Below are positions 1-64,000 of a stretch of DNA of 64,000 nt, one piece after another. The position numbers and the translations under genes were made by a program. The stretch spans positions 13,125-77,124 of the forward strand of contig JAGRLL010000005.1 of the NCBI GenBank assembly GCA_020441855.1, written 5' to 3'. The notes under the pieces are model-generated. The model worked only from the letters and a program-made list of their open reading frames with translations, ran no database searches and was not told where the DNA came from. Numbering within the stretch: the first letter of the stretch is position 1; each line of letters starts with the position of its first letter. This DNA is from Nitratireductor sp. GTDB taxonomy: Bacteria > Pseudomonadota > Alphaproteobacteria > Rhizobiales > Rhizobiaceae.

Positions 1-803
1 TCGTCATTCCGGTACACGGGGACGGAGAATATCTGGTCGATGCAGTGCACAGCGCACTTCATCAAACTCACGCGCCCAGGGAAGTTATCCTCGTGAACGA
101 TGCGGCCAGTCCGGTCGCTGCGGCGAGAATGTCGGCACTGCGCGCTGTCAGCGATCGGATATGTGTCGTCGACACCGAGGGCCATTCCGGCGCCGGGATC
201 GCGCGTAATACCGGAATGGAAGCCGCTTCCGGCAAATACATAGCGTTTCTCGATTCAGACGATATCTGGGTTGCCACGAAGATGGCAGAACAACTGACGG
301 CCATGCTTGATTGCGGAGCGCTTCTTGGAGCCACACAGTATGGAACCATCAAGGATGGCAGGCTTGTCGCGGTGCCACGCAAGAGCACGGTCGGCTGGGT
401 CGATCCCTTCCGGCTCCTGGTGGACAACCCCGTTGGCACATCCAGCGCGGTCGTTCACCGGGACGTGAAATTCCGGTTCTCGCAGCTCAAGCGTTGTCAG
501 GACTGGGAGGCATGGATTGAACTCGGCAAGGCCGGACATTCTTTCTGGATCGTCGACAAGTTGCTCACCTATCACCGTGTCGGCCACTCGCCTCACAGCC
601 TGTCATCAAGCAAAGTTCTTCTCTTGCCTTACCAGTGGCGTATTCTGCGCAAGGCTGCGCGAAGAGGACTTCTTCCAAGCGCCTTCCTGTTGTCCTTGAG
701 AACAATTTTTGCCGTATCCCGGATGATCAGGTCAAAAATCAAATTGTATCAAACAGAAAAAATACCAAAAAAAACAGCGCGCCGCCCAAGGCCACAAATA
801 TAA
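1..803 (+). CDS. Glycosyltransferase family 2 (N-terminus cut by window edge)
   Basis: Frame is open from base 3 (VIPVHGDGEYLVDAV..), so the listed GTG 45 is internal. GT2 motifs: VILVNDAAS, GIARNTG, FLDSDDIW (DxD). Confidence 0.8.
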   Translation, partial: VIPVHGDGEYLVDAVHSALHQTHAPREVILVNDAASPVAAARMSALRAVSDRICVVDTEGHSGAGIARNTGMEAASGKYIAFLDSDDIWVATKMAEQLTAMLDCGALLGATQYGTIKDGRLVAVPRKSTVGWVDPFRLLVDNPVGTSSAVVHRDVKFRFSQLKRCQDWEAWIELGKAGHSFWIVDKLLTYHRVGHSPHSLSSSKVLLLPYQWRILRKAARRGLLPSAFLLSLRTIFAVSRMIRSKIKLYQTEKIPKKTARRPRPQI

Positions 804-923
804 ACGTATTCACTAACGCCTTTCCAATGTAATTCATAAGCAGAAAAACATGATCATAAATATTTCTCTGAAAGCCGACGGGGGTTTTATGCCTAAATGT
901 GCTCCAGCGCAGGCTTGGCACAA

Positions 924-1985
924 ATGAGGTGTGTTCTCCACATCGGAACGGAAAAAACAGGCTCCACTTCGCTTCAGCACTGGCTTTACGACAATAGGGA
1001 AGAGCTGGAAGAAAAAGGTATTTGTCTCAGCAAATCGCTCGGCGTTCCGCACAACCGCCTTCTGGCTCTCTATTTCCAGTCGCGTGTAGATGACTGGTGC
1101 AAGGAGCACGGGCTAGAGGATTTCGACAAACGAAGAACCGCACTCGCCCCGGCTCTGCAATCTCTGCGGAACGAAGTGCAACACGCCAGGGAACGGTGCC
1201 ACACTTTTCTGGTCACATCAGAACACCTGCACAGCCGGCTCACGGAACGCAATCAAGTCGAGGAGTTATTTCAATTTCTCGACTCTCTGTTCGATTCGAT
1301 CGAAGTTGTTTGCTATGTGCGCAATCAGGCGGACCTTGTTCTTTCGGCCTATTCAACAGCACTGCGGATGAATTTGACGAGAACGCTGGCGGATTTTGCG
1401 TCGTCCGTGGGGACGGAAGCGATCTACTTCAATCACCTGCTTTCGGCCGAATTGTGGTCGAGTGTTTTTGGGCGATCGAACGTTTCCTTCAGGGTTTATG
1501 AGCACTGCCTGGATCTTCCAGACAGGGTCGTAACGGACTTTGCAGAAAACGTCCTCGATATCAAAAACATGCCCGGCGGCGAAAAAAACCTGAACACGGG
1601 CCTGAGCCCGTTTCATGCGGCAGCCTTTCGGCAGATCAACATACGTTTTCCCCGATGGCCGGCCGACGGTTGGGCGGGCAAGATGAATCGACGTCTCAAA
1701 AGAGTGATATCCGATCTCCCTGTAACCACCCGGCGAAGGCTTGTCGTTCCCGAGCCGCAGGAGATTTTGAGGCGATTTGAGGAAAAAAATGCGTTGTTTT
1801 TCCAGGAGTACGGAGACGGGACAAACCACTTCAGCCCAGAACGATGGGTTGATCGACAGCCAGAAGGCCTGTTCGGGTTCGAAGAGGACCCCGACCTGGA
1901 CGAAATCATCAGGGTTCTGCTGGAACAGACACTATCCGAACCACCCCGTCCGCGAGGTCTGTTGTTCTGGAGAACAAGAAAGTGA
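924..1985 (+). CDS. Sulfotransferase-like P-loop protein (paralog of 4222..5430)
   Basis: HIGTEKTGSTSLQ (PAPS 5'-phosphosulfate-binding-like loop) and YVRNQADLVLSAYS (3'-phosphate-binding-like). Alternative ATG at 897. Confidence 0.5.
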   Translation: MRCVLHIGTEKTGSTSLQHWLYDNREELEEKGICLSKSLGVPHNRLLALYFQSRVDDWCKEHGLEDFDKRRTALAPALQSLRNEVQHARERCHTFLVTSEHLHSRLTERNQVEELFQFLDSLFDSIEVVCYVRNQADLVLSAYSTALRMNLTRTLADFASSVGTEAIYFNHLLSAELWSSVFGRSNVSFRVYEHCLDLPDRVVTDFAENVLDIKNMPGGEKNLNTGLSPFHAAAFRQINIRFPRWPADGWAGKMNRRLKRVISDLPVTTRRRLVVPEPQEILRRFEEKNALFFQEYGDGTNHFSPERWVDRQPEGLFGFEEDPDLDEIIRVLLEQTLSEPPRPRGLLFWRTRK

Positions 1986-2827
1986 CCTTTTGGAAGCAAT
2001 GGCGACTGTTGTTCGACAACAATCGCCCCGTTTTCGTGCTTGGCGTGGGGGCTCAGAAGGCCGGCACAACATGGCTGTACCAGTACCTGAAGGCCTGCGA
2101 GAACACCAATATGGGGGACCTGAAGGAATACCATATTTGGGATGGATTACTTCAGCCGGAAAAGTTCCCTGAATTTGTTTATTCCAATCCGCAAACTTGC
2201 GACGCAAATGTCACGGATCTGCAGCGCGAATTGCAGGCGGACCCTCAAGCCTATTTTCGCTATTTTCGCAATCTGGTGGAAAATTCCGAGATCACTGGCG
2301 ATCTCTCGCCTTCGTATTGCGGTCTTTCAGCAAAGGATTTCCGGTTCATTCGCCAGCAGCTTCGTCGCGCCAATTTTCGGGTCAAGATCGTTTTTCTGAT
2401 GCGTGATCCCGTGGAACGGTGCTGGAGCGCCAGCCGAATGTTTGCCAGAAACCGGGAAATGCGGGGCAGTCCCGGATGGACACAAGAACAACTGGTGGAC
2501 CACTTCGCGCAGGAATTTCCTTCGGCACACTATCAGGTCAGGACCAGGTACGAGCAAACGCTGCAAGCGCTGGATCGAGCGTTTCCCGGCAAGGAGGTCT
2601 ATCTGGGATTTTACGAGAACATGTTCGAACTTGCCAATCTGCAAGCCGTTGCAAAATTTTTCGGGGTGGCGACGCGGCCGGACGAACTCGAGAGAACCCG
2701 AAATGCATCAGCCGGCGCAGTTCTTCCGGAGAATTTGCGCAAGCAATGTCATGACTTCTATCGAAGCACATACGAATATTGCTGGGCACGATTTCCTCAA
2801 ACAAGAAAGCTCTGGCCGCCGGTCTAG
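1982..2827 (+). CDS. Sulfotransferase family protein
   Basis: GAQKAGTTW (PKxGTTW-type loop) and LMRDPVERCWSASR (RDPxxR..S) motifs. GTG 1982 overlaps the upstream stop (GTGA). Confidence 0.75.
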   Translation: MTFWKQWRLLFDNNRPVFVLGVGAQKAGTTWLYQYLKACENTNMGDLKEYHIWDGLLQPEKFPEFVYSNPQTCDANVTDLQRELQADPQAYFRYFRNLVENSEITGDLSPSYCGLSAKDFRFIRQQLRRANFRVKIVFLMRDPVERCWSASRMFARNREMRGSPGWTQEQLVDHFAQEFPSAHYQVRTRYEQTLQALDRAFPGKEVYLGFYENMFELANLQAVAKFFGVATRPDELERTRNASAGAVLPENLRKQCHDFYRSTYEYCWARFPQTRKLWPPV

Positions 2828-3477
2828 TCGAACGCCCGCAGTACCTTGTGCATGCCCGATTGCAGCGTGATCTGGAACACCTGGCGAGAGGTGTGACGCA
2901 AAATCAGGAAAATGGGTATCGCGTGCAGCCCGAGCAGTCGCGGGAACAGGGCGAGCCCCAGAATGAAGGCGATCAACGGAATTGCATCCACCGCCATGTT
3001 TCGTATCGGCCTCAGCCGCCGCCGGGTTTTCTTGGTTTCGTGTTTGGTCGGTTTGGTTGTCACCTGCACAAAGAACTGTGCAAAAGCCCAGGCCAAGCCA
3101 TTGCCGATAATGGTGACGGTCAAGGCCTCCCACGAGCCTATCAGTGCCAGCAAGACGATACTGCCGGCAACGAGGACCGTGAAATAGGCCAGCGCAAAAG
3201 TTATGGCAGCCTGGGCTGGCGTGTATTTTTCCAGCAACTGGGCTCGAAGCCGTTGCCTGTGCAAGGGTTCCAACGTTTCGAGAGAGCGGGCTATCTGCAA
3301 GGCGACGACTGCAGCGACTGCCCCACTCAAACAAATGCCGACCGTCAGCGAACCTGGATGGTTTCGCAGTGCGGCAACGCTGAGCCCAACCAGACTGAGG
3401 AACAGGATATGGGAGAAATTCAGAAAAAACTTCAGTGAGGAAGAGATCAGAAGAAGAGCAATCAGCTTCGGGCTCAT
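2824..3477 (-). CDS. Polytopic membrane protein, unknown function
   Basis: Several hydrophobic helices. ATG 3477 overlaps the stop of the upstream gene (ATGA); the listed start 3501 is the alternative. Confidence 0.5.
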   Translation of the reverse strand: MSPKLIALLLISSSLKFFLNFSHILFLSLVGLSVAALRNHPGSLTVGICLSGAVAAVVALQIARSLETLEPLHRQRLRAQLLEKYTPAQAAITFALAYFTVLVAGSIVLLALIGSWEALTVTIIGNGLAWAFAQFFVQVTTKPTKHETKKTRRRLRPIRNMAVDAIPLIAFILGLALFPRLLGLHAIPIFLILRHTSRQVFQITLQSGMHKVLRAFD

Positions 3478-4193
3478 GAGAAGAATCTGCTCCGCATCCA
3501 ATCAGCAACGATCACGCATGCGATTATCAACAAAGCCGCGTATTTCTCGACGGGCCCGATGGTGTTTCCCGTCGAAGGCCTCAATGCGGTGACCGGAGAG
3601 AAATCAATACGCTGAATTCGTGCGCCTTGCATTGCCATTCCCATCGCAAACGCGAATTCCTCGCCATGCCTTGGCCAACCGAAGCGTGAATTTTTGCCCA
3701 ACATTGGTGAAAAACGAATGGAATGTCTCCTTACGAAATCAACATCAATGACCAGGTTTGGCGATCTGAGGGAAGTCAGCCGTTTCAAGGATGGCCCTGA
3801 AAGCGCCATGCGCGAGGCCGATCGCCAGGAATTGCCCCGCGAAGATTCATGGAAGACAATTGCGTGAGTATCCCGCAACGTATCGAGAAATTCCTCGACG
3901 ATTTCGGGTGACAGGAACGCTTCGGAAAGCAAAGAGTCCGCATCCATGAACCAAAGCCAACGTGTACGGCTGAGCTTGATGCAGTCATTTCTGGCTCGTG
4001 AAAGGCCAAGTTGCTCGCGGAAAAAGACCTTCATGTTCGACGGCGGTGAAACCCGCAAAGCCGGGCCGTTGGCGCTCCCCGTCTGCACCAGGATCAAAAG
4101 CTGGATCCTGGCGTCCAGTTTTTGAGCCAGCCCGGTCCAATAGTCGAAATACTCGCGATAGTCCGCAACCGTGCAGGCGACAGCCAGTGTCAT
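3474..4193 (-). CDS. Glycosyltransferase-like protein (GT-A/GT2-like)
   Basis: LSRARNDCI and WLWFMDADSLL (DxD). ATG 4193 has an AAGGA Shine-Dalgarno (SD) sequence 6 nt upstream; alternative start 4217. Confidence 0.5.
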   Translation of the reverse strand: MTLAVACTVADYREYFDYWTGLAQKLDARIQLLILVQTGSANGPALRVSPPSNMKVFFREQLGLSRARNDCIKLSRTRWLWFMDADSLLSEAFLSPEIVEEFLDTLRDTHAIVFHESSRGNSWRSASRMALSGPSLKRLTSLRSPNLVIDVDFVRRHSIRFSPMLGKNSRFGWPRHGEEFAFAMGMAMQGARIQRIDFSPVTALRPSTGNTIGPVEKYAALLIIACVIVADWMRSRFFS

Positions 4194-4221
4194 TTGCGGT
4201 CCTTGCGGCAGATCCATACGC

Positions 4222-5430
4222 CTAGCGCCCGTACAGTCGCGAAAGCCATTCGAACTCGCGCAGCCAGAGAACCAGCCTTGTACCTCGCCTGGTGCGCCGC
4301 AGCACGCTGACAGCCGAGCGGGACGTGCGCCAGAACAACCGCTTTATATGCGATTTGAACTCGGGAAGTCGGGGATTTGGCACTCGCTTCGAAACGTTGC
4401 GTCTAGCAACCGGCGTACCAGGAAGGATCTTGCCCAGGTCTTCCTGAATCTTCACCAACTCCCCAAGTTCAAATTGCGCGGGCGCCGGCACGCTCGGCAC
4501 TCCTTCCGGGAAAAGCAGCGCCAGGGGTGCCGAGTCTTGCATCTGGTCGCCCAGACTCTCCGAAATCGACTGATTCAGCTCATGCAGAAAGCCACCCGAC
4601 AATACGCATGTTTGATCTTTGCCAACTCTGTAAAAGGGTTGCGAAGCGAGCTGAATAAATCCGGAATAGGCTGCCTGATATTCAGGAAAACTCAGACTGC
4701 TCGTTCTCTGGTTGATGTGCATTGCAAGCAAAACGAAGCGATTGTTGTGCGCCAGGTTGTTCTGCTGCCTGGCGGGAGTTCCGGCTTGCGTGATTTTGTC
4801 CAGCGTCCCCGGCTCTTTGCTTGCCTGGCGCAGGAAGTTGAATGCGATGTCGTCGCCCTTGAGCTTTTCATAGGAATGAAAACAGACGTTCAGCCCCGAT
4901 TGTTCCAGTTCCACCAATCGCTCGAGCATCCGGAGAATTCCGTAGCGTGACGTATCGAGCAACCTGTGATCGTTGGCCACCAATCGGGTGTTGCCACCGA
5001 TCGCGTATTCGGAGACCTGGGAGGACAGCCAGTAAGGAAATTCGCGAATGAGAAAGTGGAACTCAACCGGGCATCCCAGAAAGCGATCGCAGATCGCCTC
5101 GTAGTTTTCCAAGTCTGCCTGGGTCATGTTTTCGCAACTCAATACGAGCGTGTATTCTTGTCGCCCAAGCGCGCTCAGTTCTCTTTTCAGTTCAGCCCAC
5201 ACCCGCTCGCTACCATTGGGTGAAAAGATGAAGCCATGACCATCCGTTCGGTGGATACCGGGCATGCGATTGTCGAAATGAACGCCGGATTTCGGAACAT
5301 AAAAACCTGCACCGAGGAGCAGTTCGCGATTTTCGAACAGCTGCATCTGCAGCGCTGTGGAGCCGGCCTTGGTCAGTCCGCAATGAACGAGCACGCGTCT
5401 CGGCCGCACTTGCCGGAAATCTATCTCCAT
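4222..5430 (-). CDS. Sulfotransferase-like P-loop protein (paralog of 924..1985)
   Basis: VLVHCGLTKAGSTALQ N-terminal loop, and the same overall layout as 924..1985. Confidence 0.5.
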   Translation of the reverse strand: MEIDFRQVRPRRVLVHCGLTKAGSTALQMQLFENRELLLGAGFYVPKSGVHFDNRMPGIHRTDGHGFIFSPNGSERVWAELKRELSALGRQEYTLVLSCENMTQADLENYEAICDRFLGCPVEFHFLIREFPYWLSSQVSEYAIGGNTRLVANDHRLLDTSRYGILRMLERLVELEQSGLNVCFHSYEKLKGDDIAFNFLRQASKEPGTLDKITQAGTPARQQNNLAHNNRFVLLAMHINQRTSSLSFPEYQAAYSGFIQLASQPFYRVGKDQTCVLSGGFLHELNQSISESLGDQMQDSAPLALLFPEGVPSVPAPAQFELGELVKIQEDLGKILPGTPVARRNVSKRVPNPRLPEFKSHIKRLFWRTSRSAVSVLRRTRRGTRLVLWLREFEWLSRLYGR

Positions 5431-6512
5431 GGCTTTGAAGCTATTCGCAATCCGAGCCTGGCCAGTAGTCTTGCCTTGCCGGTGGGCTGAGACCGGACGA
5501 ATCTCAGCAGATGAACAAAGTGAACAAACCTCCTCTGATTTACCAGGGCGTGTTCAAGGGCCCTCAGCAAATAGGGATGCCGTGACAACATCTGTCTGGT
5601 GAGACTGGATTGGAATTCAGGAGGGCTGATCGAATTGGGCAGTAGGCAAATCGAGCGCAAACGGATGATCTGGTGATAGGATTCGACGATCAAGCCATCG
5701 CCCGGATGCGCCGTATCCAGGAGGCTGAACAAAATACGAAATGTGTAATGGATGGCGCGTTCGGCCCTGAACTGTTCCGTCAAATCTTGCCGGGCCTCGA
5801 TCAGTTCCGTCACTCGAGCCACGTGTTCCAGAACCAGTCTGTGATCCACCTCGTCAGGCTGTGTCGACGTCAGTGTTCCTTGCCTGGTCTTGTCGTAATG
5901 CACGATCGGCGACATCCGCAAGGCAAGCAGGGACTTAGCCTTCAGGACCACTTCAAGTCCGAAATCGTGGTCTTCGAATTTCCGGCGCTGGAACCTTATT
6001 CGATTGTCGACCAAAAACTTTCGCCTGTAGATCATTGACCAGCATGGCTGGATCACCGACAAAGCCTGGGTCGACGCGATATCGATCACATTGCCGACAT
6101 GGGGTGAGATCAGTTCGTAGTCCGGATAGACGGCGGGCTTTGAGTTGCCCGAAAACTCGACGACGATCGGCATCAGGCCGACATCCGTGCCTGCCTCGAG
6201 CATGGCATCACACGCTGCGGCAATTTGCGGGCCTTCCGACCAGTAGTCATCTGCATCTAGAAACGTAATGAAATCGGTTTCCGTCCGGTCGATTCCAACA
6301 TTACGGGTCGCGCCAAGACCTAGGTTTTCCTTGTTCCGGACAACCTTGACCCGAGGCTCCCCCGCGTAATGCGCCTCGACATAGGCGCCCGTGCCTTCCG
6401 GGCAGGCATCGTCTACAACGAGAGCGAGAGCATTTTCAGACTGGAGGATGGAAACGATCGCACGGTCCACCGTGGATCTTGCGCGGTAACAGGGGATTAC
6501 GACAGTTATCAA
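5421..6512 (-). CDS. Glycosyltransferase family 2
   Basis: MITVVIPCYRA, VVDDACPEGT, NLGLGATRN, FLDADDYW. ATGA overlap with the upstream gene. Confidence 0.8.
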   Translation of the reverse strand: MITVVIPCYRARSTVDRAIVSILQSENALALVVDDACPEGTGAYVEAHYAGEPRVKVVRNKENLGLGATRNVGIDRTETDFITFLDADDYWSEGPQIAAACDAMLEAGTDVGLMPIVVEFSGNSKPAVYPDYELISPHVGNVIDIASTQALSVIQPCWSMIYRRKFLVDNRIRFQRRKFEDHDFGLEVVLKAKSLLALRMSPIVHYDKTRQGTLTSTQPDEVDHRLVLEHVARVTELIEARQDLTEQFRAERAIHYTFRILFSLLDTAHPGDGLIVESYHQIIRLRSICLLPNSISPPEFQSSLTRQMLSRHPYLLRALEHALVNQRRFVHFVHLLRFVRSQPTGKARLLARLGLRIASKPWR

Positions 6513-7507
6513 GCCGCTTTATCCCTTGTCATGCATGCGAGTATCCGTCCGGCTCTCTCATTCGCTGCATTCGGGCGCAAGCCGATGGAATGATGTTCGA
6601 TTAGAGCCGCCAACTCGGCCTGCGAAGGACAAATTGTGAAGGCCAGATCATCGATTGCCAGGCATTTCTCGACAAGATCCACTCGCCTGGAACGCTCGCA
6701 CTCGATACGCTGATCCTCGCGCATGTTGAGGCTGAACAGGGCCTGCATCGACCGCGTAACGGGGTCCAGATTGTTCAGATTTCGGACACAAATCTCAAAG
6801 AACAGTTCGACCGACGCCTCGATCCTGTGAAGAGGCGGCAACTTTTCCGTGTAGCTTCCCGGCCGGTGTTTTCGATAGACATAAACGGGACTGTCAGCGA
6901 GCATGGCCGCGCCAGCGTTCGCGCCCAGCCAGCTGGTCAGTATCAAGTCCTCGCCCATGTCATGGCGCATTTTTGTCTGATTATAATATTTCAATAACAA
7001 TGTACGGCGAACAATATATCTCCAAATATTTCCCCAATAGAGCAATGGAAATAATACACAACCTTCAACTACAGTTTTATATTTAACGGCAGAATTAATT
7101 TTTGGCGGCTCGTACGCCAAGTCGCGCGTTTCAATGTAACCGAAGGAAAACAGGTCCACAGCCGGCAGACTGGCAAGGGATTGAGCGATGAAGTCCAAAT
7201 TCAACCTCATCAAGATGTCATCGCCATCTACAAGCCAGACAAACTGCCCTGAGCAGGCGCCAACCCCTGTCTGACGTGCGCGAAACAACCCTTGATTGGT
7301 TGTGTGCGCGATCGTGAGTGCGTTGTCATGCACCTTCTCGAAGTCTTGCGCGAGCCGCAGGGTGTTGTCCGTCGATCCGTCATCAACCAGGATGGCCTCA
7401 ACACGGAGATCACTTCGCAGAATGGCAGACAGGCTGGCGAGAAAGCGGGGAAGAAGGTCTTCGATCTGATATAGAGCGACTACAATGGATACAATTGGGG
7501 GTTGCAT
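6509..7507 (-). CDS. Glycosyltransferase family 2
   Basis: IVSIVVALYQ, ILVDDGSTDNT, NQGLFRARQTG, WLVDGDD. The listed start 7561 is TTG; the first ATG is 7507. Confidence 0.75.
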   Translation of the reverse strand: MQPPIVSIVVALYQIEDLLPRFLASLSAILRSDLRVEAILVDDGSTDNTLRLAQDFEKVHDNALTIAHTTNQGLFRARQTGVGACSGQFVWLVDGDDILMRLNLDFIAQSLASLPAVDLFSFGYIETRDLAYEPPKINSAVKYKTVVEGCVLFPLLYWGNIWRYIVRRTLLLKYYNQTKMRHDMGEDLILTSWLGANAGAAMLADSPVYVYRKHRPGSYTEKLPPLHRIEASVELFFEICVRNLNNLDPVTRSMQALFSLNMREDQRIECERSRRVDLVEKCLAIDDLAFTICPSQAELAALIEHHSIGLRPNAANERAGRILACMTRDKAA

Positions 7508-7603
7508 GCGGCAATTCACTGTTTCTGGGTGCCAAGCCTGCGGCGGCTCGCTTGCTTTCAACGTGCCCCAAAAACGTGCGGTTCCCCGGAGGGGAATCAG
7601 CCG

Positions 7604-8458
7604 ATGCTACTGATACCAAAGCTGGGATTAGGATATCAAAATATTCCCAAGATTGCCACAACATCAATTTTCGCGTGGCTGTATCAGGCGCACGGAGAAA
7701 CACCGAACGACGACCCGATTATTCAAAACCATAACCGGAACTTTTTCCTCCGGCAGTTCAAGGTCGATTCGCTGGAGGAAGTCCGACGGGCCGAAGGCGG
7801 ATACCTCCGTTTTGCATTGGTCCGGGATCCCGTGCTCAGGTTTCTCTCGATGTATGGCAATCGCGTCGTCGCCAAGGGCAAACTGGGCAGGGCTTCCAGG
7901 GATGCCGAACGTGTTTTGAGTGCCGGTTTGCCACTCAATCCGCAACTCAATGATCTCATCAATTCGCTGGACGGCTATTTGGCTGCCTCCAGGGCCGTAG
8001 CGCACCATGCTCGAAGGCAGAGCGAATTGTTGGGGCCTGACCTTACCGTCTACGACCATCTGCTGGACATATCAGAGGCTGATCGATTGCTGCCGTTAAT
8101 CAGGCAACATTGGCGTACACACGGCATGTACGAGGCACTGGCAAACGCCGACGAACATTTCCCGCGCCTTCAGACAGACGGCCCCAAAATCGGTCTGGAG
8201 GGACTTTCCCGCCGTTCCTTCGACCGGTTGCTTGAGCACTACCAATCCGATTACGAAGCAATCCCCGCGCTGGATCAGGACGCCATCAAGGCCAGGTTTG
8301 TGGCGGAGAACGGCGGATCCAACCTCTTTTTCCATGACTTCTCGGAACCGGGAACACTGCGCCAGGGGCTTGTCAAACGAGCCCAGGAGATCCGCAAGCT
8401 GTTCTCACAGGTGGCGAGGAAGCTGACAAGAATCGGCAGGTGGCGATCACGCACGTGA
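7604..8458 (+). CDS. Sulfotransferase family 2-like protein
   Basis: IPKIATTSI and LVRDPVLRFLSMY motifs. GGAGGGG SD upstream of ATG 7604; the listed start 7502 is upstream. Confidence 0.65.
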   Translation: MLLIPKLGLGYQNIPKIATTSIFAWLYQAHGETPNDDPIIQNHNRNFFLRQFKVDSLEEVRRAEGGYLRFALVRDPVLRFLSMYGNRVVAKGKLGRASRDAERVLSAGLPLNPQLNDLINSLDGYLAASRAVAHHARRQSELLGPDLTVYDHLLDISEADRLLPLIRQHWRTHGMYEALANADEHFPRLQTDGPKIGLEGLSRRSFDRLLEHYQSDYEAIPALDQDAIKARFVAENGGSNLFFHDFSEPGTLRQGLVKRAQEIRKLFSQVARKLTRIGRWRSRT

Positions 8459-8736
8459 CCTGAAGGGCCGAGGTGGCGGAAATTTTTTACGACGAATGCG
8501 TGCGCATGAGCGGATGAACGCCTTCCCCATGAAGACGTCGCATGCTCGCGCCTTTGGAGCCAGATTTCCCAAACTCTTGCGGGATATCGGGTTTGCCGGT
8601 CTGTTCGCCACGCGGAAACGGTTCGGGGAACAAATGGCCCATTTCAGCAATGGCGGAAGATCGAACTGTCCCGCCTGTCACGCGGCCTGGCAAAACGCGT
8701 GTAAAATCAATGCCTGAAACCAGAAAGAGAAGGGAT

Positions 8737-8810
8737 TGGAGGCCTCGCCCGGAATCGAACCGGGATTGAAGGATTTGCAGTCCTCTGCGTAACCATTCCG
8801 CCACGAGGCC
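8737..8810 (-). tRNA. tRNA-Cys (anticodon GCA)
   Basis: The reverse complement folds as a cloverleaf: acceptor GGCCTCG/CGAGGCC, anticodon loop CTGCAAA, T-arm CCCGG-TTCGATT-CCGGG, encoded CCA. Confidence 0.9.
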
Positions 8811-8987
8811 GTCCGGCGCGACATATCGGGGACTTGTCCCTGACTGTCAAGCGCATTGGCGAGACACGCAAAGCGATGCGTCAGCCAACCACGCTGCACC
8901 TGCCCCCAACTAGCCTCCAGTGTCTTAAGAACCGGTATCTATCGGACGTTCCACGGTCGAAAATATCCCGGATACGAATCCTCCGGT

Positions 8988-10136
8988 TCAACCCCTCTCC
9001 GCGAAGCCCTTCACGTGATTGGTCCGGGCAAGGTCGCCGCCGGCCCATGCAATCACCTTCGGGTCCATGACGGCGAACCAGAGCGGAGGAACAGCCGCCA
9101 TGGCGAAGCAGCCGGGATAGCCGCTCGGCAGGCGTGGCAATTCATCGAAATTGCGCAACGTCTGGTACGGCCTGAGCGGGTTGGCGTGGTGATCGGAATG
9201 ACGCTGAAGGTGGAACAGAAGAAGGTTGGAGACGATGTGATTGGTGTTCCACGAATGGCGCGGCTCACAGGGACCATAACGCCCATTGGCCTTTCTTTCG
9301 CGCAGCAGGCCGTAATGTTCGACGTAATTGGCAAACGTCAGTTGCAGCCAGGCGAAGACGTGGTGGACCGCCAGGAAAGGCAGCATGATCCAGCCAAGGG
9401 CTGCGATCAGTCCCGTCGCGATTGCCGCCGTTATCGCGTAACCTTGCAGAATGTCGTTGCGCCAGTGCCAGAATGGCAGGCCCTTCCTGCCAAGCCGTTC
9501 GCGCTCATGACGCCAGCCGCGCAACGCCGCACCGGGAATCTCGCGAAGCGCAAAAGCGTAGACGCTTTCGCCAAGCCGCGCCGATGCCGGATCCTCAGGC
9601 GTCGCCACCATCGTGTGGTGGCCGCGATTGTGCTCGATGCAGAAATGGCCGTATCCGCTTAGCGCATTGACGAACTTCGCGCCGAGGCGGTCGAGCCGAT
9701 TGGGCTTGTGGCCAAGTTCGTGGCCGACGGTGAGTGCGGAACCGGCGCCGACGCCGGCGCCGATGGTCAAGAGCAGGAACGCGCCGAGCGGCATGGACAT
9801 CGTACCGATCACATAAGCGACTGCAAGAAAGCTTGCGTAATAGGCCGGGATCGAAGCGAAGAGCAGCATGCGATAATACTGGTCGGCCGACAGCGCCTCG
9901 ACCACCTCCTCGGGAGGATTGTTCGTGTCCTCTCCGAAAGCGAGATCGAGCACCGGGATCAGACCGAAATCGATGATCAGGACGAGTGCCGCCCACCAGG
10001 GATTGCCAGTGGCAAGAATCGCCATCGAGACCACGAAAGGCAGCAGCGGCATGAGCACGGAGAACAGCCAGAGGTAACGCTTGCGGTCGCGCCACTCGAG
10101 CCTCCCGCCCGCCAGCGTCTGCGACACGAAGATCAC
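8988..10136 (-). CDS. alkB: Alkane 1-monooxygenase (AlkB-type integral-membrane di-iron hydroxylase)
   Basis: Histidine boxes HELGHK, EHNRGHH and LQRHSDHH, plus NYVEHYGL. GTG start. Confidence 0.85.
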   Translation of the reverse strand: MIFVSQTLAGGRLEWRDRKRYLWLFSVLMPLLPFVVSMAILATGNPWWAALVLIIDFGLIPVLDLAFGEDTNNPPEEVVEALSADQYYRMLLFASIPAYYASFLAVAYVIGTMSMPLGAFLLLTIGAGVGAGSALTVGHELGHKPNRLDRLGAKFVNALSGYGHFCIEHNRGHHTMVATPEDPASARLGESVYAFALREIPGAALRGWRHERERLGRKGLPFWHWRNDILQGYAITAAIATGLIAALGWIMLPFLAVHHVFAWLQLTFANYVEHYGLLRERKANGRYGPCEPRHSWNTNHIVSNLLLFHLQRHSDHHANPLRPYQTLRNFDELPRLPSGYPGCFAMAAVPPLWFAVMDPKVIAWAGGDLARTNHVKGFAERG

Positions 10137-10184
10137 CTGGCTCTCCCCTCCCCGGTGCGCGTCACCGATACCTGGAACATCGTG

Positions 10185-11147
10185 TCATTCCGCCGCTTCC
10201 ATCGCCCTGCTCCGCCATTTGCGCCGCCAGCCATCGAGCCAGACCTCCCGGAACAGGCCAGTCGCATAGCCACGGGTCAGATGGGCATTGTCGGTGAATC
10301 GGCTTTCGCGCATCAGCGCGGCGTTAAGCTGCGGCAGGTTGTAGAAGGGCACGCTCGGGTAGAGATGATGGTCGAGGTGGTAATTCATGTTGTGCGGACA
10401 GAAGAACCAGCGCTCCCAGAAATGCGGCTCCACCGTTCGCGTGCCCTGCAATTCGTTCAGGGGCTCCATCGTCTCACCGAAATGCTCCGCAACCGAGCGG
10501 ACATACAGGAAGAGGAAGAAGAGCGTCAGATAGGGAACCACCCAGTAGAGCAGGTATTCGCGCCAGACGCCGGCCCACAGGACGATCACGCCGATGGCGA
10601 GATAATATCCGCCGCGCGCCAGCTTGTAGCCCCAGCCGGTCATGTCCTCGGCCTGCATGCGGCCGGCCGCCAGCTGGATGTCGCGCCATGAGCTGGCGCC
10701 GATGAAATAGCCGAGGAAATGCAGGATCGCGAATCGCATCTCCTGGGGGAAGGTGTATTCGCGCGTTCCGAGCTTCACCACCCAGTCGGGGTCTCGTCCG
10801 GTATTGGTGTAATTGTGGTGGGCGAGATGGTTGCGCCGGTAGCCCTCCACCGTCGCCCCTATCGGCCAGGCAAGGAAGATGTCGCCAACCCAGTCGCTGA
10901 CCTTCTTGTTCGGGATGAACCGGTAATGGGCGAAATCGTGCATCAGCGCGCCGAAGGCGTGCATGCGCCCCGCGATCACCGGCAGCGCGAGCAGCCAGAC
11001 GAGCCAGCTGCCGGTCCATTCGATGACAGCGATCGACGCGGCGATGACCGCCCAGTCGAAGGCGATCGCAAAGGCGGTGCGCCAGGGCGTCAGCTGCGAC
11101 AGGCGTTTCAGTTCCTTCGGTGCGATAAAGGCTGCGTTCTGTGCCAT
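10185..11147 (-). CDS. Fatty acid desaturase family protein
   Basis: Histidine boxes HDFAHY, HLAHHNY and HNMNYHLDHHLYPSVPFYNL, with membrane helices. Confidence 0.8.
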   Translation of the reverse strand: MAQNAAFIAPKELKRLSQLTPWRTAFAIAFDWAVIAASIAVIEWTGSWLVWLLALPVIAGRMHAFGALMHDFAHYRFIPNKKVSDWVGDIFLAWPIGATVEGYRRNHLAHHNYTNTGRDPDWVVKLGTREYTFPQEMRFAILHFLGYFIGASSWRDIQLAAGRMQAEDMTGWGYKLARGGYYLAIGVIVLWAGVWREYLLYWVVPYLTLFFLFLYVRSVAEHFGETMEPLNELQGTRTVEPHFWERWFFCPHNMNYHLDHHLYPSVPFYNLPQLNAALMRESRFTDNAHLTRGYATGLFREVWLDGWRRKWRSRAMEAAE

Positions 11148-11249
11148 GCGCTTTCACATCCCACGGGTTCGTCCGCGACGACGAAAGCATACGCCATGCT
11201 CGCCGCAATCAGAAGGCCCGAGCGTAATCTTGCGAAAACCGTTGCGCGA

Positions 11250-11657
11250 TCATTCCACGACGACTTCGTATTCGAAGAACGCGGATTCCCGGCCCGGAAC
11301 ATCCATCCTGACCTTGAACCTGTCGCCGCCGCGATAGCCTGCCTCGGAGGTATAATAGAGCACGGTTGCCTGCATGTCCTTGCCGGCGCAATCGTGCACG
11401 CTTCCCCGCTTGGCGCTTTCGGGAATCTGCTTGATTTCCTGCGCGGGCTCCACCGCACCATGGCCGGGCGGCTCCACCACGACGATGTCGATCGAAAGGT
11501 AGGAGCAATCATCTTTCCAGCCGGTGTATTCGTCCATCCACTCCGGCTGGCCGCTCAGAGCGGTTCTGGTGTAGGACCCATCCTGCGCCGCCGCAGCGGA
11601 GGCAAAGTGGATTCCGATCAGCGTGGCGGCGACGACTGAGACAAATGGCTTGCGCAA
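11250..11657 (-). CDS. Small secreted/periplasmic protein, unknown function
   Basis: N-terminal signal peptide MRKPFVSVVAATLIGIHFASAAAAQD. Confidence 0.6.
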   Translation of the reverse strand: MRKPFVSVVAATLIGIHFASAAAAQDGSYTRTALSGQPEWMDEYTGWKDDCSYLSIDIVVVEPPGHGAVEPAQEIKQIPESAKRGSVHDCAGKDMQATVLYYTSEAGYRGGDRFKVRMDVPGRESAFFEYEVVVE

Positions 11658-11732
11658 CGCATTGCTCCCATGCCCGATTGCAGGTGATCAGCTTATGCTA
11701 TCGCGATCGTGCATCAAAGATAGCAGGCAAGA

Positions 11733-11818
11733 TGGTGCGGGCACCGGGAATCGAACCCGGACGGCCGAAGGCCGAGGGATTTTAAGTCCCTTGCGTCTAC
11801 CAGTTCCGCCATGCCCGC
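11733..11818 (-). tRNA. tRNA-Leu (anticodon TAA)
   Basis: The reverse complement has acceptor GCGGGCA/TGCCCGC, anticodon loop CTTAAAA, long variable arm CGGCCTTCGGCCG, T-arm CCGGG-TTCGATT-CCCGG and an encoded CCA. Confidence 0.9.
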
Positions 11819-11936
11819 CTGCCTTATCAATCAAGGAGTCTGGCGCTCTGGTCAACCTGTGCTTTTGTGCAGCTTTTCAGATTTGTGCAAATCGGCATCC
11901 CCACCGCCCTTACCGGCGCACATGAAAGGAAATGAG

Positions 11937-12176
11937 ATGGAAGTCGATATTGACAGGCTGGGCAGGTCGTTCGCCGGACATGACGGCTTTGATTGTCCTC
12001 ATTGCGGCCACACGCACAACATTTCCGATTCAGATGTCTGCGCGTCGGTCGTCAGCTATTGGGGAGATGATCCGCATGATTTCAATTGTTACCACTGCGG
12101 CAAGGATTTTCTCGTGCTCGAATCCGTGACGAGGCAGTTCACTGCGGCAAAGACTCACGATGAATTAGACGCCTGA
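11937..12176 (+). CDS. Small zinc-ribbon protein
   Basis: CPHCGH...CYHCG pairs. AAGGA SD before ATG 11937. First gene of the RtcB operon. Confidence 0.55.
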   Translation: MEVDIDRLGRSFAGHDGFDCPHCGHTHNISDSDVCASVVSYWGDDPHDFNCYHCGKDFLVLESVTRQFTAAKTHDELDA

Positions 12177-12209
12177 ACCACTACTTGGCGCACATGAAGG
12201 AGAGAGAAG

Positions 12210-12410
12210 ATGAGCGAGGAAAGCGACTACGAAAAAGTGCGCGGCCTGAACGGTCTGTTTGTCGGTCAACTGAGCGATGAAGAAGAGCAGGCGTTCTGGC
12301 GTCTTTGCAATATCAACCGTGCCTACCCTTCGTTTGAAGGAACGGCAGGGTTTCTTGGCGCGGCAAAGGTTCGACTTGTTGCCGCCACTCCACTCAATAG
12401 AGGAGAATAG
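12210..12410 (+). CDS. Hypothetical small protein
   Basis: AAGGAGAGAGAAG SD directly upstream. Packed 5 nt before rtcB. Confidence 0.5.
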   Translation: MSEESDYEKVRGLNGLFVGQLSDEEEQAFWRLCNINRAYPSFEGTAGFLGAAKVRLVAATPLNRGE

Positions 12411-12415
12411 CGACG

Positions 12416-13795
12416 ATGGGAATCACGGGGAAAGACCTGATCGAAATGGGATTTGCGCCGGGCCCGCATTTTCCGGCAATGATCGCAGCGGCGAACAAGG
12501 CTGCCGAATCTGGTGATGATGTGCGCGCCGCCGTGGCTGATCTTGCTCCGCCTGATCCGATCTGCTTGCGTCAACAGTCATTATCGTTCTTCGAAAACAT
12601 CCGCGCCGAAAATGATGATGAGCGCGATAACGTCGAAGCAGTGCGCAAGACGATGAATGAGTTGATGAGAACGCCGGTTTTGAAAGCCGGGGCCGTCATG
12701 CCTGATGCCTGCCCGGCAGGGTCAGTAGGGACCATCCCGGTCGGCGGCGTTGTCGCCTCCGAGGCGATCCACCCAGGCATGCATTCCGCCGATATCTGCT
12801 GCTCAATGGCACTGACGAACTTCGGCAGGGCTGATCCGCTTATCGTACTCGATGCCATGCACAGGGTGACGCATTTCGGGCCGGGCGGCAGGGAAGAAAT
12901 CCGTATGCCAGATGACGTTGCAAAGGCGGTTGATGGTAATACGATGACCCGTGACTTCATCGACATCGGACACCGTGACATGGGTACGCAAGGCGATGGC
13001 AACCACTTCGCCTATGTCGGTCAGTTGAAGTCGACCGGAGACACCGTACTTGTCACGCATCATGGCTCGCGCGGGTTCGGCGCACGGGTCTACAAGCGCG
13101 GCATGAGAGTTGCTGACAACTTTCGCCGCAAGCTTTCCCCGGAGACGCCGAAGGGCAATGCATGGATACCCGCTGACACCAAGGAAGGTGAAACCTATTG
13201 GGATGCCCTTCAAATCGTCCGCGAGTGGACCAAGGCCAACCACTACGTGCTGCACGATATGGCGGCGGAAGCGGCGGGCATCAAATCCCTTGATCGTTTC
13301 TGGAACGAGCACAACTTCGTTTTCAGAAAGTCGGATGGCCTGTTCTATCACGGCAAGGGAGCAACGCCGGCTTTCGATGGTTGGGCCTCGGATGCAACTG
13401 ACCTGACGATCATCCCGCTTAACATGGCCGAGCCCATCCTGATCGTGCGCGGCCAGAACGCTTCAAACGGCCTTGGCTTTTCGCCGCACGGGGCTGGCCG
13501 CAATTTCTCGCGCACACAGCACCGTCGGCGCAACGATCACCGTACCGATGCCGAAATTTTCACCGAGGAAACCGCCGGCATCGATGCCCGGTTCTTTATG
13601 GGCATACCGGATATTTCGGAACTACCAAGTGCGTACAAGAACGCAGCGTCGGTGCGTTCCCAGATCGATGAATACGGCCTTGCCGAGATCGTTGACGAGG
13701 TGTTGCCGTTCGGCTGCATCATGGCCGGTGATTGGGAGAAGGAAGCACCTTGGCGCAAGCTCCCCACCCCACAGGACAAGGAGACGGGACGGTGA
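12416..13795 (+). CDS. rtcB: RtcB-family RNA 3'-phosphate/5'-OH ligase
   Basis: All catalytic signatures are present: SADICCS (D..C metal ligands), GDGNHF, HHGSRGFG, and HGAGRN (nucleophilic His). AGGAG SD upstream. Confidence 0.85.
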   Translation: MGITGKDLIEMGFAPGPHFPAMIAAANKAAESGDDVRAAVADLAPPDPICLRQQSLSFFENIRAENDDERDNVEAVRKTMNELMRTPVLKAGAVMPDACPAGSVGTIPVGGVVASEAIHPGMHSADICCSMALTNFGRADPLIVLDAMHRVTHFGPGGREEIRMPDDVAKAVDGNTMTRDFIDIGHRDMGTQGDGNHFAYVGQLKSTGDTVLVTHHGSRGFGARVYKRGMRVADNFRRKLSPETPKGNAWIPADTKEGETYWDALQIVREWTKANHYVLHDMAAEAAGIKSLDRFWNEHNFVFRKSDGLFYHGKGATPAFDGWASDATDLTIIPLNMAEPILIVRGQNASNGLGFSPHGAGRNFSRTQHRRRNDHRTDAEIFTEETAGIDARFFMGIPDISELPSAYKNAASVRSQIDEYGLAEIVDEVLPFGCIMAGDWEKEAPWRKLPTPQDKETGR

Positions 13796-14043
13796 GCAAC
13801 CAATTCCTAGGTTACTTTTCAGACGCCTCGCAGACAAAGCCGGAGTTCGATCCCGTCATTGAAGGGACGCCATGCCCAGTGTGTCTCAGACCTCTTGCGA
13901 GGCCGGTAGTCACCGTGAGTTTGATGGGCGTCGGTAGCAGTAAAAGCTACTTCTTCCGGGCGCACAAGGCGTGCTGGAATGAAACGCCAGACGCGGAAAA
14001 GGAACGGATCGAGCATTCAATTATCGATGGGACAACCCCATGA
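13792..14043 (+). CDS. Small Cys-containing protein (CPVC..HKAC)
   Basis: GTG 13792 overlaps the rtcB stop (GTGA). Confidence 0.45.
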   Translation: MSNQFLGYFSDASQTKPEFDPVIEGTPCPVCLRPLARPVVTVSLMGVGSSKSYFFRAHKACWNETPDAEKERIEHSIIDGTTP

Positions 14044-14348
14044 CGAGAGATAGCATAGTGGAGAAGATGGCGGCCAATGCCTTCGCATCGGAACGGGTTC
14101 CATGGGAACGTATGCACCCAGCCGATAAAGAAGATGCAATCGAGGCAGCCAACGATTGTCTCACCGCTCTTGAACAGTCCATACCTGGCCTATCAGGAGT
14201 GATAGATGGCGGGAATACCATCGTACCGACTGAAATCCTTGCCGGCGTGCACGAAATTGCTGTGAGGAACGAAGCCGCAGCGGTGATTGATGCCGCAAAG
14301 GTATATCTGAACCGCGCCATGATAGCAGCAGGGGAGACGGCCCGCTAA
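14040..14348 (+). CDS. Hypothetical protein
   Basis: ATGA overlap with the upstream gene. Last gene of the operon. Confidence 0.5.
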   Translation: MTRDSIVEKMAANAFASERVPWERMHPADKEDAIEAANDCLTALEQSIPGLSGVIDGGNTIVPTEILAGVHEIAVRNEAAAVIDAAKVYLNRAMIAAGETAR

Positions 14349-14569
14349 CCCTCCGGCCACTGTGCCAGCACTCTCGCCCCATGCCTTAGCCGCCACCAAC
14401 CGCCCGGTTCGTGCTCGACAGCAGCCCTGAACAGCGCCCTTGCAAGGATCTGGTTCAGTGAGCCACCAACGGCCTCATAGGGAGCGCGGAAGCCTCGCGA
14501 CCAGCGTTCGAGCGTGAATGGGTAGGCGTGATCGTGAACGTTCAAGGGCGGGCTCCATCTGGCCCGCAT
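14345..14569 (-). CDS. Hypothetical small protein
   Basis: Internal ATG (MRARWSPP..) of listed ORF 14345..14725. No family recognised. Confidence 0.25.
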   Translation of the reverse strand: MRARWSPPLNVHDHAYPFTLERWSRGFRAPYEAVGGSLNQILARALFRAAVEHEPGGWWRLRHGARVLAQWPEG

Positions 14570-14621
14570 GTCCAGCCGGCACGTTACCAGCACCACAAAC
14601 GCAAAAAAAGAGAACAAGCAC

Positions 14622-14650
14622 TTGCACGTGCGATTATTTCGCACTATATT
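14622..14650 (+). promoter_or_regulatory. Sigma-70-like promoter TTGCAC-17-TATATT with palindrome GTGCGA-N5-TCGCAC filling the spacer
   Basis: Read directly from the sequence. Lies 55 nt upstream of ATG 14706. Confidence 0.5.
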
Positions 14651-14705
14651 AGTTTCATCGACGCGACGGGATGGCCCGAGACGCAAGAGGTAAAGGAGAC
14701 CTGAA

Positions 14706-15056
14706 ATGTACACCGTTTTCAACACGAACGACTCCAGCGAGATTTATGGACGCGGCATGAGTGCCGAAGAGGCGATGTCGGAAATCCTCCGCTACGATGG
14801 CCATGACTTTACGATCGAACTGGAGGATGACTTCTGGGTGCTTAGAGGCTCGACCGGTTCGCGCTACTCGATGGCAGGACTCGGCAGATTCAACACTATC
14901 ACCGAGGTGCTCGCCGCGAACGAAAGCGAGGCTACGGCCAAGATCGCAGAATATGTGGTAAGTCACTCCGGCTTGGACTGGTCCAAACTTGAGGCGATGG
15001 AAGATTCTGTCTTTGACGAGATGCTTGCCGAAATAGAGCGCCAGAACGCAGAATGA
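14706..15056 (+). CDS. Hypothetical acidic protein
   Basis: AAAGGAGA SD upstream. ATGA overlap with the next gene. Confidence 0.5.
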   Translation: MYTVFNTNDSSEIYGRGMSAEEAMSEILRYDGHDFTIELEDDFWVLRGSTGSRYSMAGLGRFNTITEVLAANESEATAKIAEYVVSHSGLDWSKLEAMEDSVFDEMLAEIERQNAE

Positions 15057-15445
15057 CCCCATTCTCAATTTTGATGAACCTTGCCGGCCTCTCTCAACGG
15101 GAGGCCGCAGCCTTTTTGAAAGTGTCTCCGTCAAGCGTAGACAAGATGGCACGTGGCGTCCGAAACGCGCCAGATGGCGTGATCGATGATCTCCGAGACC
15201 TGATCGACAAGCAGGAAACGGCGGCCGATGAAGCGCTCGCGCTGATTGATGAACAGGACGCCGACGAGATCGAACTTGGCTACCCGACCGACGATCACGA
15301 AGCGCAGTCTTTGGGCTGGCCTTGCGTCGGCGCATGGAAGGCAATGGCAGCGCGCGTGATCGCTGGATGCGATATCCAGGTTCGACTGGTTCCCCGCGGT
15401 TCAACACCATCAACTGCCGCCGCAATCGACCGCCGCGAACAATAG
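15053..15445 (+). CDS. Putative HTH DNA-binding protein
   Basis: N-terminal LSQREAAAFLKVSPSSVDKMARG helix-turn-helix-like segment. Confidence 0.5.
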   Translation: MTPFSILMNLAGLSQREAAAFLKVSPSSVDKMARGVRNAPDGVIDDLRDLIDKQETAADEALALIDEQDADEIELGYPTDDHEAQSLGWPCVGAWKAMAARVIAGCDIQVRLVPRGSTPSTAAAIDRREQ

Positions 15446-15460
15446 CCCAAACGCAAAAAA

Positions 15461-15489
15461 GCCCCGGTCACCATTGCTGGCGCCGGGGC
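15461..15489. terminator. Bidirectional intrinsic terminator-like hairpin
   Basis: GCCCCGG...CCGGGGC stem flanked by an A-run (5') and TAATT (3'), between convergent genes. Confidence 0.55.
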
Positions 15490-15562
15490 TAATTGCGAGG
15501 CGTAAGGTCGGGACAGACCCGGCTCGCGTCCTCTCCGGACTATTCCGGGGAAGCTGTGAAGA

Positions 15563-16057
15563 TCAGGATGGAATGCGTGCCGTCTCCCGCCTGAAATCGT
15601 TCGAGCAGACTGAGACTTCCTTCGGCGGCAAGACGCTTGGCCGGATCGTCACCCAGGTACAGATGCGATAGGTCCCCGCCGGCAGTTCGGTGAACGGCTT
15701 GACCATCCGGCAGGAATCGCCCTTCCACCAGTCCAGCGTTGGAACCGGCGGCAGCGAGGCATCCCGCCTGTACCGGATGCCGGCGCCACGGCATGTCTGG
15801 ATCGTGAAATAGCTGCCGCCATGATATTTGATCTGCTCCTCGACACGGTAATCGCCGAGGAAGTCGTGATGGATCGTGCGGTCGACCTGCATGATACGGT
15901 GGCCGTCCGGTGTCCTGTCTTCGGTGACAACGGTGGTTCGGAGCGAGTACCAGAACGATGCCGGCCAGAGAGGCACAACGAGCAGCAGGCACAGCCATCC
16001 AAGCACGGCGAGCACGATCGACGTGCGGTCGGAAATCGTCGCGATGGCGCGCCTCAT
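15563..16057 (-). CDS. Membrane-anchored protein, unknown function
   Basis: N-terminal TM helix IVLAVLGWLCLLLVVPLW. ATG 16057 overlaps the upstream stop (ATGA). Confidence 0.5.
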   Translation of the reverse strand: MRRAIATISDRTSIVLAVLGWLCLLLVVPLWPASFWYSLRTTVVTEDRTPDGHRIMQVDRTIHHDFLGDYRVEEQIKYHGGSYFTIQTCRGAGIRYRRDASLPPVPTLDWWKGDSCRMVKPFTELPAGTYRICTWVTIRPSVLPPKEVSVCSNDFRRETARIPS

Positions 16058-16377
16058 TTGCCGCCCTTCCATGCGCGAATGAGCGACAGAAAGTACTTCG
16101 AATCCCCGGTGGCACGTATCACGATGCGCATCAGCCCTTCGCCCGTCAGGGCCAGCAGTGCCGCGACAGGGATTTGCCAGACATCGAGCGGGAGATCGAA
16201 GAACGAAACCACCGGCCGCGTGAATGTCACCGCGGAAAAGATCGCCGCAAAGGCTATGAACCCGCCGCGAAACAGGCGCGAGGGAAGCGCGCCCTCATAT
16301 TCGGCGGTGAACAGGCGGACAACGACCGCGCCGAGCACCGTCCACCAGAACGTGTTGTCATGGCCGAACATCGGCAC
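16054..16377 (-). CDS. Small multi-pass membrane protein
   Basis: Three hydrophobic helices. Lies within the lysis cassette. Confidence 0.5.
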   Translation of the reverse strand: MPMFGHDNTFWWTVLGAVVVRLFTAEYEGALPSRLFRGGFIAFAAIFSAVTFTRPVVSFFDLPLDVWQIPVAALLALTGEGLMRIVIRATGDSKYFLSLIRAWKGGK

Positions 16378-16386
16378 CCCCTTCGG

Positions 16387-16797
16387 TCAGAACAGCGGCG
16401 GTGGGCGGAAAAAGCAGATCATGCGGACGAATGACCCGCTGGCCTGCCCAAGTTCCTCGATCCCGCCGGCCAGGCAGATGTGATAGGCCCCATCGGGCGA
16501 GTCCTTGATCCTTGGATCACTGGCCGCGATGTCCTCGGAAAATCCGCGCCCGATTTGGGTGAGAATGATGTGCTGATCCGGCCCGAGTTCGATGTGGTAG
16601 CCGTCGCCAATGGCCGTGACCGCGCTTGCCGGGATTTCGTCGCAGTCTTGCCCAGAACAACAGTTTTGGGGGTAGGACCAGCCGGAAGGCGCATCATGGG
16701 CGCGGCTGTGCGACCCCGCTACAAGAGCCGACAAAGCAACCACACCAACGATGGCAAGAAGACCGCCACAGCCCGGAACTCGACCAGTTTGCATCAT
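16387..16797 (-). CDS. Secreted Cys-rich protein
   Basis: Signal/anchor LLAIVGVVALSALVAG, then YPQNCCSGQDCDEIP. ATGA overlap with the o-spanin stop. Confidence 0.5.
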   Translation of the reverse strand: MMQTGRVPGCGGLLAIVGVVALSALVAGSHSRAHDAPSGWSYPQNCCSGQDCDEIPASAVTAIGDGYHIELGPDQHIILTQIGRGFSEDIAASDPRIKDSPDGAYHICLAGGIEELGQASGSFVRMICFFRPPPLF

Positions 16798-17006
16798 CTG
16801 TTGCATAGTTCATCCCACGCCGCGTTGTGCTCAATGATTTCCGCCCGCGTCTCTTCGGCGTCGCGGCTCGACCAGTGAATCGGCTTGAATGCGCTGCAGG
16901 CGAATCCGATCGCGATGTCAGTCCCGGCGGTACTTGTCGTCCTGCACCCCGCCAGCAGAAGCACCGCGAGCGGTATTGACGCGATCCAGAGCCTTCTCGA
17001 GATCAT
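16794..17006 (-). CDS. Outer-membrane spanin (Rz1-like lipoprotein)
   Basis: Lipobox LLLAGC. The gene starts inside the 3' end of the i-spanin gene, in another frame. Confidence 0.65.
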   Translation of the reverse strand: MISRRLWIASIPLAVLLLAGCRTTSTAGTDIAIGFACSAFKPIHWSSRDAEETRAEIIEHNAAWDELCNR

Positions 17007-17124
17007 TGCGCATCGCCTCCAACCCGCGGCGCTCGCCTTCGTCCAGGGCCTTGTCGCGCTCCGCCTTGCGAAGCAGGATCAAGACCAATTCCGCGATGGC
17101 GAGCGCCAACCTTGCCCATGACAC
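16918..17124 (-). CDS. Inner-membrane spanin (Rz-like)
   Basis: N-terminal TM LALAIAELVLILL followed by a charged coiled-coil-like region. 89-nt overlap with the lipoprotein gene. Confidence 0.55.
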   Translation of the reverse strand: MSWARLALAIAELVLILLRKAERDKALDEGERRGLEAMRNDLEKALDRVNTARGASAGGVQDDKYRRD

Positions 17125-17127
17125 CGA

Positions 17128-17511
17128 TCAACCCGCCGCGTCGTCCATGGGCGGGCCGCCATTGTGCCCGATGGATGCCTTTTCCGGAGCTACGTAGGAC
17201 CAACCGAAAGCAACCGCCATCAAGACGATTGAAGTGATCTGATTGGCCATTTCGCTCGAGATAAGGCCCTTGCCCTGGGCGTACCCGGCGAGCATGCCAA
17301 GACTGTGCCGGAAGAAGCCCTGAACCTTGGCCCACGGCGCATCGAACTTTTCTCCGGTGAACAGCGACCAGAACAAGCCGATCAGGATCATGGCGCCGCC
17401 GGTCCATTCGTCGACCACGGATTCCGGCATGATGGCGCCGGAAACAAGCCATGCGCCGGCCAGGGTGAGAAGATGCCGGAACAGTCCAGCGATACGGTCA
17501 AAGTTCGGCAT
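17128..17511 (-). CDS. Putative holin
   Basis: 127 aa with 3-4 TM helices, located between the endolysin and spanin genes. Confidence 0.5.
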   Translation of the reverse strand: MPNFDRIAGLFRHLLTLAGAWLVSGAIMPESVVDEWTGGAMILIGLFWSLFTGEKFDAPWAKVQGFFRHSLGMLAGYAQGKGLISSEMANQITSIVLMAVAFGWSYVAPEKASIGHNGGPPMDDAAG

Positions 17512-17526
17512 GGGAAAGTCCCTTTC

Positions 17527-18243
17527 CTATCGAGTTTCGGAGAATCCGGCGGCTGAAACATCGCCGGCCTTGATGCTTGGGTAGTCGGTGATCTGGAATG
17601 TCTGGGGCCAGCGGAACGCCATGAACTTCGACCTTGGGAACCAGGAGTCCTTGATCATGTCGGACTGGTTGCCACCCCTGAGCATGATGCGGTCGCGCTC
17701 AACGGCAGCGACAATGCCCACGTGGCCCGACTTCGCGGACCATCGGATCACCCCTACGGCGCCGACGCGCGCCCGCGTGTCCTTCCCGAACTTCGCCCAG
17801 GCCTGCGCCCAGAACGGATTGGATGGCAAAGGTTCATCCGGAAGCGTCTTGACGAAGCAGGTTTCGATGGCGTCGCCGCACCACGGTAGTTTCGCTGGAT
17901 TGCCAAGGTATTTCCCGATCATGAGCCAGTCAGACAGCGTTTTGTTGTTGCTGCGCTCGTGCAGGCCCATGCGGCGCGTCATTTCCGCCAGCCATGGCGG
18001 CATGGTCTCCGCGGGATCTGGCAAGCCATGCCCAACACCGTCGGGAAGACCCGCGCTGCCTGGTGGATTCCTGAGCGCCGCGACAGTGGCCTTGTCGGCG
18101 ATGCGGGTGACGCGCAGACCAGACGATTTCTGGAACGATGCCATGGCTAAGCGGGTCAATGCGCCCCAGTCACCATCAACCGAAAGTTTCGGGTCGGCGC
18201 CATGGACATTGAGCCGGTATTGCACCCATTCAATGAAGGTCAT
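17527..18243 (-). CDS. Endolysin: PG_binding_1 domain + TIGR02594/CHAP-like peptidase domain
   Basis: DGDWGALTRLAMASFQKSSGL (peptidoglycan-binding repeat). C-terminal LPWCGDAIETC...GHVGIV pattern typical of the TIGR02594 family. ATG 18243 overlaps the upstream stop. Confidence 0.75.
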   Translation of the reverse strand: MTFIEWVQYRLNVHGADPKLSVDGDWGALTRLAMASFQKSSGLRVTRIADKATVAALRNPPGSAGLPDGVGHGLPDPAETMPPWLAEMTRRMGLHERSNNKTLSDWLMIGKYLGNPAKLPWCGDAIETCFVKTLPDEPLPSNPFWAQAWAKFGKDTRARVGAVGVIRWSAKSGHVGIVAAVERDRIMLRGGNQSDMIKDSWFPRSKFMAFRWPQTFQITDYPSIKAGDVSAAGFSETR

Positions 18244-18821
18244 TGTTCGCCCCCGAGAATTTCTTCCACCGCGCGCCGGATAGTGATCCGCGTGATCGGA
18301 TCGCTCGCGCATCCGACGTGAGAACTGTTGGGGATCAGTATTGGCGGTGCTCCGTCCCATCCCGGCGGATAGATCACCTTGCCGCCGCGCTTGCCGCTGG
18401 AGTCGCCGGTTCTGGCCCGATACGGCGCGTTGAACAGCCGCCCGAACCAGTTCGGGTCGGACCAGAACTCCTGGGCTTTCTCAACGTTTGGCGGTTGCCG
18501 CATCTCGCGCCCGGCGGTCGGGTCGATATAAGCCGCATATGCGACCTTGATCCCGTGGGTATTGAGCCGCCACGCCATCTTGATCATGGCGTCGACACCC
18601 ATCGAATGGCCGACGGTAATCACAGTCGGCGGGCCGTAACGCCTCGCCCTTGCGAGGATGGCGTCGGTTACGTCTTCCCACTGCCACCAACGCCAATGAT
18701 CGGCCTCGGCAAGCGATGGAAGCCTATCGATCATATCCTCGATGGCTTGGGTGCCGGCGTCGAACAGCGCGTCGCCGAGACCAGAGAATACTGGTATTTC
18801 GAAGTTCTGCGCGGATGACAT
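18240..18821 (-). CDS. Alpha/beta-hydrolase-like esterase/lipase
   Basis: Nucleophile elbow GHSMG and C-terminal NSSHVG (candidate catalytic His). Translationally coupled to the endolysin gene. Confidence 0.55.
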   Translation of the reverse strand: MSSAQNFEIPVFSGLGDALFDAGTQAIEDMIDRLPSLAEADHWRWWQWEDVTDAILARARRYGPPTVITVGHSMGVDAMIKMAWRLNTHGIKVAYAAYIDPTAGREMRQPPNVEKAQEFWSDPNWFGRLFNAPYRARTGDSSGKRGGKVIYPPGWDGAPPILIPNSSHVGCASDPITRITIRRAVEEILGGEQ

Positions 18822-18968
18822 GCGCCAGTCCTTTCGGTTCTGGCGCGGATTATGGTGCGCGAAGGTGAGGCGCTAATAATGGAGATCGATGCCGAGAAGA
18901 CCGGTATTCATTGGTCCGGGTGCTCGATTACGACAGAGGAAAAGGCCTTGCCCAAGTGGAAGCACATG

Positions 18969-19724
18969 TTACGTGATTTCCAGATAGAACGACGTCAGTT
19001 GCGTGTCGTTGCCGATGGCGTCGGCATCGATCGTATGCGAAGACTTGCTGTCGCCTGGGTTGTAGATCGCATATCCGGCGCGGTTGTCGGAAGCGGCAAC
19101 CTGCCCGTCAAAAGCTGGTGAAGTCGATGCGTTGAACACTACCGATCCGGCGCCATACCTTGATACTCCACCGAACACCAACACCGTGTCGGCACCTGAC
19201 GCATTGGCATTTTGGGTCTGGGCCGTCGGATTGCCGGTTATGTTCTGGGCTGTTTGCCCTTGCGGCGTAATCGTTGCGATTGCCGCGCTCGGCTCAAACC
19301 TCAGCATGACAGCGCTGAAATAGTCTATCGCCGACGCCGCGAAATCCACCGACCCGGCGCTTACGTCGCCAGAAGTCAGCACCTTGTAGCACCACAAAAC
19401 CTCAACGTCGTTACCGTTGTCGAATGAGACGGTCGAAATGGCTGTCCATCCGGATGGTGCTGATATGTTCCGGTTTCCGAATCCACCGCCCCAAACAAAA
19501 GCGATCACCAGATCGCCAGCAGCCGAGCCGGAAGGTAGCGAAACCACACCGTTGTGAGATGATCCCGTCGCCGTCGATGATGTCTGGAAGGTGAAAGAGA
19601 CGGAACTCGCCTGCTCGCTCTCGACAACACCGAAGCCGACGAGCTGGTTGACCTGCATGAAGCCGGCAAGCGCCGGCAGCAGGGCGAGGACAAGGACAAG
19701 ACGGGCAAACAGGCGATGCATCAT
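18969..19724 (-). CDS. Secreted/fibre-associated hypothetical protein
   Basis: Signal-like LFARLVLVLALLPALAG. GGAG SD, and ATG 19724 adjacent to the upstream stop. Confidence 0.5.
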   Translation of the reverse strand: MMHRLFARLVLVLALLPALAGFMQVNQLVGFGVVESEQASSVSFTFQTSSTATGSSHNGVVSLPSGSAAGDLVIAFVWGGGFGNRNISAPSGWTAISTVSFDNGNDVEVLWCYKVLTSGDVSAGSVDFAASAIDYFSAVMLRFEPSAAIATITPQGQTAQNITGNPTAQTQNANASGADTVLVFGGVSRYGAGSVVFNASTSPAFDGQVAASDNRAGYAIYNPGDSKSSHTIDADAIGNDTQLTSFYLEIT

Positions 19725-20164
19725 CCGATCTCCTGCGCCTGTGCCCATGCTGTGTCGATCGCGGCATCAGAGATACCGACCAAAGGTGCGATCTGGGCGA
19801 TCAACGCATCGTCACGGTGATAACTCGCCGAGCGTTCGAACTTGGCGCGCGCCACGGCGCGCTGTATGTCGTCGGCAATGGCGTCAATCGCGGTCTCGAT
19901 TGCTGCGCGGATGCCGAGAATGTCGAGCATGGCGAAGAACTGCACAGGCGTCAGCGGCGTATCGGTGGGATCGGCAACCGGCGCTGGCACAACGGTCTCA
20001 ATCGCCTCATCGTCAACAATGGCCCATCCGGCGGGTTCGCCTTCGACCGGCGCTCCTACCGGATACCAGGCATATCCCTTCGCCGGGTTCGGATCGGGTC
20101 TGGCGTCATGGTCCTGCGTACGGACGAATGCGCCATCGAGAAAGAGCGCGTACATCATGATCAA
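19721..20164 (-). CDS. Hypothetical protein (possible fibre assembly factor by position)
   Basis: ATGA overlap with the tail fibre gene stop. Confidence 0.4.
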   Translation of the reverse strand: MIMMYALFLDGAFVRTQDHDARPDPNPAKGYAWYPVGAPVEGEPAGWAIVDDEAIETVVPAPVADPTDTPLTPVQFFAMLDILGIRAAIETAIDAIADDIQRAVARAKFERSASYHRDDALIAQIAPLVGISDAAIDTAWAQAQEIG

Positions 20165-22500
20165 TCGTCCTTGAGTGCATCGATTGTGTAGAGCAGCTTG
20201 ACCGCGATAAGCCGCGCATCCTGCGTCATGTCGTCATTGGCGTCGGAGACATCGCGACAGATCCTGAAAAAGCTCATGTCGCCGGCGGCAGGCGTGCCTG
20301 CGATGGTGACGGCGGACGAAACCGAACTCGCCAGCACGTCGCCGGCCGCGCTCTGCGCATCGTCGGTCACGACAACTGCCGTGCCCCATGCCGTGTCGAT
20401 CGGATCGCCATCGGAAATCGCGACGCCCTGCAGATACCAGGCGACGCCCGTGGTTCCGGTCGCCGTCGTGGTCCAGAACGCCTGATAGGTGACGGTGCCC
20501 TCGTTCCAGCCTTTCGGCATGGGGATGGAGAACTGCGCGCACTCGTCGGCCGAGGCGTCGAAATCGAGCACCTTGTAATTGATCGCGTTCGTTGTCGTCT
20601 CGACCTGCGCGGAAGCCGGGCCGCTCGTCGTCGACGACAGCATGGCCCCGGCCGGAATGACGACCGTCTGCAGGGAAAGATCGCCGGTATTGAGTGCGCG
20701 TTTGCCCTCGATCGATATTTCGCCGGAAGCCGAGCGCGCCAGCGTCGTGTCGGATGCGTGGCCAACTTCAATTCCGGTGAATTGCGGACTATCGCCGGTT
20801 CCTACGCCGATTGAAGTCCTCAGCGTTGCGCCGCTCTCGGCGGCGTAGGCCCCTGATCCAGTGCCAACCTGAATTTCACCATCAGCGGTGAAATCTGTGT
20901 CCATCATGGCACCGGCAGCGGCGACGTTGGTGGCGTCGGTGACATCTGCGGCGGCCTCGATGCCGTCAAGTTTCGTGCCGTCAGAAGCAACGTCCCTTCC
21001 GTCGACCGTTCCGCCTACCGCAAGATTGCCGGACATGCCCAGTGTGCCGAGCCCTGCGATGTTGCCGCTGTCGTCGACCGTGACTGCACTGTTCTGGATC
21101 AGCTTGCCGGTCGTGCTGTCGTATCTGGCAATCGCGTTATCGGTTGCCGATGCTGGGCCGACAACATCGCCGGTTCCAGCCCCGGCATCACCTGATCGCC
21201 AGAAATTGACCACAACGGCATCGGAATCTGAAAGCGACCCGTTGGAGGTAACCGGACTGACGGGAACCTTCCTGTAGCCCGTTCCATCCGTCACTGTCCC
21301 CGATACGATGATTTCGCGCCAAATGGCTGGGTCGTCTGCCTTCTCGATCCTGATCGTACCGTAATTGGCAGTTGTGGTGCTGTCATCGAAACTGTCGAGC
21401 CATGTGGTCACGTCTGCGGCGTCGGAGTTCTCGTTGTCGAAATAAATCTCGGTGACAGAACCGAAAGTCGCATTGTCGAACCTCAGGACACCGCTTCCAG
21501 GGTCGCTATCGGTTATCGTCGTGGAGAACGAATAGGCATAACCGGGGATTGAGCCAGTTGCCCCGGTCGCACCCGTAGCGCCAGTCGCTCCGGTCGATCC
21601 TGTTGCGCCCTTGTAATTCTTCCAAAGTCCCGCAAAATCGCCGGCAGATGGTGATGGAACCGCGGTATCCGTGGCGAGAACCGCGATGTAGTCCAGCCCG
21701 GAATCGAAAGTCGTTGTAAAGCCGGTTCCAGATGCATCGCTGGCGTAAGCGATATAGACATAAGCATTCGCGCCATCCGCGCCATCCGCTCCATCTGCCC
21801 CAGATGGTCCGGTTGCTCCGGTCGCGCCAGTGGCGCCGGGACGGATGTAGAGCAGAGAGTAGTCCTGGTCGAGGGTAAGTGATCCGCCGGAAGCGATGTA
21901 GGTCAAGGCGACCTCGGACCAGCCCGTATTATCGGTGTTCGAGGAGACCGTGAAAATCGCGAAGTTCTGTGGTGCGCCGATCTCGGTCAGAAAGATCGTT
22001 CCACCAGAAGCCCAACTGTTGATGAATGAGGAATAATCAACCGCACCAGGGTTTGTTCCGGAATCGTCAATCGCCATCGCCGTGACGGAGGCAATCGTGG
22101 CATTGTCGAACCGGAAATACCCGCCAGTCGGATCAGCCATCGTTGTCGACGTCGAGAACCGGTATCGGATGCCGGCATAACCCGCCTGGGCATCAACGCC
22201 CGCAGCGGACCACGCCCCGTTGGTGTAGCGTTTCAGAACTGCCGGCGAAGACGAACTGTCGAGCCACCAGTCGAATGATGCAGGATCAGGGGCAGATGAA
22301 GCGACCGTACCACCTGAAATCGCGCCGGCTTCAATCAATGCCTTGAGGACGCCATCGGATACAGTCAGCCGCTCGGACTGACTCATCGTGCCGGCGTTCG
22401 GCACGATGATCATCTTGTGGGTTGAGTTCGAGAACGTCGCGGCTTGCGCCGATACGGCCACAATCAGGGCAAAGACGAAGCCAAGAAGGCGAAGCAACAT
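20161..22500 (-). CDS. Tail fibre protein with collagen-like repeats
   Basis: Two G-X-Y runs. VVGPASATDNAIARYDSTTGKLIQNS motif, common in alphaproteobacterial phage fibres. 779 aa. Confidence 0.75.
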   Translation of the reverse strand: MLLRLLGFVFALIVAVSAQAATFSNSTHKMIIVPNAGTMSQSERLTVSDGVLKALIEAGAISGGTVASSAPDPASFDWWLDSSSSPAVLKRYTNGAWSAAGVDAQAGYAGIRYRFSTSTTMADPTGGYFRFDNATIASVTAMAIDDSGTNPGAVDYSSFINSWASGGTIFLTEIGAPQNFAIFTVSSNTDNTGWSEVALTYIASGGSLTLDQDYSLLYIRPGATGATGATGPSGADGADGADGANAYVYIAYASDASGTGFTTTFDSGLDYIAVLATDTAVPSPSAGDFAGLWKNYKGATGSTGATGATGATGATGSIPGYAYSFSTTITDSDPGSGVLRFDNATFGSVTEIYFDNENSDAADVTTWLDSFDDSTTTANYGTIRIEKADDPAIWREIIVSGTVTDGTGYRKVPVSPVTSNGSLSDSDAVVVNFWRSGDAGAGTGDVVGPASATDNAIARYDSTTGKLIQNSAVTVDDSGNIAGLGTLGMSGNLAVGGTVDGRDVASDGTKLDGIEAAADVTDATNVAAAGAMMDTDFTADGEIQVGTGSGAYAAESGATLRTSIGVGTGDSPQFTGIEVGHASDTTLARSASGEISIEGKRALNTGDLSLQTVVIPAGAMLSSTTSGPASAQVETTTNAINYKVLDFDASADECAQFSIPMPKGWNEGTVTYQAFWTTTATGTTGVAWYLQGVAISDGDPIDTAWGTAVVVTDDAQSAAGDVLASSVSSAVTIAGTPAAGDMSFFRICRDVSDANDDMTQDARLIAVKLLYTIDALKDD
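21553..21609 (-). repeat. Collagen-like G-X-Y coding repeat 2 (GATGSTGATGATGATGATG)
   Basis: aa 298-316 of the fibre protein. Confidence 0.85.
21769..21837 (-). repeat. Collagen-like G-X-Y coding repeat 1 (GATGATGATGPSGADGADGADGA)
   Basis: aa 222-244 of the fibre protein. Confidence 0.85.
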
Positions 22501-22563
22501 GTCAGGTCTCGCGATTGATCTGGTATCGCAGACCTAATCCAGCGCCATGCCGGTGCTAATTTC

Positions 22564-23355
22564 TCAGTACAGCACAACAGCCCACCCATCGCCGCCTGGC
22601 GTGCCCTGGGTGAACATCATGCCGGCACTTCCGCAGCCCGGCGATGGCGCGGTATAGGTTCCGTTGTAGGTCCCGCTGCCAGATAGAAAATCCCGGGAGC
22701 TGGTGAATGGCGGAATCACATCGATCAGGCTGTAGAAGTCCTGGAAAAGACCATAGGCATCGGTCTGGTTTGTTGGTGGCGGATCGGGCGTGGTGACAAG
22801 GGCGCAGACGCCGCCGCATGACACCGAAAAGATCGTTGACACGCCTCTTCCTGCCCCGTCCTGACCATCGACATGCTTGTCGCCGCCCGAACCGCCCGTC
22901 CCTCCCGCGCCGCCATCGATTGCTGCGGCGGCAAATCCAGCGGCGGAAGTAAGACCACCCAAACCGCCATTGACGATAATACTGAGCCCCCGCGGTCCGG
23001 TTGCAGTGCTCTGCCCTCCCGGATTTCCGTTTGAATCAGCACCAGGGATCGCGCCACCGGCGCCGAGAACGATTTCGATCTGCTCGCCAGCAAAAAGAAA
23101 GACCCACTCATACGCGGATTCTCCTCCCCCCCCGCCGGTGGCGTTACGATCCGTTCCGTTGTCTCTGCGCCCACCGCAGCCGCCGCCGGCGCAAATACGC
23201 AGAAAATGCCAACCCGTAACAACCGCGGTGAAGGTGTATGTCCCGGCGCCGGTGTACTCGACGACGTTGGGAAGCAGTGATCCGAGCTGCGGACTGATCC
23301 CGGCATCCTGATTGCCGAGTCCTTCATCGACGAAGGGCGGGGAGAAAAACGACAT
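22564..23355 (-). CDS. Glycine-rich tail fibre-like protein
   Basis: GGGCGG..TGGGGGES..GGAGGTGGSGG tracts. ATG 23355 overlaps the upstream TAA (TAATG); the listed start 23478 is unlikely. Confidence 0.55.
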   Translation of the reverse strand: MSFFSPPFVDEGLGNQDAGISPQLGSLLPNVVEYTGAGTYTFTAVVTGWHFLRICAGGGCGGRRDNGTDRNATGGGGGESAYEWVFLFAGEQIEIVLGAGGAIPGADSNGNPGGQSTATGPRGLSIIVNGGLGGLTSAAGFAAAAIDGGAGGTGGSGGDKHVDGQDGAGRGVSTIFSVSCGGVCALVTTPDPPPTNQTDAYGLFQDFYSLIDVIPPFTSSRDFLSGSGTYNGTYTAPSPGCGSAGMMFTQGTPGGDGWAVVLY

Positions 23356-24095
23356 TACCGCACGTCCAGATGCGACGCGACCTCGATATATGTCGTCGAC
23401 CAGACCTTGTAGTGTAGCACATCGCTTGAGCCCGGCCCGGTGGATAGCGTCGGCGGAGTACCGCCGGTGAATTTCCAATACGTCCCATAGGTCAGGGTTC
23501 GCGATCCAGTTCCGTCCTGAATGACACGGATCGATCCGGATTGCCCGGCAGTCAGGTTCGTCGGGTTGGCCAGGCTGCGGTTTCCTCCAAGCGTAACCTC
23601 GAAATCGTTGCCGTCGTCCATGTCCGGAGTGATGGTGGTGCCATCGGCAAGCGTGACAATGGTGGTCCGCTGGGCCTTTGTGAACGTGTTCACTACTGCG
23701 GTCTGGGCAAGCCCTGAGGTGTGGTTGATCGCTGCCTTGAAGGACGCCTCGTCGGCAGATGCCATCAAGCCGCGCATATAGGACACGAAGGTAAACGTCC
23801 CGAAGGCGTCATCGCCGGTGGCATACAAAGCCTTGTCGGCCGCAAAAGTAACCCCTGCAAGCGCGGTCAGCGTGGCGTCGAGCGCCTGGGCATCGGTGAT
23901 GCCATACCCGTCGAGCGTGGTCGGAAGGTCGGTGATGTCGCCGAAAGAAACCGTGATTGCGGAAATGCGTGCGGCGAGCTGCGAAAGACCTGTCGCGAAA
24001 TCGGCCCATTGCGCCGAAATCTCGAGGGCATCGGCAGATTCGGTGTTCGTCGGAACATCGGGCAGCAGGTTGAAGGTGTCATCGGTGAACGACAT
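23355..24095 (-). CDS. Tail fibre/receptor-binding-like protein
   Basis: Assigned by its position at the head of the fibre gene block. GGAGGGA SD upstream. Confidence 0.45.
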   Translation of the reverse strand: MSFTDDTFNLLPDVPTNTESADALEISAQWADFATGLSQLAARISAITVSFGDITDLPTTLDGYGITDAQALDATLTALAGVTFAADKALYATGDDAFGTFTFVSYMRGLMASADEASFKAAINHTSGLAQTAVVNTFTKAQRTTIVTLADGTTITPDMDDGNDFEVTLGGNRSLANPTNLTAGQSGSIRVIQDGTGSRTLTYGTYWKFTGGTPPTLSTGPGSSDVLHYKVWSTTYIEVASHLDVR

Positions 24096-24098
24096 CGT

Positions 24099-24121
24099 TC
24101 CCTCCTTTGGGATCGGAGGGA
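24099..24121 (-). promoter_or_regulatory. Hairpin TCCCTCC-N9-GGAGGGA that pairs the SD of gene 23355..24095
   Basis: Perfect 7-bp stem. One arm is the only SD for ATG 24095. Confidence 0.4.
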
Positions 24122-24145
24122 TTATGTCGGCAGGACGGTCAGGCG

Positions 24146-27100
24146 CTAATTACCATCAACCCTGCGCGCCGTTTGGAGATAGGCGCGATTGAACGCCGAG
24201 ATGATCCGCATTTCCTCGTCCTCGATGCGCTTCAACGTTTCCGAACGAGTCGCCGCATCGAGTTTGGCGGCGTAGATCTCGTTTCGCTTCTTCCTGAGGT
24301 CGCGGAGCTTGCTTTGCATCGCGCGGTAACCCTTGGTCTTCATCGCCCCCAGCGCCTTCGTCTTGTCGTCCAGGGCGTCATAGGAAGCGCGATCGCCTTT
24401 CTTCGCAAAGCCCTCGGTCTGGGCTGCGGCCTGTTCGATCTCATCGACGCGGGAATAGAAAATATCGCGGTCAAAGAATGCCCCGGTTCTGCCGTGGACC
24501 CTGCGCTCGAACGGAATGTCGTTCGGATTGATCTCCTCGCCCCGCAGCAATTTTGAGGTCGTGTTTACCGGCCGCCACCATGTCGACACCGCCGCCCCAC
24601 CGATGAATTTTCCGACGTGGTCGATCCATTCCGGGGAAAGATCGACCTTGCCGGGCTTGAATTCATTGCCGCCGGTCCACTCATTCAGCATCGCGGTGAG
24701 ATGTCGCGAAAGCGGTGACACCGAATTGTAGTAGTCCTGGCTGAACGGAATCGTGTCGTCATATTTCGTTCGATCAGGCCTGATCTTCCTGCCTGCAAAA
24801 TCGCTGTTCTGGTTGATCTCGACAAGAGGGTCAGTGATGGTCGGGCTCAGCATCTTCAAAATGGAATCCGACCCGCCGACCGGGTTGAAGGAATCGATAA
24901 AGGTCTCCGCGATGTCGCCCATGGCCACCGCGCCGTCACTGAGCCCCATGGCATACTCCGTCGCCTTCCTGCCGACGGTGTGGAACACGTTGTAGCCATA
25001 CGGTAGCGGGAATTTTACATAGTTCTGCCGGCCACGATCGTCCTTGCCCGGGATCATCACGACGAGATTACGCTGCTTCTCCCATTCTGGGATTTTGGCG
25101 TATTCGTTCTCGCCGTTTTCGTCGTCCTCTCCGAGGAACAGCGCATTGAGCAGGGTCAGCGCGGCCGATCCTGCAACCATGGCGCCGGCAAGATGGCGGG
25201 CCCGGCGGTGCTGCATGGCCTTGAGCATGATGGCGCTGCCTTGCACCCCGGCATTGTAGAACAGGTAGAGCGCGTTCATCGTGGTGGCATACTGCCCCCT
25301 GCGATTGAAATTCACGGTGAGGTTCTTCGCTGCGGATGCGGCATCCTCGACCGACACCCCGCGTTCGCGCAGGTTCTTGAACAGTGAGAGCCGCACCGCG
25401 TTGTCGACGGCAAGGTTCATGTCCTCGATGACCTGGCCAAGCGCCTTTATCCCCTGCCAGACCTTGCGATAATCCTTCGCACTCATCTGGCGGGAGATTT
25501 TTTCGAACTTCGCCCGAAGATCCTCGATGCCATCGAGCTTGTAGAACGACACCTTGCCACCAGAGCGTTCGAATTCGCGGAAGACCTTGCGCCATTCCGT
25601 GGTCAACGGCTTGCCCCTGAGACCGCCCCATGCGCCGCGCATCGCGCCGAAATAGTCCTTGAGCACGGCCTTGGTGAGACCTTTCTGGTCCATCGTTGCC
25701 ATGTGGACGCCGGCAGTCTGCAAATCTCGAATAGCGTTCGATACCAAAAATTCCGGGTTAAGAGACGTGTTCATGGTCGACAGGAAGCGATTGAAACCGA
25801 TCATGAATTTAAGCATGCCGTTGAGGTCTTCGGCATTGAGCCGTTTGATCGCCTCTCGCAATCTTTCGTCGTTGATGACGATACGGTGCTCCACTCCCTT
25901 GAACTTCACCGAAACGGTCTTGTCGGCTTCGCCGGCCGCAATCGGGCTTTCCGCTCTGGAATAGACCATGCCGGTGGCACGATTGAAGACCTGCTTCATG
26001 CGAACCGGATTGATCTCCCAATAGTCCTTGTTTGGGTGTGCCTTTGCGAGATCGAAGAGCCTCTGGACGACACGGTTCTTTTCCCCGCGTATCACGGCCT
26101 CCTGGGCGACGGTAAACGCGGTGGCAAGGATATCCCCGGCCTTACTTTCCCGGCCGAGGGCGCGACGGCTTTCCGGCCCGCGCGCGGTGAACCCCTTGCC
26201 GACATTCGGAATACCGGGATCGGCTTCGTCGACTTCTTCGAAACCACGCAGCGGGACATAGTGCTGGTATTTCTGCCATGCCTCGGCGGCCTGCTCCGAC
26301 AACAGGCCTGCGTCTACGCGGGCACGAACAGATTCACGCATCATACGGTCGACGAGCTTGCCGATCAGTTCGTAGGCACCCGATTGTTCGGAACTCTTGA
26401 TGTCGCGCAGAATCCCCCTGGCCTCGGCATCGCTCATGCCGGACCCGCCATCCTCAAAATTGGGGTTGATCGATGCGATGTGTTCGTTTCGCTCCTGCGC
26501 ATGCCGAGCATAGAGGTATTCTCCGACATCGTCCTGATTGAGCCCGCTTTCGCGCATCAGGTAGCCGATCGGCTCGACATAGCGCCGCGTGATCCGGTCC
26601 AGACGCGAACCGACGCGGCCGGTATACATCTCTTCGGCGAGGTAGACCTTCATGCCTTGCGGAAGCTGATCCCCGGTGAAACGCTCGATGGCTTCCTCGA
26701 CGCGAAGGACCGGAAGGAAACGATCCTGAAAGTTGACCCGCCATTTGTCGATGGCGGTCTGCATGGCCTGTGCTGAAAACGCGGCGCGGAACCTCGCGGC
26801 CAGTTTGATGTTGGCGTTACGCAGGATTTGGAACGTGCCGCGATCCGGAACATGCCATAGCGATGCCGACGGCTCTTCGAACTTGCCGACATCTTCAAAA
26901 AACCCGTCTCTCAGGCCTTCTTCTTCCTCGAAATCACGGCGCGCGCCCTTCGGATCATCTCGTCCCTGATCATGCTTTCGGGAAGACCCTCGACTTCCTT
27001 CAAGAAACTCTGCCAGGTCTCCAAGGTGTCGAGCGGGCTGGGTTCGTCGATTAGCCCTGCCGATATTGGTTTTTCCGCCATTGATCAGTTGCTCCATTCG

Positions 27101-30100
27101 TTTCGCGATATCCTCGATCGCAGCCTTCTTCGCTTCGACGAATTCTGGATCGGTCTCGAGATCGGTCGTCAGTTCCGTCGCGTAATCGATCATGCCGGAT
27201 TCGCGCAGGATCAGGTTCATGAGATGTGCATCGACAGCCTGTGCATCCTCGATCTTCATCTTGCCCGACGATGTTCTCTGGTTGAGAATGCGGTAGCCGA
27301 CAGCGTATGCCCGTTCTGCGGCATCTCGCAGCCACAGCAAATTTTCCCTTGCCGGATATCCCATCAGAGATTCGCGGACATCGCGATTGAGCGATGCGCG
27401 GAAACTGGTGCCGTTGTGTCCATGGGCGTAGACCGCATAAATGCCCGGATTTGCCAATTGCATGATGTCGGCAGGACTCAGCGAATGTGAGGACGGGTGA
27501 TTGTGGTGGACGATCAGATGAGCGTCCTCGCGCCTGATCTGCGAAAGCATTTCCTCGGTGAATTGGACGTTGTTTTTTGATCCGGAATTAACGCCTATTC
27601 TGTTGCCATGACCATCGATCATGACGAGGTGCTCAACGCCATCGCGCTTGCCAGCTTCGACGACATGGCGCTTTGCCGCTTCACCTGGGCCATCATAATG
27701 GCCGGCGGCATCCTCGAAGTCCTCTCCCTTGCTGCCCACGGCAACAATGTCCCTACCGGTCAGGACGTTGCGCATCGTGGTTTCGAAGCGTGACGGATCG
27801 AGCGGCACGAAATACCTGCCACGATAATCGATACGCTCGAACATCGCGCCGGCGGCCTGGATCGCGTTGCGGTCGGAATAGGCGTCCTTGGGAACGATCT
27901 CGATGCGCGCACCGCCATCCACCATGGAGGACTTCAATCGCCAGCCATTCGACAACTGGATGACGCCGCCGTCCAGGACTCGTTGCCTGATCTCGGCCGG
28001 GGACATTACGATCTTCTTACCCTCGGCGCCGAGATTGCGCAGCACTTCGGCCACCTGCCCTGTTCTCAGGACGCGACCAAGCAGCACTTCGCCGTCGTCG
28101 GCCTTCATCCTGTAGATCCGCATGTTTTCGCCGCGCGGCAGGCGGTCCCAGATCGGCAGGATCGCACCAACGATCATGTTCACGGTTTCATTGCGGTATT
28201 CCGGTGACTCCTCGACACGCTTGTCCCAGTCCGTTTTCGCTTCCGCCTCTCCGACTTCTTCGTAGGCCGCACCCCAGCCCGTGACGTCCTTGGCGTCGAC
28301 AAGATCGGTGCGCAGCGGCGAGAGCCGGCGGAACTGGTCAATGATCGCACCGGTTTCCCTGTCAGTCCTTGGTTTGGCCTCGACGAAACCGTAGAGCGTG
28401 CCTGAGCGTTTGTTGCGCGCCCATTTCTCGATCTTCTTCCCGCCAAAACCGTCCTTCACCATTTCCCATGTCAGCGGGTCATTGCGGTGCGACAACTCGA
28501 CTTCGACAAGGCGTGTTTCCGCGCCGCTCTTGGGATCGGTGAAGACGACACGGTCATCCTTCTTTTCGGATTTGTCCGCGCGAATGGTTTCGATGCCGAG
28601 ATCAGCGTCGCCACGCTGTTTTGCCGCCTCGATGTTATCCTGCAGCCGGTCGACGAACTCATTGAACAAACGGTTTTGCCGTTCGATCGTCATCGAGAGG
28701 ATGCGATTGAGAAACTGCGGGATTTCTGGAATGGCTGTATCGTTGAACGCGCCGGTCTCGGAATTGATGAGTTTCAGCCCGAGTTCACTGTTGATCTGCG
28801 AAATATCGAGGCCAGGCACATTGCCGCGCGCGATATCGTAGAACATCGTACGCATTGCATCCTTGGCGTAGTCCGATTCCAGATTGTCGAGTGCCGTGAA
28901 CATGCCTTGCGAGCCGGCATCGCGCTGGCCTTTGGTCAGTGCCCCGAGTTGATCCAGTCGTCGCGCGATCGAGGAGACGAAACGCTTGTGGCCCTGAATA
29001 TCGGTGGAAACAGTATAGTAGTGCGGCGCCGAAGCCTGTGCGGTGCGATGCGTACGGCCAAACCCTTGCACTGCCTTGTCCGCGCGCCATCCAGGCTGCA
29101 CCAGATAGTGCTTTCTGCGCTTCTGGTTCCGTTGGGTAAGGTCGGCATGGTAGGATCGCCCTGTGCCGCCGGCATCGGAGAAAATCAGGATGTCCTTGTC
29201 ACCCGACATGAATGCATCGGTTTCGGCTTCGTTGGCCCGGGCGCCGCGCTTTTCGATGACGCGCTTTCCTCCCTTGGTGACAATGCGCCTGCTGCGCCCC
29301 GTTACCTCTGCAACCTTGTCCGCCCCGAAATGATCGATCAGGGTTTCAAGCGGGCCATCTGGAACCTTGATCGTGGACAAGCGATCCAGCAGGTCTTCGC
29401 GCATCGCTACGGCCTCGGCATTCTCGACCGGGTTGCCGTTTGAATCGGTAACAGGTCGCGAGCGCTGGTTTCCGTCCTCGTCGACATAGGATTCATGCTG
29501 CGCCACGGGAAACGAGTTCTGGACGTAGGCCATGAGCTGTTCGCGCGGGGTAAGGTCCAGGTCCTCGAGATCGGACTGGTCCTCGATTTTCGCCAAAGCG
29601 CGCTCGGTCGAGGACTCATTGGTGTTGACGATCTGCATTACAACAGCATCGCCGGCCGCAAGGTCCTTTTCCGCCTGCCTGATCACGCTCGGCATCTGCA
29701 ATGCAGTCAGGACCTGGTTGAAGAACCGCTGGTGCGATCCCCAGAACGCCGATAGCGCCGCCGATTTCGCGTTGGCGTTTGCTGCTCCCTCGGAGACCTT
29801 GAGCGCTTCGTTGACGCGCTCAAGCACGCTCTGCCATGACTTCGCAAGCGTGTCGTAGATCTCGCGCTGCGGCGCGGTGAGCGCGTGTTCCAGTTTCGAG
29901 TAGGAGACGCCGTCATAGGACAGTGAGCGCGCCTGATATGATCCAAGTGCCTTGAGATCGCGGGCAACGAGTTCCATCGCCGCGACACCGCCCTGCGTAA
30001 CCTCCTGAATGAACTTGTCACGGCTGGCAAACGGCGTGCCGAAGCCCCAGAGACCAAGCCTTGAAGCATAGGAAAGGTTCGCGACTTCCGTAGCGCCCGT

Positions 30101-33100
30101 TGCCGAGACATAGACCACTCTTGCATTGGGAAGACGCTTCTGCAGTTCCACCCCGGCGAGCGCGGCTTGTGACGGCTTCTTCTTTCCGCGTTTGCCCTTC
30201 ATCTCAACGGCATTGCCCATATTGTGGGCCTCGTCAAAGGCGATTACGCCGTCGAAATCCTTGCCGAGCCAGTTCACAAGCTGGGCAAAGTTCGAGTCCT
30301 CTTTCTCAAAGGTCTTCGCCAGCGTGGAATAAGTCGTGAACAACACGCCCTCACCTGCATCGATCGGCTTCGAACGATTGACAGACTTCTGGGAGATCAG
30401 CAGCGAGGCATCGCCGCCGGCGCCTTTCATGTCGCGCTTGGCATCATTGAACAGCGGCCATTTTTCCGAAATCCAGACATGCTTCTTTCGGCCCTGGGCA
30501 AGGTTGTCCATGATGATGCCGGAAATCTGGCGACCCTTGCCGACACCGGTGCCGTCTCCGATGAAATAGCCCCTGCGCTCCGCCTGCTCGCCTGCGGGGG
30601 CGGGAAGCATCTCCTCATGCGCCTGACCGGCATAGACCACGTTCTCCAACTGCGCATCGGAAAGCAGGCCATCGTCAATCGTCTTGTCGGGGAGATGCGG
30701 CGCATAGGTCGCCTTTGGCGGGACCACGGAACCCATAGCCGCACTTTGCACGAGCTTGGACGGATGCGGTTTTGCGCCCTTGATACGGGCCCGTTGGGGC
30801 CTGTAGTTCGAGAAGATCGATTCCGTCAATTCCTCGTCGGTCTTCCCGACGTCGGCTGCTTCCTCGACGGTTACGCGCTTTCCAGCATCCTGATCTTTAC
30901 GTTGATCTCCTCGAGGAGATGCGCCGCCGCCTCGATCGGCGTCAACCCTTCCAGCGCTTGCGCGATCTCGTTCGGTTCGTTCTCGGCGTCCGTCACCAGC
31001 CAGGTCAGCGCCTGACCCGGCGTTTTGGCCTGCAATTCCTCCACCATTGTCTGGAACGGTACTGCGGCCAGTTTCGTCGGCTCGATTTCCCCGCTCTCCA
31101 CCGCCCAACTCAGGAGTTGCAGGACGTGCATCTGTGTCGGGTCCGGCGTCTCGCCGGCTCGTCTCAGCAATGCTTCCGCCTTGCGATTCAGCGGGTCCTT
31201 GTTCTGCAACAGAACGGGTGTCATGGACATCTTTGAGCGCCTCGAATAGCGGTTCCAAGGCAACCGCTTCCTGGTTGATCATGGGCCGCGATTGTGTCGG
31301 CCCTGTGTTGTCGATGACCCAGAGCCTTGTGTCGTAGGTCGTATCGAACTTCCCGTATTCCTTTCCGTCGACGCGGACACCGGCCCTGATATTGTATTTC
31401 TTTGCGGTCTCTGCAAACCATTTCGCGACCTTGCGGTTGCCGGAATGGAAGGTGTAGCCCGTGATAGCGACCAGTCTGCCGCCGGGTTTCAGCCGCTTCA
31501 ATGCCTGATCGATGTGCTTTCGCGTGAGATCGGCGCCCTCCGACATGCCCCGCGTGCCGGCATTGCCGAACGGCGGGTTCATGACGACAACATCGGCCAT
31601 GACATCCTTGGGCAGGATGTTGTTCAATTGCTCCGCGTTCTCGGAATAGACCTTGTCGAATCCCATGGCGTTGAGGCTTTCGACCCTGCGCGCATCGATT
31701 TCGTTGACGATGGTCTTTGCACCGGCATTCTTGGCGAACACCGCGATACCGCCATTGCCAGCCGACGGCTCCATTACCGTCTCGCCGGGTTTGATGTTTG
31801 CCAGCCAAGAGGCAACAAAACCGTATTGAGGTGGCGTCGAGAACTGCTGGAATGCATCGGTGTCGGCGTCACGGCTGCGCTGCCGCGGCAAACGGTCAAG
31901 CATTTCGGTCAGTTTAACGAAAGCGTTAACGTGATCATTTGCCGGATTGAACTGGTCTGGGTTCCGCGAGATATACAGGTTCAGGCCGAGTTCCAGCGCT
32001 TCGTAGGCGTCCTTGGTGGCATAGGCTCCCTGTGACACCGTTCCGCCATACGCCCTTTCGACGATGGCGCGGACCCGCTTCTTCATCGTCGGCATGTCGA
32101 GACCATCACCGAACAGGTCGGAGATTTCGCGCGCGGCGCGGACATGCGGCGTACCTTCGCCGGCCGGCGCCGTTTCGTTCCCCGTCGCGGGTTCGTCGAT
32201 CTTCCCGGGCTTCTCTTGCACTTCATTTCGCACCGATGCGCCTGCAACAGGAGCGACGGAATCAAGCCATTTCAATGCGGCTTCCGCTTGTTCCTTCTGC
32301 GCCTTCGGACCCGAGCCCTTGACTGCGTCAGCGAACTTCCCGCGCAGACTCGATATTGCTGCATCAAGCGCTTCCTGCCTTTCCCCGAAGAATGGCGGAC
32401 CGGACAACGGGTTCGTGCCGCCAATTTCGGGTAAATGATAGGCTCGACGCGCCACCCATCGGTTCGGTGCGACCGCCAGGAGTTCTATTTCGGCAATCGG
32501 CGCATGAGCGCCTTTCATCGCGAAGCGATCGCCGTCCTTGACGTCATCGCCGGAGTAGACGCCGCTATCGTTCGGCTCTGGCCAGTTCGCCTCGTCTTCC
32601 TTGGCCTCGCGCAGCACCTTCGCGCGCCGCACGGCGTCATCGAGAGCACCGGCATAGCCTCTGTCGGCGTCCATCTCCATTATGCGCGCAAGTTCGCCGT
32701 GGCCGTTGTCTTTCAGCCATTGGTGTGCTTCGGCCTGTTCTGGGGTGAATGCTGGCTTGACCTCTGCCGTTGGAGGCGGTTCCGTGGCCTCCGGCCCTTT
32801 CCGGGCTATCGGCTCTTCCGGATTGGCCTGCCCGCCTTCCGGTATTACCCCGGCCATGAGTTGGGCCAGCGTGCGCGATCCGGGGGTGCCGCGTCCCGGG
32901 TGCGGCTTGTTCTCTTCGTGTCCACCAACATCGCGTGCGGAGGCATCGGAATTTTCAGCGCTCGGAAACTCCCCGATGATCGGAAGCAGCTCCTTAATCG
33001 GCTTGCCCAAACGGATTATGTCGACCGGCTCGCCTGCATTCCGTTTGGCCAGCCATTGATGGTGACCATCGACAACATGATTGTCACTCGAAACAAGTAT

Positions 33101-34720
33101 TGATCGATCACCACCCTCGAAATTTTCGGCCTTCTTGACCTTCTCCGGCGAGAATTCTGCCTGTGTCGGCTTCAAGGTGTCTGCGGCGACCGTCTCCGAG
33201 GTGTGGCCAACGCCCTTCCCGCCAAGGAAATTCACCATGGCACCGCGATGCTCGGCCTTGATCTGGGGCATGTCCACCCGAGGAATGCCAATCGTTCCGG
33301 ATTCCGGAGAAAATGACTCCCACTCCATGGTTTGCGTTGGAACTTCCCCTACCGGCTCTGCCGGCGGTGGTGCTTTATTCTCGCGCTGACCGACAATGGC
33401 CGATACGATATCGTCGGCAACTGGCCGCTCTGCTCCACGCGCTTCCTGTCCGCTGTTTGCCTGTCCTTCCGCAGGGGCGGGCAACAGATACGGATTTGCC
33501 ACGGGTGACGCAGCATCCTTACGAACAATGTCAGCGACAGCTTGCGCAGGCTGCTCAACAATGTTTTGCGTCGTGGCGGCGTCTGGTTTCTGTCGCGCAA
33601 CATTGTTCAGCGCCACATCGGTAGATGTTTGAACATTGTTTTCTTTCGATTGAGGCTTTGGTTGCGCATCGAGCACGCTTTGGTGCGGTCTCTCGCCGGC
33701 AGGACGGACGCGGTTCGTGGCCTCGTGCCAGAAGCCTGGCTCCTCCTGCCCGGTGGCGGGATCGATGATGCTGATTTCCTGCTCGCCCTGTAACGGCCTA
33801 GAAAAATCGTAGTTCTCTGTGGTCTCTGCTTGCTGCTCCGGCGCAGGGCGCACGACTTCGCCGTCGATCGTCACCGGCTCCGGGGCGGCCTGTTGCACTT
33901 CGGGGCCCGGCGGTAGACCGAGCGGTGGCAGGATTTCGCCGCTAAGTCCGTCCTGCGGCTGCTCGCCGGTTTCCTGACGTGGCGCATTTCCGGCAAGGCC
34001 CATCGTTCCGGAGATCGGCGCACCGAGGATTGCGCCAAGCAGTGCATTGTAGGCGACGTCGTCGGTTCTTCCGCGTTCGGTGTCATAGCCGGCGACATCC
34101 TTGGCGATGACGTTCTGACCGAATTGCTGGAAACCTTCCTGTGCCCCTTCTTCTGCGGCACCCTTGAGCGAGTCCTTGATGAACTTCGTAAAGGCGCTGG
34201 TCATGTCTCCCGCGATTTCGTGGGCGGCCGGCGCCGCGCGGCCCATGAACCTGCCGATCGGAATTGCCTCGGACAGACCCAGCGCAGAGTTGAGGCCGAA
34301 CGCCGTGCTTTCCTGATCCGGTGTAGCCCCGTGCTGCCTGGCCTCATCGAGGCCTGCGAGCCCTTGACTGGTTGATCCGAGCAATGCCGCCAGCCCTGTG
34401 GCAACCTTCGGACCAGCACCAACGATGCCACCGGGGGCCATGAACCCGGCCATTGAACCTGCCCCGGATGCCAGATCCCGCCCGATACCCTCATAAGACG
34501 GATCGATAGGAAATGCCTTGTCGATACCGCCCTCGATGCTTTCTCCGGCCCTGGTCAGCATATCGCTGCCAAACATCTCGCCAGATGCCCGCACCGGAGA
34601 AGCAATGACCTTTGCCAGGGAAGATACAAACCGGTTCGACAGGTCTGCGTCGCTCGTGATCGTCGGTTGCTGCTGCTGACCGAACAGATCGTCGAATTCC
34701 TGCTGGGTGATGACCGGCAT
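24146..34720 (-). CDS. 3524-aa polyvalent protein (ParB-like + N6-MTase + Sbno/SNF2-like helicase + RadC/JAB-like + C-terminal membrane module); DarB-like candidate anti-restriction virion protein
   Basis: One uninterrupted ORF. Motifs were verified at nucleotide level: NPPF at 31568-31579 and DEAH at 30224-30235. See the domain sub-features below. Confidence 0.85.
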   Translation of the reverse strand: MPVITQQEFDDLFGQQQQPTITSDADLSNRFVSSLAKVIASPVRASGEMFGSDMLTRAGESIEGGIDKAFPIDPSYEGIGRDLASGAGSMAGFMAPGGIVGAGPKVATGLAALLGSTSQGLAGLDEARQHGATPDQESTAFGLNSALGLSEAIPIGRFMGRAAPAAHEIAGDMTSAFTKFIKDSLKGAAEEGAQEGFQQFGQNVIAKDVAGYDTERGRTDDVAYNALLGAILGAPISGTMGLAGNAPRQETGEQPQDGLSGEILPPLGLPPGPEVQQAAPEPVTIDGEVVRPAPEQQAETTENYDFSRPLQGEQEISIIDPATGQEEPGFWHEATNRVRPAGERPHQSVLDAQPKPQSKENNVQTSTDVALNNVARQKPDAATTQNIVEQPAQAVADIVRKDAASPVANPYLLPAPAEGQANSGQEARGAERPVADDIVSAIVGQRENKAPPPAEPVGEVPTQTMEWESFSPESGTIGIPRVDMPQIKAEHRGAMVNFLGGKGVGHTSETVAADTLKPTQAEFSPEKVKKAENFEGGDRSILVSSDNHVVDGHHQWLAKRNAGEPVDIIRLGKPIKELLPIIGEFPSAENSDASARDVGGHEENKPHPGRGTPGSRTLAQLMAGVIPEGGQANPEEPIARKGPEATEPPPTAEVKPAFTPEQAEAHQWLKDNGHGELARIMEMDADRGYAGALDDAVRRAKVLREAKEDEANWPEPNDSGVYSGDDVKDGDRFAMKGAHAPIAEIELLAVAPNRWVARRAYHLPEIGGTNPLSGPPFFGERQEALDAAISSLRGKFADAVKGSGPKAQKEQAEAALKWLDSVAPVAGASVRNEVQEKPGKIDEPATGNETAPAGEGTPHVRAAREISDLFGDGLDMPTMKKRVRAIVERAYGGTVSQGAYATKDAYEALELGLNLYISRNPDQFNPANDHVNAFVKLTEMLDRLPRQRSRDADTDAFQQFSTPPQYGFVASWLANIKPGETVMEPSAGNGGIAVFAKNAGAKTIVNEIDARRVESLNAMGFDKVYSENAEQLNNILPKDVMADVVVMNPPFGNAGTRGMSEGADLTRKHIDQALKRLKPGGRLVAITGYTFHSGNRKVAKWFAETAKKYNIRAGVRVDGKEYGKFDTTYDTRLWVIDNTGPTQSRPMINQEAVALEPLFEALKDVHDTRSVAEQGPAESQGGSIAETSRRDAGPDTDARPATPELGGGERGNRADETGRSTVPDNGGGIAGQNAGSGADLAGDGRRERTERDRASAGRVDADRGGGASPRGDQRKDQDAGKRVTVEEAADVGKTDEELTESIFSNYRPQRARIKGAKPHPSKLVQSAAMGSVVPPKATYAPHLPDKTIDDGLLSDAQLENVVYAGQAHEEMLPAPAGEQAERRGYFIGDGTGVGKGRQISGIIMDNLAQGRKKHVWISEKWPLFNDAKRDMKGAGGDASLLISQKSVNRSKPIDAGEGVLFTTYSTLAKTFEKEDSNFAQLVNWLGKDFDGVIAFDEAHNMGNAVEMKGKRGKKKPSQAALAGVELQKRLPNARVVYVSATGATEVANLSYASRLGLWGFGTPFASRDKFIQEVTQGGVAAMELVARDLKALGSYQARSLSYDGVSYSKLEHALTAPQREIYDTLAKSWQSVLERVNEALKVSEGAANANAKSAALSAFWGSHQRFFNQVLTALQMPSVIRQAEKDLAAGDAVVMQIVNTNESSTERALAKIEDQSDLEDLDLTPREQLMAYVQNSFPVAQHESYVDEDGNQRSRPVTDSNGNPVENAEAVAMREDLLDRLSTIKVPDGPLETLIDHFGADKVAEVTGRSRRIVTKGGKRVIEKRGARANEAETDAFMSGDKDILIFSDAGGTGRSYHADLTQRNQKRRKHYLVQPGWRADKAVQGFGRTHRTAQASAPHYYTVSTDIQGHKRFVSSIARRLDQLGALTKGQRDAGSQGMFTALDNLESDYAKDAMRTMFYDIARGNVPGLDISQINSELGLKLINSETGAFNDTAIPEIPQFLNRILSMTIERQNRLFNEFVDRLQDNIEAAKQRGDADLGIETIRADKSEKKDDRVVFTDPKSGAETRLVEVELSHRNDPLTWEMVKDGFGGKKIEKWARNKRSGTLYGFVEAKPRTDRETGAIIDQFRRLSPLRTDLVDAKDVTGWGAAYEEVGEAEAKTDWDKRVEESPEYRNETVNMIVGAILPIWDRLPRGENMRIYRMKADDGEVLLGRVLRTGQVAEVLRNLGAEGKKIVMSPAEIRQRVLDGGVIQLSNGWRLKSSMVDGGARIEIVPKDAYSDRNAIQAAGAMFERIDYRGRYFVPLDPSRFETTMRNVLTGRDIVAVGSKGEDFEDAAGHYDGPGEAAKRHVVEAGKRDGVEHLVMIDGHGNRIGVNSGSKNNVQFTEEMLSQIRREDAHLIVHHNHPSSHSLSPADIMQLANPGIYAVYAHGHNGTSFRASLNRDVRESLMGYPARENLLWLRDAAERAYAVGYRILNQRTSSGKMKIEDAQAVDAHLMNLILRESGMIDYATELTTDLETDPEFVEAKKAAIEDIAKRMEQLINGGKTNIGRANRRTQPARHLGDLAEFLEGSRGSSRKHDQGRDDPKGARRDFEEEEGLRDGFFEDVGKFEEPSASLWHVPDRGTFQILRNANIKLAARFRAAFSAQAMQTAIDKWRVNFQDRFLPVLRVEEAIERFTGDQLPQGMKVYLAEEMYTGRVGSRLDRITRRYVEPIGYLMRESGLNQDDVGEYLYARHAQERNEHIASINPNFEDGGSGMSDAEARGILRDIKSSEQSGAYELIGKLVDRMMRESVRARVDAGLLSEQAAEAWQKYQHYVPLRGFEEVDEADPGIPNVGKGFTARGPESRRALGRESKAGDILATAFTVAQEAVIRGEKNRVVQRLFDLAKAHPNKDYWEINPVRMKQVFNRATGMVYSRAESPIAAGEADKTVSVKFKGVEHRIVINDERLREAIKRLNAEDLNGMLKFMIGFNRFLSTMNTSLNPEFLVSNAIRDLQTAGVHMATMDQKGLTKAVLKDYFGAMRGAWGGLRGKPLTTEWRKVFREFERSGGKVSFYKLDGIEDLRAKFEKISRQMSAKDYRKVWQGIKALGQVIEDMNLAVDNAVRLSLFKNLRERGVSVEDAASAAKNLTVNFNRRGQYATTMNALYLFYNAGVQGSAIMLKAMQHRRARHLAGAMVAGSAALTLLNALFLGEDDENGENEYAKIPEWEKQRNLVVMIPGKDDRGRQNYVKFPLPYGYNVFHTVGRKATEYAMGLSDGAVAMGDIAETFIDSFNPVGGSDSILKMLSPTITDPLVEINQNSDFAGRKIRPDRTKYDDTIPFSQDYYNSVSPLSRHLTAMLNEWTGGNEFKPGKVDLSPEWIDHVGKFIGGAAVSTWWRPVNTTSKLLRGEEINPNDIPFERRVHGRTGAFFDRDIFYSRVDEIEQAAAQTEGFAKKGDRASYDALDDKTKALGAMKTKGYRAMQSKLRDLRKKRNEIYAAKLDAATRSETLKRIEDEEMRIISAFNRAYLQTARRVDGN
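27371..27643 (-). other. RadC/JAB-like metalloprotease motif region (aa ~2360-2450)
   Basis: HHNHPSSHSLSPAD resembles the RadC HNHPSG..PS..D motif, with a spacer one residue shorter. Confidence 0.45.
28961..30703 (-). other. Strawberry-notch/SNF2-like helicase domain (aa ~1340-1920)
   Basis: Walker A GDGTGVGKGR, DEAH box, FSDAGGTGRSYH, QGFGRTHRTAQ (motif VI-like). Confidence 0.75.
31316..31858 (-). other. N6-adenine DNA methyltransferase domain (aa ~955-1135)
   Basis: Motif I VMEPSAGNGGIA and motif IV VVMNPPFGN. Confidence 0.8.
32996..33313 (-). other. ParB/Srx-like nuclease domain of the giant protein (aa ~470-575)
   Basis: LKPTQAEFSPEKV ... ILVSSDNHVVDGHHQW (DGHHR-type motif). Confidence 0.6.
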
Positions 34721-34721
34721 G

Positions 34722-35975
34722 CTACCTCACGACCTCAAGAGAGCCGTCGGCATTGCGGGTCACGATGCGGTCCTTTCCGTCCTTGTCGCGAAACTGGTAG
34801 AACTGGCCTGGCTGCATCGCCTCCACATCTGGCCGCCCATCCTGACGCATCGGAACAATGCCCGTCACCTGTCCCTTTGACCCGACAAAGGAGCGCTCGG
34901 CCGCGGACATTCCGTTTATTCCAAGCATGCGTTGCAGGAGATTGCCGGATTTGTCCGCAGGCATCGTCTGCTGCGACTGCGCAGGGCGCTGTTGAGTGCC
35001 CTCACCTGGTGCGGGCTGTGCCGGAGTTCCTCCCCCGAGCACGCGGAGGAATTCGTCATAACTCGGGTCGCTTGCCCCGACGACGGACTGCCTCGCCGTT
35101 TCGACAAGCTTTTCGAAGCCCTGCCTCGGGCCAATGACATCATCAATGACGCTGTCGCGCCCCTTCGCCGCAATCGTGTCCAGGATTTGCTGTCGCGCGG
35201 CGAGGATTTCTCGGTTCTTCGCCGCTTCGGCAGGGGTCATCTTGCGATTGTAATCGCTGTCGAGTGCGTCAGGACGGAAGTCGCCCGGCATCTGGCGCGT
35301 TTCGCCGGCACGATTGGTCTGGAAGAACACCGGCTTGCCATCCGGGCCCAATGCCTTCCTGGGTTCTCCCCAATTGTCCTGCATGTCGCGATCGAACCTG
35401 CCCTGTGCCCGCGCGTTCTCCTGTTCCTGAATGGCTCGACGAAACGCGGAATCAGAGCGCCCGACGGCAAACCTGCGATCGCTGTCAAACTGGCCATGCC
35501 GACGATTGCCGGATGCATCGGCATAGTCCGTAACGGCCTTGATCATGTCGGGGTCATTGATGCCGGCGAGAACGGAAGCAAGATCGACATCGCCGCGCTC
35601 GTTCATGCCTGATCTGATGCCAGTGATGGCGCCGCGAAGGGCATCGGCCTTCTGGGTCTTCTGGCTCTCCTCGTAGCCGCGCGCTTCCCTGTCACGCTGA
35701 CTCTTGATCAGTCCTAGAATGGGTCGTGCCAGAGCCTGACCCCAGTGCTTCACCGGGGCGCGGGTCTCTTGCCCTATGATGGAATTCACAAGGTCCCTGG
35801 CATCGGGGGACGTTGCTCCTCCGATGGATTGTTTCGGTTGCGCAACATTCATCGGCAAGGAGCCTGGCGCGGCAACCAGCGGGCGAGGTTCCGGGACCGG
35901 AAGCGAAGATGCCGGGCGCGCGGTCAGCGCCGCGACGAGATCGGCAACGGACTGGCTGTTAGGCGTGGCGAACAT
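34722..35975 (-). CDS. Virion-associated hypothetical protein
   Basis: 417 aa, immediately upstream of the giant gene (1-nt gap), within the structural operon. Confidence 0.5.
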   Translation of the reverse strand: MFATPNSQSVADLVAALTARPASSLPVPEPRPLVAAPGSLPMNVAQPKQSIGGATSPDARDLVNSIIGQETRAPVKHWGQALARPILGLIKSQRDREARGYEESQKTQKADALRGAITGIRSGMNERGDVDLASVLAGINDPDMIKAVTDYADASGNRRHGQFDSDRRFAVGRSDSAFRRAIQEQENARAQGRFDRDMQDNWGEPRKALGPDGKPVFFQTNRAGETRQMPGDFRPDALDSDYNRKMTPAEAAKNREILAARQQILDTIAAKGRDSVIDDVIGPRQGFEKLVETARQSVVGASDPSYDEFLRVLGGGTPAQPAPGEGTQQRPAQSQQTMPADKSGNLLQRMLGINGMSAAERSFVGSKGQVTGIVPMRQDGRPDVEAMQPGQFYQFRDKDGKDRIVTRNADGSLEVVR

Positions 35976-36969
35976 CGGGCACGATCTCCGCGAATTCCTT
36001 CAAGGCTGCGAGCGCCACACCCACGATATCGACAAGCGCGATTGTCTTGCCGTCGCCGACGCCGAATACCTCCCTGAACTGCTGTGCCATCGGGCCGATA
36101 TGGGTTTCTTCCCCAAGCCCGACCTCTGGGCGATAGCGCCATTTCAGGATGTCGAGACGGCGCAAGCCTTCAAGCACAGACCCATCAAACGGTGCGATAT
36201 CGTACTTGGCGTTGGCGTCACTGAGCAGCGCAACGCCGACATTCGCAAGCGTGCCGTACAGCGCGTTCTTGGAATCCTGCTCCGCATTGTAGGCGTTGAC
36301 GTCATTGCCGTAGGCCTGGCTGATCAGGCCCGCCATGTCGATGCCCGTGGACGTAGGAGCCGTGATCGTGTTCTGGGACGGATTAACCCCGGTAAGCGCC
36401 GTGATGAGTTCCGAAAGGCTGTTTTTCCTTGCGTCTGACGCAAGGTTGTATTGCCTGCTCTGCTCCGAGCCGGCGGCCTGCGTTGCGCCACGCATCAATT
36501 GTTCTTCTTCACCGGTCCTGCGGCGCTGGATGTCGTCGAGCACCGTTGAGCCGGCCTCGCCGATCAGCGGAATTCCACGGTCGGAAAGGTTCTGGATAAG
36601 GCGACGGTCTTCCTGCTCGCGCTGAGGTTTCAGATTGTAGAGCGCGCTGTCGAAGATCGATTTGGCTATGTCGGAGGTATCGTTGATCGTCGGTCGGTCA
36701 GCCATGCCCTGACCAAGGATTGAATTGATCAGATCGAGCGTACCGCCTTCGCGTGTCTGTCGCAGTTCGCTTTGAAACGGTGTCTCCTGGATCTGCGCGG
36801 AATGCTCCGTTGCATTCGGATCGGCGACGAAATTGCCGTTGGCGTCCGTGGTGCCGAAAACCAGATTGCCCGTCGGGCTGAACACCGAGAAATTGCCGTT
36901 GCGGAACTGTGCCGCCGCCGTCTCCTCAGCGCTTGGTGCCTTCGGTCGATCGTTGCTTTTCTTGCCCAT
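35959..36969 (-). CDS. Structural protein with C-terminal Peptidase_S74-like intramolecular chaperone domain
   Basis: C-terminus HIGPMAQQFREVFGVGDGKTIALVDIVGVALAALKEF matches the endosialidase/tail-fibre chaperone pattern. Start taken at MGKKSND (36969); listed start 37074. Confidence 0.55.
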   Translation of the reverse strand: MGKKSNDRPKAPSAEETAAAQFRNGNFSVFSPTGNLVFGTTDANGNFVADPNATEHSAQIQETPFQSELRQTREGGTLDLINSILGQGMADRPTINDTSDIAKSIFDSALYNLKPQREQEDRRLIQNLSDRGIPLIGEAGSTVLDDIQRRRTGEEEQLMRGATQAAGSEQSRQYNLASDARKNSLSELITALTGVNPSQNTITAPTSTGIDMAGLISQAYGNDVNAYNAEQDSKNALYGTLANVGVALLSDANAKYDIAPFDGSVLEGLRRLDILKWRYRPEVGLGEETHIGPMAQQFREVFGVGDGKTIALVDIVGVALAALKEFAEIVPDVRHA

Positions 36970-37432
36970 GGAGCCACCTGCAATCTGCTTCGAGCATGCC
37001 GTAGACCATGAGATCGGAATGGTCCGTGGCACCCTGTCTAAGCCGTCCCTCGACCTTGAAGCCGGCCTTTTCACACCATCGCGCCGAAGCGAGATTGTCC
37101 TCGGCGACCAGGCATGTGATCCGATGCAATTCTAGGCTCTCGAACGCATACGCGAATAAACCGGCCATCACCTTTCTGGTGGTCCAACGCCCCGGTCGTG
37201 ACGACGCCCCGGTCATCATTGCACCGGACCCGACGAAGAAATGAAAACACGCCCCGGTGACGAGATTGTCGGAGCCGTCCAGGATGCCGACGCATCGGAA
37301 TTCGCCATCCGGTTCGAAGACCGAGCCTAAATGTTGTTGGATGAAGGAAAGAACCGCTTTGTCTGCGTTGAACAGCAGGCGTCCTACCTTGAACGGGCGA
37401 GGCCCACCGTCCTGGCCTTTGTCGCGATCCAT
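36926..37432 (-). CDS. GNAT family N-acetyltransferase (RimJ/RimL-like)
   Basis: LHRITCLVAEDNLASARWCEKAGFKVEGRLR is a typical GNAT motif A/B region. Confidence 0.7.
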   Translation of the reverse strand: MDRDKGQDGGPRPFKVGRLLFNADKAVLSFIQQHLGSVFEPDGEFRCVGILDGSDNLVTGACFHFFVGSGAMMTGASSRPGRWTTRKVMAGLFAYAFESLELHRITCLVAEDNLASARWCEKAGFKVEGRLRQGATDHSDLMVYGMLEADCRWLHGQEKQRSTEGTKR

Positions 37433-38889
37433 TTGATTTCCTCGATGTACCGGTTCTCGACCGACATCCTGAACTGCAACGCCTCGCCCTCGCCGGAAGC
37501 GGAAAGTTCGTCATCGCAAACGCCGTCAAGCGGATCGAGTTGCCATTCCTGCTCAACCTCCCCGATTGCCGTGGCGCTCTCGCGATAATCGGATAGGATT
37601 GAAAGGGTCAGGAAAATCCCGCTCTCGCAGCCGAAGACGTATTGGATGCCATCCACGGAGGCGCCCTTTGACCCGGCCGGCAACCAGTCGGAATGCCATT
37701 CTCCGGTGATAAACGCGCCCCCATCGGAATAGCCTGACCACGCCTTGCAGATCTCGCCGGCAGATGTGACGAACCACATGGTCTTGCCGCCGCGCGCCAT
37801 TTCCACAATGGGCAGGTCGAATTCATAGGGTTTGAGATTGCTCGCCGCAAAGAAGGCCTGCCGCGACCCCGTCGACGTTGGCATGTTGAACCAGACCCCG
37901 TAGCCCTTTGGATCAATCATGGCCTGCCAGTATCGATCCTTGCCCGTCACCGCGCCGGCCTCGATGAACCATGGAATGATGTTGCGCGCCACCGTTGTCG
38001 TCGCCGTGGCCGATGCTTCTCCCGCGGTCAGCATTTCAGACGCCGAGACGATACCTTGCTTGGTTGCAATCCTCAGATCACCGCCGACATTGACCCAACC
38101 GTCGGCCCCCGGAACCGCTCCGATGTGATAGATTCCGTTCAGGCGCCAGTTCAGCGCGTCGCCAGGATCGTTTCCTTCGTAAACCGCGACCTGACCAGTT
38201 GTGGTGATGATCGCAAGCAGGTCGTTGGTACCCTGCGAGGCGTCGACGGTCCATGATGCCATGGCGCGTATCGATCCGGTTAGTCTGGCAAGGAAGGAAA
38301 GCGAGAATTTCTTGACTTCGCCCTGGATCGCATCGGTGCCGAGATAGAAGAAATCCAGACTGTTCTCCTGCCACATGAACAAGCGGTTCTGATGGCCGAG
38401 AATGCCGGCCCAGACATACGCCGCATAATCTCCGGTCAGCGCCGCCGACGTGAGACTCAATCCATCGAAATGCTTGATCCCGGCATTGGTGCCGTCGACG
38501 ACGCACAGACGCCCTGAATTGATCGCTCCTGACAATTGTTTGGCCGGCGACAACCCCGAGGACCGCGCAATGGGGACGATGGTGTCGTCTTCGCCGATAT
38601 TCAGCGCCCAGCCGTCGGCGTCGATCGCAAGACACCCGGCCGCCGCCGGCAGGTCGTAGCCCAGGATAGATACCGGCGCCGTCCGTGTTTTTAGCACCGA
38701 GTAACCTTGCCGCATGCTCATGCGCCCATCGAGCGGGAAGAAGTTCAACGCCTTCCTTGCCTCTCCCTTTTTCAGGCCGCCATAGGGTGCGCTGAGATTG
38801 ACCCCGCCAAACGGCAGGGGAATTGGGTTTGGATCGGAGCGCTGTCGCGCGCCCTGTTGCCTGATCAGGTCGTTGAGGTTTGCTCGCAT
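37384..38889 (-). CDS. Virion structural protein (tail/nozzle-like by position)
   Basis: 501 aa in the structural operon. No motif recognised. Confidence 0.45.
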   Translation of the reverse strand: MRANLNDLIRQQGARQRSDPNPIPLPFGGVNLSAPYGGLKKGEARKALNFFPLDGRMSMRQGYSVLKTRTAPVSILGYDLPAAAGCLAIDADGWALNIGEDDTIVPIARSSGLSPAKQLSGAINSGRLCVVDGTNAGIKHFDGLSLTSAALTGDYAAYVWAGILGHQNRLFMWQENSLDFFYLGTDAIQGEVKKFSLSFLARLTGSIRAMASWTVDASQGTNDLLAIITTTGQVAVYEGNDPGDALNWRLNGIYHIGAVPGADGWVNVGGDLRIATKQGIVSASEMLTAGEASATATTTVARNIIPWFIEAGAVTGKDRYWQAMIDPKGYGVWFNMPTSTGSRQAFFAASNLKPYEFDLPIVEMARGGKTMWFVTSAGEICKAWSGYSDGGAFITGEWHSDWLPAGSKGASVDGIQYVFGCESGIFLTLSILSDYRESATAIGEVEQEWQLDPLDGVCDDELSASGEGEALQFRMSVENRYIEEIKWIATKARTVGLARSR

Positions 38890-38893
38890 CGCT

Positions 38894-39496
38894 TCAAGCC
38901 TTGATTATGGGCCGCAGCCCGATAACGGGCGGCAGAATATCGATCTCCTCGCCCCCGCCGGCATCGCCGATTGAAATTCCGGTTGTGCCTTCTTCGGCGG
39001 TAAGGGATGCGGAAAAGGCCTGCGTTCCCTCGGCGACATCTCCCGGCAGAATCGTTGCATCAAGACCGGCGGTGTAGTCGTATGGGATATCGATATCACC
39101 GGTGACGGAGTGAGAGTGGCCGGGATCGGACACCCCATGGCTATGTGCCGGCAATTGCGCGGTTTCCAGCGTGATGTTCCTGTTGCCAGCCGTGCCAAGA
39201 AGGCTTGTGACATGCGTGCCGATGCCAATGGGAATGCGGTCCCTGAGATCGGGAAGCGTGGTCGACCCGAGAGCAGCATAGAGGTCCGGGTAGATCCCGG
39301 CATCGAATGAACCGCCTTCGGCATAAAGCCAGCCATCCGGAAGGCTCGCCGATGAAGCGATGAAAAGCACGGACCCGGCCGGGACCATGTTGGCGACCAG
39401 CCAGTCCCTGAAATTCGACATGTCCCTTACGTCATAGGTCCGGGTGTAGATCCTTGTAAGAGCCGTGGTCAGCGAGGAAATGCCGATGAACGCCAT
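38894..39496 (-). CDS. Phage tail collar domain protein
   Basis: LPDGWLYAEGGSFDAGIYPDLYAALGSTTLPDLRDRIPIG matches the Collar/MdpB-type motif. Confidence 0.7.
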   Translation of the reverse strand: MAFIGISSLTTALTRIYTRTYDVRDMSNFRDWLVANMVPAGSVLFIASSASLPDGWLYAEGGSFDAGIYPDLYAALGSTTLPDLRDRIPIGIGTHVTSLLGTAGNRNITLETAQLPAHSHGVSDPGHSHSVTGDIDIPYDYTAGLDATILPGDVAEGTQAFSASLTAEEGTTGISIGDAGGGEEIDILPPVIGLRPIIKA

Positions 39497-39508
39497 GACG
39501 CAAGTCCT

Positions 39509-40324
39509 CTAGATGTCTGCATCGCCCGTGGGATAGGTGTCGGACGCATCGCCGGTGATGTTGACCGCAAGTTCGCCTATCGGCCCGCGCCGCCTCTGCG
39601 TCACGCTGATATTGGCCGGACCGCCGTCATTGGTCGCAAAGGCGAAGTCCATGGCGCGCCGATATTGCTCCTCCTCAACGGCGTAAGGCTTGCCGCTGTC
39701 TCGCAAAAGGCGGAATCTGATGCCCTTGCGCAGCGTTTCGTCATCGAGAACGAAGGTGTCGTCGTTGCGCGTGAATGACGCCTTGTAGCCGGCCGCCGCA
39801 GCCGTGGCGTTCCAGTAACCAAGCCCCCAACTGAATGACCCCCAGACATAGCCGCCGGCGCCGTAAACCAGATAGTTCGAGATATAGTCGAACTCGTAGT
39901 TCACCCCGCTCGCGGTCGGGGTCGGGTTGATATAGATTTTCGATCCCTTGACGCGCCAGCGCGGCGTCACCCCGCTGCTGATGCTCCAGTTCTTGAAATA
40001 CCGCCAATCGCCAATACCGACCGGACCCATTCCGCGTTGCTTCGGCGGCGATCCAACTCCCCAGAAGGTTTCAGGAAGCAACCTGTGAAAGTCTGCAGGG
40101 AGGTCGTAGCTCTCCTGTCCGGCAACCGATGTGATGGTTGCCTGGGATTCAAGAGCATTCCACGACCGCTTCAAAAAATCCTCGACCGTCTCGAGAATGG
40201 CAAGTTCGGCGATCTCGACCGTTCTGGTCTTGCGCGCCGAAGCCGAAAACAGCGTGGTCACCGCCGGCAGGGATGTGCCGATGCGGGCCTGGTTGACGAT
40301 TTCCAGAATGCTCTTGCTACCCAT
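39509..40324 (-). CDS. Virion structural protein (adaptor/tail-like by position)
   Basis: In the structural operon. Contains a QESYDLPADF motif seen in phage neck/baseplate-like proteins. Confidence 0.4.
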   Translation of the reverse strand: MGSKSILEIVNQARIGTSLPAVTTLFSASARKTRTVEIAELAILETVEDFLKRSWNALESQATITSVAGQESYDLPADFHRLLPETFWGVGSPPKQRGMGPVGIGDWRYFKNWSISSGVTPRWRVKGSKIYINPTPTASGVNYEFDYISNYLVYGAGGYVWGSFSWGLGYWNATAAAAGYKASFTRNDDTFVLDDETLRKGIRFRLLRDSGKPYAVEEEQYRRAMDFAFATNDGGPANISVTQRRRGPIGELAVNITGDASDTYPTGDADI

Positions 40325-40328
40325 GGCC

Positions 40329-41138
40329 TTATTCTTCGGTTTCGTTCACAGCCTCGCCGAAGCCGGCCGGAAGTTCGTCCGAGCTGCCCTCATCGGCGAC
40401 AGGCTCGATATTCTGCGGCGGCACCCTTGGATCGGGCACCACCGGCGCGCGCTCGACCTCGGGCGGGGCGGCAGGCGCAGTGATTGCGGCGGGCTCCGCG
40501 CCGTTCATTGCGATCGACGAGAGTTTGCGTTCAAGCTCGGCGATGCGCCTGTCCTTTTCGGCTTCGGACCTGCCCTGCTCGGCGATTTGCTCGTTGAGCT
40601 TGTCGATCTCGACCGCCATCATGGTGGCCGAACCCTTGTTGACCGCATCCGAAGTCCATTTCCGGGCCATTTCACGGAGATCGAAGGCACCGGGCCCGAT
40701 AACGGCAAGGACGCCGTCATGGGCGGCCGCAAGCTGCTCGACGGTATAGACCTTGTTGAATTTCAGGACTTCGGAGAACTCGCGCGTGATCGAAGGCCAC
40801 TGGTCCAGCGGCGTGCCGTCGATCAGTTCAGAGGACGCCTGTTTCGTGGCCTTGTACTTGTTGAACTGCTCGAGCCAGCCCTTGGAGGCAAGCCATTGCT
40901 CCTTGGTCAGGACCTGGCCGTTGATACCGGGCCTGTCCTTGACTTCGTAGGTCACGAAATTCTTGCGGTCGCCGGGGGTGTAGACGTCGACGAACATCAT
41001 GGTCTTGAAGACCGGCTGCCCGTTCTCATCAAAAATACCCATGTTCTTGGTCTTTTCGTAGAACATCAGGTGATTTCCTGCGCCGACCTGCGGCAGGGAT
41101 GCATTGCGGATTCCGGCAAGAACGTCTGGATTGTTCAT
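40329..41138 (-). CDS. Hypothetical virion-module protein with coiled coil and acidic C-terminus
   Basis: Start taken at MNNPDVL (41138); listed start 41177. Confidence 0.45.
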   Translation of the reverse strand: MNNPDVLAGIRNASLPQVGAGNHLMFYEKTKNMGIFDENGQPVFKTMMFVDVYTPGDRKNFVTYEVKDRPGINGQVLTKEQWLASKGWLEQFNKYKATKQASSELIDGTPLDQWPSITREFSEVLKFNKVYTVEQLAAAHDGVLAVIGPGAFDLREMARKWTSDAVNKGSATMMAVEIDKLNEQIAEQGRSEAEKDRRIAELERKLSSIAMNGAEPAAITAPAAPPEVERAPVVPDPRVPPQNIEPVADEGSSDELPAGFGEAVNETEE

Positions 41139-41151
41139 TGTTGGCGACCTT

Positions 41152-41769
41152 TCAAGCGATGTTCGGCAGCGCACCAACGCTACCCATGGCTGGGTTGATC
41201 ATTCGCATGCCGCCGGCGCAGCCATAACGCCCGGCGATGTGTTGCGACATAAAAAGGGGCTGGCCTTCCGGCTGAACGATCTCGCCAATAATCCCGTAGG
41301 CAAGGCCGAGATTGAACAGTACGGAAGCCCGCTCGTTGGCGTATTCAAGCGCGCCGCGCATATGAACGCCGTAGATCCCGAGCCTGTCGATTTCCTCGCC
41401 CATCTCGCAGTGCTCGAAGAGCGCATGGGCGATCATGTAGGCGATGGAGTTTTCCAGAAGCGCGATCGGGAGAAATGCCATGATTTCTTCCACCGGAAGC
41501 ACTTTGGCGTTGGAAAAGCGATGTGTCCTTGAGGAGGGGCACCAGACCTCGTGATCACGATAGAGCGGTCTGGACCGTCTGTACCAAGTCGCCTCGAATT
41601 CGGAACTCCTGGGACTTTCGTCCCAGTGCTCCTGTTCGTGAACGTCATAGAGGCGGTCCACACGTGAATAGGAAACCCAGGGCAGTCCCCAAATTTCCCA
41701 TTCGCGGTCCTGATAAGGCGCAAGGGCGGAGGTTCCGCCCTTGGCCACGATGGCGACGCTACGCCCCAT
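41152..41769 (-). CDS. Hypothetical protein (enzyme-like, unknown family)
   Basis: Complete ORF between capsid-proximal genes. N-terminal VAIVAKGGTS beta-strand/Gly loop. Confidence 0.4.
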   Translation of the reverse strand: MGRSVAIVAKGGTSALAPYQDREWEIWGLPWVSYSRVDRLYDVHEQEHWDESPRSSEFEATWYRRSRPLYRDHEVWCPSSRTHRFSNAKVLPVEEIMAFLPIALLENSIAYMIAHALFEHCEMGEEIDRLGIYGVHMRGALEYANERASVLFNLGLAYGIIGEIVQPEGQPLFMSQHIAGRYGCAGGMRMINPAMGSVGALPNIA

Positions 41770-41771
41770 GA

Positions 41772-42269
41772 TCAGGTGTCGCCGAGCTCGTTCTTGTCGG
41801 TGACGAACGGGCGGGCGATCTCGACATCGGCGAGGTTGGTGTCCGTGTCGTCTTCACTGGCCCATTTCGCGTTCCAGACCCGGTCGCCAGCGACAAGGGC
41901 GTCGTCGCAAACACCGGCTGAACCGCTGAGATAGACCCTGCCGTTGTCGGCGACATCGGCGGCCTTGGCCTGGGGCTTGCCGTCGATCTGATACCAGCCG
42001 TACTCGCCAGTCACGATGGCGGCCGATGCGACGGCGACCGGGCCGATGGCATTGGCCGCGGACAGCGCCGTGGAATAGTCGTCGGTATTGTAGGTCACCC
42101 ACGACCCCAGAACGGTGGAGTCCAGACCCTTGAGCCAGATGAATTCGCCGGAGCCGCGATCCGGATCGCTTGCCTGAACGATTGTGCCGAGCGGCAGGTT
42201 CTGCGCATCGGCATATGCCTCGCCAATTGCGGGGAGGCCGATGCGATTCTCCGTGATCTTGTATGCCAT
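41772..42269 (-). CDS. Capsid-associated (decoration/cement-like) protein
   Basis: Directly downstream of the major capsid gene. DUF2190-like size and composition (weak call). Confidence 0.4.
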   Translation of the reverse strand: MAYKITENRIGLPAIGEAYADAQNLPLGTIVQASDPDRGSGEFIWLKGLDSTVLGSWVTYNTDDYSTALSAANAIGPVAVASAAIVTGEYGWYQIDGKPQAKAADVADNGRVYLSGSAGVCDDALVAGDRVWNAKWASEDDTDTNLADVEIARPFVTDKNELGDT

Positions 42270-42332
42270 TTGCCTTGATCCTTCTGAAAGGACGGCGCCG
42301 GGGTGGCGCCGTCGCTGTTGCGTTTCAGCCGG

Positions 42333-43301
42333 TCAGGGCTGGATGCGGCCCTGCAGGAAGCGGTTCGACATCGTCATGTTCCCCGCCCAGGCAATCAGTT
42401 CGACAAAAGCGTCCTGATTGACCGTGGTCCTGCGATCGAGGGGGACGAAGTTCCGCTTCGTATGCGTGCAGAGATAGAGATGCTTGGTGTTCAGACCGAA
42501 CATCCCTGCCGGTGCATTGCCGCCGTAACCGCCGTCGAGCACGACATCGGCGTTCATGAACTTCAACGACGTGAAGCCGGCGCCGGCAGCACCATCGCCA
42601 GACATCGTCGAAACGCGCTGGATGGCCTGCAGCGACTGCCAGTAGTAGTCGAAGTAGGTGTTGTCGGCGATGATCAGGTCGATCATGTCCATGCCGCGCC
42701 GGGTATTCATCCAGAGCTGGTTCATGGCGGCCTGAATCGTGGTCTTCGACGGCGTGATCGCAAGGGCAGAGAAATCGTAGACGTAGTTCTGCCAGAACGA
42801 CCATGTGTTGCCGGAGATGCCGCCAACGGTATTGGTCGGCGTGCCGGCGACGAGCAGTTCGAGGCCGCCAAGCTGCTGGCCGCCATCGCCGGTGCCGTCA
42901 CCGTAGATCGCTTCCGACATCTTGTTGGCCATGGTGGTCTTGGCGTTCTCGATGCGGCCATCGAGAAGACCGATCACGCGCTCTGGACCGTCGTTCTTCA
43001 GTTCTTCCAGACCGGACATCGAAACCGCCGCGGCGGCCTGCTTCCAGTCATATTCCGCCGCCGAGAAAACCTCTTTCGGCGAAACATCGATGGTGCCGTA
43101 GCCGGTGTACCAGGTGAAGCGGCCCTCGGCGTAGGAGAGTTCCTCCACCAGGGTCTCACCGCCCGGAATGATCTTGTGCTTGCCGCGCGCCTTGAGGCGC
43201 TTGAGCACTGCGTTGTTGTCCGAAACGTTGTCGCTGATCTCCTTGGAGCGGTGCTTCAAGGTCGTGGTGACGACATCGTTCCAACTTGCATTCGCTGCCA
43301 T
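42333..43301 (-). CDS. Major capsid protein
   Basis: 322 aa, directly after the scaffold gene in terL-portal-scaffold-capsid order. Confidence 0.7.
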   Translation of the reverse strand: MAANASWNDVVTTTLKHRSKEISDNVSDNNAVLKRLKARGKHKIIPGGETLVEELSYAEGRFTWYTGYGTIDVSPKEVFSAAEYDWKQAAAAVSMSGLEELKNDGPERVIGLLDGRIENAKTTMANKMSEAIYGDGTGDGGQQLGGLELLVAGTPTNTVGGISGNTWSFWQNYVYDFSALAITPSKTTIQAAMNQLWMNTRRGMDMIDLIIADNTYFDYYWQSLQAIQRVSTMSGDGAAGAGFTSLKFMNADVVLDGGYGGNAPAGMFGLNTKHLYLCTHTKRNFVPLDRRTTVNQDAFVELIAWAGNMTMSNRFLQGRIQP

Positions 43302-43347
43302 TGGACTAAGCCCTTTCTATTGTTCGAGGGCTTGTCCTGCGGCTCGG

Positions 43348-44448
43348 TCAGATCATGTGGTGCGCCCTTGCGGCGGCCCTGATGATCTCCTTGCCAGGCA
43401 AGTCCTCAAGTTTCGGGGGCCTGTCGGTCGCCTCGTCGTCGGACCGAACCGATGATGAAGCGCGCTTGGCCTTCGCGAGGTCCGCCTGCTTCTTTTTCGC
43501 AGTCTCGGCCTCGTCTGCCTTTTTCTTATCGGCCTCGACGAGCGCGCTAATTTCGGGGTTCAGTTTCACCGCCATGTCGTAGACCTTGCCGAGTTCGATC
43601 GGCTGGCCAGTGGAGCGCAGCGAGTTGATGACGCTCATCATCTCGGTTTTCAGTGCGTCGAAATGCGGCCGCAGCGGCTTGCCCTCGGCATCCTTGGCGG
43701 TCCGGAAGGTCTCGATACGGTCAGCCCAAACCGCCTGATCCGCCGCGAGCTTGGGATCGGTCGCCTGCTCCTGCGGCTTTGGTGCGGTCTCGAGGCGTTT
43801 CTGCAGGTCGGCCACGGTCTTCTGCAATTCCTTGACCTTCGGGTCGGCAAACGGGTCGTCGTCATCGTCCGATGCGGCGTCGCTCTCGGACCTTGCCGGC
43901 GCCGGCTCCTCCTTCTTCTCGACCAGTGTTGCAGGGTCAATGTTGAGAGAGGTCAGCATGTGGCGGGCATATCCCTGCGGGTCGCGCTGCGAGAACTGGA
44001 AAAGATCGATCCAGCCCTTGACGATCTGCGGTACGGACATGCCGGATTGCTTAACAGCATCGGCATAGGGTTCGAACAGCTTCGATACCTCACCGCCAAG
44101 CGAGGCAGATTCCGCCGGGGTCGCCTTCTTCTCGATCAACGCCCGCAATTCAGGACTTGCCGCGTTGAGAACCGCGCGATCGTCCTCGTCCCAGTCCGAA
44201 CCGAATTCTGACGCCTTGTCGGCATCCTTGTCCTTGGCTTCGGCTTCCTCGGCCGATTTTTCCTGCTTTTCGTCGCCGCCCTGCTCGTCCGCAGCGATAC
44301 CCTCATCCTCGCGGATCTGCTCCACAATGGTATCGTCGATATCGGCAGTGACGTCGGCTTCCGGTTCGAATGTGCCGCCCTGGTCCTCAAAGGCCTTGCG
44401 CATGATGTCTGCGCCGGAAAGCTGCTGGTCTTCGGTCTTCGTGTTCAT
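43348..44448 (-). CDS. Scaffolding protein
   Basis: Acidic, Ala/Lys/Glu-rich helical protein. ATG 44448 overlaps the upstream stop (ATGA). The listed 465-aa ORF start is implausible. Confidence 0.6.
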   Translation of the reverse strand: MNTKTEDQQLSGADIMRKAFEDQGGTFEPEADVTADIDDTIVEQIREDEGIAADEQGGDEKQEKSAEEAEAKDKDADKASEFGSDWDEDDRAVLNAASPELRALIEKKATPAESASLGGEVSKLFEPYADAVKQSGMSVPQIVKGWIDLFQFSQRDPQGYARHMLTSLNIDPATLVEKKEEPAPARSESDAASDDDDDPFADPKVKELQKTVADLQKRLETAPKPQEQATDPKLAADQAVWADRIETFRTAKDAEGKPLRPHFDALKTEMMSVINSLRSTGQPIELGKVYDMAVKLNPEISALVEADKKKADEAETAKKKQADLAKAKRASSSVRSDDEATDRPPKLEDLPGKEIIRAAARAHHMI

Positions 44449-44780
44449 AGGACGTCCATCCCTACATCTCGTGCTGCTTGTTTGATCTGCTCGATGCTGC
44501 GTTTCTTCTGCGCAGCGGTGCGGACCGGTTGGTGTTTCTTTGGTCTCTCGTTTCCGAGCTCGACCAGGTCGTGGCGTCTGAGGTGATCGCGGTGTTTGGA
44601 CCGCGACGTGATCACCTCCCCGGTAACCATGGATTTGTACGGCTCGATGTCGCGGATCAGGCGCGGCGAGGGCAGATCGGAAGCATTTGCCCCGGCATCG
44701 GATCGGACCGCCTGCCGCCTCGCATAGACCTCGGGCGACACCCATTCCTTGGCGACCTTGTCGAATACGCTACGCGCCAT
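44445..44780 (-). CDS. Small basic head-module protein
   Basis: Lies between the portal and scaffold genes. Confidence 0.45.
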   Translation of the reverse strand: MARSVFDKVAKEWVSPEVYARRQAVRSDAGANASDLPSPRLIRDIEPYKSMVTGEVITSRSKHRDHLRRHDLVELGNERPKKHQPVRTAAQKKRSIEQIKQAARDVGMDVL

Positions 44781-46950
44781 TGCCGTTCCTCATCGATGCT
44801 GCAGCTTGTTCGCGGCGTTGGGCGGCGTCAGCAACGGCCTTGGCCGCCCCGATGGTCTGCGCCATGACATCAAGACTGCGATCCTTCTCCGCTTCCGCGG
44901 CGTCGAAGGCGCGCTGGCGCTCGTTCTCGTCGGCACTGGCTTTGACCTTGAGCAATTCGCGCTCCGTTGCCCCCTTCTCCCTGATCGCCGCGACTGCGGA
45001 CGGATCAGGCTGGCTGTTCTGCTGTTGTGGTGGAGGCGGTTGCTTCCATTCATCCAGAATGGCTTCGATCTCGCGGGCGCCCGGCAAGCCGCGAACCAGA
45101 AACATCACGATCTGCTTGAACAAATCGAACGGCATCTGTCCTGCCATGACCGCCGGGCCAAACGTCGAGATCGTTTCGGCCACTGCACGGATAGCCTCGA
45201 CGCGCTGCTGGCGATCGCGCTCCTGATCGATCTTGATCGTGGAATCGGTTTCGACCCTGATCCGATACCGCCTCACGGTGTCATCGCGGAGCACCGCGAA
45301 GATTTCTTCCCATGTCGGCTGGCTGCTGATCTCTTCGATCTTCCTGGCGGCGTCCGCGGCCTTGGCCTGATCCTGCCCGCCACCCGAAGCGATCAACATG
45401 ACCTGCACGCGCACGATCTCGACCTGACGTTCTTCGTCGTCGCGCGGCAGTTTGATCCCTGTAATGCGCTCAAGGGTCTCCACGGAATAGTGCTCGGCGA
45501 TGATCTCGCCCGCGATTGCGAGAAGATCGCGGGCAAAGTTCGAATGGTTCTCCTGGTGCGTTTCTAGTCTGATCGTGGCGAACTGGCCCTTGATCTTCTG
45601 GGCGCCGAGTGTTTCACGTGGATCAGATGATCCCCGGATGATATCGGCCATGCCGGAGATTTCGAACAATTCCTGCTTGGCCTGCTCCCTGGCCTCGTAC
45701 AGTGCCCGGATCGCTTCTGCGGTGGCCTGATTGGGAAGCCACTCAATCAGCTTCGATATCCCGCCCTTGTCCGCCCATGCCGCGAAGTCGGCAATCGCAA
45801 TCAGTTCGTTGTCGGCGCTGAACAATTGCTTGATGGTCTGCGATTCCTCGCCGGCATAGGCGCCGTTGACGCGCAGCGTGTTGACCAGCGAATAAATGCG
45901 CTTCGTGACCCGGTCGACCTCGGCGGCCTGGTCGCAATAGAGCCAGTACAGCGGCAGCGGGATCTTTGTTTCGTTCGATTCCACGGCCATGGCAGGTCGC
46001 GGGCCCGGGAAGAAGTCGCGCAGCCCAAGCGGGTCGGGAACGACATCGAGCGGGCCGTCTGCGTATCCCGGCGAGATATGCCAGACCAGACGCCGGGACT
46101 TGTCCCATATCTCCCAGACCTCTGCGCGCTTCCACGCCTCGGCGACGCTCTCAATATCGGCCTTCTTGACCGTTCCTTCGTCATCCGCCGATAGCAGTTC
46201 GGTGGTCAATTGGACCTTGACCGCCTTGTCCTTGCCGTAGCGCTTGATCAGCTTCTTGCGGCTCAATCTGGACCGGTAGGCAATCCAGCGCGTCGCCTCC
46301 CAGGTCTTGTCAACGCTCTCGAGATAGTCGTCGATGCCGTAGCGCTTGAACAACTGGCGCTGATTGATGATTTCGGCGATCTTCTCCCGTGCGGGTTCAT
46401 TCGCTTCGGTTTCAGCCGCCATCTTCTCGGGATTGGCGCCTTCCTCCTCTGGGTCGAAGCCCTCGTCGAGTTCCTCGTCGGTTTCGATCTCGTAGAACGC
46501 TCTCGCCACCCCCCTGCCGGGCAGCAAATAATCATGCCTGATCTTCTTCATCGTGCCGTGCAGGTCGGCATCCTCGGCGACGAAGATCAAAGCGCGCTCC
46601 ATGATTTCGGTGGCGACGCGGGCAACGACGTCATCGCCGGGAAAGCGACGCTCGCAAACCGGGGTCGGCGGGTTTGCATAAACCGCGCCCTTCATGGTCT
46701 CGGTGTTTGAATAGAGGATGTTCAGGCCTTCGACGTCCCTGTCGCCCGCAATCTCGGTTTCGATCTCGGAGGACTTGCGTTCATCGCGATAGCGTCGTTC
46801 GACGTTTTTCGCCTGCTTGATGAAGTGCTGGTAATGTTTCTTGGAATCGTCGAGTTCGCGCAGCCAGTATTTTGCCTGGGTCTTCGGCTCTGCCTGCTCC
46901 AGATCGGAGGCGAGCACATCGCTCTGCTGCTCGGTGCTGGCGTCAGCCAT
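44770..46950 (-). CDS. Portal protein
   Basis: 726 aa. Its start overlaps the terL stop, in the canonical position. Confidence 0.75.
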   Translation of the reverse strand: MADASTEQQSDVLASDLEQAEPKTQAKYWLRELDDSKKHYQHFIKQAKNVERRYRDERKSSEIETEIAGDRDVEGLNILYSNTETMKGAVYANPPTPVCERRFPGDDVVARVATEIMERALIFVAEDADLHGTMKKIRHDYLLPGRGVARAFYEIETDEELDEGFDPEEEGANPEKMAAETEANEPAREKIAEIINQRQLFKRYGIDDYLESVDKTWEATRWIAYRSRLSRKKLIKRYGKDKAVKVQLTTELLSADDEGTVKKADIESVAEAWKRAEVWEIWDKSRRLVWHISPGYADGPLDVVPDPLGLRDFFPGPRPAMAVESNETKIPLPLYWLYCDQAAEVDRVTKRIYSLVNTLRVNGAYAGEESQTIKQLFSADNELIAIADFAAWADKGGISKLIEWLPNQATAEAIRALYEAREQAKQELFEISGMADIIRGSSDPRETLGAQKIKGQFATIRLETHQENHSNFARDLLAIAGEIIAEHYSVETLERITGIKLPRDDEERQVEIVRVQVMLIASGGGQDQAKAADAARKIEEISSQPTWEEIFAVLRDDTVRRYRIRVETDSTIKIDQERDRQQRVEAIRAVAETISTFGPAVMAGQMPFDLFKQIVMFLVRGLPGAREIEAILDEWKQPPPPQQQNSQPDPSAVAAIREKGATERELLKVKASADENERQRAFDAAEAEKDRSLDVMAQTIGAAKAVADAAQRREQAAASMRNGNGA

Positions 46951-48500
46951 CAGATACCTCGATAGTCCTTGTTGGCACGCGCTCGACCTTGCTCATGGGC
47001 AATGACTTCATCGATCGAGGGGACGTGTCCGTAAGGTACGTCGCCGGGGTTGGGTGCTAATTTCCGCTGGATAGGCCGCGCCTGGCACATGTACCTGATC
47101 TCGTCTGCGGCGTGATCCTCGCCCTCGGTGTCAAGGTCCTCGGCGTTCTTGTCGTCGTGCTGGAGAACCGGAACGGTGCGGATTGCGTCCTTGCAGGTCG
47201 AAAAGAAATAGATCATCGGTCGGCCGGCATGGTCGCCGGCCTCATCGCCCATCATTCTGGACCGCATCTGCCCCCAGCCAGGTATGCGCCGATTGTCGGC
47301 CTTGCGAAGCTGGAACTTGCCGCGTTCATGGCGGCCACCTTTCCACATCTGCTCGGCAATTGACGGGCCACCTTCCTGGGCGAAGATCGAAGGATCGCAA
47401 ACCGTATAGGCAATGGTCTCGTCCGGCGGCGTCCGCGACACGATGCCCTTGCCGATCTCGAAATTGGTCAACTTGATGCCCTTGTTCGGCCCGGAAGCGC
47501 CGTACCATTCCCGGTAGCGGATCAGCGCGCCACGTGGATAGGACGGCCATTCCGTTGGAGGCTTGCCGGGGATTTCGACGGGATAGCCGTCAGACATCGC
47601 CCACCATCCCACGGAGAACGGCGAAGACGATCCCCAGTCGAAGGAACGGAACCTGGTCCAGCGCTTGGGAATCGCGTGCGGCGGGATGACAAGACGGCGA
47701 TCCGACCAGCAATCGAAGAATGCGCCCTCGATGATCGACCAGTCACCGTAAAGCCAGGCTTTGACGAGATGCGCCGAACCGGATTGAGACAGTCTTGCGA
47801 TGTAGAACGGATCGCTGGCCAGAAGGATCTTGTTGTCGGCGACTTTCGACGGGATGAAGATGCGTTCCAGCCACATCCCCGATTCCTGATCGAACTGGCG
47901 GATCGGTCGCATCCCGGCCGGCCACGGATCGATATAGCGTCGCTTCACCCAAAGATGGCCGGGCCCGCCGGGGTTTGCCGTCGCCCTGAACCCGCATGCC
48001 GAACTAGGGATATGCGCGCTTCGGATCGTGGCGAAAAGCTTCTGGATAGGCTCGAAGTTCGGGAACTGGGTCAATTCCTCGACATAGACCCTGGTATAGG
48101 AATGGCCCTGATAGGCCTGCGCGTCCTCGTCGCGGTCGAGATACCGGAATTTGATCCTCGCACCGTTCGCCATGCGAAAGGTCTTGGACTGGGCGTGGTA
48201 TTTCGCCCCCAGCGGGAGGAAAAGTTCCTTGGCCCGCTCGATGGTCTCGGCAAGGGCCTCCATGGTTCGACGAACCATGAGACCGTTGGCATGCTTTCCC
48301 CAGGAATCGGAGTGAATCAGCCAGTCGCCCAGCATGCCGTCGGTCTTGCCGCCGCCGCGCGCGCCGCCGAACATGACCTCGAACACGGGACAGGAGATCA
48401 GAAGCGCTTGTGGTCCCGGCTGGGGCGCCCAGACCACATGATCGGTGGGTTGGAGAAGACGCGGCCCGCCGTTGTGGCCTATGCCGGGCTGGGCGAGCAT
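46950..48500 (-). CDS. Terminase large subunit
   Basis: Walker A FGGARGGGKTDG, with a C-terminal nuclease-like region containing DHAADE. Confidence 0.85.
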   Translation of the reverse strand: MLAQPGIGHNGGPRLLQPTDHVVWAPQPGPQALLISCPVFEVMFGGARGGGKTDGMLGDWLIHSDSWGKHANGLMVRRTMEALAETIERAKELFLPLGAKYHAQSKTFRMANGARIKFRYLDRDEDAQAYQGHSYTRVYVEELTQFPNFEPIQKLFATIRSAHIPSSACGFRATANPGGPGHLWVKRRYIDPWPAGMRPIRQFDQESGMWLERIFIPSKVADNKILLASDPFYIARLSQSGSAHLVKAWLYGDWSIIEGAFFDCWSDRRLVIPPHAIPKRWTRFRSFDWGSSSPFSVGWWAMSDGYPVEIPGKPPTEWPSYPRGALIRYREWYGASGPNKGIKLTNFEIGKGIVSRTPPDETIAYTVCDPSIFAQEGGPSIAEQMWKGGRHERGKFQLRKADNRRIPGWGQMRSRMMGDEAGDHAGRPMIYFFSTCKDAIRTVPVLQHDDKNAEDLDTEGEDHAADEIRYMCQARPIQRKLAPNPGDVPYGHVPSIDEVIAHEQGRARANKDYRGI

Positions 48501-48510
48501 TGCGTCAAAA

Positions 48511-48714
48511 TCAAGCCGCAGTCAGCGCCGCGGGATCGAACCAGCGTTCCATGCCCCTATCGTCGACAACACGTTCGACGCGGCGCTTCTGGTGGTTGCT
48601 GAACGCATCAACAACGCCCTCGGCGATGTGGTTGTTCTTCTTGCGGAACGTCACCGGCCGGGACGGATCGATCGTACGGGTATGCGATTTCTGCCAGTTC
48701 GTCTTCATGGTCAA
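48511..48714 (-). CDS. Small basic hypothetical protein
   Basis: AAGGA SD upstream. Ends 10 nt before terL. Confidence 0.45.
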   Translation of the reverse strand: MTMKTNWQKSHTRTIDPSRPVTFRKKNNHIAEGVVDAFSNHQKRRVERVVDDRGMERWFDPAALTAA

Positions 48715-48821
48715 TGGTCCTTGTGTTGCGATGACGCCTATTCATCAGTGACTTCGGCGTCAGTGGCGTTTTTCTTGATTGTTTCGACGGCGGAGAACGC
48801 TTGGCATGTGAACCCTTCCAT

Positions 48822-49232
48822 CTAGCTCGCGAGCCGACGCCGGAGTTCCAGCGGAACAACGGCGACCGGGTTTTCGAGAACGGCGTTGAGGTTAGCCAGG
48901 CCAACCATCGCCCCTTGCGCGAGACCCGGCGAATTGAAGACCGCGAACTTTCGGTTCATCTCCGGGGAACAGAGGCGGTCGAGTTCCGTGGCATTGTGAT
49001 CCCCGGCGATCATGAGACCGTTATCGGCAAGGATGCGCCGGAAGATTTGCGCTGACTTCTCCGGATCACCACTGGTCACCGCCGGCACCGGGTTAGGCGC
49101 GTTGAACGACAGCACAACAGAACGCACCACGAGTTCTTCGTCATCCTCGTTCACACCTTCATGAAACAGCGCGAGGAGATGGAACCGGAAGTTCACTGCG
49201 GTCTGTGGCGGTGTCTGCTGGACGTTCTGCAT
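48822..49232 (-). CDS. Hypothetical protein (accessory islet)
   Basis: GAGGAA SD within the repeated 25-nt element upstream. Confidence 0.5.
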   Translation of the reverse strand: MQNVQQTPPQTAVNFRFHLLALFHEGVNEDDEELVVRSVVLSFNAPNPVPAVTSGDPEKSAQIFRRILADNGLMIAGDHNATELDRLCSPEMNRKFAVFNSPGLAQGAMVGLANLNAVLENPVAVVPLELRRRLAS

Positions 49233-49236
49233 CGGA

Positions 49237-49261
49237 AATTCCTCAATGATTTCTCGTGCGC
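49237..49261 (-). repeat. 25-nt exact repeat, copy A (intergenic; carries the SD of gene 48822..49232)
   Basis: aattcctcaatgatttctcgtgcgc, identical to 56402-56426. Similarity extends to about 40 nt with small indels. Confidence 0.9.
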
Positions 49262-49278
49262 GTGCAGGTGCGCGAGGA

Positions 49279-49698
49279 TCAGGCCTCTACCAGCACCCAG
49301 TCGTCCGCGAGCATATCGGCCTGTGAGGCCAGCCACGGCACGCATTTGCCCTCGGCATCTTTCATGTCGATGTGCGGGCGATAGTCGATCTGCGTACCCT
49401 CGGAGTAGATGCCGAGCAGCGGCGGTCGATTGACGATGAAGGTTGACCCTGCGACGAGGTAGAGGAACATGCCCTTGCCGTTCCAACCGGCGCGCGCGAC
49501 CCTGTGACCGTCCTTGAGCGCTTGCAGCGCGTGGCCGAAGCTCATCGCATCGATCGACTGATAGGCAGCCTCGAACACTGCCTTGGGTGACCACGAGGTA
49601 TAGCCGTCGGCGTATTTGACGGCATAGCCGTCTTCGCCATCGGGCGACTTGCTCGGCCATGCGGTGATGCGTTTCGTGCCATAATAGTCCTTGGTCAT
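49279..49698 (-). CDS. DUF2829 domain protein (Tad2-like candidate immune-signal sponge)
   Basis: FGHALQALKDGHRVARAGWNGKGMFLYL...PWLASQADMLADDWVLV is the DUF2829 signature. N-terminal GYAVKYADGYTSWSPKAVFEAAY extension. Confidence 0.8.
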   Translation of the reverse strand: MTKDYYGTKRITAWPSKSPDGEDGYAVKYADGYTSWSPKAVFEAAYQSIDAMSFGHALQALKDGHRVARAGWNGKGMFLYLVAGSTFIVNRPPLLGIYSEGTQIDYRPHIDMKDAEGKCVPWLASQADMLADDWVLVEA

Positions 49699-49711
49699 GG
49701 AATTGCCTTTC

Positions 49712-50470
49712 CTATTCCTCGACGTTGATTGGGTCCTCGAGTCCGTGCTCGACGATCCAGTTGTTGGTCTTCCTCATGTCTTCGATGTTGCGCTGGCGGC
49801 CGGCGGACGGATCGACCGGGCCCGCCTGGACCATTCCGGGGACCGGAACCGGGACCACGACATAGCTCGCGGCCTTCTGCAGGTTGTCCTTTTCGTAGCC
49901 GCCCAGCACCTTGAGCAGTTTGTCAATGGCGCCATCCTTGGAGCGGACCTTGAACTTGGTCTTGACCACTTCCTTGCGCGCGTCGACGATTTCACCACTC
50001 TCTGGCGCCATCATCTGCGTCGGCTTCACCGACACCGTGGTTTGCTCGATCTCCTCGATCGACATCCGCGCCGATTTCGGGATTTGATGGATATCCAGCA
50101 GGCTTCCCGTTTCGGCGTCGAAGAACTCCAACGGATCGGTGTAGACCACCGATTTCAGTTCCTTGACGAGCTCGTGAACGGTCAGGCTCTCGGCCTGCGC
50201 CGTGGCCTCCTGCTTCATTCTGATCGCGGCCGCCACTGCCGGCTTGTAGAGTGTATGGTTCTCGTCGAGCCAGGCCGGCGCGTTCTTCTTCGCGGTCTCG
50301 GCGGTGTATCCCGCCGCCCTTGCGGCGTCGAATATCGTGCTCTCCGTCATGTAGGCCATGACGAACCTGGTCTCGCGCTGCGACAGACCGGTCGACAGGA
50401 TAACGTCGTCGACCTCGGCCATGACCTTGGCGGCGTATTCGTCCTCAGGCGATTGGGCTTGCTGATCCAT
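49712..50470 (-). CDS. Terminase small subunit
   Basis: LSQRETRFVMAYMTESTIFDAARAAGYTAETAKKNAPAWL is the Terminase_2-type HTH. Confidence 0.75.
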   Translation of the reverse strand: MDQQAQSPEDEYAAKVMAEVDDVILSTGLSQRETRFVMAYMTESTIFDAARAAGYTAETAKKNAPAWLDENHTLYKPAVAAAIRMKQEATAQAESLTVHELVKELKSVVYTDPLEFFDAETGSLLDIHQIPKSARMSIEEIEQTTVSVKPTQMMAPESGEIVDARKEVVKTKFKVRSKDGAIDKLLKVLGGYEKDNLQKAASYVVVPVPVPGMVQAGPVDPSAGRQRNIEDMRKTNNWIVEHGLEDPINVEE

Positions 50471-50503
50471 TGACCTGATCAGGTATCAGGCCAGATCGAA
50501 GCG

Positions 50504-50701
50504 CTAATTTCGGTCGCGCGCTTTTTCCGGTTTGTCGAGTATCAACCCACGTTCAAACATCATCCTATCGTAGACCTCCTTAATGTCGTGAGGTCTTAAG
50601 GAGCCATTTGATACGCGCATGACTTCTGCCACGAACTCAGAGCACACTAACTGCCACCATTCTTCGTACGCAACGAGAACGGTACCAACAGCAACAATCA
50701 T
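50504..50701 (-). CDS. Small hypothetical protein in a low-GC patch
   Basis: Internal ATG (MIVAVGTVLV..) of listed ORF 50504..50833. Start uncertain. Confidence 0.3.
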   Translation of the reverse strand: MIVAVGTVLVAYEEWWQLVCSEFVAEVMRVSNGSLRPHDIKEVYDRMMFERGLILDKPEKARDRN

Positions 50702-50751
50702 GCGTTCGGTAGCCCCGGCTGTGGCGTATGGAATAATCGTTATCTGCTTCT

Positions 50752-51435
50752 TCAACTCGCGAACTCCATCTCGATGTGCTTCGGCACCATGCAGCCGGCC
50801 TTCCCCGGCTTTGGACCGTAATAGGCCAGCCATCTGCCATGATCGCGAAGCGTCTTCACGCGCTGGCGCCAGACATCGTCTGGTATCGGAGCATGGGCAG
50901 TCCTGTTGATACCCGTTCCTGTGCTCGACGGGGCATCGTCTTGAGACGTGGCGCTTGCCGTTGGCTCGATGTCCTCAGCAGCATTCGGCGGTTCGCGAAA
51001 TCCGGCGTCAACAGCAAGGTCGTCAAACACAGGACTGTCCCGGTCCTGTTTCACAGGCCGATCGGTCGGGTTCTGCATTTTCAGGTCAGGCTCGCTCTCG
51101 ACGATGATCCTGTACCCAACTGGCAGTTCGGCTTCGTCGAAGTGTTCCGGTGCCGGGCGAGCAGCTTTCTGGTCGATACGGAACCCGGCGACGAGGATGA
51201 ATTCGTCGCGCGGGACCAGATACCCGGCATTGCATAGCAGGCTCAGGCACTCTCTGACGTCGGCTACGGCGTGCCCCGGGCGGCAGGCAATCGCGATTTC
51301 TGTTTCGTCTGCCTTGCAAATTCCGTGGTCGTCGACGTGGCACAGCAGCGCGAGATAGAGCAACTGCGCGGCATCAGGCATTTCGATGAATCTGGGATGC
51401 GTCAGGAGTTTGTGTCGAAGGGCTCTGTTCTTCAT
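50752..51435 (-). CDS. Hypothetical protein with N-terminal winged-helix-like region
   Basis: ATG 51435 overlaps the upstream stop (ATGA). Confidence 0.45.
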   Translation of the reverse strand: MKNRALRHKLLTHPRFIEMPDAAQLLYLALLCHVDDHGICKADETEIAIACRPGHAVADVRECLSLLCNAGYLVPRDEFILVAGFRIDQKAARPAPEHFDEAELPVGYRIIVESEPDLKMQNPTDRPVKQDRDSPVFDDLAVDAGFREPPNAAEDIEPTASATSQDDAPSSTGTGINRTAHAPIPDDVWRQRVKTLRDHGRWLAYYGPKPGKAGCMVPKHIEMEFAS

Positions 51436-52040
51436 GCCGCCATCCTCCATGCCTGGACCGCGCCGCGATAGGCCGCCTCGATCTGCGTCAGTTTCGCCTC
51501 GAACAATGGATCGTCATCGCGCATATCCTCCACGGTCTGCGCGGTATGCTGGATCGCGCGGCGGTGAAAGCCTGTGTAATTGTGGATCTGCGTGGTCGAA
51601 AATCCGGCCGATGTGTTCAGCAGGTATAGCCAGAGGTTGACCATGATTTGCTGGCTGGCCTTGCGTGACGGTCGCCCGCGGCCACGCCGGCCACCAATCA
51701 TCGCCTTGAGGCTTGCCATTGGGGCGTGATGGAATGCAGCCACAACGGTTTGCGCGATGTAGTCCGCTGACTTAATCGGGATTTCCCTTGAACGCGGCAG
51801 TGAACCACTGTCAAATATCCATTTATCCGACAACAGGTTAAGTCTTGTTCCCGTGGTTCTTACAAACCTGCGAATCAATCCATGCGCTTCGGCGTTGGCG
51901 AGGAACCGCCGGACCTGCGACCTCGGGTAATCCCAGCGCGCGGCAAGCATTCGCTCGGAAATCTCTCCACAATCACCGATGCCGGCACTCCAGTCCGCCA
52001 TGCCGGTCAGATCATCAAACAGTTCCTCGTGACTTTTCAT
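51432..52040 (-). CDS. DnaA domain IV-like HTH protein
   Basis: C-terminus RKASQQIMVNLWLYLLNTSAGFSTTQIHNYTGFHRRAIQHTAQTVE parallels DnaA R..ARQIAMYL..S...IG...HSTV.HA. GAGGA SD before ATG 52040. Confidence 0.55.
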   Translation of the reverse strand: MKSHEELFDDLTGMADWSAGIGDCGEISERMLAARWDYPRSQVRRFLANAEAHGLIRRFVRTTGTRLNLLSDKWIFDSGSLPRSREIPIKSADYIAQTVVAAFHHAPMASLKAMIGGRRGRGRPSRKASQQIMVNLWLYLLNTSAGFSTTQIHNYTGFHRRAIQHTAQTVEDMRDDDPLFEAKLTQIEAAYRGAVQAWRMAA

Positions 52041-52057
52041 GCGTCCTCGCTTGTCAA

Positions 52058-52801
52058 TCAGGCCAAACCGGCAGTGCCGCGACCAACATCGCCGCCGCGC
52101 GGGCGGCTTTGCCCGGCGCGACCGCCGCAACCGACAATGGTCGGCACGACGACGGCGTTGTAGTCCTTCTTGCTGGCCGTCACGGTGTGGAGCGGATCAC
52201 CGGCCGAGCGGTTGGCGCCGCCCTGCTGCGCATAAGTCACGAAGAACGGCTCCGCCGCATTGACCACATAGCGCATAACGCCCGCCGCGATCCGCTTCAT
52301 CGTGTTGTCGGCCAGCGGGCGCACGGCGCGCACGCCGTACTTCGCCATGATCTCGTCGGAGGTGTCGAAGATCGACGGGCACGGGATCGACCAGTCGATG
52401 ATCTCGGCGGCGGTGCGCCATGGTTTCAGTTCGCCGGCCTTGACCGCTTCCGACTTCGGGTCGCCGTGCGTCGGCGCCGGCCAGACCACGGGCTTGCCAT
52501 CGCGGCGCATCACGATGAAGAGCCGCTTGCGGATCGTCGGCGCGCCACCGCGGGCCTTGGAGAAATGCCGGCAATCGGGTGAAGCCCACAGCAGCCCAAC
52601 CTTTCTGCCTCTTGTGTGCGTCTCGATGTTGACCTTCCAGACGTTCTCCTCGAGGTGGAGCGTGTCGGGATGGTTCGCGGCGTGCATCGCCAGTGCGAAA
52701 GGGTTGTGATTGATGGCAATGTCCGGCGAGCGGCCAAGCGCTTCCATTATGCCTGTCGAGGCACCGCCGCCGCCCGCGAAACTGTCGATGATCATGTCCA
52801 T
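52058..52801 (-). CDS. DNA (cytosine-5) methyltransferase, probably degraded (internal deletion plus C-terminal truncation)
   Basis: Motif I DSFAGGGG and motif IV ASPDCRHFS are followed after only 9 aa by APTIRKRLF (motif VIII-like). No motif VI ENV and no motif X. Confidence 0.6.
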   Translation of the reverse strand: MDMIIDSFAGGGGASTGIMEALGRSPDIAINHNPFALAMHAANHPDTLHLEENVWKVNIETHTRGRKVGLLWASPDCRHFSKARGGAPTIRKRLFIVMRRDGKPVVWPAPTHGDPKSEAVKAGELKPWRTAAEIIDWSIPCPSIFDTSDEIMAKYGVRAVRPLADNTMKRIAAGVMRYVVNAAEPFFVTYAQQGGANRSAGDPLHTVTASKKDYNAVVVPTIVGCGGRAGQSRPRGGDVGRGTAGLA

Positions 52802-53226
52802 TATTCCGCCGCCTCCTGCTTGGGGTATCCCTCGGGCCAACGCTGTGGAGTGACGAAGCGTTTAAGACGGACGATCTGATCCACCCTTGCCTGTCCGTGG
52901 TGATTTCTCTGGTAGCCAAGCCATGCCGACCATTCAGGCCGCCCGGGTCTCACGACAAACCAGCCGTCGCCATCGATCTCAGGCGGGTTGCAACTGAATT
53001 CGGCAAAAGTTCCGCCGGTCAGGAACCCGATGACGCTGATCGCTCTGCCCTGCCGGCGCCGCGCCTCGCAATAGCGACGCACAGCTTCCGGAAACTGGTT
53101 GACTAGACCAGGATAAGCCGCGGCAACACGCTGGTAGCGGGCGAAGATCGACGAGCGCCTTGCACTGATCCTGAATTCTTCAGGCCACGTCCGCCAGAAC
53201 GCTTCGAAGGGCTGGTCGAGGTTCAT
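52801..53226 (-). CDS. Hypothetical protein
   Basis: ATGA overlap upstream and 1-nt overlap downstream. Confidence 0.45.
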   Translation of the reverse strand: MNLDQPFEAFWRTWPEEFRISARRSSIFARYQRVAAAYPGLVNQFPEAVRRYCEARRRQGRAISVIGFLTGGTFAEFSCNPPEIDGDGWFVVRPGRPEWSAWLGYQRNHHGQARVDQIVRLKRFVTPQRWPEGYPKQEAAE

Positions 53227-53762
53227 CGTTTTCCTCCACCATTCCTTGCCATCCTCAGACGTGCAGCGGCGATGTGCGGTAGCTCGTGGACTTCTGCCTT
53301 TCCACCAACTCCTTCCGAACTCTCGGCAGTCTCAGAGTTAGATATTCTTTCTTCTGATTGTAGTTCTGGTTCTGATTGGTATGGCAAAACATCCGTTTTG
53401 ACAGAGGCGTTCTCCGCGTCTTTCAATGCCTTAGCGCGTCCGCCCTTCTTTCCAGCCTCTTTTCTTGCATCGTATTTGCCCTTCGCCTTGATCCATTCGG
53501 CGAGCAAACGACGTTGTGTGATCTTGCCGTTTTTCTTCGAGCAAAATTCCGCAATGATCGGTGCGCCGACACGATGAAACGTCTCGGCATCGATGCGCAT
53601 CTGACGCATGATCCAGCGCGGATCGTCCGGAATTGAGCACCCCGGCGAGCGCCAGAGAAGACGCAGGAGGCGATTATAGAAGCCGTCTTCCTCCAGCGAT
53701 AAATGGCTGGTGTGGCCCTCATAGGTGGTCACGTACAGCGGCATGAACGGAAGGGTGCTCAT
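53223..53762 (-). CDS. DUF1376 (YdaU-like) prophage replication-region protein
   Basis: LPFMPLYVTTYEGHTSHLSLEEDGFYNRLLRLLW is the DUF1376 signature. ATG 53762 overlaps the upstream stop. Confidence 0.7.
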   Translation of the reverse strand: MSTLPFMPLYVTTYEGHTSHLSLEEDGFYNRLLRLLWRSPGCSIPDDPRWIMRQMRIDAETFHRVGAPIIAEFCSKKNGKITQRRLLAEWIKAKGKYDARKEAGKKGGRAKALKDAENASVKTDVLPYQSEPELQSEERISNSETAESSEGVGGKAEVHELPHIAAARLRMARNGGGKR

Positions 53763-53950
53763 ATCAGCCCTCGCTTTTTCGCTACGGCCACGTAACGGTC
53801 CAGATGCTGCGACGATCGTTCCTGAGGCACCTTGCGCCGGCCCATGCATTTCTTGCCGGCAGGCGATCCGCAATGCGGACAAGTCACACTCATCGCATCG
53901 GCGCGAGTCAGGGAAAATTTGTGGATCAGACCGCCAATGTTCTCGCTCAT
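53759..53950 (-). CDS. Small zinc-binding protein
   Basis: CPHCGSPAGKKC. ATGA overlaps on both sides. Confidence 0.5.
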   Translation of the reverse strand: MSENIGGLIHKFSLTRADAMSVTCPHCGSPAGKKCMGRRKVPQERSSQHLDRYVAVAKKRGLI

Positions 53951-54138
53951 CCGATCCGCTCCTCGAACTCGCCGAGCTCGTATGTCTGCGGGATCTTGGC
54001 GTCCTTGCCGGCCTGCATGATGAGATCGTGGATCAAAGCTTCCGGAGTGGTGCGGTGCCACTTCGCCAAGAGTTTCAGAAGCAACTCGTCGGTTGGCGTG
54101 ATCCAGACAAAGGAAGTGCGATCGGTGGAGGGTTTCAC
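53947..54138 (-). CDS. Small hypothetical protein
   Basis: GTG start with a GGAGGG SD; GTGA overlap. Confidence 0.45.
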   Translation of the reverse strand: MKPSTDRTSFVWITPTDELLLKLLAKWHRTTPEALIHDLIMQAGKDAKIPQTYELGEFEERIG

Positions 54139-54332
54139 GCCGCCCTCCCCGGTTCATGGTCGGGAATGCCGAGCTCGCATGGCCCGCGTCCGCAGACCTC
54201 GCAGATATCGAGCGGTGCAGGCATGTGGCGACGGATCAGATCGTTGCGGCACGAATTGGCGTAGGCAGGACGCGTCGGAAAACCGCCATCCGCGATGTGG
54301 TCGTTGACAGCCTTGTTCAGCAGGTCGCTCAT
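54135..54332 (-). CDS. Small Cys-containing hypothetical protein
   Basis: ATGA overlap with the upstream gene. Confidence 0.45.
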   Translation of the reverse strand: MSDLLNKAVNDHIADGGFPTRPAYANSCRNDLIRRHMPAPLDICEVCGRGPCELGIPDHEPGRAA

Positions 54333-54736
54333 TCAGCCGGCTCCCTGCATGCGCTGACAGTCGCTAGAGAAACCGAATGCTTTCTGGTGTTGTGTCTGGT
54401 ATATTCGGTGGTGACGTAGCGTGTTCCGTCTGAACGGGTTTCGATGGTTGCGCCGGCATAGGGCTTCGAAGGAACGGAAGCCCCGCCATTGCGCTCCCTG
54501 CTGGCCGCTGCGGCATCGTCAGGAGCGGCGAAGGTGTTTGCCCGCCTAAGCGCCTTGGCAGCGCGTTCGCGCGATGTGCGGCGCTGCACGTCGCGCATGT
54601 GGGCGAGATAGTTTACATCGGTCAGGGCCTTCACCGCGTTTGGATGGCAACGCATCAGTTTGGCTATTGCGCCAGCCGGCATACCGGCTTCGCTCAGATC
54701 GCGGATGAAGGCCTGCTTTTCCGGGGAGAGGTTCAT
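54329..54736 (-). CDS. HTH domain protein
   Basis: FIRDLSEAGMPAGAIAKLMRCHPNAVK. ATG 54736 overlaps the MTase stop. Confidence 0.5.
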   Translation of the reverse strand: MNLSPEKQAFIRDLSEAGMPAGAIAKLMRCHPNAVKALTDVNYLAHMRDVQRRTSRERAAKALRRANTFAAPDDAAAASRERNGGASVPSKPYAGATIETRSDGTRYVTTEYTRHNTRKHSVSLATVSACREPAE

Positions 54737-55938
54737 GTCTGGCCTCCCCATTCGAGAAGCGGGGCGGGTTCCGACGGTTCCGCGCCCTTGCGCTTGATGA
54801 TCTCCCGCGCGCGCTCATCAGGGCCGGACAGGCAGAGGCGCATGCGCTCCGCGATATCATCCTGATATTCAAGTTCGCGCTCGATCAGGATGGCGTTCAT
54901 GCCTTCGCGCCATGCCGCCTCGCCCGTGGTTCCTGTCCCGGCGAACGGATCAAGCACGGTGCCGCCGGGAGGCGTGACAAGACGCACCAGGTATTGCATC
55001 AGATCGACCGGCTTCACGGTCGGGTGCCTGGAACCTATCCTGTCGTTGGAGTCGGCCTTGGCTTGGTAAAAGAACCTGGCTGCCGAGCCGGCGTCGCCTC
55101 TTGGTTCTACCGTCGGTCTCGGGCCGTAGTCGCCATAGACCGCAGTTCCGGTCTTCGGCCTGAAGGTGTCGTTGACTTCGCGCTGCGCACCCGGTGCATC
55201 TGGAAACGCTGCCAGCACTTCTGCGCTGCCGTCATGGATTAGGTTTGCCGGCCACCTCCCTTTTCCATAGTCAACGCGTTCCATGGGGCCCATCTTTCCG
55301 TAGATATCGCTATCAACTTTTCGGCCATTGTTGCGCGCTCCATCTGTACCGACCCTGCACCCGTCGATATTGAGCGCTCCGGTTCCCCATTTCAGGATGT
55401 TTTCGGTGCCGGACAGGCCCTTCTCGAAAGGCTTCTGCCCCATGTAGATCGGTTCAATTGCCGGCTTGAGCGCTTGTCCGCCATAGCGGAATCCGTCATA
55501 GCCTTCAGCCTTGATCCGGGTCGCTTTCGGGAATCCGCTGCCAAAAATCCAACCGATGAAGGGATGTGTAATAAACCCGGCATCCTCGATGGCGACGGAC
55601 ATCCGTCCGAAGCCGCGCGTCGAGGCAAAGGCCAAGAGATATCCGCCGGGTTTCAGGACGCGGAGACATTCCCGCCAGACATCGGGACGAAAGGCGATAT
55701 CGCCGCCATCCCAAGTCCGGCCCATGAAACCGGTTGACGCCCGCTTGAATGCGCCGGTTTGACCTTCCTTGGCCTCGGCGGCGTTGTCGCCACCAAACCG
55801 CTTGACGATGCTGGTGAGATGGTAAGGCGGGTCTGTGACCACGCTGTCCAAACTGTTCTCCGGCAGCGCCAACAGGACGTCGAGGCAGTTGCCCGGATAG
55901 AGCGTCACCCTGCCGTCGAGGAAGGAGATCGGCTCCAT
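54733..55938 (-). CDS. DNA methyltransferase, beta-class N6-adenine/N4-cytosine
   Basis: Motif IV VVTDPPYHL precedes motif I VLDPFAGTGTTGEAA (beta order). Also RHPTVKPVDL. Confidence 0.85.
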   Translation of the reverse strand: MEPISFLDGRVTLYPGNCLDVLLALPENSLDSVVTDPPYHLTSIVKRFGGDNAAEAKEGQTGAFKRASTGFMGRTWDGGDIAFRPDVWRECLRVLKPGGYLLAFASTRGFGRMSVAIEDAGFITHPFIGWIFGSGFPKATRIKAEGYDGFRYGGQALKPAIEPIYMGQKPFEKGLSGTENILKWGTGALNIDGCRVGTDGARNNGRKVDSDIYGKMGPMERVDYGKGRWPANLIHDGSAEVLAAFPDAPGAQREVNDTFRPKTGTAVYGDYGPRPTVEPRGDAGSAARFFYQAKADSNDRIGSRHPTVKPVDLMQYLVRLVTPPGGTVLDPFAGTGTTGEAAWREGMNAILIERELEYQDDIAERMRLCLSGPDERAREIIKRKGAEPSEPAPLLEWGGQT

Positions 55939-56732
55939 CACTCCTCCTCCATCCATTCCGGCTTCTTGATCCGCCGGTCCATGAAGGCAGGAATGTCAGG
56001 CATTTCGAGCGGTGCGACAGGCCGTGTGGGTTCCCGGCCCGCCGCTCCATTCGTTGCTACTGTCGAGTCTTCGGACGGAACGGACACGGCTTCGCTTTGA
56101 CCGCTATCCATTTCGTCGGGGGCGTTTTCTACTTCATGGGATTCCTCCTGGTTGCCATCCGAAGGCTTGGCGGTTGCTCCATCGGCAATCATGCCATCGT
56201 CTTCGGTGGTGGGGTCATCCGCCGTTTCTGGCGACGGAATTTCGTCTGAGAGCGGCGCGGCGGAGCGACCTTCATCGGCGACCGGTTCATCACCGGCCAT
56301 TGCCTCGGCATCGTCTCCGCCGCCCATGCTGCTCTGCTGGGTATCGGTGAATTCTCCGGTCTCGGGGTCATGAGCCGGCATTTCGGTTGCTTCCGAGCCG
56401 GAATTCCTCAATGATTTCTCGTGCGCAGGCGCGGGACGCGCGCTAGGCTCGTCAAAGTCACCGCCAGCCATGCCAAGCGCGTGGCGATAAAGGTCGCGAA
56501 TTGCGTCCTGCTCCTGACGCTCGACCTTCTTGCCGGGGTTCTCGTCTTCGGCGTCCAGTGCCGCCTTCTCGCGGAACACAGCGCGCATGGCTTTGGTGTC
56601 GAGGCCGTTTGACTTCGCCTCGGCAAACAGCTCCTTGGAATCTTCAGCGAGAACCTTCTTGTCTTCCTCAATACGCTGCCATCGCTCGAAGTAAGAGCGG
56701 ATCACGTTGGAATTGTCTCCGATGCCTGTCAT
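55938..56732 (-). CDS. GapR/DUF2312-like DNA-binding protein with ~165-aa acidic C-terminal extension
   Basis: aa 10-90 align by eye to Caulobacter GapR (FERWQRIEEDKK...FAEAKSNGLDTKAMR...ERQEQDAIRDLYRHALG). Confidence 0.8.
   Translation of the reverse strand: MTGIGDNSNVIRSYFERWQRIEEDKKVLAEDSKELFAEAKSNGLDTKAMRAVFREKAALDAEDENPGKKVERQEQDAIRDLYRHALGMAGGDFDEPSARPAPAHEKSLRNSGSEATEMPAHDPETGEFTDTQQSSMGGGDDAEAMAGDEPVADEGRSAAPLSDEIPSPETADDPTTEDDGMIADGATAKPSDGNQEESHEVENAPDEMDSGQSEAVSVPSEDSTVATNGAAGREPTRPVAPLEMPDIPAFMDRRIKKPEWMEEE
56402..56426 (-). repeat. 25-nt exact repeat, copy B (inside the GapR-like ORF at the domain boundary)
   Basis: Identical to 49237-49261. Confidence 0.9.
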
Positions 56733-56735
56733 CAC

Positions 56736-57845
56736 TCAGACCCTCATCGGCATCTGGACGCAGATCAGTTCGTCGGCGTCGCCGGTGATCAGTGCCGGCT
56801 CGCCGGCATTCTGCCCGGCGCTCGTCGCCGCAAACGTCACGGTCTCGCTGGCCTTGAACGCCGACAGGACTTCGATGAGGTATCGCGGATTGAAACCGAC
56901 CTCGAAATCGGCTGGCGTCTGGGCGTCCATTGTTTCGGTAAAGGCCTGCAAGCCGTCGACCCGGCCGGTGAGTTCAAGTTTCCCGGCCTTGCCGGTGATC
57001 TTGACCGCCCTGCCACGCACGTCCTGCACCGCCACAACACGCCTGAGAACGGCGAGTATCTTGCGCCGGTCGACGACAAGGTATGGATCGGCGTTCTGTG
57101 GCACCACGCGTCGGTAGTCAGGATAGGTTCCGGCGATCGTTTTCGACCGGATCGTGAGCCCGTCGAATTCGAACGCGGCCTTGTCGTTCTCCGCGTCGAT
57201 GCAGGCCCGGTTCGGTTCGGGTTTCCTTTCGACAAGAAACCCGACAAGCTTCCTCGGCAGGATCGTCCCGGAAGCGCCTTCGATGACGAAGGGTAGCTTT
57301 CGCATCGCCAGCCGGTGCCCGTCGGTTGCGACGGCCCACATCTCATCCTTGTCCGGCTCCTTGAGCAGGGCGATGCCGTTGAGATAGTACCGGGTCTCCT
57401 CGGTCGACACCGCGAACATGACCTCGCGTAATATGGCGACCAGGCCGGCGTTGCCGAGGGCGACATAGTCCTTTTTCTTCGGCCGCCAGTTCGTCAGGAT
57501 CTCGGGAAAGTCCGTTGTCGGCAAAGAGGCCATGCGATATTCGGCGCCGTTGAACTTCGCCGTTGCGACGCGCTCGTTCTCATCCTCGGAAAGCACGACC
57601 TCGTCACCGGCGGGCGTCAGAGCCATGAGCCGTGACAGCACCGCAAAATCGATTGTGGCAGAGCCGGTTTGCTCGCCGATCAACGGAAGCTTGACGTCGA
57701 CCTCCATGTCGAGATTGGTCCCGGTGATAGTTCCATTTTCGAACTTCACCATGCCGAGAATGGGGATCGTGTTCCGTTTCTCGACTACCTTGTTCAGCAC
57801 CCGAAGGGCTGAATGCATATGGCCTGCGGTCGTTTCCAGTCTCAT
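56736..57845 (-). CDS. dnaN: DNA polymerase III beta sliding clamp (phage-encoded)
   Basis: ALRVLNKVVEKRNTIPILGMVKFE.. N-terminus. 369 aa three-domain length. GFNPRYLIEVL motif. Confidence 0.85.
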   Translation of the reverse strand: MRLETTAGHMHSALRVLNKVVEKRNTIPILGMVKFENGTITGTNLDMEVDVKLPLIGEQTGSATIDFAVLSRLMALTPAGDEVVLSEDENERVATAKFNGAEYRMASLPTTDFPEILTNWRPKKKDYVALGNAGLVAILREVMFAVSTEETRYYLNGIALLKEPDKDEMWAVATDGHRLAMRKLPFVIEGASGTILPRKLVGFLVERKPEPNRACIDAENDKAAFEFDGLTIRSKTIAGTYPDYRRVVPQNADPYLVVDRRKILAVLRRVVAVQDVRGRAVKITGKAGKLELTGRVDGLQAFTETMDAQTPADFEVGFNPRYLIEVLSAFKASETVTFAATSAGQNAGEPALITGDADELICVQMPMRV

Positions 57846-57851
57846 TGTGCT

Positions 57852-58292
57852 TCACTCCTCAGTTCCGGCGCGATCCATTCCGCGAGTGATGCTCCCCAGC
57901 CCCTCAATGTCAGGCCGATGGAAAGCCGCGTCCTGGTGCTCAAGAAGCGCACGAAGACGGGCGGTTTTGGCAATGAATTCGGCATGCTCTTTCCTCGCGT
58001 TCTTGAGCAATTCCCGTTCCTCGATAGCCCGCTCCGCCGCCGCTGCGAGTTCGACCATCTCGAAGTATTTCGGAGCCGCAACTTCCCTGCCCCACAGCGC
58101 CCGGACGCGACGCCACGTCCATCGCCTTTCCGGCTCGTCTTCATGGGGGAACATCTCGGTCAGCCTGGCGTATGCCCGCCTCAACTTGACCTTGACGACC
58201 TCGCTTCCGCCGATGTCGGAAACAAGGGATTGCGCAAGCGCTACATCAGACATCTGCTCTTGGCCCTCCGCAGATTTGGACGTGATTTCCAT
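57852..58292 (-). CDS. Hypothetical protein
   Basis: AAGGAA SD upstream of ATG 58292. Confidence 0.5.
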   Translation of the reverse strand: MEITSKSAEGQEQMSDVALAQSLVSDIGGSEVVKVKLRRAYARLTEMFPHEDEPERRWTWRRVRALWGREVAAPKYFEMVELAAAAERAIEERELLKNARKEHAEFIAKTARLRALLEHQDAAFHRPDIEGLGSITRGMDRAGTEE

Positions 58293-58303
58293 GATTTCGG
58301 ATT

Positions 58304-58335
58304 CCTTCCTTCGCTAGCTTCATTGCGAAGGAAGG
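58304..58335. other. Perfect 11-bp stem-loop CCTTCCTTCGC-N10-GCGAAGGAAGG
   Basis: Read directly. Lies 12 nt upstream of the gene 57852..58292 start. Confidence 0.6.
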
Positions 58336-58481
58336 GAGTTCGGAAAGTTCATGGATTGGGTTTCGATAGGTGCAGTTTCGGCTGGCGTGGTGGCCGGCCT
58401 TGCGCGGAAAAATGTCAGGAGTATCCGCGTTGAATTCGCCGGGGCGTTGGTCGCGCCTTGGCCAGCGAATGAGAATGGAGC

Positions 58482-58519
58482 GGGGCAGATCAGTGGGAGG
58501 AGCCGAACCGATCTGCCCC
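58482..58519. other. Perfect 10-bp stem-loop GGGGCAGATC-N18-GATCTGCCCC
   Basis: Read directly, within the 546-bp ORF-poor gap. Confidence 0.6.
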
Positions 58520-58651
58520 TGTCCGCCGCGCCGGGCTTCGTGGGGAGGGAGCGCAACGGATTCTGATGAAAGACCGGAAACCTTGCGGCATCCGGCAAGT
58601 GCCTCCGGCGGGCGCTTATGGGGTAAGCATTGGCCTTTGGCGGAGTTGAAA

Positions 58652-58837
58652 ATGACACAAGACGAAATCGAATTGCGCCGCTTTGTGCTGGTCCTTGCCG
58701 TGGCACTGGACCGGCGTGGCGTGCTGTCGCTGGAATTGCTCGACCGATGGCTTGAAGCAGCAGGATCGGGAGCAAACGCCATGCTGTTCAATGCAGAACT
58801 GGTGAGAGAATATCTGGCGTTTACCGTGCCGGAATAG
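58652..58837 (+). CDS. Possible 61-aa antisense-oriented small protein
   Basis: GGAG SD 7 nt upstream. The sequence looks protein-like (MTQDEIELRRFVLVLAVALDRRG..), but third-position GC is only moderate. Confidence 0.3.
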   Translation: MTQDEIELRRFVLVLAVALDRRGVLSLELLDRWLEAAGSGANAMLFNAELVREYLAFTVPE

Positions 58838-58838
58838 G

Positions 58839-59081
58839 TCATGCGCCCTCCCTCACCTTTGCAGGTGGGTTGAGAGCGAGGCGCTTGAGGCGGCGGGCGC
58901 GTTCCCGCTTGCCTTGATGCGGACTGTATTTGCTGCGGTCGCGGAAGCACTGCGACGTAACAAAGGTTCGCTTTCCGGGACCGTAACGGCGCGTCTTGCG
59001 GATTGCCGCCGCGATGACGCGAAGCGCCATCAACTCGTCAATCATTCCACCGACGTGGAAATCACGATTCCAGGCCATCAT
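58839..59081 (-). CDS. Small basic early protein
   Basis: ATGA overlap with the upstream gene. Confidence 0.5.
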   Translation of the reverse strand: MMAWNRDFHVGGMIDELMALRVIAAAIRKTRRYGPGKRTFVTSQCFRDRSKYSPHQGKRERARRLKRLALNPPAKVREGA

Positions 59082-59242
59082 CCCCTCCCCGCTCTGCGGT
59101 CGAGTTCGTCGTTAATCTTGCGGATGGCTGCGAGGGCGTCGGCGTGCTGGTCGGGATCGCATTTCACCGAATGCCAGTGCGTGAGTTGCCGGCGTAGTTC
59201 GCCTTCGGAATAGAAACGGAGAGGACGGGCGGGAGCGTTCAT
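59078..59242 (-). CDS. Small early protein
   Basis: ATG 59242 overlaps the cro-like stop (ATGA); listed start 59287. Confidence 0.45.
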   Translation of the reverse strand: MNAPARPLRFYSEGELRRQLTHWHSVKCDPDQHADALAAIRKINDELDRRAGRG

Positions 59243-59478
59243 TGGGCTGGCTCCGCGTTGGTCTTGGCCCGCTGTGCCCCGAGCCATTCAAGGGTGACAC
59301 CCTCAATGCCTTTGGCAGCGGCCTTGTCGACAATCGCCGCCCACCATTCGGGAGCAATACTTCCCCGGCGTCGCATCTGCCGCGCGGCCTCGTAGCCGCA
59401 GCCGATATCGACCGCGAACGCACCAATGGTTTTCCATTGGCCAATCAGTTCGGAAATTGATGCGGGTGTAGTGTTCAT
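59239..59478 (-). CDS. Cro/YdaS-like HTH regulator
   Basis: ISELIGQWKTIGAFAVDIGCGYEAARQMRRRGSIAPEWW. Divergent from the CI-like repressor. Confidence 0.65.
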   Translation of the reverse strand: MNTTPASISELIGQWKTIGAFAVDIGCGYEAARQMRRRGSIAPEWWAAIVDKAAAKGIEGVTLEWLGAQRAKTNAEPAQ

Positions 59479-59488
59479 TTGCCGTATT

Positions 59489-59538
59489 CGTACAAAAGGT
59501 ACGATCTTCTGTCAACACAAAATCGTACACTTCGCACG
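59489..59538. promoter_or_regulatory. Two operator palindromes CGTAC-AAAAG-GTACG (59489-59503) and CGTAC-ACTTC-GCACG (59524-59538) in the cI/cro intergenic region
   Basis: Read directly. A minus-strand TTGACA (59515-59510) -17- TACGAA lies over site 1. Confidence 0.65.
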
Positions 59539-59562
59539 ATGCCTATCTGTCAAAATGTACGA

Positions 59563-60171
59563 ATGAGTGAACCGAGAACCCGCTTGAGGCAGGCAAGAAT
59601 TCAGGCCGGATACGAAACGGCCTCCGATGCTGCTCGCGCGTTCCGGGAGATCAACCAGAATACATTGATCAGCCACGAAAACGGCAACAGGGCTATTTCC
59701 AGGAAGGCGGCTGAGCGCTACGGCGAGGCATTCGGTGTTCCAGCGGGATGGATCCTCTACAACGAACGCCCGGACGTCGAACTGCACGAAACAAGCGTGC
59801 CCGTGCTCTCCATGGTCAGTGCGGGAAGCCTTCGGGATCAGGACGGCATCACCGCCGCGGATATATCGCGGTGGATCAAAGTGTCCGATCTACCGAATGG
59901 CGACTGGGTTGCCCTTGTGGTCGAGGGTGACTCCATGGATCGGGTTGCTCCCGACGGCGCAACAATCCTCGTCAACAGGGCAGACGACCGGCTTATCGAT
60001 GGCCGATACTATGTCTTCAGCCTCAATCAGGGAGCCGCAACCTTCAAACGCTACAAAAAGGATCCTGAGCGACTGCAGCCCTATTCCACCAACCCGGACA
60101 ATATCTCGATCCCGGTAAACGGAGACCTCTATGTCTTCGGACGAGTCCGCAGGATTATTTTTGATGTCTGA
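59563..60171 (+). CDS. CI/LexA-like repressor (XRE HTH + S24 peptidase)
   Basis: LRQARIQAGYETASDAARAF HTH, VVEGDSMDRVAP (catalytic Ser) and ATFKRY (Lys). Confidence 0.85.
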   Translation: MSEPRTRLRQARIQAGYETASDAARAFREINQNTLISHENGNRAISRKAAERYGEAFGVPAGWILYNERPDVELHETSVPVLSMVSAGSLRDQDGITAADISRWIKVSDLPNGDWVALVVEGDSMDRVAPDGATILVNRADDRLIDGRYYVFSLNQGAATFKRYKKDPERLQPYSTNPDNISIPVNGDLYVFGRVRRIIFDV

Positions 60172-60415
60172 CCGGCCGAGATTCCTCCCCAACACATTGG
60201 TCGCGCTCCTGCCTGGGATATTCGCCTGGTCGATCCATGGCGTTCTTATCGGCAGTTTGGTCTATCTTGCCACAATCCTTGCGCTGATATCGGCGTTCTG
60301 GATCGTCGCATCCATCGGGCTCTCTTTCCGGACCCTAGCCAGAATCAGGATCGCGATCGTGCTGCTTGCCGTTATGGCAGTGAGCATTTCAGGCATGCAG
60401 ATTGCTTCCATATAA
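60164..60415 (+). CDS. Three-TM small membrane protein co-transcribed with the repressor
   Basis: ATG 60164 overlaps the last codons of cI. 83 aa, with three hydrophobic helices. Confidence 0.55.
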   Translation: MSDRPRFLPNTLVALLPGIFAWSIHGVLIGSLVYLATILALISAFWIVASIGLSFRTLARIRIAIVLLAVMAVSISGMQIASI

Positions 60416-60431
60416 CCGGATTTGCCATCGT

Positions 60432-60474
60432 CGTACATTTTGTACTTGACCCTTAATCGTACATTTCGTACTAT
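60432..60474 (+). promoter_or_regulatory. Promoter TTGACC-17-TACTAT overlapped by two operators CGTAC-ATTTT-GTACT (60432-60446) and CGTAC-ATTTC-GTACT (60458-60472)
   Basis: Read directly. Same consensus as the cI/cro operators. Confidence 0.65.
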
Positions 60475-60501
60475 CCCTCCATCAACCCGATGGAGACGGA
60501 A

Positions 60502-60987
60502 ATGCAATTCGAGGTCACCAACCGTTTTACAGGCGCAGTCCAGTTCGTCGCAGAAATTGAATGCGATGAGAACGCAAGCAGGTCGGTCAAGCTTGGCCTC
60601 GCTGTCAGATGGGCGGTGAAGACCCGCGCGAACCTCTCCGGCGCGAACCTCTCCCGCGCGGACCTCTCCCGCGCGGACCTCTCCTACGCGAACCTCTCCG
60701 GCGCGAACCTCTCCGGCGCGGAACAGGGCGATGATCGCATCATTGATGGTGGCCTTCGGTCGGATGGCTATCGGTTTTTCCTGACACGCACCGAACCCGG
60801 CGAATTCAGGGTCAAGGCCGGATGCAGGAATTTCACTGTCAAGGAAGCCAAAGCGCATTGGGACGAAACTCGCCCGAAAGGCGAGGCGCTTGGCGATGAA
60901 ACGCGCCTGATCATCAAGCACATGCTTGCGATTGCCAAGCTGCGCGAATGGAAACCGCTCGAAGCCGAAACGGCAGAAGCAGCCTAA
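60502..60987 (+). CDS. Pentapeptide-repeat protein
   Basis: ANLSGANLSRADLSRADLSYANLSGANLSGA (A[DN]LSx repeats). GGAG SD before ATG 60502; alternative ATG 60490. Confidence 0.8.
   Translation: MQFEVTNRFTGAVQFVAEIECDENASRSVKLGLAVRWAVKTRANLSGANLSRADLSRADLSYANLSGANLSGAEQGDDRIIDGGLRSDGYRFFLTRTEPGEFRVKAGCRNFTVKEAKAHWDETRPKGEALGDETRLIIKHMLAIAKLREWKPLEAETAEAA
60626..60720 (+). repeat. Six tandem 15-bp units encoding the pentapeptide repeats
   Basis: gcgcgaacctctccg-type units, read directly. Confidence 0.9.
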
Positions 60988-61013
60988 TCAACCCGATTGA
61001 AGGAGCAGGACGG

Positions 61014-61400
61014 ATGAACGCGCCAGTCCATGATATCGGCGCGCGTTTTGCCGAGGCGTTTCGCGACCATTTCGACCGGGTTCGCGATTCCCGCCAGCGT
61101 GCAAAGCGGCAGATGGTCCATGAGGCCGTACTTTACCCTGAAATCTTTCGTTCGAGGCTGGCGCGGGTTGCCAATGCCGGCTGCGCGTCACCGCTCGAAA
61201 TCGACAAACTTCTCTCTCTGGCGGTCGAGCGTCTTCGCAAGCAGCGAAACATGGCACGGAAATTCCGCCTGACCGGCGAACCGCCGCACCGCTCCTATGA
61301 CAGCAACCTTCATATCGCGCTCAAGGAATGCGTCCTGACCGCGCGGTATTTGCGTCGTTACGGCGCGATGTTGACTACCAGAGGGCGGGCCAATGCTTAG
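61014..61400 (+). CDS. Hypothetical early protein
   Basis: AAGGAG SD upstream of ATG 61014; listed start 60948. Confidence 0.5.
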   Translation: MNAPVHDIGARFAEAFRDHFDRVRDSRQRAKRQMVHEAVLYPEIFRSRLARVANAGCASPLEIDKLLSLAVERLRKQRNMARKFRLTGEPPHRSYDSNLHIALKECVLTARYLRRYGAMLTTRGRANA

Positions 61401-61524
61401 ATTTCTCCGCGCCGCACTCGAATTCACGGTGATTGCCGGCTTCCTGTTCGTCATCTGGGCCTATGGCCCGATGCTCGCCAGCTTCGCCTCCCCTCCCCAT
61501 GCTTATGAAAGGACTCTGCGATGA
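61393..61524 (+). CDS. 43-aa single-TM micro-protein (absent from the ORF track)
   Basis: MLRFLRAALEFTVIAGFLFVIWAYGPMLASFASPPHAYERTLR. The ATG lies 3 nt before the upstream TAG, and its TGA overlaps the next ATG (ATGA). High third-position GC. Confidence 0.5.
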   Translation: MLRFLRAALEFTVIAGFLFVIWAYGPMLASFASPPHAYERTLR

Positions 61525-62513
61525 GCAGTTACGATTGGTGGACTGCCGCAATCGGCATGACCGACGGCAAACGTGAGCTTTCACGCGAGGAGATGTCGAA
61601 ACTCGGCATCCACGAAAACCAGCCGGAATGCGGATATTACCGCGACCGCAGCGGCAAGGCGATTGCGATATTCGAACAGGACGGAGAAATCGTCGCGCTT
61701 GCCGGAGGCATTGCGAGCGATCCCGCCCGTGCTTGGTCATTCGGCTGCAAATTCCCGGTGACCTACGAACAATACTCAGCCGTTGCCGAACGCGGCGAGC
61801 CGTGGCCCGATGAAGCGCCGCCAGTTGCTGCAGGCGACAACCTCTCTGACGACCCTTGCGAGGCCTTGAAGCAGGAACTCGAAGGCGAGCGCGAACTTGC
61901 CGAGCAATTCCTCAAGGACGGAATCACGACCAAGGAACAGGCAGATAAGGCTGCGACCTGGGCGAAGCGCCTCGGCACGCTGTCGAAGAAGGCCGACGAT
62001 CTGCGCAAGGTCGAGAAACAACCGCACATCGACGCCGGTGCGACCGTCGACGCGAAATGGAACCCGATCCGCGACGACGCCAAGGACCTGTCTACCCGCC
62101 TGAAACGCCATCTCGACGCATGGCTGCGCGAGCAGGACCGGCTTGAGCGCGAAAGGCAGGCCAGGGCACGCGAGGAAGCCGAACGCGCCCAGCGTGAGGC
62201 CGAGGAGGCCGCTAGGGCCGCAGCGGCATCAGACGATGCCGAAGCCAAAGCGCGCGCCGAGGAAGCCGCCGAACAGGCGAAACAGGCCGAGCGCGATGCA
62301 GCGGAACGCAACGCACAGGCCGGCAGGACCGGTGCCAAGGTGTCGCTGCGCACGTTCGTATCGGCCGAGATCACGGATTACGACGCGCTTCTCATCGCGC
62401 TCAAGGATCATTCCGAAGTCAAGGAACTGGTCCAGAGCCTTGCCAACCGCGCCGCGAAGTCCGGCGTCGTACTGGCCGGGATGAAGATCGTCGAGGAAAG
62501 GCGGGCAGCGTGA
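61521..62513 (+). CDS. Hypothetical protein with long Ala/Glu/Arg coiled coil
   Basis: 330 aa, two genes upstream of recT (separated by 62513..62746). No motif recognised. Confidence 0.5.
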   Translation: MSSYDWWTAAIGMTDGKRELSREEMSKLGIHENQPECGYYRDRSGKAIAIFEQDGEIVALAGGIASDPARAWSFGCKFPVTYEQYSAVAERGEPWPDEAPPVAAGDNLSDDPCEALKQELEGERELAEQFLKDGITTKEQADKAATWAKRLGTLSKKADDLRKVEKQPHIDAGATVDAKWNPIRDDAKDLSTRLKRHLDAWLREQDRLERERQARAREEAERAQREAEEAARAAAASDDAEAKARAEEAAEQAKQAERDAAERNAQAGRTGAKVSLRTFVSAEITDYDALLIALKDHSEVKELVQSLANRAAKSGVVLAGMKIVEERRAA

Positions 62514-62746
62514 TGGACGCGAGACAATTCCACAACGCCCTGCGGATCATGGCCAGCATGGGCGAAAACGAACTGCGGGCGGCTGGCGTCATCGATGGGA
62601 ATTGGGGCGAATTCGAAGCTTCGAACCGCGACCAACTCGGCGATTTTTTCGCGAACCCGTGGGGCGAGGCGATCCGCATGCCTGACGCCAACTTCAAACG
62701 GCTCTTTGACTACATTGAGGCCAAGAACGCGAGGGCATTCACATGA
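62513..62746 (+). CDS. Small hypothetical protein
   Basis: Overlaps the upstream stop. A GTG at 62510 is the alternative start. Confidence 0.45.
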   Translation: MDARQFHNALRIMASMGENELRAAGVIDGNWGEFEASNRDQLGDFFANPWGEAIRMPDANFKRLFDYIEAKNARAFT

Positions 62747-63834
62747 ACGCACACGCCGAAGCCCGCAACCTTCCTGCCACGCTCGCCGTTGGCGGTCAGG
62801 TCGCGGCAATCATCCCGCAATCCGTCGAGGAGATGTGGCGCGTCGCCCAGATGGTGGTGCGCGCCAACATGGCCCCGACGTCCCTCACCGGCTACCCACC
62901 GAAGAACAACGCCCCTGCCGATGAATGGGACCAGTGGAACAACAAGGCGTTCAGCGCGGTCAGTGCAGTGATGATGTCGGGTGCCGAACTTGGCTTGCCG
63001 CCCATGGTTTCGCTGCGCTCCTTCACGATGATTGGCAACCGCCCTGCGCTGTATGGCGACGGGCTGATCAATGTGGTCCGCCGGTCGAAGCGCTCCGAGT
63101 ACGTCTCGACCGGCTACGATGTCGAACGCGGTGTTGGGTGGTGCAAAGCCAAGCGTTCGGATACCGGCGAGGAGAAGACTGTCGAATTCTCGATCGATGA
63201 CGCGAAACGTGCCGGTCTTTGGGACGACAGCCCGACACGTCGCGGCAAGGTCTGGGAAAACGGCCAGCAGGTCTGGAAGGACAACGTTCCGAACGACTCG
63301 CCGTGGTTTCGCTATCCCCAGCGCATGCTGGCGTGGCGCGCGGCGGGCTACTGTCTCCGTGAACTGTTCGCCGATGTCCTTGGCGGGATCACGGACGAAT
63401 TCGAGGCCCGCGAGATCGCGAGGCTTGACCCGCCGCGCGAGGAAATCCGCGACGTCACGCCAAAGCTCGCCCTCAAGGCCCCGCCGCCGCCAGGACATAC
63501 CCCGATGGCGGTGGCCGATGAAGCAAAGCCTGCGCAAGCCGAACCGCGAGGCATCGACCCGATACCGGACAACGGTTTCGATGCCGACATGGAAGATGTC
63601 AGGGACGGCGATGGCGAGGACTATGTCGAGCCGGAAGTAGGGTTGGCTGACGAGATCATCGAAAAGGCCGATTCCGAATTCCGTGCCATCACCGATCCGG
63701 CGGAACTCGAGGAAGCCTGGGCGAACTACGAACACCACCTCGAACAGTTCGCACCGGAAGACGCCAAGCGGTTGAAGAACGCCTATGGCGACCGCCTGCA
63801 GGAACTCGAACCGAACCCGCTTGGGGGAGGATAA
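62743..63834 (+). CDS. recT: RecT-family single-strand annealing protein
   Basis: GAELGLPPMVSLRSFTMIGNRPALYGDGLINVVRRS ... WFRYPQRMLAWRAAGYCLRELF matches the RecT pattern. Confidence 0.7.
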   Translation: MNAHAEARNLPATLAVGGQVAAIIPQSVEEMWRVAQMVVRANMAPTSLTGYPPKNNAPADEWDQWNNKAFSAVSAVMMSGAELGLPPMVSLRSFTMIGNRPALYGDGLINVVRRSKRSEYVSTGYDVERGVGWCKAKRSDTGEEKTVEFSIDDAKRAGLWDDSPTRRGKVWENGQQVWKDNVPNDSPWFRYPQRMLAWRAAGYCLRELFADVLGGITDEFEAREIARLDPPREEIRDVTPKLALKAPPPPGHTPMAVADEAKPAQAEPRGIDPIPDNGFDADMEDVRDGDGEDYVEPEVGLADEIIEKADSEFRAITDPAELEEAWANYEHHLEQFAPEDAKRLKNAYGDRLQELEPNPLGGG

Positions 63835-63838
63835 GGCG

Positions 63839-64000
63839 ATGAAATCCGATCTCGTCGACATCAACTGCCGCGTCGTCTCCGACGATCCGTCGAAGAAGGC
63901 GATCGCCATCGCCGATGGCACCGAGGAAGACGATCCGCGACATGAGGGACGAAAGCGCGAGAAATGGTTCTGGTTACCGCGCTCACAGGTCGAAGCTATC
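63839..64000 (+). CDS. Hypothetical protein, 3' end beyond the window
   Basis: GGGGGAGG SD, ATG 63839, frame open to the window end (MKSDLVDINCRVV..). Confidence 0.4.
   Translation, partial: MKSDLVDINCRVVSDDPSKKAIAIADGTEEDDPRHEGRKREKWFWLPRSQVEAI

Follow-up and report, generated by a model that had tools for sequence, protein, structure and literature searches.

A mosaic cassette with an RtcB-type RNA ligase gene at the end of a Rhizobiales-type prophage

Introduction

Does an RtcB gene which is packed tightly with four small genes at the end of a prophage constitute a functional unit with these neighbours, or does it encode a repair enzyme that acts on its own? The question is raised by a locus in the window, i.e. 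the whole 64 kb stretch of DNA analysed in this work, which a preliminary description presented as a five-gene operon centred on RtcB, with the small proteins as possible new specificity factors of the ligase. Defence systems that cleave tRNA are known in growing number, and phage-encoded RNA repair is a plausible means of countering them; counter-defence by phage RtcB has been proposed earlier, in 2011 (PMC3203893) and in 2021 (PMC7824862).

Organisation of the locus

The ORF check of the window showed five plus strand ORFs packed tightly across 11937-14348 (Table 1). From orf1 to orf5 the intergenic spacing is, in order, 33, 5, -4 and -4 nt, and a purine-rich ribosome binding site (RBS) lies ahead of each of the five starts, which confirms the tightly coupled genes of the preliminary description. 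Metagenome contigs of the same locus, whose genes were called independently, carry the identical set of genes for proteins of 79, 66, 459, 83 and 102 amino acids. The GC3 of the cassette (0.51-0.67) is lower than that of the late phage genes (0.69-0.78) and of the host genes (0.76-0.83). No sigma-70-like promoter for the cassette was found on the plus strand.

The gap downstream of orf5 contains a weak terminator-like hairpin with a T-rich tail (14628-14644) and an ambiguous minus strand ORF (14345-14725), at which some metagenome gene calls place a gene. The following genes, orf6 and orf7, are a separate pair 3' of the cassette. The product of orf7 matches Pfam HTH_3 with an E value of 1.3e-4 and 22.4 bits, slightly under the 23-bit cut-off, and phrog_955 with an E value of 2.4e-7. 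Comparison of the cassette proteins with the PADLOC defence-system models gave a single marginal match, of orf6 to PDC-M72B (E 0.0063).

Table 1. Features of the cassette and its surroundings (positions in the window).
Feature	Position	Strand	Remarks
Host tRNA-Leu(UAA)	11733-11818	-	ARAGORN, Rfam; 5' end toward the cassette
Boundary sequence ACCGCCCTTACCGGCGCACATGAA	11903-11926	+	24 nt, 5' of orf1; tblastx/blastn with L185
Direct repeat GGCGCACATGAA, left copy	11915-11926	+	12 bp; flanks the orf1 module
orf1	11937-12176	+	79 aa
Direct repeat GGCGCACATGAA, right copy	12187-12198	+	12 bp; 11 nt 5' of the orf2 start
orf2	12210-12410	+	66 aa
RtcB	12416-13795	+	459 aa
RtcB N-terminal helical domain	12416-12595	+	residues 1 to ~60
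orf4	13792-14043	+	83 aa; GTG start in GTGA overlap with the RtcB stop
orf5	14040-14348	+	102 aa; ATGA overlap with orf4
Gap after orf5	14349-14705		357 nt
orf6	within 14706-15445	+	116 aa, no assigned function; 4-nt overlap with orf7
orf7	within 14706-15445	+	130 aa, HTH protein
End of convergent late operon	15563-18360	-	small late genes, lipoprotein spanin candidate, holin, endolysin
Holin	17128-17511	-	Pfam Phage_holin_10, E 2.4e-19
Endolysin	17527-18360	-	endolysin PHROGs

Prophage context

The tRNA-Leu upstream of the cassette is 98.9% identical and syntenic in a related genome (L188), which shares the tRNA-Leu and desaturase genes with the window but carries a CinA-like host gene on the 5' side of the tRNA. 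The homology of this genome to the window ends at 11821, and metagenome contigs break at 11790/11793, within the tRNA-Leu gene. We therefore read the tRNA-Leu as the left edge of the insertion and the related genome as the empty site. That the genes lie at the prophage end between tRNA-Leu and the lysis genes, as first described, agrees with the positions of the tRNA, the holin and the endolysin, and their description as prophage cargo is borne out by the ordinary host gene on the 5' side of the tRNA in the related genome. No tRNA-derived direct repeat which could represent att was detected inside the window, and the host junction was not recovered by an exact-pattern scan of the JGI metagenomes. 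On the right side the prophage, with its integrase and attR, runs beyond the window, which contains a RecT-like gene at 62743-63834.

The RtcB protein and its family

The RtcB frame is full-length and uninterrupted. Its product matches Pfam PF01139 with 123.8 bits (cut-off 27; E 1.4e-35) and phrog_1075 with an E value of 3e-88, residues 3-449 aligning to positions 7-453 of the 459 in the profile, the N-terminal domain included. When aligned through the family profile to RtcB of Pyrococcus horikoshii (Pho RtcB), D126/C129 correspond to D95/C98, N196-H197 to N202-H203, and H215, H299 and H358 to H234, H329 and H404. The roles of these residues as metal ligands and guanylylated histidine are those known from the Pho RtcB structure. 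D126, C129, H197, H215, H299 and H358 are all in invariant or nearly invariant columns of the family, and all 84 invariant columns of a 39-sequence family alignment are retained in the window protein; the catalytic signatures, first described as intact, are so by both the residue mapping and the invariant columns. An AF2 model (pLDDT 91.6, pTM 0.88) matched human and Pho RtcB in Foldseek with an E value of 1e-22 and TM scores of 0.64-0.70. As judged by its sequence and predicted fold, the protein is a full-length 3'-phosphate/5'-hydroxyl RNA ligase.

About 35-45 residues precede the part of the protein that can be aligned to archaeal RtcB. The N-terminal extension of about 45 residues noted in the preliminary description is thus present, but it is not peculiar to this copy, being a family-wide domain with the motif ITGxDLIxxGxxPGxxF..A..AN that is conserved among 156 distinct N-termini of the family. 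It is modelled confidently by AF2, with helices at residues 5-10, 19-32 and 36-41. Foldseek with the model of this domain gave no significant structural match. Its match to Pfam PF13735, the tail domain of class II CCA-adding enzymes, is weak (E 0.33), and the top PDB matches of the family profile include three CCA-adding enzymes, all in one common C-terminal segment and with weak E values (0.05-0.46). These matches hint weakly at a motif similarity between the domain and the tail of CCA-adding enzymes.

From its profile match the window RtcB is assigned to a large known phage family, PHROG 1075. Relatives were found in 494 phage records, 55 of them with at least 80% query coverage, while cellular and metagenomic relatives number in the thousands. 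The nearest relatives, with 67-70% identity, are mostly phage genes. Among 80 genome loci with cellular members of the family, 58 have RtcR and 45 have Ro60 at no more than 8 kb. The neighbour-joining tree places the window RtcB in a grade of RtcR-less copies beside the RtcR/Ro60-linked clade.

Proposed function of RtcB

RtcB enzymes use GTP and Mn2+ to guanylylate an active-site histidine; the guanylate then moves to the RNA 3'-phosphate, a 2',3'-cyclic phosphate being hydrolysed first, and the 5'-hydroxyl attacks. In the window protein H358 would be the guanylylated histidine. Our favoured explanation, which we consider probable, is that of a mosaic moron cassette in a Rhizobiales/Hyphomicrobiales-type prophage, in which RtcB is a stand-alone repair enzyme and the small ORFs do not encode cofactors of it. 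The probable task of the enzyme is to reseal tRNA or rRNA after cleavage by ribonuclease toxins. The breaks would be those made in tRNA anticodon loops or rRNA by metal-independent ribonucleases, candidates being anticodon nucleases, toxin-antitoxin RNases and colicin-type or contact-dependent tRNases, and by this repair the phage in lytic growth, the lysogen or both would regain translation. Substrate, timing of expression and a role in counter-defence are inferred; counter-defence by RNA repair is a reasonable reading of the window RtcB. The 64 kb window did not reveal a ribonuclease that could pose such a threat.

A possible, though not likely, variant is lysogenic conversion, in which the cassette would be expressed from the resident prophage and guard the tRNA and rRNA of the lysogen, without serving lytic growth. 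The damage would come from stress or from competitors with tRNase or rRNase toxins of the colicin, CDI or toxin-antitoxin type. The position at the prophage end, the transcription opposite to the late operon and the distinct codon usage are typical of morons, and the same RtcB family serves in cellular stress repair in RtcR/Ro60 operons. In addition, overexpressed RtcB2 alone can relieve colicin E3 damage (PMC13166195). The empty promoter search on the plus strand does not favour this variant, nor do the many strictly lytic phages that bear the same RtcB family, which indicate a role in infection. The roles in the lysogen and in lytic growth are compatible with each other.

The sister cassette

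A sister cassette (L185/L186) keeps orf2 and orf5, without orf1 and without RtcB. There orf2 has 97% nucleotide identity and the homology stops at the RtcB ATG, and unrelated genes for 44 and 65 amino acids fill the slots of RtcB and orf4. The junction with the RBS and GTG at 13769-13797 is kept in L186, where it precedes the unrelated 65 amino acid Cys-rich gene. The breakpoints coincide exactly with the RtcB ATG and with the RBS/GTG of orf4. On the left side, ACCGCCCTTACCGGCGCACATGAA lies directly upstream of orf2 in the sister cassette, and the 12-bp repeat GGCGCACATGAA has exactly two copies in the window and one in L185/L186; orf1 looks like a separate insertion flanked by this direct repeat. 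In the late region the window ORF 16387-16806 and a late gene of the sister phage L186 have 33% identity. By these alignments the cassette is a recombinational mosaic, and short conserved sequences at the gene boundaries would be the sites of the recombination that brought the small ORFs together with RtcB. The operon is consequently not centred on RtcB, as first proposed, since orf2 and orf5 are found in a cassette devoid of RtcB and orf1 appears to be inserted.

The sister cassette has an additional gene after orf5, whose Thg1-like product matches phrog_4717 with an E value of 8e-76, and in L186 the orf5 homologue is translationally coupled to it. We take this protein to be a 5'-end tRNA-repair enzyme, and as such it fits the tRNA-repair theme. 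No remnants of Thg1 were found in the 357-nt gap after orf5 of the window, and no Thg1-like genes near RtcB in 168 loci. The presence of two different tRNA-repair enzymes in the same small cassette of related phages hints at a hot-spot for RNA-repair cargo.

One could go further and regard orf2 and orf5 as accessory factors of a general kind, belonging to a tRNA-repair slot with exchangeable enzymes, which we think doubtful. If true, they could, e.g., bind or present tRNA or inhibit a nuclease that targets it, and the enzymes in the slot would be swapped between phages, with RtcB for anticodon-loop breaks and the Thg1-like 3'-5' polymerase for damaged 5' ends. Such a slot is suggested by the occurrence of orf2 and orf5 in both RtcB- and Thg1-type cassettes, the comparison being one of two only distantly related phages. 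In each case both genes are chained by translation to the gene of the repair enzyme.

The small genes as candidate partners

The suggestion that the small proteins are new specificity or activation factors of RtcB, in place of archease, PrfH or Ro60, has the tight packing with its 4-nt overlaps in its favour, as well as the coupling of orf5 also to the Thg1-like tRNA-repair gene in the sister cassette. It further agrees with the Cys/His motifs of orf1 and orf4, which are typical of nucleic-acid-binding zinc ribbons. The two Cys-rich proteins of the preliminary description are indeed there: orf1 appears to be a small phage protein, zinc-ribbon-like with its two CxxC pairs and matching phrog_6504 (E 3e-7), and orf4 carries CxxC...HxxC; the zinc-ribbon Pfam matches of orf1 are all sub-threshold. 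No family match was obtained for orf4 in Pfam, PHROG and NCBIfam, nor for orf2 in these and the PADLOC models. The conserved core of orf5 reads LTALEQ.IPGL.GVI.G.N...EIA.RNEAA. Models of RtcA, RtcR, archease and PrfH in Pfam and NCBIfam had no match among the small proteins, in agreement with the reported lack of established RtcB partners; for archease none of the seven cassette proteins matched in Pfam/NCBIfam at E <= 0.1 or 0.01.

The distribution of the genes argues against partnership. In 168 related loci tblastn and phmmer detected no homologue of the four small proteins at distances of up to 8 kb from RtcB, and the same holds for orf6, orf7 and the minus strand ORF. A coupled small CxxC-rich ORF is found 3' of RtcB in only two out of 167 loci, i.e. 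no small Cys-rich ORF recurs after RtcB. The 90% clusters of the four small ORFs have one to three sequences each, with three members for orf2 and two for orf4, and a search of 1.84 billion representatives yielded two real relatives of orf5. Matches of orf5 to the giant repeat proteins P0137, P0138 and P0140 were rejected as summed low-score repeat artefacts, P0138 having been inspected; orf5 has no similarity to the 3524 amino acid tail protein of the window itself. In IMG/VR no relatives of orf2 and orf5 were found. A concatenated query of the small proteins gave no match in 50,697 phages, one chance-level match in 72,556 plasmids and no match in a collection of 5.8 billion proteins, the last result weighing little since the window's own proteins, which are present in that collection, were missed too. 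With orf2 and orf5 occurring without RtcB, and orf1 and orf4 missing from the sister cassette, a role as RtcB factors is very unlikely. Bacterial RtcB enzymes are, moreover, active in vitro without partner proteins (refs 197-198 in PMC7824862).

The four small genes are best described, from their distribution, as lineage- or strain-specific ORFan fillers and not as conserved RtcB cofactors. The idea of new specificity factors is not upheld by the zero co-occurrence in 168 loci and the clusters of one to three, and conservation of the operon outside prophages, raised at first as a possible counter-argument, is moot as the operon is conserved nowhere. Gene packing alone is a poor ground for calling small neighbours cofactors. 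That orf4 and orf5 are so tightly coupled in translation to RtcB may nonetheless have a functional reason in this lineage. With a known RtcB family and strain-specific small genes the locus is largely ordinary, the exception being the different repair enzyme of the related phage.

Other explanations

RtcB is the tRNA-splicing ligase of archaea and metazoa, and about 17 of 60 viral loci have tRNA or tmRNA genes at a distance of at most 8 kb from RtcB, some of them directly adjacent to it. The enzyme might thus serve nucleic-acid processing of the phage itself and not damage repair, e.g. exon joining after programmed cleavage of phage or host RNA, or capping of DNA 3'-phosphate ends. We consider this highly improbable, since no intron-bearing tRNA, Y RNA or other structured RNA was found in or near the cassette, the Rfam matches in the window being two tRNAs only, and since the sole nearby tRNA is the intact host tRNA-Leu, syntenic in the prophage-free relative. 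That the cassette is a functionless passenger heading for decay, as the weak codon-usage scores and near absence of relatives of the small ORFs might suggest, is hardly credible given the uninterrupted RtcB frame with its 84 retained positions, the recovery of the identical locus from many metagenome samples, and the synonymous bias with which orf5 diverges from its L187 homologue (17 synonymous-only codon differences among 37 conserved residues).

Comparison with known systems

The cellular RtcB of Rhizobiales linked to RtcR and Ro60 belongs to the same sequence family, with 60-66% identity. Its operons are of the type of Salmonella rsr-yrlBA-rtcBA and E. coli rtcBA/rtcR. In contrast to rtcBA-rtcR and rsr-rtcB-rtcR operons, the window has neither RtcR nor Ro60 by tblastn with exemplars, no cassette protein matches the RtcA or RtcR models of Pfam and NCBIfam, and in the neighbour-joining tree the window copy branches outside the RtcR-linked clade.

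The RtcB paralogue of the RtcB2-PrfH pair functions in ribosome repair and counters the ribonuclease toxin colicin E3 (PMC9223846, PMC9304027). The window RtcB differs from it, scoring 48.5 bits against TIGR03073 release_rtcB (cut-off 271.8), and the cassette is without a PrfH-like or release-factor-like protein.

In phage T4, Pnkp and Rnl1 repair tRNA-Lys cut by the abortive-infection anticodon nuclease PrrC (reviewed in PMC7824862). The likeness is in the phage repair of cleaved tRNA, while the enzymes are unrelated: the T4 pathway heals and seals through 3'-OH/5'-phosphate ends with an ATP-dependent ligase, whereas RtcB uses GTP for the direct joining of 3'-phosphate to 5'-OH ends.

The RtcB of mycobacteriophages of Cluster K1 is likewise phage-borne. 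It accompanies phage tRNA genes, with protection from host tRNA cleavage as its proposed role (PMC3203893). A relationship of actinophage RtcBs to the window protein can be detected (216 Mycobacterium phage records), but identity is only about 25%, and the tRNA beside the window cassette is a host gene and not a phage gene.

A further comparison is with the phages of PHROG 1075, e.g. Bradyrhizobium phage BDU-MI-1, the Rhizobium phages B1VFA, RHEph10 and the RHph series, Tenacibaculum phage PTm5 and Cellulophaga phages. Their RtcBs are 46-54% identical over 95-99% of the protein, with the N-terminal domain and catalytic residues as in the window RtcB. These are mostly large lytic phages with unrelated gene neighbours, whereas the window copy is in the end cassette of a temperate phage. 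The locus is a further example of an intact RtcB, carried here by a temperate phage whose host is of Rhizobiales type, and the phage RtcBs constitute one sequence family, with one N-terminal domain, together with the cellular RtcB that is under RtcR/Ro60 control in this bacterial order.

Gene organisation of the locus

The genes orf1, orf2, RtcB, orf4 and orf5 form a tightly packed plus-strand cassette with successive spacings of 33, 5, -4 and -4 nt, orf4 beginning with a GTG within a GTGA overlap and orf5 within an ATGA overlap. A purine-rich ribosome-binding site lies upstream of all five starts, and the same five products emerge when genes are called independently on metagenome contigs covering the locus. 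This layout and the location between a host tRNA-Leu and the prophage lysis genes agree with the preliminary description, the holin and endolysin lying in the terminal part of a convergent late operon. A plus-strand search for sigma-70-like promoters found none, and only a weak hairpin is present 3' of orf5. The 357-nt gap between orf5 and orf6 contains an ambiguous antisense ORF with a poor codon score and weak tblastn matches (E ~1e-3) in the viral loci L121 and L138; some metagenome gene calls also annotate a minus-strand gene there.

The rightward remainder of the window is a tailed-phage genome encoding a very large tail protein, a portal, a large terminase, a methyltransferase, a sliding clamp and an S24 repressor, with a RecT-like gene at the window edge on the prophage side. 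As phage genes reach this edge, the prophage extends past it; no integrase was seen among the prophage genes within the window. The tail protein is a single ORF without similarity to orf5, and beside the repressor, in the early region, is a pentapeptide-repeat gene with internal tandem repeats. The block at the opposite end of the window has a GC content of 0.53-0.55 against ~0.60 and is a polysaccharide-modification cluster, possibly an island, ending near tRNA-Cys.

Features of the cassette and its surroundings in window coordinates
Feature	Position	Strand	Description
Lower-GC block	1-8500		family-2 glycosyltransferases, sulfotransferases
tRNA-Cys	8737-8810
tRNA-Leu(UAA)	11733-11818	-	host gene
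orf1	11937-12176	+	79 aa
orf2	12210-12410	+	66 aa
RtcB	12416-13795	+	459 aa
orf4	13792-14043	+	83 aa
orf5	14040-14348	+	102 aa
Antisense ORF	14345-14725	-	126 aa
orf6	14706-15056
orf7	15053-15445		HTH protein
Holin	17128-17511
Endolysin	17527-18360
Tail ORF	24146-34720	-	3524 aa
Pentapeptide-repeat gene	60490-60987	+	165 aa; ANLSG/ADLSR units
Tandem repeats	60608-60742		15-nt units

Insertion at the host tRNA-Leu

A related genome (GCA_041987205.1) carries the same tRNA-Leu, with one mismatch, beside the same two desaturase genes, in which it has ~81% nucleotide identity to the window. There, ~100 nt separate the 5' end of the tRNA from an ordinary CinA-like host gene. Similarity to the window ends at 11821, so that the window to the right of ~11822 is an insertion relative to this genome. 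GC3 is lowest in the cassette genes (0.51-0.67), intermediate in late phage genes (0.69-0.78) and highest in host genes (0.76-0.83). Inside the tRNA gene, two Logan contigs, from two sequencing runs, break off at 11790, and one of the runs also supplies a contig that begins at 11793. These breaks possibly mark a repeated att core of ~62 bp (11761-11822) that takes in the 5' part of tRNA-Leu, in which case the 5'-side integration would be unusual, or they could reflect a small variant or polymorphism instead. In two metagenomic variants of the locus (L182, ENA scaffold ERZ28655072, and L184), agreement with the window is lost after 14708 and, on the other side, upstream of 13067, which leaves RtcB called as a truncated protein of 230 aa; these are either rearranged strains or assembly chimeras.

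The RtcB ligase and its N-terminal domain

The RtcB protein matches Pfam RtcB (E 1.4e-35) and, end to end, PHROG 1075 'tRNA splicing ligase' (E 3e-88). Through a 39-sequence family profile its residues D126 and C129 map to D95 and C98 of Pyrococcus horikoshii RtcB, N196-H197 to N202-H203, H215 to H234, H299 to H329 and H358 to H404, the last being the guanylylated histidine; the residue roles are those of the P. horikoshii structure. With these residues and 84 of 84 invariant columns of the family alignment retained, the enzyme is predicted to be catalytically intact, as first proposed. Its AlphaFold2 model (pLDDT 91.6) matches solved RtcB structures at E 1e-22. The protein's scores of 74 bits for NF007153 (cut-off 407) and 48.5 for TIGR03073 (cut-off 271.8) exclude it from the E. 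coli-type equivalog and the PrfH-linked type, respectively.

The N-terminal extension noted earlier is real but not peculiar to this copy, since it is conserved in 156 distinct family N-termini, across which residues 1-~60 (12416-12595) carry the motif ITGxDLIxxGxxPGxWF..A..AN. This region is confidently modelled as three short helices. The motif resembles the tail at the C-terminus of class II CCA-adding enzymes, but below significance: Pfam PF13735 gives E 0.33, and 1MIV, 3H37 and 6IBP, which rank near the top of the family profile's PDB matches, align at one common segment with E 0.05-0.46. Foldseek with the isolated domain gave no significant match in PDB or BFVD. Recognition of tRNA by this domain is a lead. 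In Tenacibaculum phage PTm1 (AP019524.1 / NC_049340.1) the RtcB match begins at query residue 61 and spans the RtcB gene and a 'hypothetical protein'. The domain's best structural match, which is below significance, is a PTm1 protein of 174 aa; the domain may be encoded separately from RtcB in this phage.

Distribution of the RtcB family

Relatives of this RtcB were detected by tblastn in 494 phage records, those of Rhizobium, Bradyrhizobium, Mesorhizobium, Tenacibaculum and Cellulophaga phages being 46-56% identical, mostly near full length, and the protein collection holds thousands more, the top one 70% identical. Cellular RtcR/Ro60 RNA-repair operons in Rhizobiales contain RtcB of this same family: RtcR lies no more than 8 kb from RtcB in 58 of 80 representative genomes that carry the family, and a Ro60-type/vWA protein does so in 45. 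Neighbour joining places the window copy outside the RtcR/Ro60-linked clade, within a grade of RtcR-less copies, the nearest of which, where context is visible, lie among DnaB, terminase, integrase, SSB, endolysin and similar phage genes. The 60-66% identity between phage and cellular Rhizobiales-type copies suggests gene exchange between host and phage. Genes for tRNA or tmRNA occur within 8 kb of RtcB in ~17 of 60 IMG/VR loci, in some directly beside it (two tRNA-Arg in L106, tRNA-Gln and tRNA-Pro in L122, tRNA-Trp in L092).

Small proteins and mosaic structure of the cassette

None of the four small proteins resembles RtcA, RtcR, archease or PrfH, as already noted. Two CxxC pairs are present in orf1, whose zinc-ribbon matches stay below threshold and which also matches the function-unassigned family PHROG 6504. 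Orf4, with a CxxC...HxxC arrangement, has no match in Pfam, NCBIfam or PHROGs, nor have orf2 and orf5 in these or PADLOC. No relatives of the small proteins were found in 50,697 phages and 72,556 plasmids, nor of orf2 and orf5 in IMG/VR; their 90% clusters hold one to three sequences each. When 1.84 billion representatives were scanned in full with HMMER, two proved to be genuine relatives of orf5.

The closer of these (P0136) sits on Logan contigs L185 (SRR27686862, 39-2031) and L186 (SRR12022142, 296-2288), in a sister cassette that was compared with window 12187-14348. It opens with orf2, 97% identical at the nucleotide level, followed by two ORFs unrelated to the window genes, a hydrophobic one of 44 aa in the RtcB slot and a Cys-rich one of 65 aa in the orf4 slot. 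Next come the orf5 homologue, a Thg1-like 3'-5' tRNA-repair polymerase of 264 aa (Pfam Thg1 E 3e-28; phrog_4717 E 8e-76) and a 110-aa ORF. Homology with the window ends exactly at the RtcB ATG, returns for 29 nt at the orf4 ribosome-binding site and GTG, and returns again at orf5. L186 is a phage only distantly related to that of the window; it encodes HNH endonucleases, and one of its late genes shares 33% identity with window 16387-16806.

Orf1, absent from both sister cassettes, has the appearance of an insert the size of one gene, acquired by recombination at short homologies, as the 64 kb contain exactly two copies of the 12-mer GGCGCACATGAA (11915-11926 and 12187-12198), which bracket orf1, and the sisters one. 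The 24 nt preceding orf1 in the window stand directly before orf2 in L185 and L186. Together with the sister-cassette breakpoints, this bracketing indicates that the five genes form a mosaic, built by recombination from modules that can be exchanged independently, and not a co-inherited unit. Homologues of the small proteins were found within 8 kb of RtcB in none of 168 related loci, and in only 2 of 167 is RtcB followed by a coupled small ORF bearing two CxxC motifs. With the small proteins lacking from these loci and the cassette mosaic, the proposed RtcB-centred system with new specificity factors is not supported.

Proposed function and relation to known phage RNA repair

Anticodon nucleases and other metal-independent ribonucleases leave 2',3'-cyclic or 3'-phosphate and 5'-OH ends. 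RtcB is most likely a stand-alone GTP/Mn2+-dependent ligase which would reseal such ends, and carried by the phage it could restore tRNA or rRNA after abortive-infection or toxin attack. A live alternative, compatible with a lytic role, is that it guards the lysogen rather than the lytic phage. What stands of the preliminary interpretation is an intact, partner-less prophage RtcB. Of remaining interest are the sharing of orf2 and orf5 between an RtcB-type and a Thg1-type cassette and the uncharacterised N-terminal domain found throughout the RtcB family. Phage RtcB as an RNA-repair counter to attack has been in print since 2011 (PMC3203893), and the idea was generalised in 2021 to phage RNA-repair gene sets, Thg1 included (PMC7824862). 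The locus adds a further example of this already known phage RtcB family.

Follow-up and report, generated by a model that had tools for sequence, protein, structure and literature searches.

A giant polyvalent virion-type protein of an alphaproteobacterial prophage carries a plasmid-type methyltransferase-Strawberry-notch cassette between conserved ends

Gene Context and Reading Frame

The window analyzed here, a stretch of 64,000 nucleotides from Nitratireductor sp. (contig JAGRLL010000005.1), holds a phage that is integrated in an alphaproteobacterial-type chromosome. The giant gene under study sits in the late virion operon of this prophage (Table 1), with terminase, portal, head and tail genes to one side and tail-fibre-like genes to the other, in agreement with the preliminary description of the locus, which had placed it inside the virion module. 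Two genes directly upstream belong to the same operon; the 371-aa product of one of them matches "virion structural protein" PHROGs and is 31% identical to the product of the syntenic gene of Ruegeria phage 45A6. The relatives of the portal are found in Mx8, in Brucella Tb-like phages and in Ruegeria 45A6, and not in 933W or F116, and the head and portal module of the F116/933W group is absent from the present phage. A portal of Mx8/Brucella Tb type together with a 933W-like giant protein indicates that the phage is a mosaic, and thus inferences drawn from the F116 group carry over solely via the giant protein itself. The prophage also encodes a separate DNA methylase (54733-55956), and a GapR-like gene was found as well. 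This gene, the best phage relative (Ruegeria 45A6) and the Sulfitobacter and Phaeobacter plasmid matches described below point to an alphaproteobacterial host of Rhodobacterales-like character; a scan of GTDB representative genomes returned no close relative.

The giant gene is one unbroken 3524-aa frame with an ATG start, preceded by a Shine-Dalgarno sequence (GAGG). The TAG stop of the upstream gene lies 1 nt 5′ of this ATG, which indicates translational coupling. The possibility that so long an ORF results from an error of assembly or annotation, or is a functionless gene fusion in decay within the prophage, was raised only on account of its length and its low-complexity linkers, and nothing positive speaks for it. 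A public representative library contains an identical 3524-aa protein (P0038), so the reading frame is not peculiar to the present assembly. Moreover, the frame stays open over 10.5 kb at a local G+C content of ~59%, and alignments with independent relatives run through both the MTase-Sbno-JAB and the JAB-to-C-terminus junctions, which rules out a chance ORF as well as a frameshift artefact. Together with the ribosome-binding site, the coupling to the upstream gene, the intact catalytic motifs and the similar ORFs of 2300-5700 aa in 25 of 26 matching IMG/VR contigs (see below), these observations make an artefact extremely improbable and effectively refute it. The single uninterrupted ORF described earlier is therefore upheld, no frameshift splits it, and all the motifs previously listed were recovered in place: DGHHQW at residue 551, VMEPSAGNGG at 982, NPPF at 1048, GDGTGVGKGR at 1388, DEAH at 1496, QGFGRTHR at 1885 and HHNHPSSHSLSPAD at 2405.

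Table 1. Features of the giant gene, its predicted protein segments and neighbouring virion genes (window coordinates).
Feature	Residues (aa)	Position	Strand	Basis or remark
Giant polyvalent virion protein gene	1-3524	24146..34720	-	stop codon 24146-24148
Conserved Gly/Ala-rich N-terminal module	1-250	33971..34720	-	hydrophobic stretch aa 226-244
Pro/Gln/Glu-rich linker, probably disordered	251-469	33314..33970	-	composition
ParB/sulfiredoxin (Srx)-fold domain	~470-600	32921..33313	-	alignment, AF2, Foldseek; DGHHQW at 551-556
Linker and small conserved segment directly before MTase	601-936	31913..32920	-
Plasmid-type MTase-Sbno cassette	937-2310	27791..31912	-	MTase, variable linker, Sbno ATPase, C-terminal extension
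SAM-dependent amino-methyltransferase (MTase)	951-1140	31301..31870	-	motif I VMEPSAGNGG 982, motif IV NPPF 1048
Gly/Arg/Asp-rich linker inside cassette	~1170-1290	30851..31213	-	composition
Strawberry-notch (Sbno) SF2 ATPase	1318-2045	28586..30769	-	AAA_34 1318-1624; Helicase_C_4 1790-2045
Sbno C-terminal extension	2046-2310	27791..28585	-
JAB/RadC-like metalloenzyme domain and helical extension	~2345-2580	26981..27688	-
Charged linker	2581-2619	26864..26980	-	after semi-conserved R..P..(V/L)RH.GD motif
Conserved C-terminal module of 933W-, Bcep22- and Ruegeria 45A6-type giant virion proteins	2620-3524	24149..26863	-
Hydrophobic helix, basic N-side, acidic (DDENGE) C-side	3176-3198	25127..25195	-	hydropathy scan
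LPD38, large polyvalent protein associated domain 38	3204-3404	24509..25111	-	Pfam PF18857, 1.6e-41
Small terminase		49712-50470	-
Large terminase		46950-48500	-
Portal		44770-46950	-
Major head protein		42333-43301	-
Tail protein		39509-40324	-
Amidase-like protein		37384-38889	-
Virion structural protein		35959-37074	-
Two upstream genes of the same operon (417 aa and 371 aa)		34722..37074	-
Three downstream tail-fibre-like genes		23355-24095, 22564-23478, 20161-22500	-	PHROG tail-fibre matches

Conserved Ends and an Exchangeable Middle

Homologue searches of the giant protein were run segment by segment. The C-terminal module matches PHROGs 14770, 10691 and 616 (E 1e-146 to 1e-174) and was detected by tblastn in 342 deposited phage records, with a coverage of at least 80% in 323 of them. 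It matches 933W p72 at 2.6e-103, aligns end to end with Bcep22 gp75 (hhalign, E 2e-80 over 825 columns) and contains the Pfam domain LPD38, which scores 142.9 bits against a cut-off of 27. The hydrophobic helix of this module is a candidate membrane-inserting segment, as its basic-hydrophobic-acidic pattern is kept across 18 family members.

At the other end of the chain, the first 250 residues share ~42% identity with the N-terminal ends of two giant proteins, P0080 and P0050 (local phmmer against the proteins already collected), both of which also carry the shared C-terminal block; this N-terminal module has no match in Pfam, and a word-index search with the N-terminal 260 aa returned no homologue. 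P0080 and P0050 retain aa 3-452 and aa 2346-3520 (57% identity) and differ in the middle. Judging from these alignments, close relatives keep the two termini and swap what lies between them. The preliminary description had regarded the fusion to a structural module as unusual, a view contradicted by the 342 phage records that share this module, by the presence of LPD38 and by the relatives with swapped middles: the fusion of cargo to such a module is the norm in this class of giant virion proteins and defines their layout. The segments that flank the ParB/Srx-fold domain (aa 251-469 and aa 601-936) gave no family matches, and the MTase-adjoining part of the second is conserved in IMG/VR relatives.

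The Methyltransferase-Strawberry-notch Cassette

The central part of the protein can be aligned from end to end with a stand-alone 1460-aa protein from a Sulfitobacter pontiacus plasmid (WP_322343552; BLASTP, 1420 aa, 40% identity). The neighbouring genes on the plasmid encode RadC, DUF932, antitoxin and toprim proteins. Matches to this cassette occur in 594 plasmid records, 313 of them conjugative, with Sulfitobacter and Phaeobacter plasmids among them, and none was found among 50,697 deposited phages. The cassette is also present in 26 IMG/VR contigs, 25 of which encode ORFs of 2300-5700 aa that resemble the giant ORF; the structural genes of the present phage were sought in the flanks of these loci and none was found, the 10-kb flanks being mostly giant ORFs themselves. 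On the strength of these alignments, the cassette corresponds to a complete plasmid-type MTase-Sbno protein that was inserted en bloc. The combination of domains had earlier been called unusual, and the Sbno-bearing form is indeed missing from deposited phage genomes; since it recurs in the 26 IMG/VR contigs and in several metagenomic clusters, it is better considered uncommon than unique.

Both enzyme calls made earlier for this region are confirmed. The MTase scores just above the Pfam MTS cut-off (23.7 versus 23 bits), with Eco57I and UPF0020 below theirs, and matches a PHROG annotated as DNA methyltransferase (7e-23). Motif I (EPSAGNGG at 984) and motif IV (NPPF at 1048) are both intact, as in amino-methyltransferases acting on N6 of adenine or N4 of cytosine. 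The Gly/Arg/Asp-rich linker that follows is also real (20 Gly, 13 Arg and 12 Asp per 100 aa in aa 1201-1300), and it corresponds to a non-conserved, gapped linker in the alignment with the plasmid homologue. The Sbno ATPase is the strongest of the four domain calls (Pfam AAA_34, 3e-115; Helicase_C_4, 1.5e-90), with Walker A, DEAH and motif VI all intact. Its C-terminal extension aligns in the plasmid homologue, and the ArdC-fused Sbno protein P0002 has the corresponding region with 29% identity over 292 aa.

These enzymes could also be read without reference to counter-defence, the giant protein being chiefly an ejection or structural protein whose enzyme domains serve phage DNA metabolism, for instance DNA import, marking of the genome for replication or packaging, or the start of replication or recombination. 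Sbno is an SF2 DNA-dependent ATPase and could be a DNA-import motor; the separate DNA methylase of the prophage implies that protective methylation may not need a virion MTase; and early-replication roles were also weighed for ParB-like and helicase domains (Iyer 2017, PMC5512222). However, the nearest relatives of the cassette are plasmid genes that lie amid genes of the establishment and anti-defence type, and close relatives swap their cargo freely, a pattern more in keeping with accessory functions in conflict than with a core function in entry. We consider a role confined to DNA metabolism unlikely.

The ParB/Srx-Fold and JAB/RadC-Like Domains

The domain around DGHHQW had been described as a ParB-like nuclease, and its fold is upheld. 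No match was obtained in Pfam, and a profile search of PDB sequences returned nothing, so that the fold call is based on an AF2 model (core pLDDT >90) and its Foldseek comparison with the PDB. In this comparison the first 15 places all go to ParB-N, Noc, Atu1540 or sulfiredoxin structures, with E-values from 2.7e-3 to 0.17 and probabilities of 0.60-1.00 (0.92 or more in 14 cases), and a sharp gap to E>3.7 follows. The Arg of the G-x-x-R motif is replaced by Gln (DGHHQ) in the present protein and in all aligned relatives covering the motif except P0030 (DGHHR), which makes "nuclease" too strong a label. The domain is homologous to H66 gp60 (1.5e-54) and Bcep22 gp75 (3.4e-37). The giant protein gives no match to the DdrB-like ParB family (PF18763); P0020 is the only aligned relative that does, probably through its N-terminal extension, outside the shared region.

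The JAB/RadC-like call is borne out. In an alignment of 26 sequences, E2363, H2406, N2407, H2408, S2415, D2418 and Y2513 are invariant, and they include the E...HxH...S..D signature of JAB/MPN+ (JAMM) metalloenzymes. An AF2 model (pLDDT 83) found as its best PDB structures PfJAMM1 (prob 0.97), RadC and AF2198, with weak E-values (0.12-0.6). The family is large (623 representatives at E<=1e-3) and has no Pfam model; the present sequence does not match RadC PF04002, weak Pfam RadC matches occur in nine of the 26 relatives (best E 1e-3), the PDB RadC structure 2qlc matches at E 0.29, and the HxH-to-S loop reads one residue shorter than that of RadC. The same domain also occurs C-terminally in MuF-type minor capsid proteins of sipho- and myoviruses: about half of its 15 BFVD matches at E<=1e-3 are "minor capsid proteins".

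It could be asked whether this domain is a cis-acting peptidase and the giant ORF a polyprotein, cut at assembly or after ejection into N-terminal enzymes and a C-terminal ejection protein, which would not then form one working polypeptide. The complete JAMM signature for metal binding and catalysis does not vary within the family, and the rest of the giant protein contains no zincin (HExxH) peptidase. The domain adjoins the C-terminal module, lies within ~30-95 aa of it in nine other giant proteins, and in minor capsid proteins comes after the MuF anchor and ahead of the C-terminus. In the present protein it is followed by a semi-conserved motif and then a charged linker, and peptidase processing of polyvalent proteins has been proposed (Iyer 2017, PMC5512222). 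However, the HNHPS...S..D motif is of RadC type, and RadC domains were argued to lack the groove for a ubiquitin tail and to be likelier nucleic-acid enzymes (Iyer 2017, PMC5512222). Moreover, the adjacency is not universal, since in several relatives the domain lies 300-2600 aa away from the C-terminal module or is present twice, and a cleavage site is not defined. We consider it unlikely that the giant ORF is a polyprotein processed by this domain.

Relationship to Known Giant Virion Proteins

The C-terminus shared with giant proteins of 342 phages, those of 933W and Bcep22 (gp75) among them, assigns the giant protein to the phage-type "polyvalent" or "DarB-like" giant internal virion proteins, a class already described (Iyer 2017, PMC5512222; Hardies 2016; Bcep22/JC1 papers). 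Like the phage-type polyvalent proteins, which were proposed to be delivered with the DNA, it carries many effector domains in one chain, including an MTase-helicase dyad, a ParB-superfamily and a JAB/RadC-type domain, as well as LPD38, a phage-only domain, and its gene lies among late genes and adjoins virion genes (Iyer 2017, PMC5512222). It differs from them in that its ParB-fold domain is not of the DdrB-ParB family and that a zincin peptidase is lacking.

Its homologous module of ~900 aa at the extreme C-terminus is that of the 933W/Bcep22/45A6-type proteins. In the case of Bcep22 gp75 and JC1 gp69 (4515-4602 aa, Lessievirus podoviruses, "DarB-like antirestriction protein"), the C-terminal ~900 aa and the ParB-fold domain are held in common, and the gene likewise ends the virion module. 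In contrast, these phages have another head module, searches with the present segments found neither an Sbno nor a JAB-like domain in Bcep22 gp75, and the MTase and helicase that gp75 carries as cargo belong to a different type. JC1 gp69, a close homologue of Bcep22 gp75, was found in purified virions by mass spectrometry (JC1 paper). The 933W/VT2-Sakai protein (NP_049532, 2806 aa, "LPD5 domain-containing protein") and the 3912-aa protein of 45A6 share the C-terminal module and LPD38 (34-39% identity over >90% of the 924-aa C-terminal query), whereas their N-terminal cargo differs and both are without the Sbno cassette. Ruegeria 45A6, the source of the best phage relative, also has the JAB-like domain, an MTase and the syntenic upstream gene.

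The large proteins of H66, VT2-Sakai and BcepMigl were described as homologues of T7 gp16 (internal virion protein D, IVP-D) with intracellular enzyme domains, a link for which joined family profiles were needed to reach E 8e-19 (Hardies 2016). With single-sequence templates, the C-terminal module gave no significant match to either T7 gp16 or gp15 (prob 0.9% in hhalign when an 18-sequence profile was compared with the single gp16 sequence). H66 gp60 is annotated as "verified by mass spectrometry as part of the virion"; the C-terminal module is not detectably shared with it (phmmer, hhalign). As its PLxRFG C-terminus shows no detectable homology to this module, and as the giant protein has no match to NCBIfam PLxRFG, the label "PLxRFG protein" was rejected. 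T7 gp16 and the N4 gp50 virion RNA polymerase are large proteins ejected from podovirus capsids, with different cargo; the ends of N4 gp50 function in injection and encapsidation, and its central enzyme acts in the cell (Iyer 2017; Hardies 2016).

P1 DarB (2255 aa), a capsid-packaged protein that protects against type I restriction, follows the same logic, with an MTase and an SF2 helicase in one packaged chain. However, P1 is a myovirus, DarB lacks the C-terminal module, and the JC1 paper names DarA, Hdf, DdrA, DdrB and Ulx as the partner proteins on which its packaging depends. Homology to DarB was rejected, since phmmer gave no hit at E<=0.01 for any segment and hhalign of the C-terminal-module profile gave a probability of 0.25%; the parallel drawn in the preliminary description is thus an analogy only.

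Proposed Role

We propose that the giant protein is probably packaged, as a polyvalent protein, in the virions of a temperate short-tailed phage, and that its scaffold ends bring anti-defence cargo into the cell with the DNA. The scaffold would consist of the N-terminal ~250 aa and the contiguous JAB-like/C-terminal block of ~1175 aa that includes LPD38, both conserved and with a role that we infer. It would put a few protein copies into the capsid or core and carry the protein out through the tail with the DNA, and the helix at aa 3176-3198 may insert in the inner membrane, as proposed for internal virion proteins of the T7 gp16 type. The middle cargo would enter the cytoplasm as the DNA enters, ahead of any phage gene expression. 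There the ParB/Srx-fold domain would possibly bind nucleotides, and the MTase-Sbno unit, presumably taken from the establishment genes of conjugative plasmids, would move along the incoming DNA and methylate it or strip restriction complexes from it, as proposed for P1 DarB. The JAB/RadC-like metalloenzyme may process nucleic acid, or may cut the chain and thereby release the cargo from the ejection module bound to the membrane.

This anti-defence role is supported by the position and coupling of the gene in the late operon, by the C-terminal module common to 342 phages, by homologues found in virions and by the swappable cargo, as well as by the intact catalytic motifs of MTase, Sbno and JAB, the plasmid origin of the cassette and the occurrence of the JAB-like domain in MuF proteins. 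Points against it are that the gp16 link was not reproduced, that H66 gp60 does not detectably share the C-terminal module, that DarB shows no detectable homology, that the ParB-like Arg is missing and that the phage is a mosaic. P1 DarB is, to our knowledge, the one analogue that has been studied functionally. The idea of a toolkit that is fused to an ejection-type module, packaged and injected is in line with the published work on homologues, and for the present protein it is drawn from that comparison.

The class of protein is known; specific to the present copy are the plasmid-type MTase-Sbno cassette, the JAB-like domain of a family without a model, and the swapped middle. Giant virion proteins of this type make up 15-20% of the genome in many temperate podoviruses, including Shiga-toxin phages, and none has a demonstrated function. 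The present copy shows their build plan clearly, with two conserved ends and an exchangeable middle, and it documents the transfer of a complete gene unit of conjugative plasmids into a virion-type protein of a phage. On this view, plasmids and phages would use the same enzyme to protect their DNA during the first minutes in a new cell: the free 1460-aa plasmid protein is delivered as a gene and expressed from the plasmid, whereas the unit embedded in the virion protein would arrive ready-made. Current views are not overturned by this, and it provides a well-defined test case and no new principle.

A broader reading, which we regard as rather improbable, is that the JAB-like domain and the C-terminal module together (aa 2346-3524) form a general "deliver and release" platform for whatever cargo is fused upstream. 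The C-terminal part would leave the capsid and anchor in the membrane, and the JAB-like metalloenzyme would cut the chain and release the upstream cargo, which in this phage would be a complete anti-restriction machine taken from conjugative plasmids. In long-tailed phages, cargo anchored by MuF would be released by the same domain. The large unnamed JAB family (623 representative clusters) would in that case provide the missing enzyme that processes effectors delivered by virions. Independently of this reading, the present copy draws attention to a large unnamed JAB-like family that is tied to virion-anchoring modules.

The Giant Open Reading Frame and Its Place in the Prophage

The giant protein is encoded by a single open reading frame that runs without interruption from ATG to stop codon, as the preliminary description had it. 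A GAGG ribosome-binding site precedes it, and the upstream gene terminates 1 nt ahead of the ATG. An identical 3524-aa sequence is present in a public protein library (P0038), and all motifs read earlier from the translation were recovered at their claimed residues (see the table). The prophage runs from about 11.8 kb to the end of the window and encodes an RtcB-like protein, a lysis enzyme, tail-fibre-like proteins, the giant protein, virion structural, tail and major head proteins, the portal and both terminases, followed by DUF1376, an N6/N4 DNA methylase, a GapR-like protein, a sliding clamp, an S24 repressor and a RecT-like gene. The giant gene lies, as had been proposed, within the virion module, with two virion-type genes on one side and three fibre-like genes on the other, all on the same strand; it occupies a late-operon position, and its product carries the domains tabulated here with intact catalytic motifs. 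The relatives of the portal are those of Myxococcus Mx8, Brucella Tb-like podoviruses and Ruegeria phage 45A6, which supports a short-tailed phage and does not support a head of the 933W/F116 type.

Positions of the features discussed, in the window and in the giant protein
Feature	Window position	Strand	Residues (aa)	Remark
tRNA-Cys	8737-8810			
tRNA-Leu(taa)	11733-11818	minus		at apparent chromosome/prophage border
RtcB-like RNA ligase gene	12416-13795	plus		phage side of tRNA-Leu(taa)
Giant ORF	24146-34720	minus	1-3524	
Gly/Ala-rich module			1-250	
ParB/Srx-fold domain			~470-600	
MTase-Sbno cassette			937-2310	
JAB-like domain			~2345-2580	
C-terminal module			2620-3524	
DGHHQW			551	
VMEPSAGNGG			982	
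NPPF			1048	
GDGTGVGKGR			1388	
DEAH			1496	
QGFGRTHR			1885	
HHNHPSSHSLSPAD			2405	
R..P..(V/L)RH.GD(L/V)	~26990-27050		~2558-2577	semi-conserved
Hydrophobic helix	25127-25195		3176-3198	basic before, acidic DDENGE-type cluster after
Pfam LPD38			3204-3404	
501-aa protein in virion module	37384-38889			PHROG 'amidase' match, 4e-46
Stand-alone N6/N4 DNA methylase	54733-55956	minus		the prophage's own
GapR-like DNA-binding protein	55938-56735	minus		
DnaN-like sliding clamp	56736-57845	minus		consecutive with the methylase and GapR-like genes

A Methyltransferase-Sbno Cassette of Plasmid Type

The methyltransferase (MTase) and Strawberry notch ATPase (Sbno) assignments both stand. Amino-MTase motifs I and IV are present, with Pfam MTS barely over its cut-off and a PHROG DNA MTase match at 7e-23, and the Sbno part matches Pfam AAA_34 (3e-115) and Helicase_C_4 (1.5e-90). 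The two form one unit by alignment, since the whole cassette, including the C-terminal extension of Sbno and a variable Gly/Arg/Asp linker, matches end to end (40% identity over 1420 aa) a 1460-aa stand-alone protein, a "bifunctional methyltransferase/helicase", encoded on a Sulfitobacter plasmid (NZ_CP139705). Its gene neighbors there, within plasmid positions 768-12134, are DUF932, two RadC genes, DUF6878, antitoxin genes and a toprim gene. RadC is a separate gene on the plasmid, whereas the phage protein has a JAB/RadC-like domain fused straight after the cassette.

The 1003-aa Sbno segment gave no match among 50,697 deposited phage genomes; among plasmid records it matched 594, of which 313 are conjugative. 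Such homology indicates that the cassette is of plasmid origin and that a plasmid MTase-Sbno gene was taken in en bloc. Among viruses the segment is nevertheless not unique: 26 IMG/VR contigs carry it, 25 of them inside ORFs of 2076-5729 aa (the 26th being a weak partial match), with a copy of the C-terminal module detectable in eight of these ORFs, and the metagenomic proteins P0040, P0178 and P0154 combine MTase and/or Sbno with the JAB-like domain and LPD38. The earlier description made the protein out to be more unusual than it is.

The ParB/Srx-Fold and JAB-Like Domains

The region earlier labeled a ParB-like nuclease has no sequence match in Pfam or PDB, even with a 16-sequence profile. 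Its AF2 model, however, has a core pLDDT above 90, and the top 15 PDB matches found with Foldseek are all ParB/Srx structures (pNOB8 ParB-N at E 2.7e-3, Noc, ParB-CDP, Atu1540 and sulfiredoxin among them), with probabilities of 0.60-1.00 that reach at least 0.92 in 14 of the 15; the next matches come only at E>3.7. These matches support the predicted ParB/Srx fold. The nuclease label is unwarranted, because Gln replaces the Arg of G-x-x-R in the giant protein, as it does in every aligned relative covering this motif except one. The domain also occurs in H66 gp60 (1.5e-54) and Bcep22 gp75 (3.4e-37).

The JAB-like domain likewise lacks a Pfam match. Exhaustive HMMER searches place it in a family of 623 representative clusters, whose alignment keeps E, H-N-H, S, D and Y invariant, that is, the JAMM signature. 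A weak Pfam RadC match is found in 9 of 26 family members, and the profile meets PDB RadC 2qlc at E 0.29. The best PDB matches of the AF2 model (pLDDT 83), at weak E-values, are PfJAMM1 (probability 0.97), RadC and AF2198; in a viral structure library it has 15 strong matches, of which roughly half carry a minor capsid protein annotation. On these grounds the earlier RadC/JAB-like reading is accepted as JAB superfamily, RadC-like. Most family members sit within proteins of 1500-6000 aa, and others form the C-terminus of proteins of about 450-600 aa that start with a MuF minor-capsid domain. We consider this large unnamed family, linked to virion-anchoring modules, a useful detail in itself. 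Between the end of the domain and the start of the C-terminal module lie roughly 30-95 aa in nine other giant proteins; elsewhere the two are hundreds to thousands of residues apart, and P0039 (a related protein of 2251 aa) has two JAB-like copies (aa 155-412 and 576-842), about 160 aa apart. In many relatives the domain ends with the motif R..P..(V/L)RH.GD(L/V), a possible processing site, after which a charged low-complexity linker follows.

Conserved Ends and an Exchangeable Middle

The C-terminal module is, by sequence comparison, the C-terminus common to giant phage proteins. Three PHROGs (14770, 10691 and 616) match it at E 1e-146 to 1e-174, each time in the final part of a 2800-3900-aa profile, and tblastn recovers it in 342 phage records, with at least 80% query coverage in 323. 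Matches include 933W p72 (2.6e-103), Ruegeria 45A6 (1.8e-130) and Bcep22 gp75 (hhalign E 2e-80 over 825 columns). The pattern of its hydrophobic helix is kept in all 18 aligned modules, and the helix is a candidate membrane-inserting segment. At the other end, the Gly/Ala-rich module found no family in Pfam or in a word-index homologue search and shows about 42% identity with the N-terminal parts of the giant proteins P0080 and P0050.

These two proteins share with ours aa 3-452 and, contiguously, aa 2346-3520 (56-58% identity), and differ in the middle. P0154 and P0053, two further relatives, match our protein in one unbroken block that begins at about aa 840-877 and finishes at aa 2513-2589 (41-45% identity), and their ends differ. 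The JAB-like domain falls in the overlap of both blocks, and the family looks, from these alignments, like one of conserved ends with swappable cargo. Together with the plasmid gene captured whole and the unnamed JAB-like family, this arrangement of fixed ends and exchangeable middle is what the protein usefully adds. P0053 (4188 aa) also has LAGLIDADG/Hom_end homing-endonuclease (intein-like) matches in its C-terminal region and an inorganic pyrophosphatase domain.

Relation to Known Systems and Proposed Function

The giant protein is a further member of an already described class. Polyvalent proteins were defined by Iyer et al. (2017; PMC5512222), who named LPD38 as phage-only, listed the MTase-helicase dyad, ParB-like and RadC domains and an occasional Sbno ATPase among their components, and proposed co-delivery with DNA. 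Large proteins of the F116 group (H66 gp60, VT2-Sakai orf71, BcepMigl gp69) were described as T7 gp16 homologues with intracellular enzyme domains, "reminiscent of N4 gp50" (Hardies et al., 2016); homology of the C-terminal module to T7 gp16 was not reproduced by hhalign with a single-sequence template. In Bcep22-like phages a 4500-4600-aa "DarB-like antirestriction protein" closes the virion module, and mass spectrometry detected JC1 gp69 in virions (JC1 paper); H66 gp60 is annotated in its record as MS-verified. The C-terminus of the giant protein is, as far as homology tells, that of virion-associated proteins. The literature yielded no demonstrated function for any of these giant phage proteins. 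The parallel drawn earlier with P1 DarB holds as an analogy: DarB was rejected as a homologue, no sequence homology being detectable.

We lean toward reading the giant protein as a packaged-and-ejected toolkit. The head would hold a few copies, the conserved ends would drive incorporation and exit via the tail, and the hydrophobic helix would possibly insert in the inner membrane. The central enzymes could then work on incoming DNA or host complexes ahead of phage transcription, and the JAB-like domain might serve in nucleic-acid processing or in a chain cleavage that releases the cargo. That the MTase-Sbno unit serves mainly in counter-restriction is a possibility that we hold only tentatively. 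The preliminary interpretation of an injected toolkit was right in substance, its degree of unusualness apart.

Neighboring Genes

The 501-aa amidase-like protein may act as a virion-associated hydrolase of the cell wall, partnering the giant protein at entry. GapR is typical of alphaproteobacteria, a hint at the kind of host. A phage RtcB beside a tRNA gene might mend or replace tRNAs cleaved by host anticodon nucleases. Bases 1 to about 11.8 kb have a chromosomal look, with glycosyl- and sulfotransferases, a fatty-acid desaturase and two tRNA genes. The G+C content is 53-55% in window 1-8000, against about 60% in the remaining window; this stretch, with its glycosyltransferase and sulfotransferase genes, resembles a surface-polysaccharide island beside the prophage.

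Follow-up and report, generated by a model that had tools for sequence, protein, structure and literature searches.

A Nitratireductor prophage carries, between the genes for its two terminase subunits, a gene for a 139-aa protein that is a clear member of the Tad2 (DUF2829) family. The explanation that best fits the evidence as a whole, and which we consider probable, is that this protein is a Tad2-family sponge for a TIR-derived ADP-ribose-type signal, and that its gene is mobile cargo in the terS-terL slot beside genuine orphan genes. The protein is an ordinary further member of an already known family, and the two small genes that follow it, orf136 and orf65, are uninformative orphans. If the protein works as predicted, an alphaproteobacterial (Nitratireductor) prophage joins the hosts where Thoeris-type signalling is countered. 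In addition, the protein points to a very abundant two-domain branch of Tad2 with an unexplained conserved N-terminal module.

The locus was read in a window of 64,000 nucleotides, to which all coordinates refer. The order on the minus strand is terS, the DUF2829 gene, orf136, orf65, terL and portal. The upstream boundary of the islet is terS (49712-50470; 252 aa; PF03592 Terminase_2, E=1.5e-13; phrog_51, E=1.1e-11) and the downstream boundary is terL (46950-48500; 516 aa; phrog_2, E=8.8e-34; PF03237, E=9e-07), with the portal gene as further context (44770-46950; 726 aa; phrog_12082, E=2.1e-152). In between lie the DUF2829 gene (49279-49698), orf136 (48822-49232; 136 aa, pI 5.3) and orf65 (48511-48708). 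The five ORFs from terS to terL are thus found on the minus strand where the preliminary description had placed them, and three small ORFs do part terS from terL. The third small ORF, described there as a 67-aa frame, is present, but its start is more likely the ATG at 48708 than the TTG at 48714, so that the product has 65 aa; an AAGGA ribosome-binding site is found 9-13 nt upstream of this ATG, and gene callers picked the same start. The genes are co-oriented and closely packed, with gaps from terS to terL of 13, 46, 107 and 10 nt. The DUF2829 gene follows terS at a distance of just 13 nt and so probably shares a transcript with the late packaging genes. A GAGGAA Shine-Dalgarno motif is located 8-13 nt upstream of orf136. 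The 107-nt spacer between orf136 and orf65 (48715-48821) holds a 27-codon ATG ORF (48738-48821), which begins directly after the orf136 stop codon. The stop codon of orf65 is 10 nt ahead of the terL ATG, and as no ribosome-binding site is obvious in front of terL itself, the two genes may be translationally coupled. A search for flanking repeats that would mark a mobile insertion at the islet found only short, chance-level repeats, and a promoter and terminator scan gave counts at or below the shuffle expectation.

The translation of 49279-49698 contains the peptide ALKDGHRVARAGWNGKGMF...WLASQADMLADDW, on which the DUF2829 assignment had been based, and the profile search proposed as a check bears the assignment out: PF11195 matched with E=6.3e-28 (97.6 bits, against a 25-bit cutoff) over profile positions 1-73 of 73 and protein residues 52-137. 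The Tad2 (DUF2829) domain, which is the predicted signal-sequestering domain, comprises residues 52-139 and the stop codon (49279-49545). With phmmer the protein matched six solved Tad2/AcrIIA7 sequences (4.6e-20 to 1.6e-13), among them ModTad2 (4.6e-20), HgmTad2 (2.1e-17) and SPO1 Tad2 (1.5e-13), and it is ~40% identical to every characterised Tad2. The AF2 model, a predicted monomer, has a pLDDT of 95.6 and a pTM of 0.81. With this model as the query, the best 24 Foldseek matches in the PDB were all Tad2 structures (E 4e-08 to 5e-05), and the TM score to ModTad2, normalised to target, was 0.85-0.92. The protein is acidic (pI 5.5), and known sponges are likewise acidic (PMC13299392). All solved members are single domains of ~85-105 aa, whereas the protein described here has a 51-residue N-terminal module.

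Twelve residues are listed as gcADPR contacts in HgmTad2 (PMC10680739). Nine of these are identical in the 139-aa protein (W72, N73, G74, M112, V120, W122, L123, S125 and D128), and the three differences, from HgmTad2 to the present protein, are A78 to D114, T82 to K118 and T92 to A127. The residue clusters that were mutated in HgmTad2 are mostly kept (W21/N22, and S90 and D93 of S90/T92/D93). The pocket motifs W72-N73-G74 and W122-L123-x-S125-x-x-D128 are conserved; W72, W122, S125 and D128 are invariant in 53 members of the two-domain subfamily, and the subfamily consensus WLASQTDxLADDW agrees with HgmTad2 WLASQTDMLANDW. Judged from the sequence, the pocket residues lean towards gcADPR. Several observations count against the sponge reading as we prefer it. 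Three pocket positions differ, and T92 of HgmTad2, which hydrogen-bonds adenine, is replaced by A127; ModTad2, the best match, recognises His-ADPR and cUMP but fails to inhibit type I Thoeris; and the N-terminal module sets the protein apart from all characterised Tad2 proteins.

The Tad2 family also binds His-ADPR, N7-cADPR, cyclic dinucleotides and cUMP/cCMP, and its specificities are broad and phylogenetically scattered (PMC12393519). Hence, the preliminary description was right to put a DUF2829/Tad2 gene at the head of the islet, but the sequestration of Thoeris gcADPR, which it took as the activity of the family, is just one of several. As the ligands of Tad2 proteins include 3'cADPR, His-ADPR, N7-cADPR, cyclic dinucleotides and cUMP, no single one can be assigned, and an identity of ~40% to all characterised members does not fix it either, transfer from the nearest neighbour being weak. 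It is possible, if somewhat doubtful, that the protein is a sponge for another signal: the canonical pocket would take up the His-ADPR of type II Thoeris or the N7-cADPR of type IV, and/or cUMP/cCMP (Pycsar) would bind to a second pocket formed by the beta2-beta5 insertion, in the manner of ModTad2. The rank of ModTad2 as best match in both sequence and fold speaks for this, as does the scatter of specificities over the phylogeny. The beta2-beta5 insertion (residues 84-108, ~25 aa), with its YRP motif, resembles that of ModTad2 and not that of HgmTad2; it is unusually conserved in the subfamily (G84, S85, F87, R91, P93 and L94 are invariant), and the same region forms a second pocket in both ModTad2 and HgmTad2. 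However, the C-terminal pocket segment, WLASQADMLA, is nearly identical to WLASQTDMLA of the gcADPR binder HgmTad2 and further from WTPSVSDILA of ModTad2, and the uniform ~40% identity weakens any argument from the closest relative. As to cyclic dinucleotides, the subtype that binds them has an insertion of 35-41 residues with R31, S47, F70 and N85. Here R31 corresponds to A83, N85 falls in a gap and F70 to Y106 is the sole similar pair. The HgmTad2-type cGG/cGAMP pocket is therefore missing, since the insertion has only ~25 residues, R31 is replaced and N85 is deleted.

The N-terminal module (residues 1-51; 49546-49698), delimited by conservation and the AF2 model, consists of four beta strands and a helix (pLDDT 93-97), with G24, Y29, S35, W36 and P38 invariant in 53 homologues. 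It separates the 139-aa protein from every solved Tad2, and no characterised Tad2 carries it. A sequence search of the PDB gave no match to the module and Foldseek no significant one. Two candidate identities were rejected. As a duplicate of the C-terminal half of Tad2, the module reached an hhalign probability of <1%; as the 'head' of AcrIIA7 it does not fit, since the head is made of two alpha helices whereas the module is beta-rich, and the sequences do not match. The two-domain build had gone unnoticed in the preliminary description. The subfamily that shares it is large and widely distributed, with members in N4-like coliphages, in P22-like prophages and in prophages from many phyla; the protein matches PHROG 872 (phrog_872, E=1.9e-44), and multi-domain Tad2-like proteins are common in BFVD. 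We know of no experimentally tested member of this subfamily. The module might make the two-domain DUF2829 proteins a functionally distinct class of sponge, whether it adds a further ligand site or a protein target or regulates the Tad2 core, with at least one of the orphan ORFs being a new counter-defence protein that acts with the sponge; we consider this combination improbable.

The extension also bears on the proposal that the DUF2829 protein is an anti-CRISPR that binds tracrRNA, as reported for AcrIIA7, which we regard as very improbable. AcrIIA7/HgmTad2 is homologous to the 139-aa protein, and of the three lysines essential for RNA binding, two are kept (K58 and K71 of pdAcrIIA7, equivalent to K11 and K24 of HgmTad2, are K62 and K75 here), but the third, K66 of pdAcrIIA7, is A70. 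RNA binding needs a positively charged groove, which in AcrIIA7 carries K58, K66 and K71 and is free of a blocking N-terminal head, whereas the present protein is acidic and has an extension, though a beta-rich rather than a two-helix one. In pdAcrIIA7 an N-terminal extension abolished RNA binding, and others failed to reproduce the anti-Cas9 activity of HgmTad2. As far as is known, Alphaproteobacteria do not typically carry type II-A Cas9, which also argues against an anti-CRISPR role. The pdAcrIIA7 precedent, in which a different extension blocks both the RNA binding and the anti-CRISPR activity of the core domain, counts against the preferred sponge reading as well.

The two neighbours of the DUF2829 gene have no recognisable family, as had been noted from the translations: searches of Pfam, NCBIfam and PADLOC returned nothing, and PHROGs a single match with E=0.02. 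In a word-indexed search of 5.8 billion protein clusters, orf136 matched only itself, and orf65 only itself and a truncated fragment. No PDB sequence matched orf136, tblastn of orf136 against 50,697 phage genomes found nothing, and neither ORF had a tblastn match in 94 fetched loci. When 1.84 billion representative proteins were searched exhaustively with HMMER, orf136 had three matches other than itself (E 7e-13 to 1e-08), to VCBS-like, TPR and Big_2 repeat proteins; these were rejected, since different short parts of the query matched 7-12 times and the scores are thus sums of repeat matches. The single-sequence AF2 model of orf136 was unusable (pLDDT 41.5).

Such ORFs could in principle be unexpressed chance frames in GC-rich spacer DNA. 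The DNA here has 60% GC and shadow ORFs of >100 aa, which are frequent in it, overlap the islet region, so that ORF length alone says little. The lack of any homologue is in keeping with this idea, and there is no sequence variation on which selection could be tested: ten metagenome contigs carry copies of the phage, and with identities of 99.95-100% throughout the copies found, dN/dS gives no signal and there is no comparative evidence for the orphans. Codon usage, however, argues for real genes. The coding LLR of orf136 (0.297) lies at the 25th percentile of real genes and was reached by none of 335 off-frame windows, and that of orf65 (0.344) lies at the 35th percentile and was reached by 2 of 430. 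Their GC3 of 0.72-0.76 is like that of the neighbouring genes, the Shine-Dalgarno motifs are correctly spaced, and ~1.2 kb of non-coding DNA within a packaging operon would be odd. Both were called as genes in ten independent assemblies. By codon statistics orf136 and orf65 look like genuine but lineage-specific orphan genes, and it is quite unlikely that one or both are chance ORFs.

Because anti-defence genes tend to cluster, the preliminary description had offered the two neighbours as candidates for new anti-defence functions. This found no support. We surveyed 55 prophage loci with a Tad2-like gene, covering 208 neighbours within two genes; no gene recurred there as a partner of the Tad2-like gene, and none of these neighbours belonged to a known anti-defence Pfam family. 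Anti-defence islands or hotspots show recurrent syntenic co-location of several counter-defence genes, and the present islet holds one known family only. There is a precedent for the idea, namely the anti-signalling hotspot of N4-like phages, which contains Tad2 homologues and where the new inhibitors Bes1, Bes2 and RyR-Tad were found beside sponge genes (bioRxiv 10.64898/2026.06.04.730250). Moreover, orf136 and orf65 are small, real-looking genes in the same operon as the sponge gene, and they share their strain specificity with many fast-evolving counter-defence genes. Against it, they lack homology, a usable structure and conserved synteny, and their codon usage agrees with that of the phage backbone, with no sign of recent acquisition. 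Phage genomes normally contain small orphan ORFs, and mere adjacency thus counts for little. We therefore hold it unlikely that orf136 and orf65 encode new anti-defence proteins and form an anti-defence islet together with the sponge gene; nothing in these results sets them apart from the background of phage orphan genes.

The terL product is 47-51% identical to the annotated terL of phage Pam5 and of MW202489.1. When collections of genomes, viruses and metagenome contigs were scanned with terL, no match exceeded 49% identity, and a megablast of 10 kb against phages gave no match. In Pam5, the nearest terL relative, terS and terL are adjacent, as the preliminary description had supposed to be normal, but in the distantly related Ruegeria phage 45A6 they are likewise split, by two unrelated small ORFs. 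Genes 18.5/18.7 of T7 are a classical precedent for split terminase genes. Together with the 45A6 arrangement, this makes the terS-terL split not very unusual. We also considered a role in packaging or morphogenesis, instead of counter-defence, for the islet genes or some of them, with orf65, for instance, as a small basic DNA-binding terminase accessory factor. The orf65 product is small and very basic (pI 10.5), so that a nucleic-acid-binding role is the best guess for it, and the gene ends just ahead of a terL that has no obvious ribosome-binding site. Ruegeria phage 45A6 and L074 have homologous portals and carry a Tad2-like gene directly after the portal gene, so in this portal lineage such a gene recurs inside the packaging module, and 45A6 keeps its two small ORFs. 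But these ORFs are not homologous to orf136 or orf65, Pam5 packages its DNA with adjacent terS and terL, close Tad2-like homologues are also found in replication modules and next to integrases, and the sponge function of the Tad2 domain has been demonstrated in several homologues. A packaging role is accordingly improbable in our judgement. The varying genomic positions of Tad2-like genes support their being mobile cargo.

In the mechanism proposed for the sponge reading, the C-terminal domain of the 139-aa protein would assemble into the Tad2 homotetramer and trap, in the pockets between protomers, a TIR-derived immune signal of the host that is of the ADP-ribose type and for which the 3'cADPR/gcADPR of type I Thoeris is the best guess. 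The effector would then never be activated, and the phage would escape abortive infection. The sponge would accumulate while the structural proteins appear. Its gene would behave as mobile cargo, inserted at one module boundary in one phage and at another in the next, here in the terS-terL slot, which it would share with the orphans. A defence-system look-up of the host flanks within the window returned only glycosyltransferases, a desaturase, tRNAs and RtcB, with no Thoeris, CBASS or Pycsar system visible there, a further point against the preferred sponge reading.

Among the solved proteins, ModTad2/MoTad2 from a Myroides odoratus prophage (PDB 8V3E, 9EIB) is the best sequence and fold match (40% identity). 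It shares the short insertion with the YRP motif and an identical GWNGKGMF motif, but it is an 88-aa single domain that lacks the 51-residue N-terminal module. HgmTad2/AcrIIA7 (PDB 8KBI-8KBM) and SptTad2 (8WJD) are 42-43% identical to the 139-aa protein; in contrast to it, HgmTad2 lacks an N-terminal module, and its insertion, of 41 residues, builds the cGG/cGAMP pocket (R31, S47, F70, N85). SPO1 Tad2 (gp34.65; PDB 8SME/8SMF/8SMG), the founding gcADPR sponge, has the same fold (TM ~0.8, normalised to target), ~40% identity and an insertion of 24 residues, close to the length found here, but it is a single domain of 89 aa and a weaker sequence match.

The full-length two-domain architecture is shared by proteins of Ruegeria phage 45A6 (ANH49101.1; 60% identity), Klebsiella phage KP8 (AVJ48974.1; 43%) and Escherichia phage Kapi1 (Kapi1_043; ~41%), all over residues 1-138. 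These homologues are annotated merely as hypothetical, DUF2829 or anti-CRISPR, and their genes are placed differently, after the portal gene (45A6), between the lysis genes and terS, or before the vRNAP gene. Kapi1_043 is the Kapi1 prophage gene with the highest expression (PMC12922286). Full-length homologues also lie in the region of the N4-like anti-signalling hotspot. Whereas the hotspot holds several known sponge families and keeps its synteny throughout a phage family, the present islet is seen in one phage only; both are compact loci in which a sponge gene stands beside small genes of unknown family.

Most of the window is a prophage or phage genome, with lysis genes near 17.5 kb, the structural and packaging region at 35-50 kb, and genes for replication and methylases at 50-58 kb; the left part carries glycosyltransferase, desaturase and tRNA genes of host-like character. 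Genes for tRNA-Cys, tRNA-Leu and an RtcB RNA ligase (8737-8810, 11733-11818 and 12416-13795) were observed between the host-like genes and the lysis region. The structural region contains a 3524-aa ORF (24146-34720, minus strand), probably a giant virion or tail-associated protein, which served as training data for codon usage. The phage also carries two DNA methyltransferase genes (52058-52840 and 54733-55956, minus strand), one C5-cytosine-like (PADLOC MTase_II, 5e-13; no Pfam match at 1e-3) and one of the N6/N4 type (PF01555, 9e-27), and genes for a GapR-like protein (55938-56735) and a DNA polymerase III beta clamp (56736-57845). They may serve as anti-restriction and replication accessories.

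The terminase small (terS, 49712-50470) and large (terL, 46950-48500) subunit genes and the portal gene (44770-46950), all on the minus strand, were identified with Pfam and PHROG profiles and by tblastn matches to annotated phage genes. The ORF order confirmed that terS and terL are separated by three small ORFs on the same strand: a 139-aa ORF (49279-49698), orf136 (136 aa, 48822-49232), with a GAGGAA Shine-Dalgarno motif upstream, and a third ORF with an AAGGA motif before its ATG. The successive gaps from terS to terL are 13, 46, 107 and 10 nt. The third ORF exists, but instead of the 67 aa (48511-48714) of the preliminary description it is likelier to encode 65 aa (orf65, 48511-48708) from the ATG at 48708, the choice of the gene callers in ten assemblies. 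The 107-nt spacer holds a 27-codon ATG ORF (48738-48821, minus strand), which follows the stop codon of orf136 directly and has a weakly positive codon score, at a length too short for judgement. orf65 has a terminator-like hairpin (48516-48533, minus strand; CCGCGG...CTGCGG, then CTTGATTTTG) at its 3′ end, shortly ahead of the terL start; the terminator count across the region is at chance level. Just upstream of terS, a 109-aa ORF (50504-50833, minus strand) without a family in Pfam, PHROG or PADLOC has a GC of 0.52, a GC3 of 0.54 and a codon-usage score near zero, whereas every neighbouring gene is clearly higher (GC ∼0.60, GC3 0.7-0.8). It may be a recent acquisition or a mis-called ORF.

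A search with the PF11195 HMM bore out the assignment of the 139-aa protein to DUF2829 (E=6.3e-28, 97.6 bits, over the entire profile). With phmmer, PDB sequences of Tad2-family proteins were recovered: ModTad2 (4.6e-20), HgmTad2/AcrIIA7 (2.1e-17), SptTad2 (7.8e-16) and SPO1 Tad2 (1.5e-13). An AlphaFold2 model built with 53 homologues (pLDDT 95.6, pTM 0.81) gave, with Foldseek against the PDB, only Tad2 structures among the best 24 matches, with TM-scores (normalised to the target) of 0.85-0.92 to ModTad2; identity to each characterised member was ∼40%. We conclude that, by sequence and predicted fold, the 139-aa protein is a new member of the Tad2 family with a predicted function. This call is already within reach of standard annotation, because Pfam names the PF11195 domain 'Tad2-like'.

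Residues 1-51 fall outside PF11195. This N-terminal module is as conserved as the Tad2 domain (G24, Y29, S35, W36 and P38 are invariant among 53 homologues), and is confidently predicted by AlphaFold2 to form four beta strands and a helix. A search of PDB sequences gave no match to it, and Foldseek no significant structural match (Tudor/KOW-like matches, E >1). Comparison of the two domains led us to reject a duplication of the Tad2 domain. The full two-domain architecture has its own PHROG (phrog_872, E=1.9e-44). Nearly all of the best 120 of 7114 database matches at E ≤1e-10 are full-length. Phage genomes gave 93 full-length matches, among them those of Ruegeria phage 45A6 (60%), the P22-like Kapi1, and N4-like phages of Klebsiella and E. 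coli; representative bacterial genomes of many phyla gave at least 568 matches. No published test of a two-domain member was found in the literature. The gene adds a Tad2-family member from an abundant two-domain branch, whose sole unexplained feature is the N-terminal module.

The two neighbours, orf136 and orf65 (hypothetical proteins KDJ90_00435 and KDJ90_00430 of the Nitratireductor sp. MAG at NCBI), look like real genes. Their GC3 (0.72-0.76) matches that of neighbouring genes. In a codon-usage log-likelihood trained on the other genes of the element, they score at the 25th and 35th percentiles of true in-frame windows and exceed 335 of 335 and 428 of 430 off-frame windows, respectively. 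They have no recognisable family, as had been stated, with no match in Pfam, PHROGs, NCBIfam or PADLOC or at 94 related loci, and each finds itself alone in 5.8 billion clusters. For orf136, no match was obtained in phage genomes or PDB sequences, and exhaustive comparison with 1.84 billion representatives yielded no true homologue; three matches there were discarded as repeat-protein artefacts. Its single-sequence model was unusable (pLDDT 41.5). The orf136 product is mildly acidic (pI 5.3) and that of orf65 very basic (pI 10.5). The same five-gene arrangement is present in ten metagenome contigs at 99.95-100% identity, a level too high to give a measure of selection.

No flanking repeats were found around the three ORFs, and their codon usage gave no sign of recent import. 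In Pam5, the nearest annotated terL relative (47%), terS, terL and portal are contiguous; therefore the three ORFs are additional by comparison with Pam5. The split is real, but it has precedents, and the packaging module is generally permissive in this lineage. Ruegeria phage 45A6, with a portal of the same family (phrog_12082), has the order terS (phrog_309, 6.5e-25), two unrelated small ORFs, terL (phrog_38, 1.3e-82), portal and a two-domain Tad2-like gene. Directly 3′ of the latter (6445-6723 of that locus), a 92-aa protein matching phrog_419 and a 'nucleotide pyrophosphohydrolase' PHROG (1e-14) is predicted to be a further small nucleotide-handling protein beside the sponge, as we call the Tad2-like protein. 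At locus L074, a Tad2-like gene likewise follows terL and portal. In MW202489.1 (51% terL identity), the closest terL relative, three genes (2598-5561) separate terL from portal, which shows that packaging modules of the group take cargo at other junctions too; one of the three has a phoD-like phosphatase annotation.

Elsewhere, close homologues have diverse settings: a replication module, the interval from lysis genes to terS, the N4-like region that precedes the vRNAP gene, a group of small ORFs that lies ∼4 kb downstream from a terminase-like gene, or the side of an integrase, where another, short Tad2-like gene stands in tandem. Such tandem genes in an Alphaproteobacteria MAG (GCA_001767925.1, 5700-6438 of the locus; 71 aa and two-domain 145 aa) adjoin a holin-like gene and a prophage integrase; they may cover different signals. 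Two genes on either side of the Tad2-like gene at 55 prophage loci (208 proteins) comprised portals, terminases, capsid proteins, holins, lysins, integrases, RecT/RusA and methylases. No family recurred at more than three loci, and no known anti-defence family was present among the 208 proteins. Thus the Tad2-like gene behaves as a lone piece of mobile cargo with a tendency toward module boundaries, and its neighbourhood carries no functional information on orf136 or orf65. The proposal that these are anti-defence candidates gained no computed result in its favour; they could still be such genes.

Since only 13 nt separate the Tad2-like gene from terS, with no promoter-like site found before it, the gene is probably co-transcribed with the late packaging genes. 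Expression alongside the structural genes would align the sponge in time with signal production. Alternatively, it could be expressed in the lysogen, as is Kapi1_043, a proposed Tad2-like gene that is the top-expressed Kapi1 gene in that state (PMC12922286).

Tad2 homologues block Thoeris (types I, II and IV), CBASS and Pycsar through binding of 3′cADPR, His-ADPR, N7-cADPR, cyclic dinucleotides or cUMP/cCMP, with specificities dispersed over the tree (PMC12393519). Sequestration of gcADPR, as initially suggested, therefore does not follow from family membership, but the pocket does resemble that of HgmTad2. When the HgmTad2 gcADPR contacts (PMC10680739) were transferred through a HMMER alignment, nine of the twelve were identical (W72, N73, G74, M112, V120, W122, L123, S125 and D128); A78, T82 and T92 are replaced by D114, K118 and A127, and at the last position the subfamily consensus is T, as in HgmTad2. 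The cyclic-dinucleotide pocket of HgmTad2 is absent by this alignment: the beta2-beta5 insertion is ∼25 residues rather than 41, R31 corresponds to A83, and N85 stands against a gap. AcrIIA7 has been reported to act as an anti-CRISPR through tracrRNA binding (PMC13133391). Such action is unlikely for the 139-aa protein, which has only two of the essential three lysines, is acidic (pI 5.5) and carries an N-terminal extension; the 'head' of pdAcrIIA7 consists of two helices, unlike this module. The insertion, in which G84, S85, F87, R91, P93 and L94 are invariant, is unusually conserved, a hint of a second functional surface. Its length and YRP motif are ModTad2-like, whereas the C-terminal pocket (WLASQADMLA) is close to that of the gcADPR binder HgmTad2 (WLASQTDMLA) and differs from that of ModTad2 (WTPSVSDILA). 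Weighing the HgmTad2-like canonical pocket against the ModTad2-like, conserved insertion, we infer that gcADPR/3′cADPR would be the likeliest ligand, ahead of a ModTad2-like specificity for His-ADPR/cUMP.
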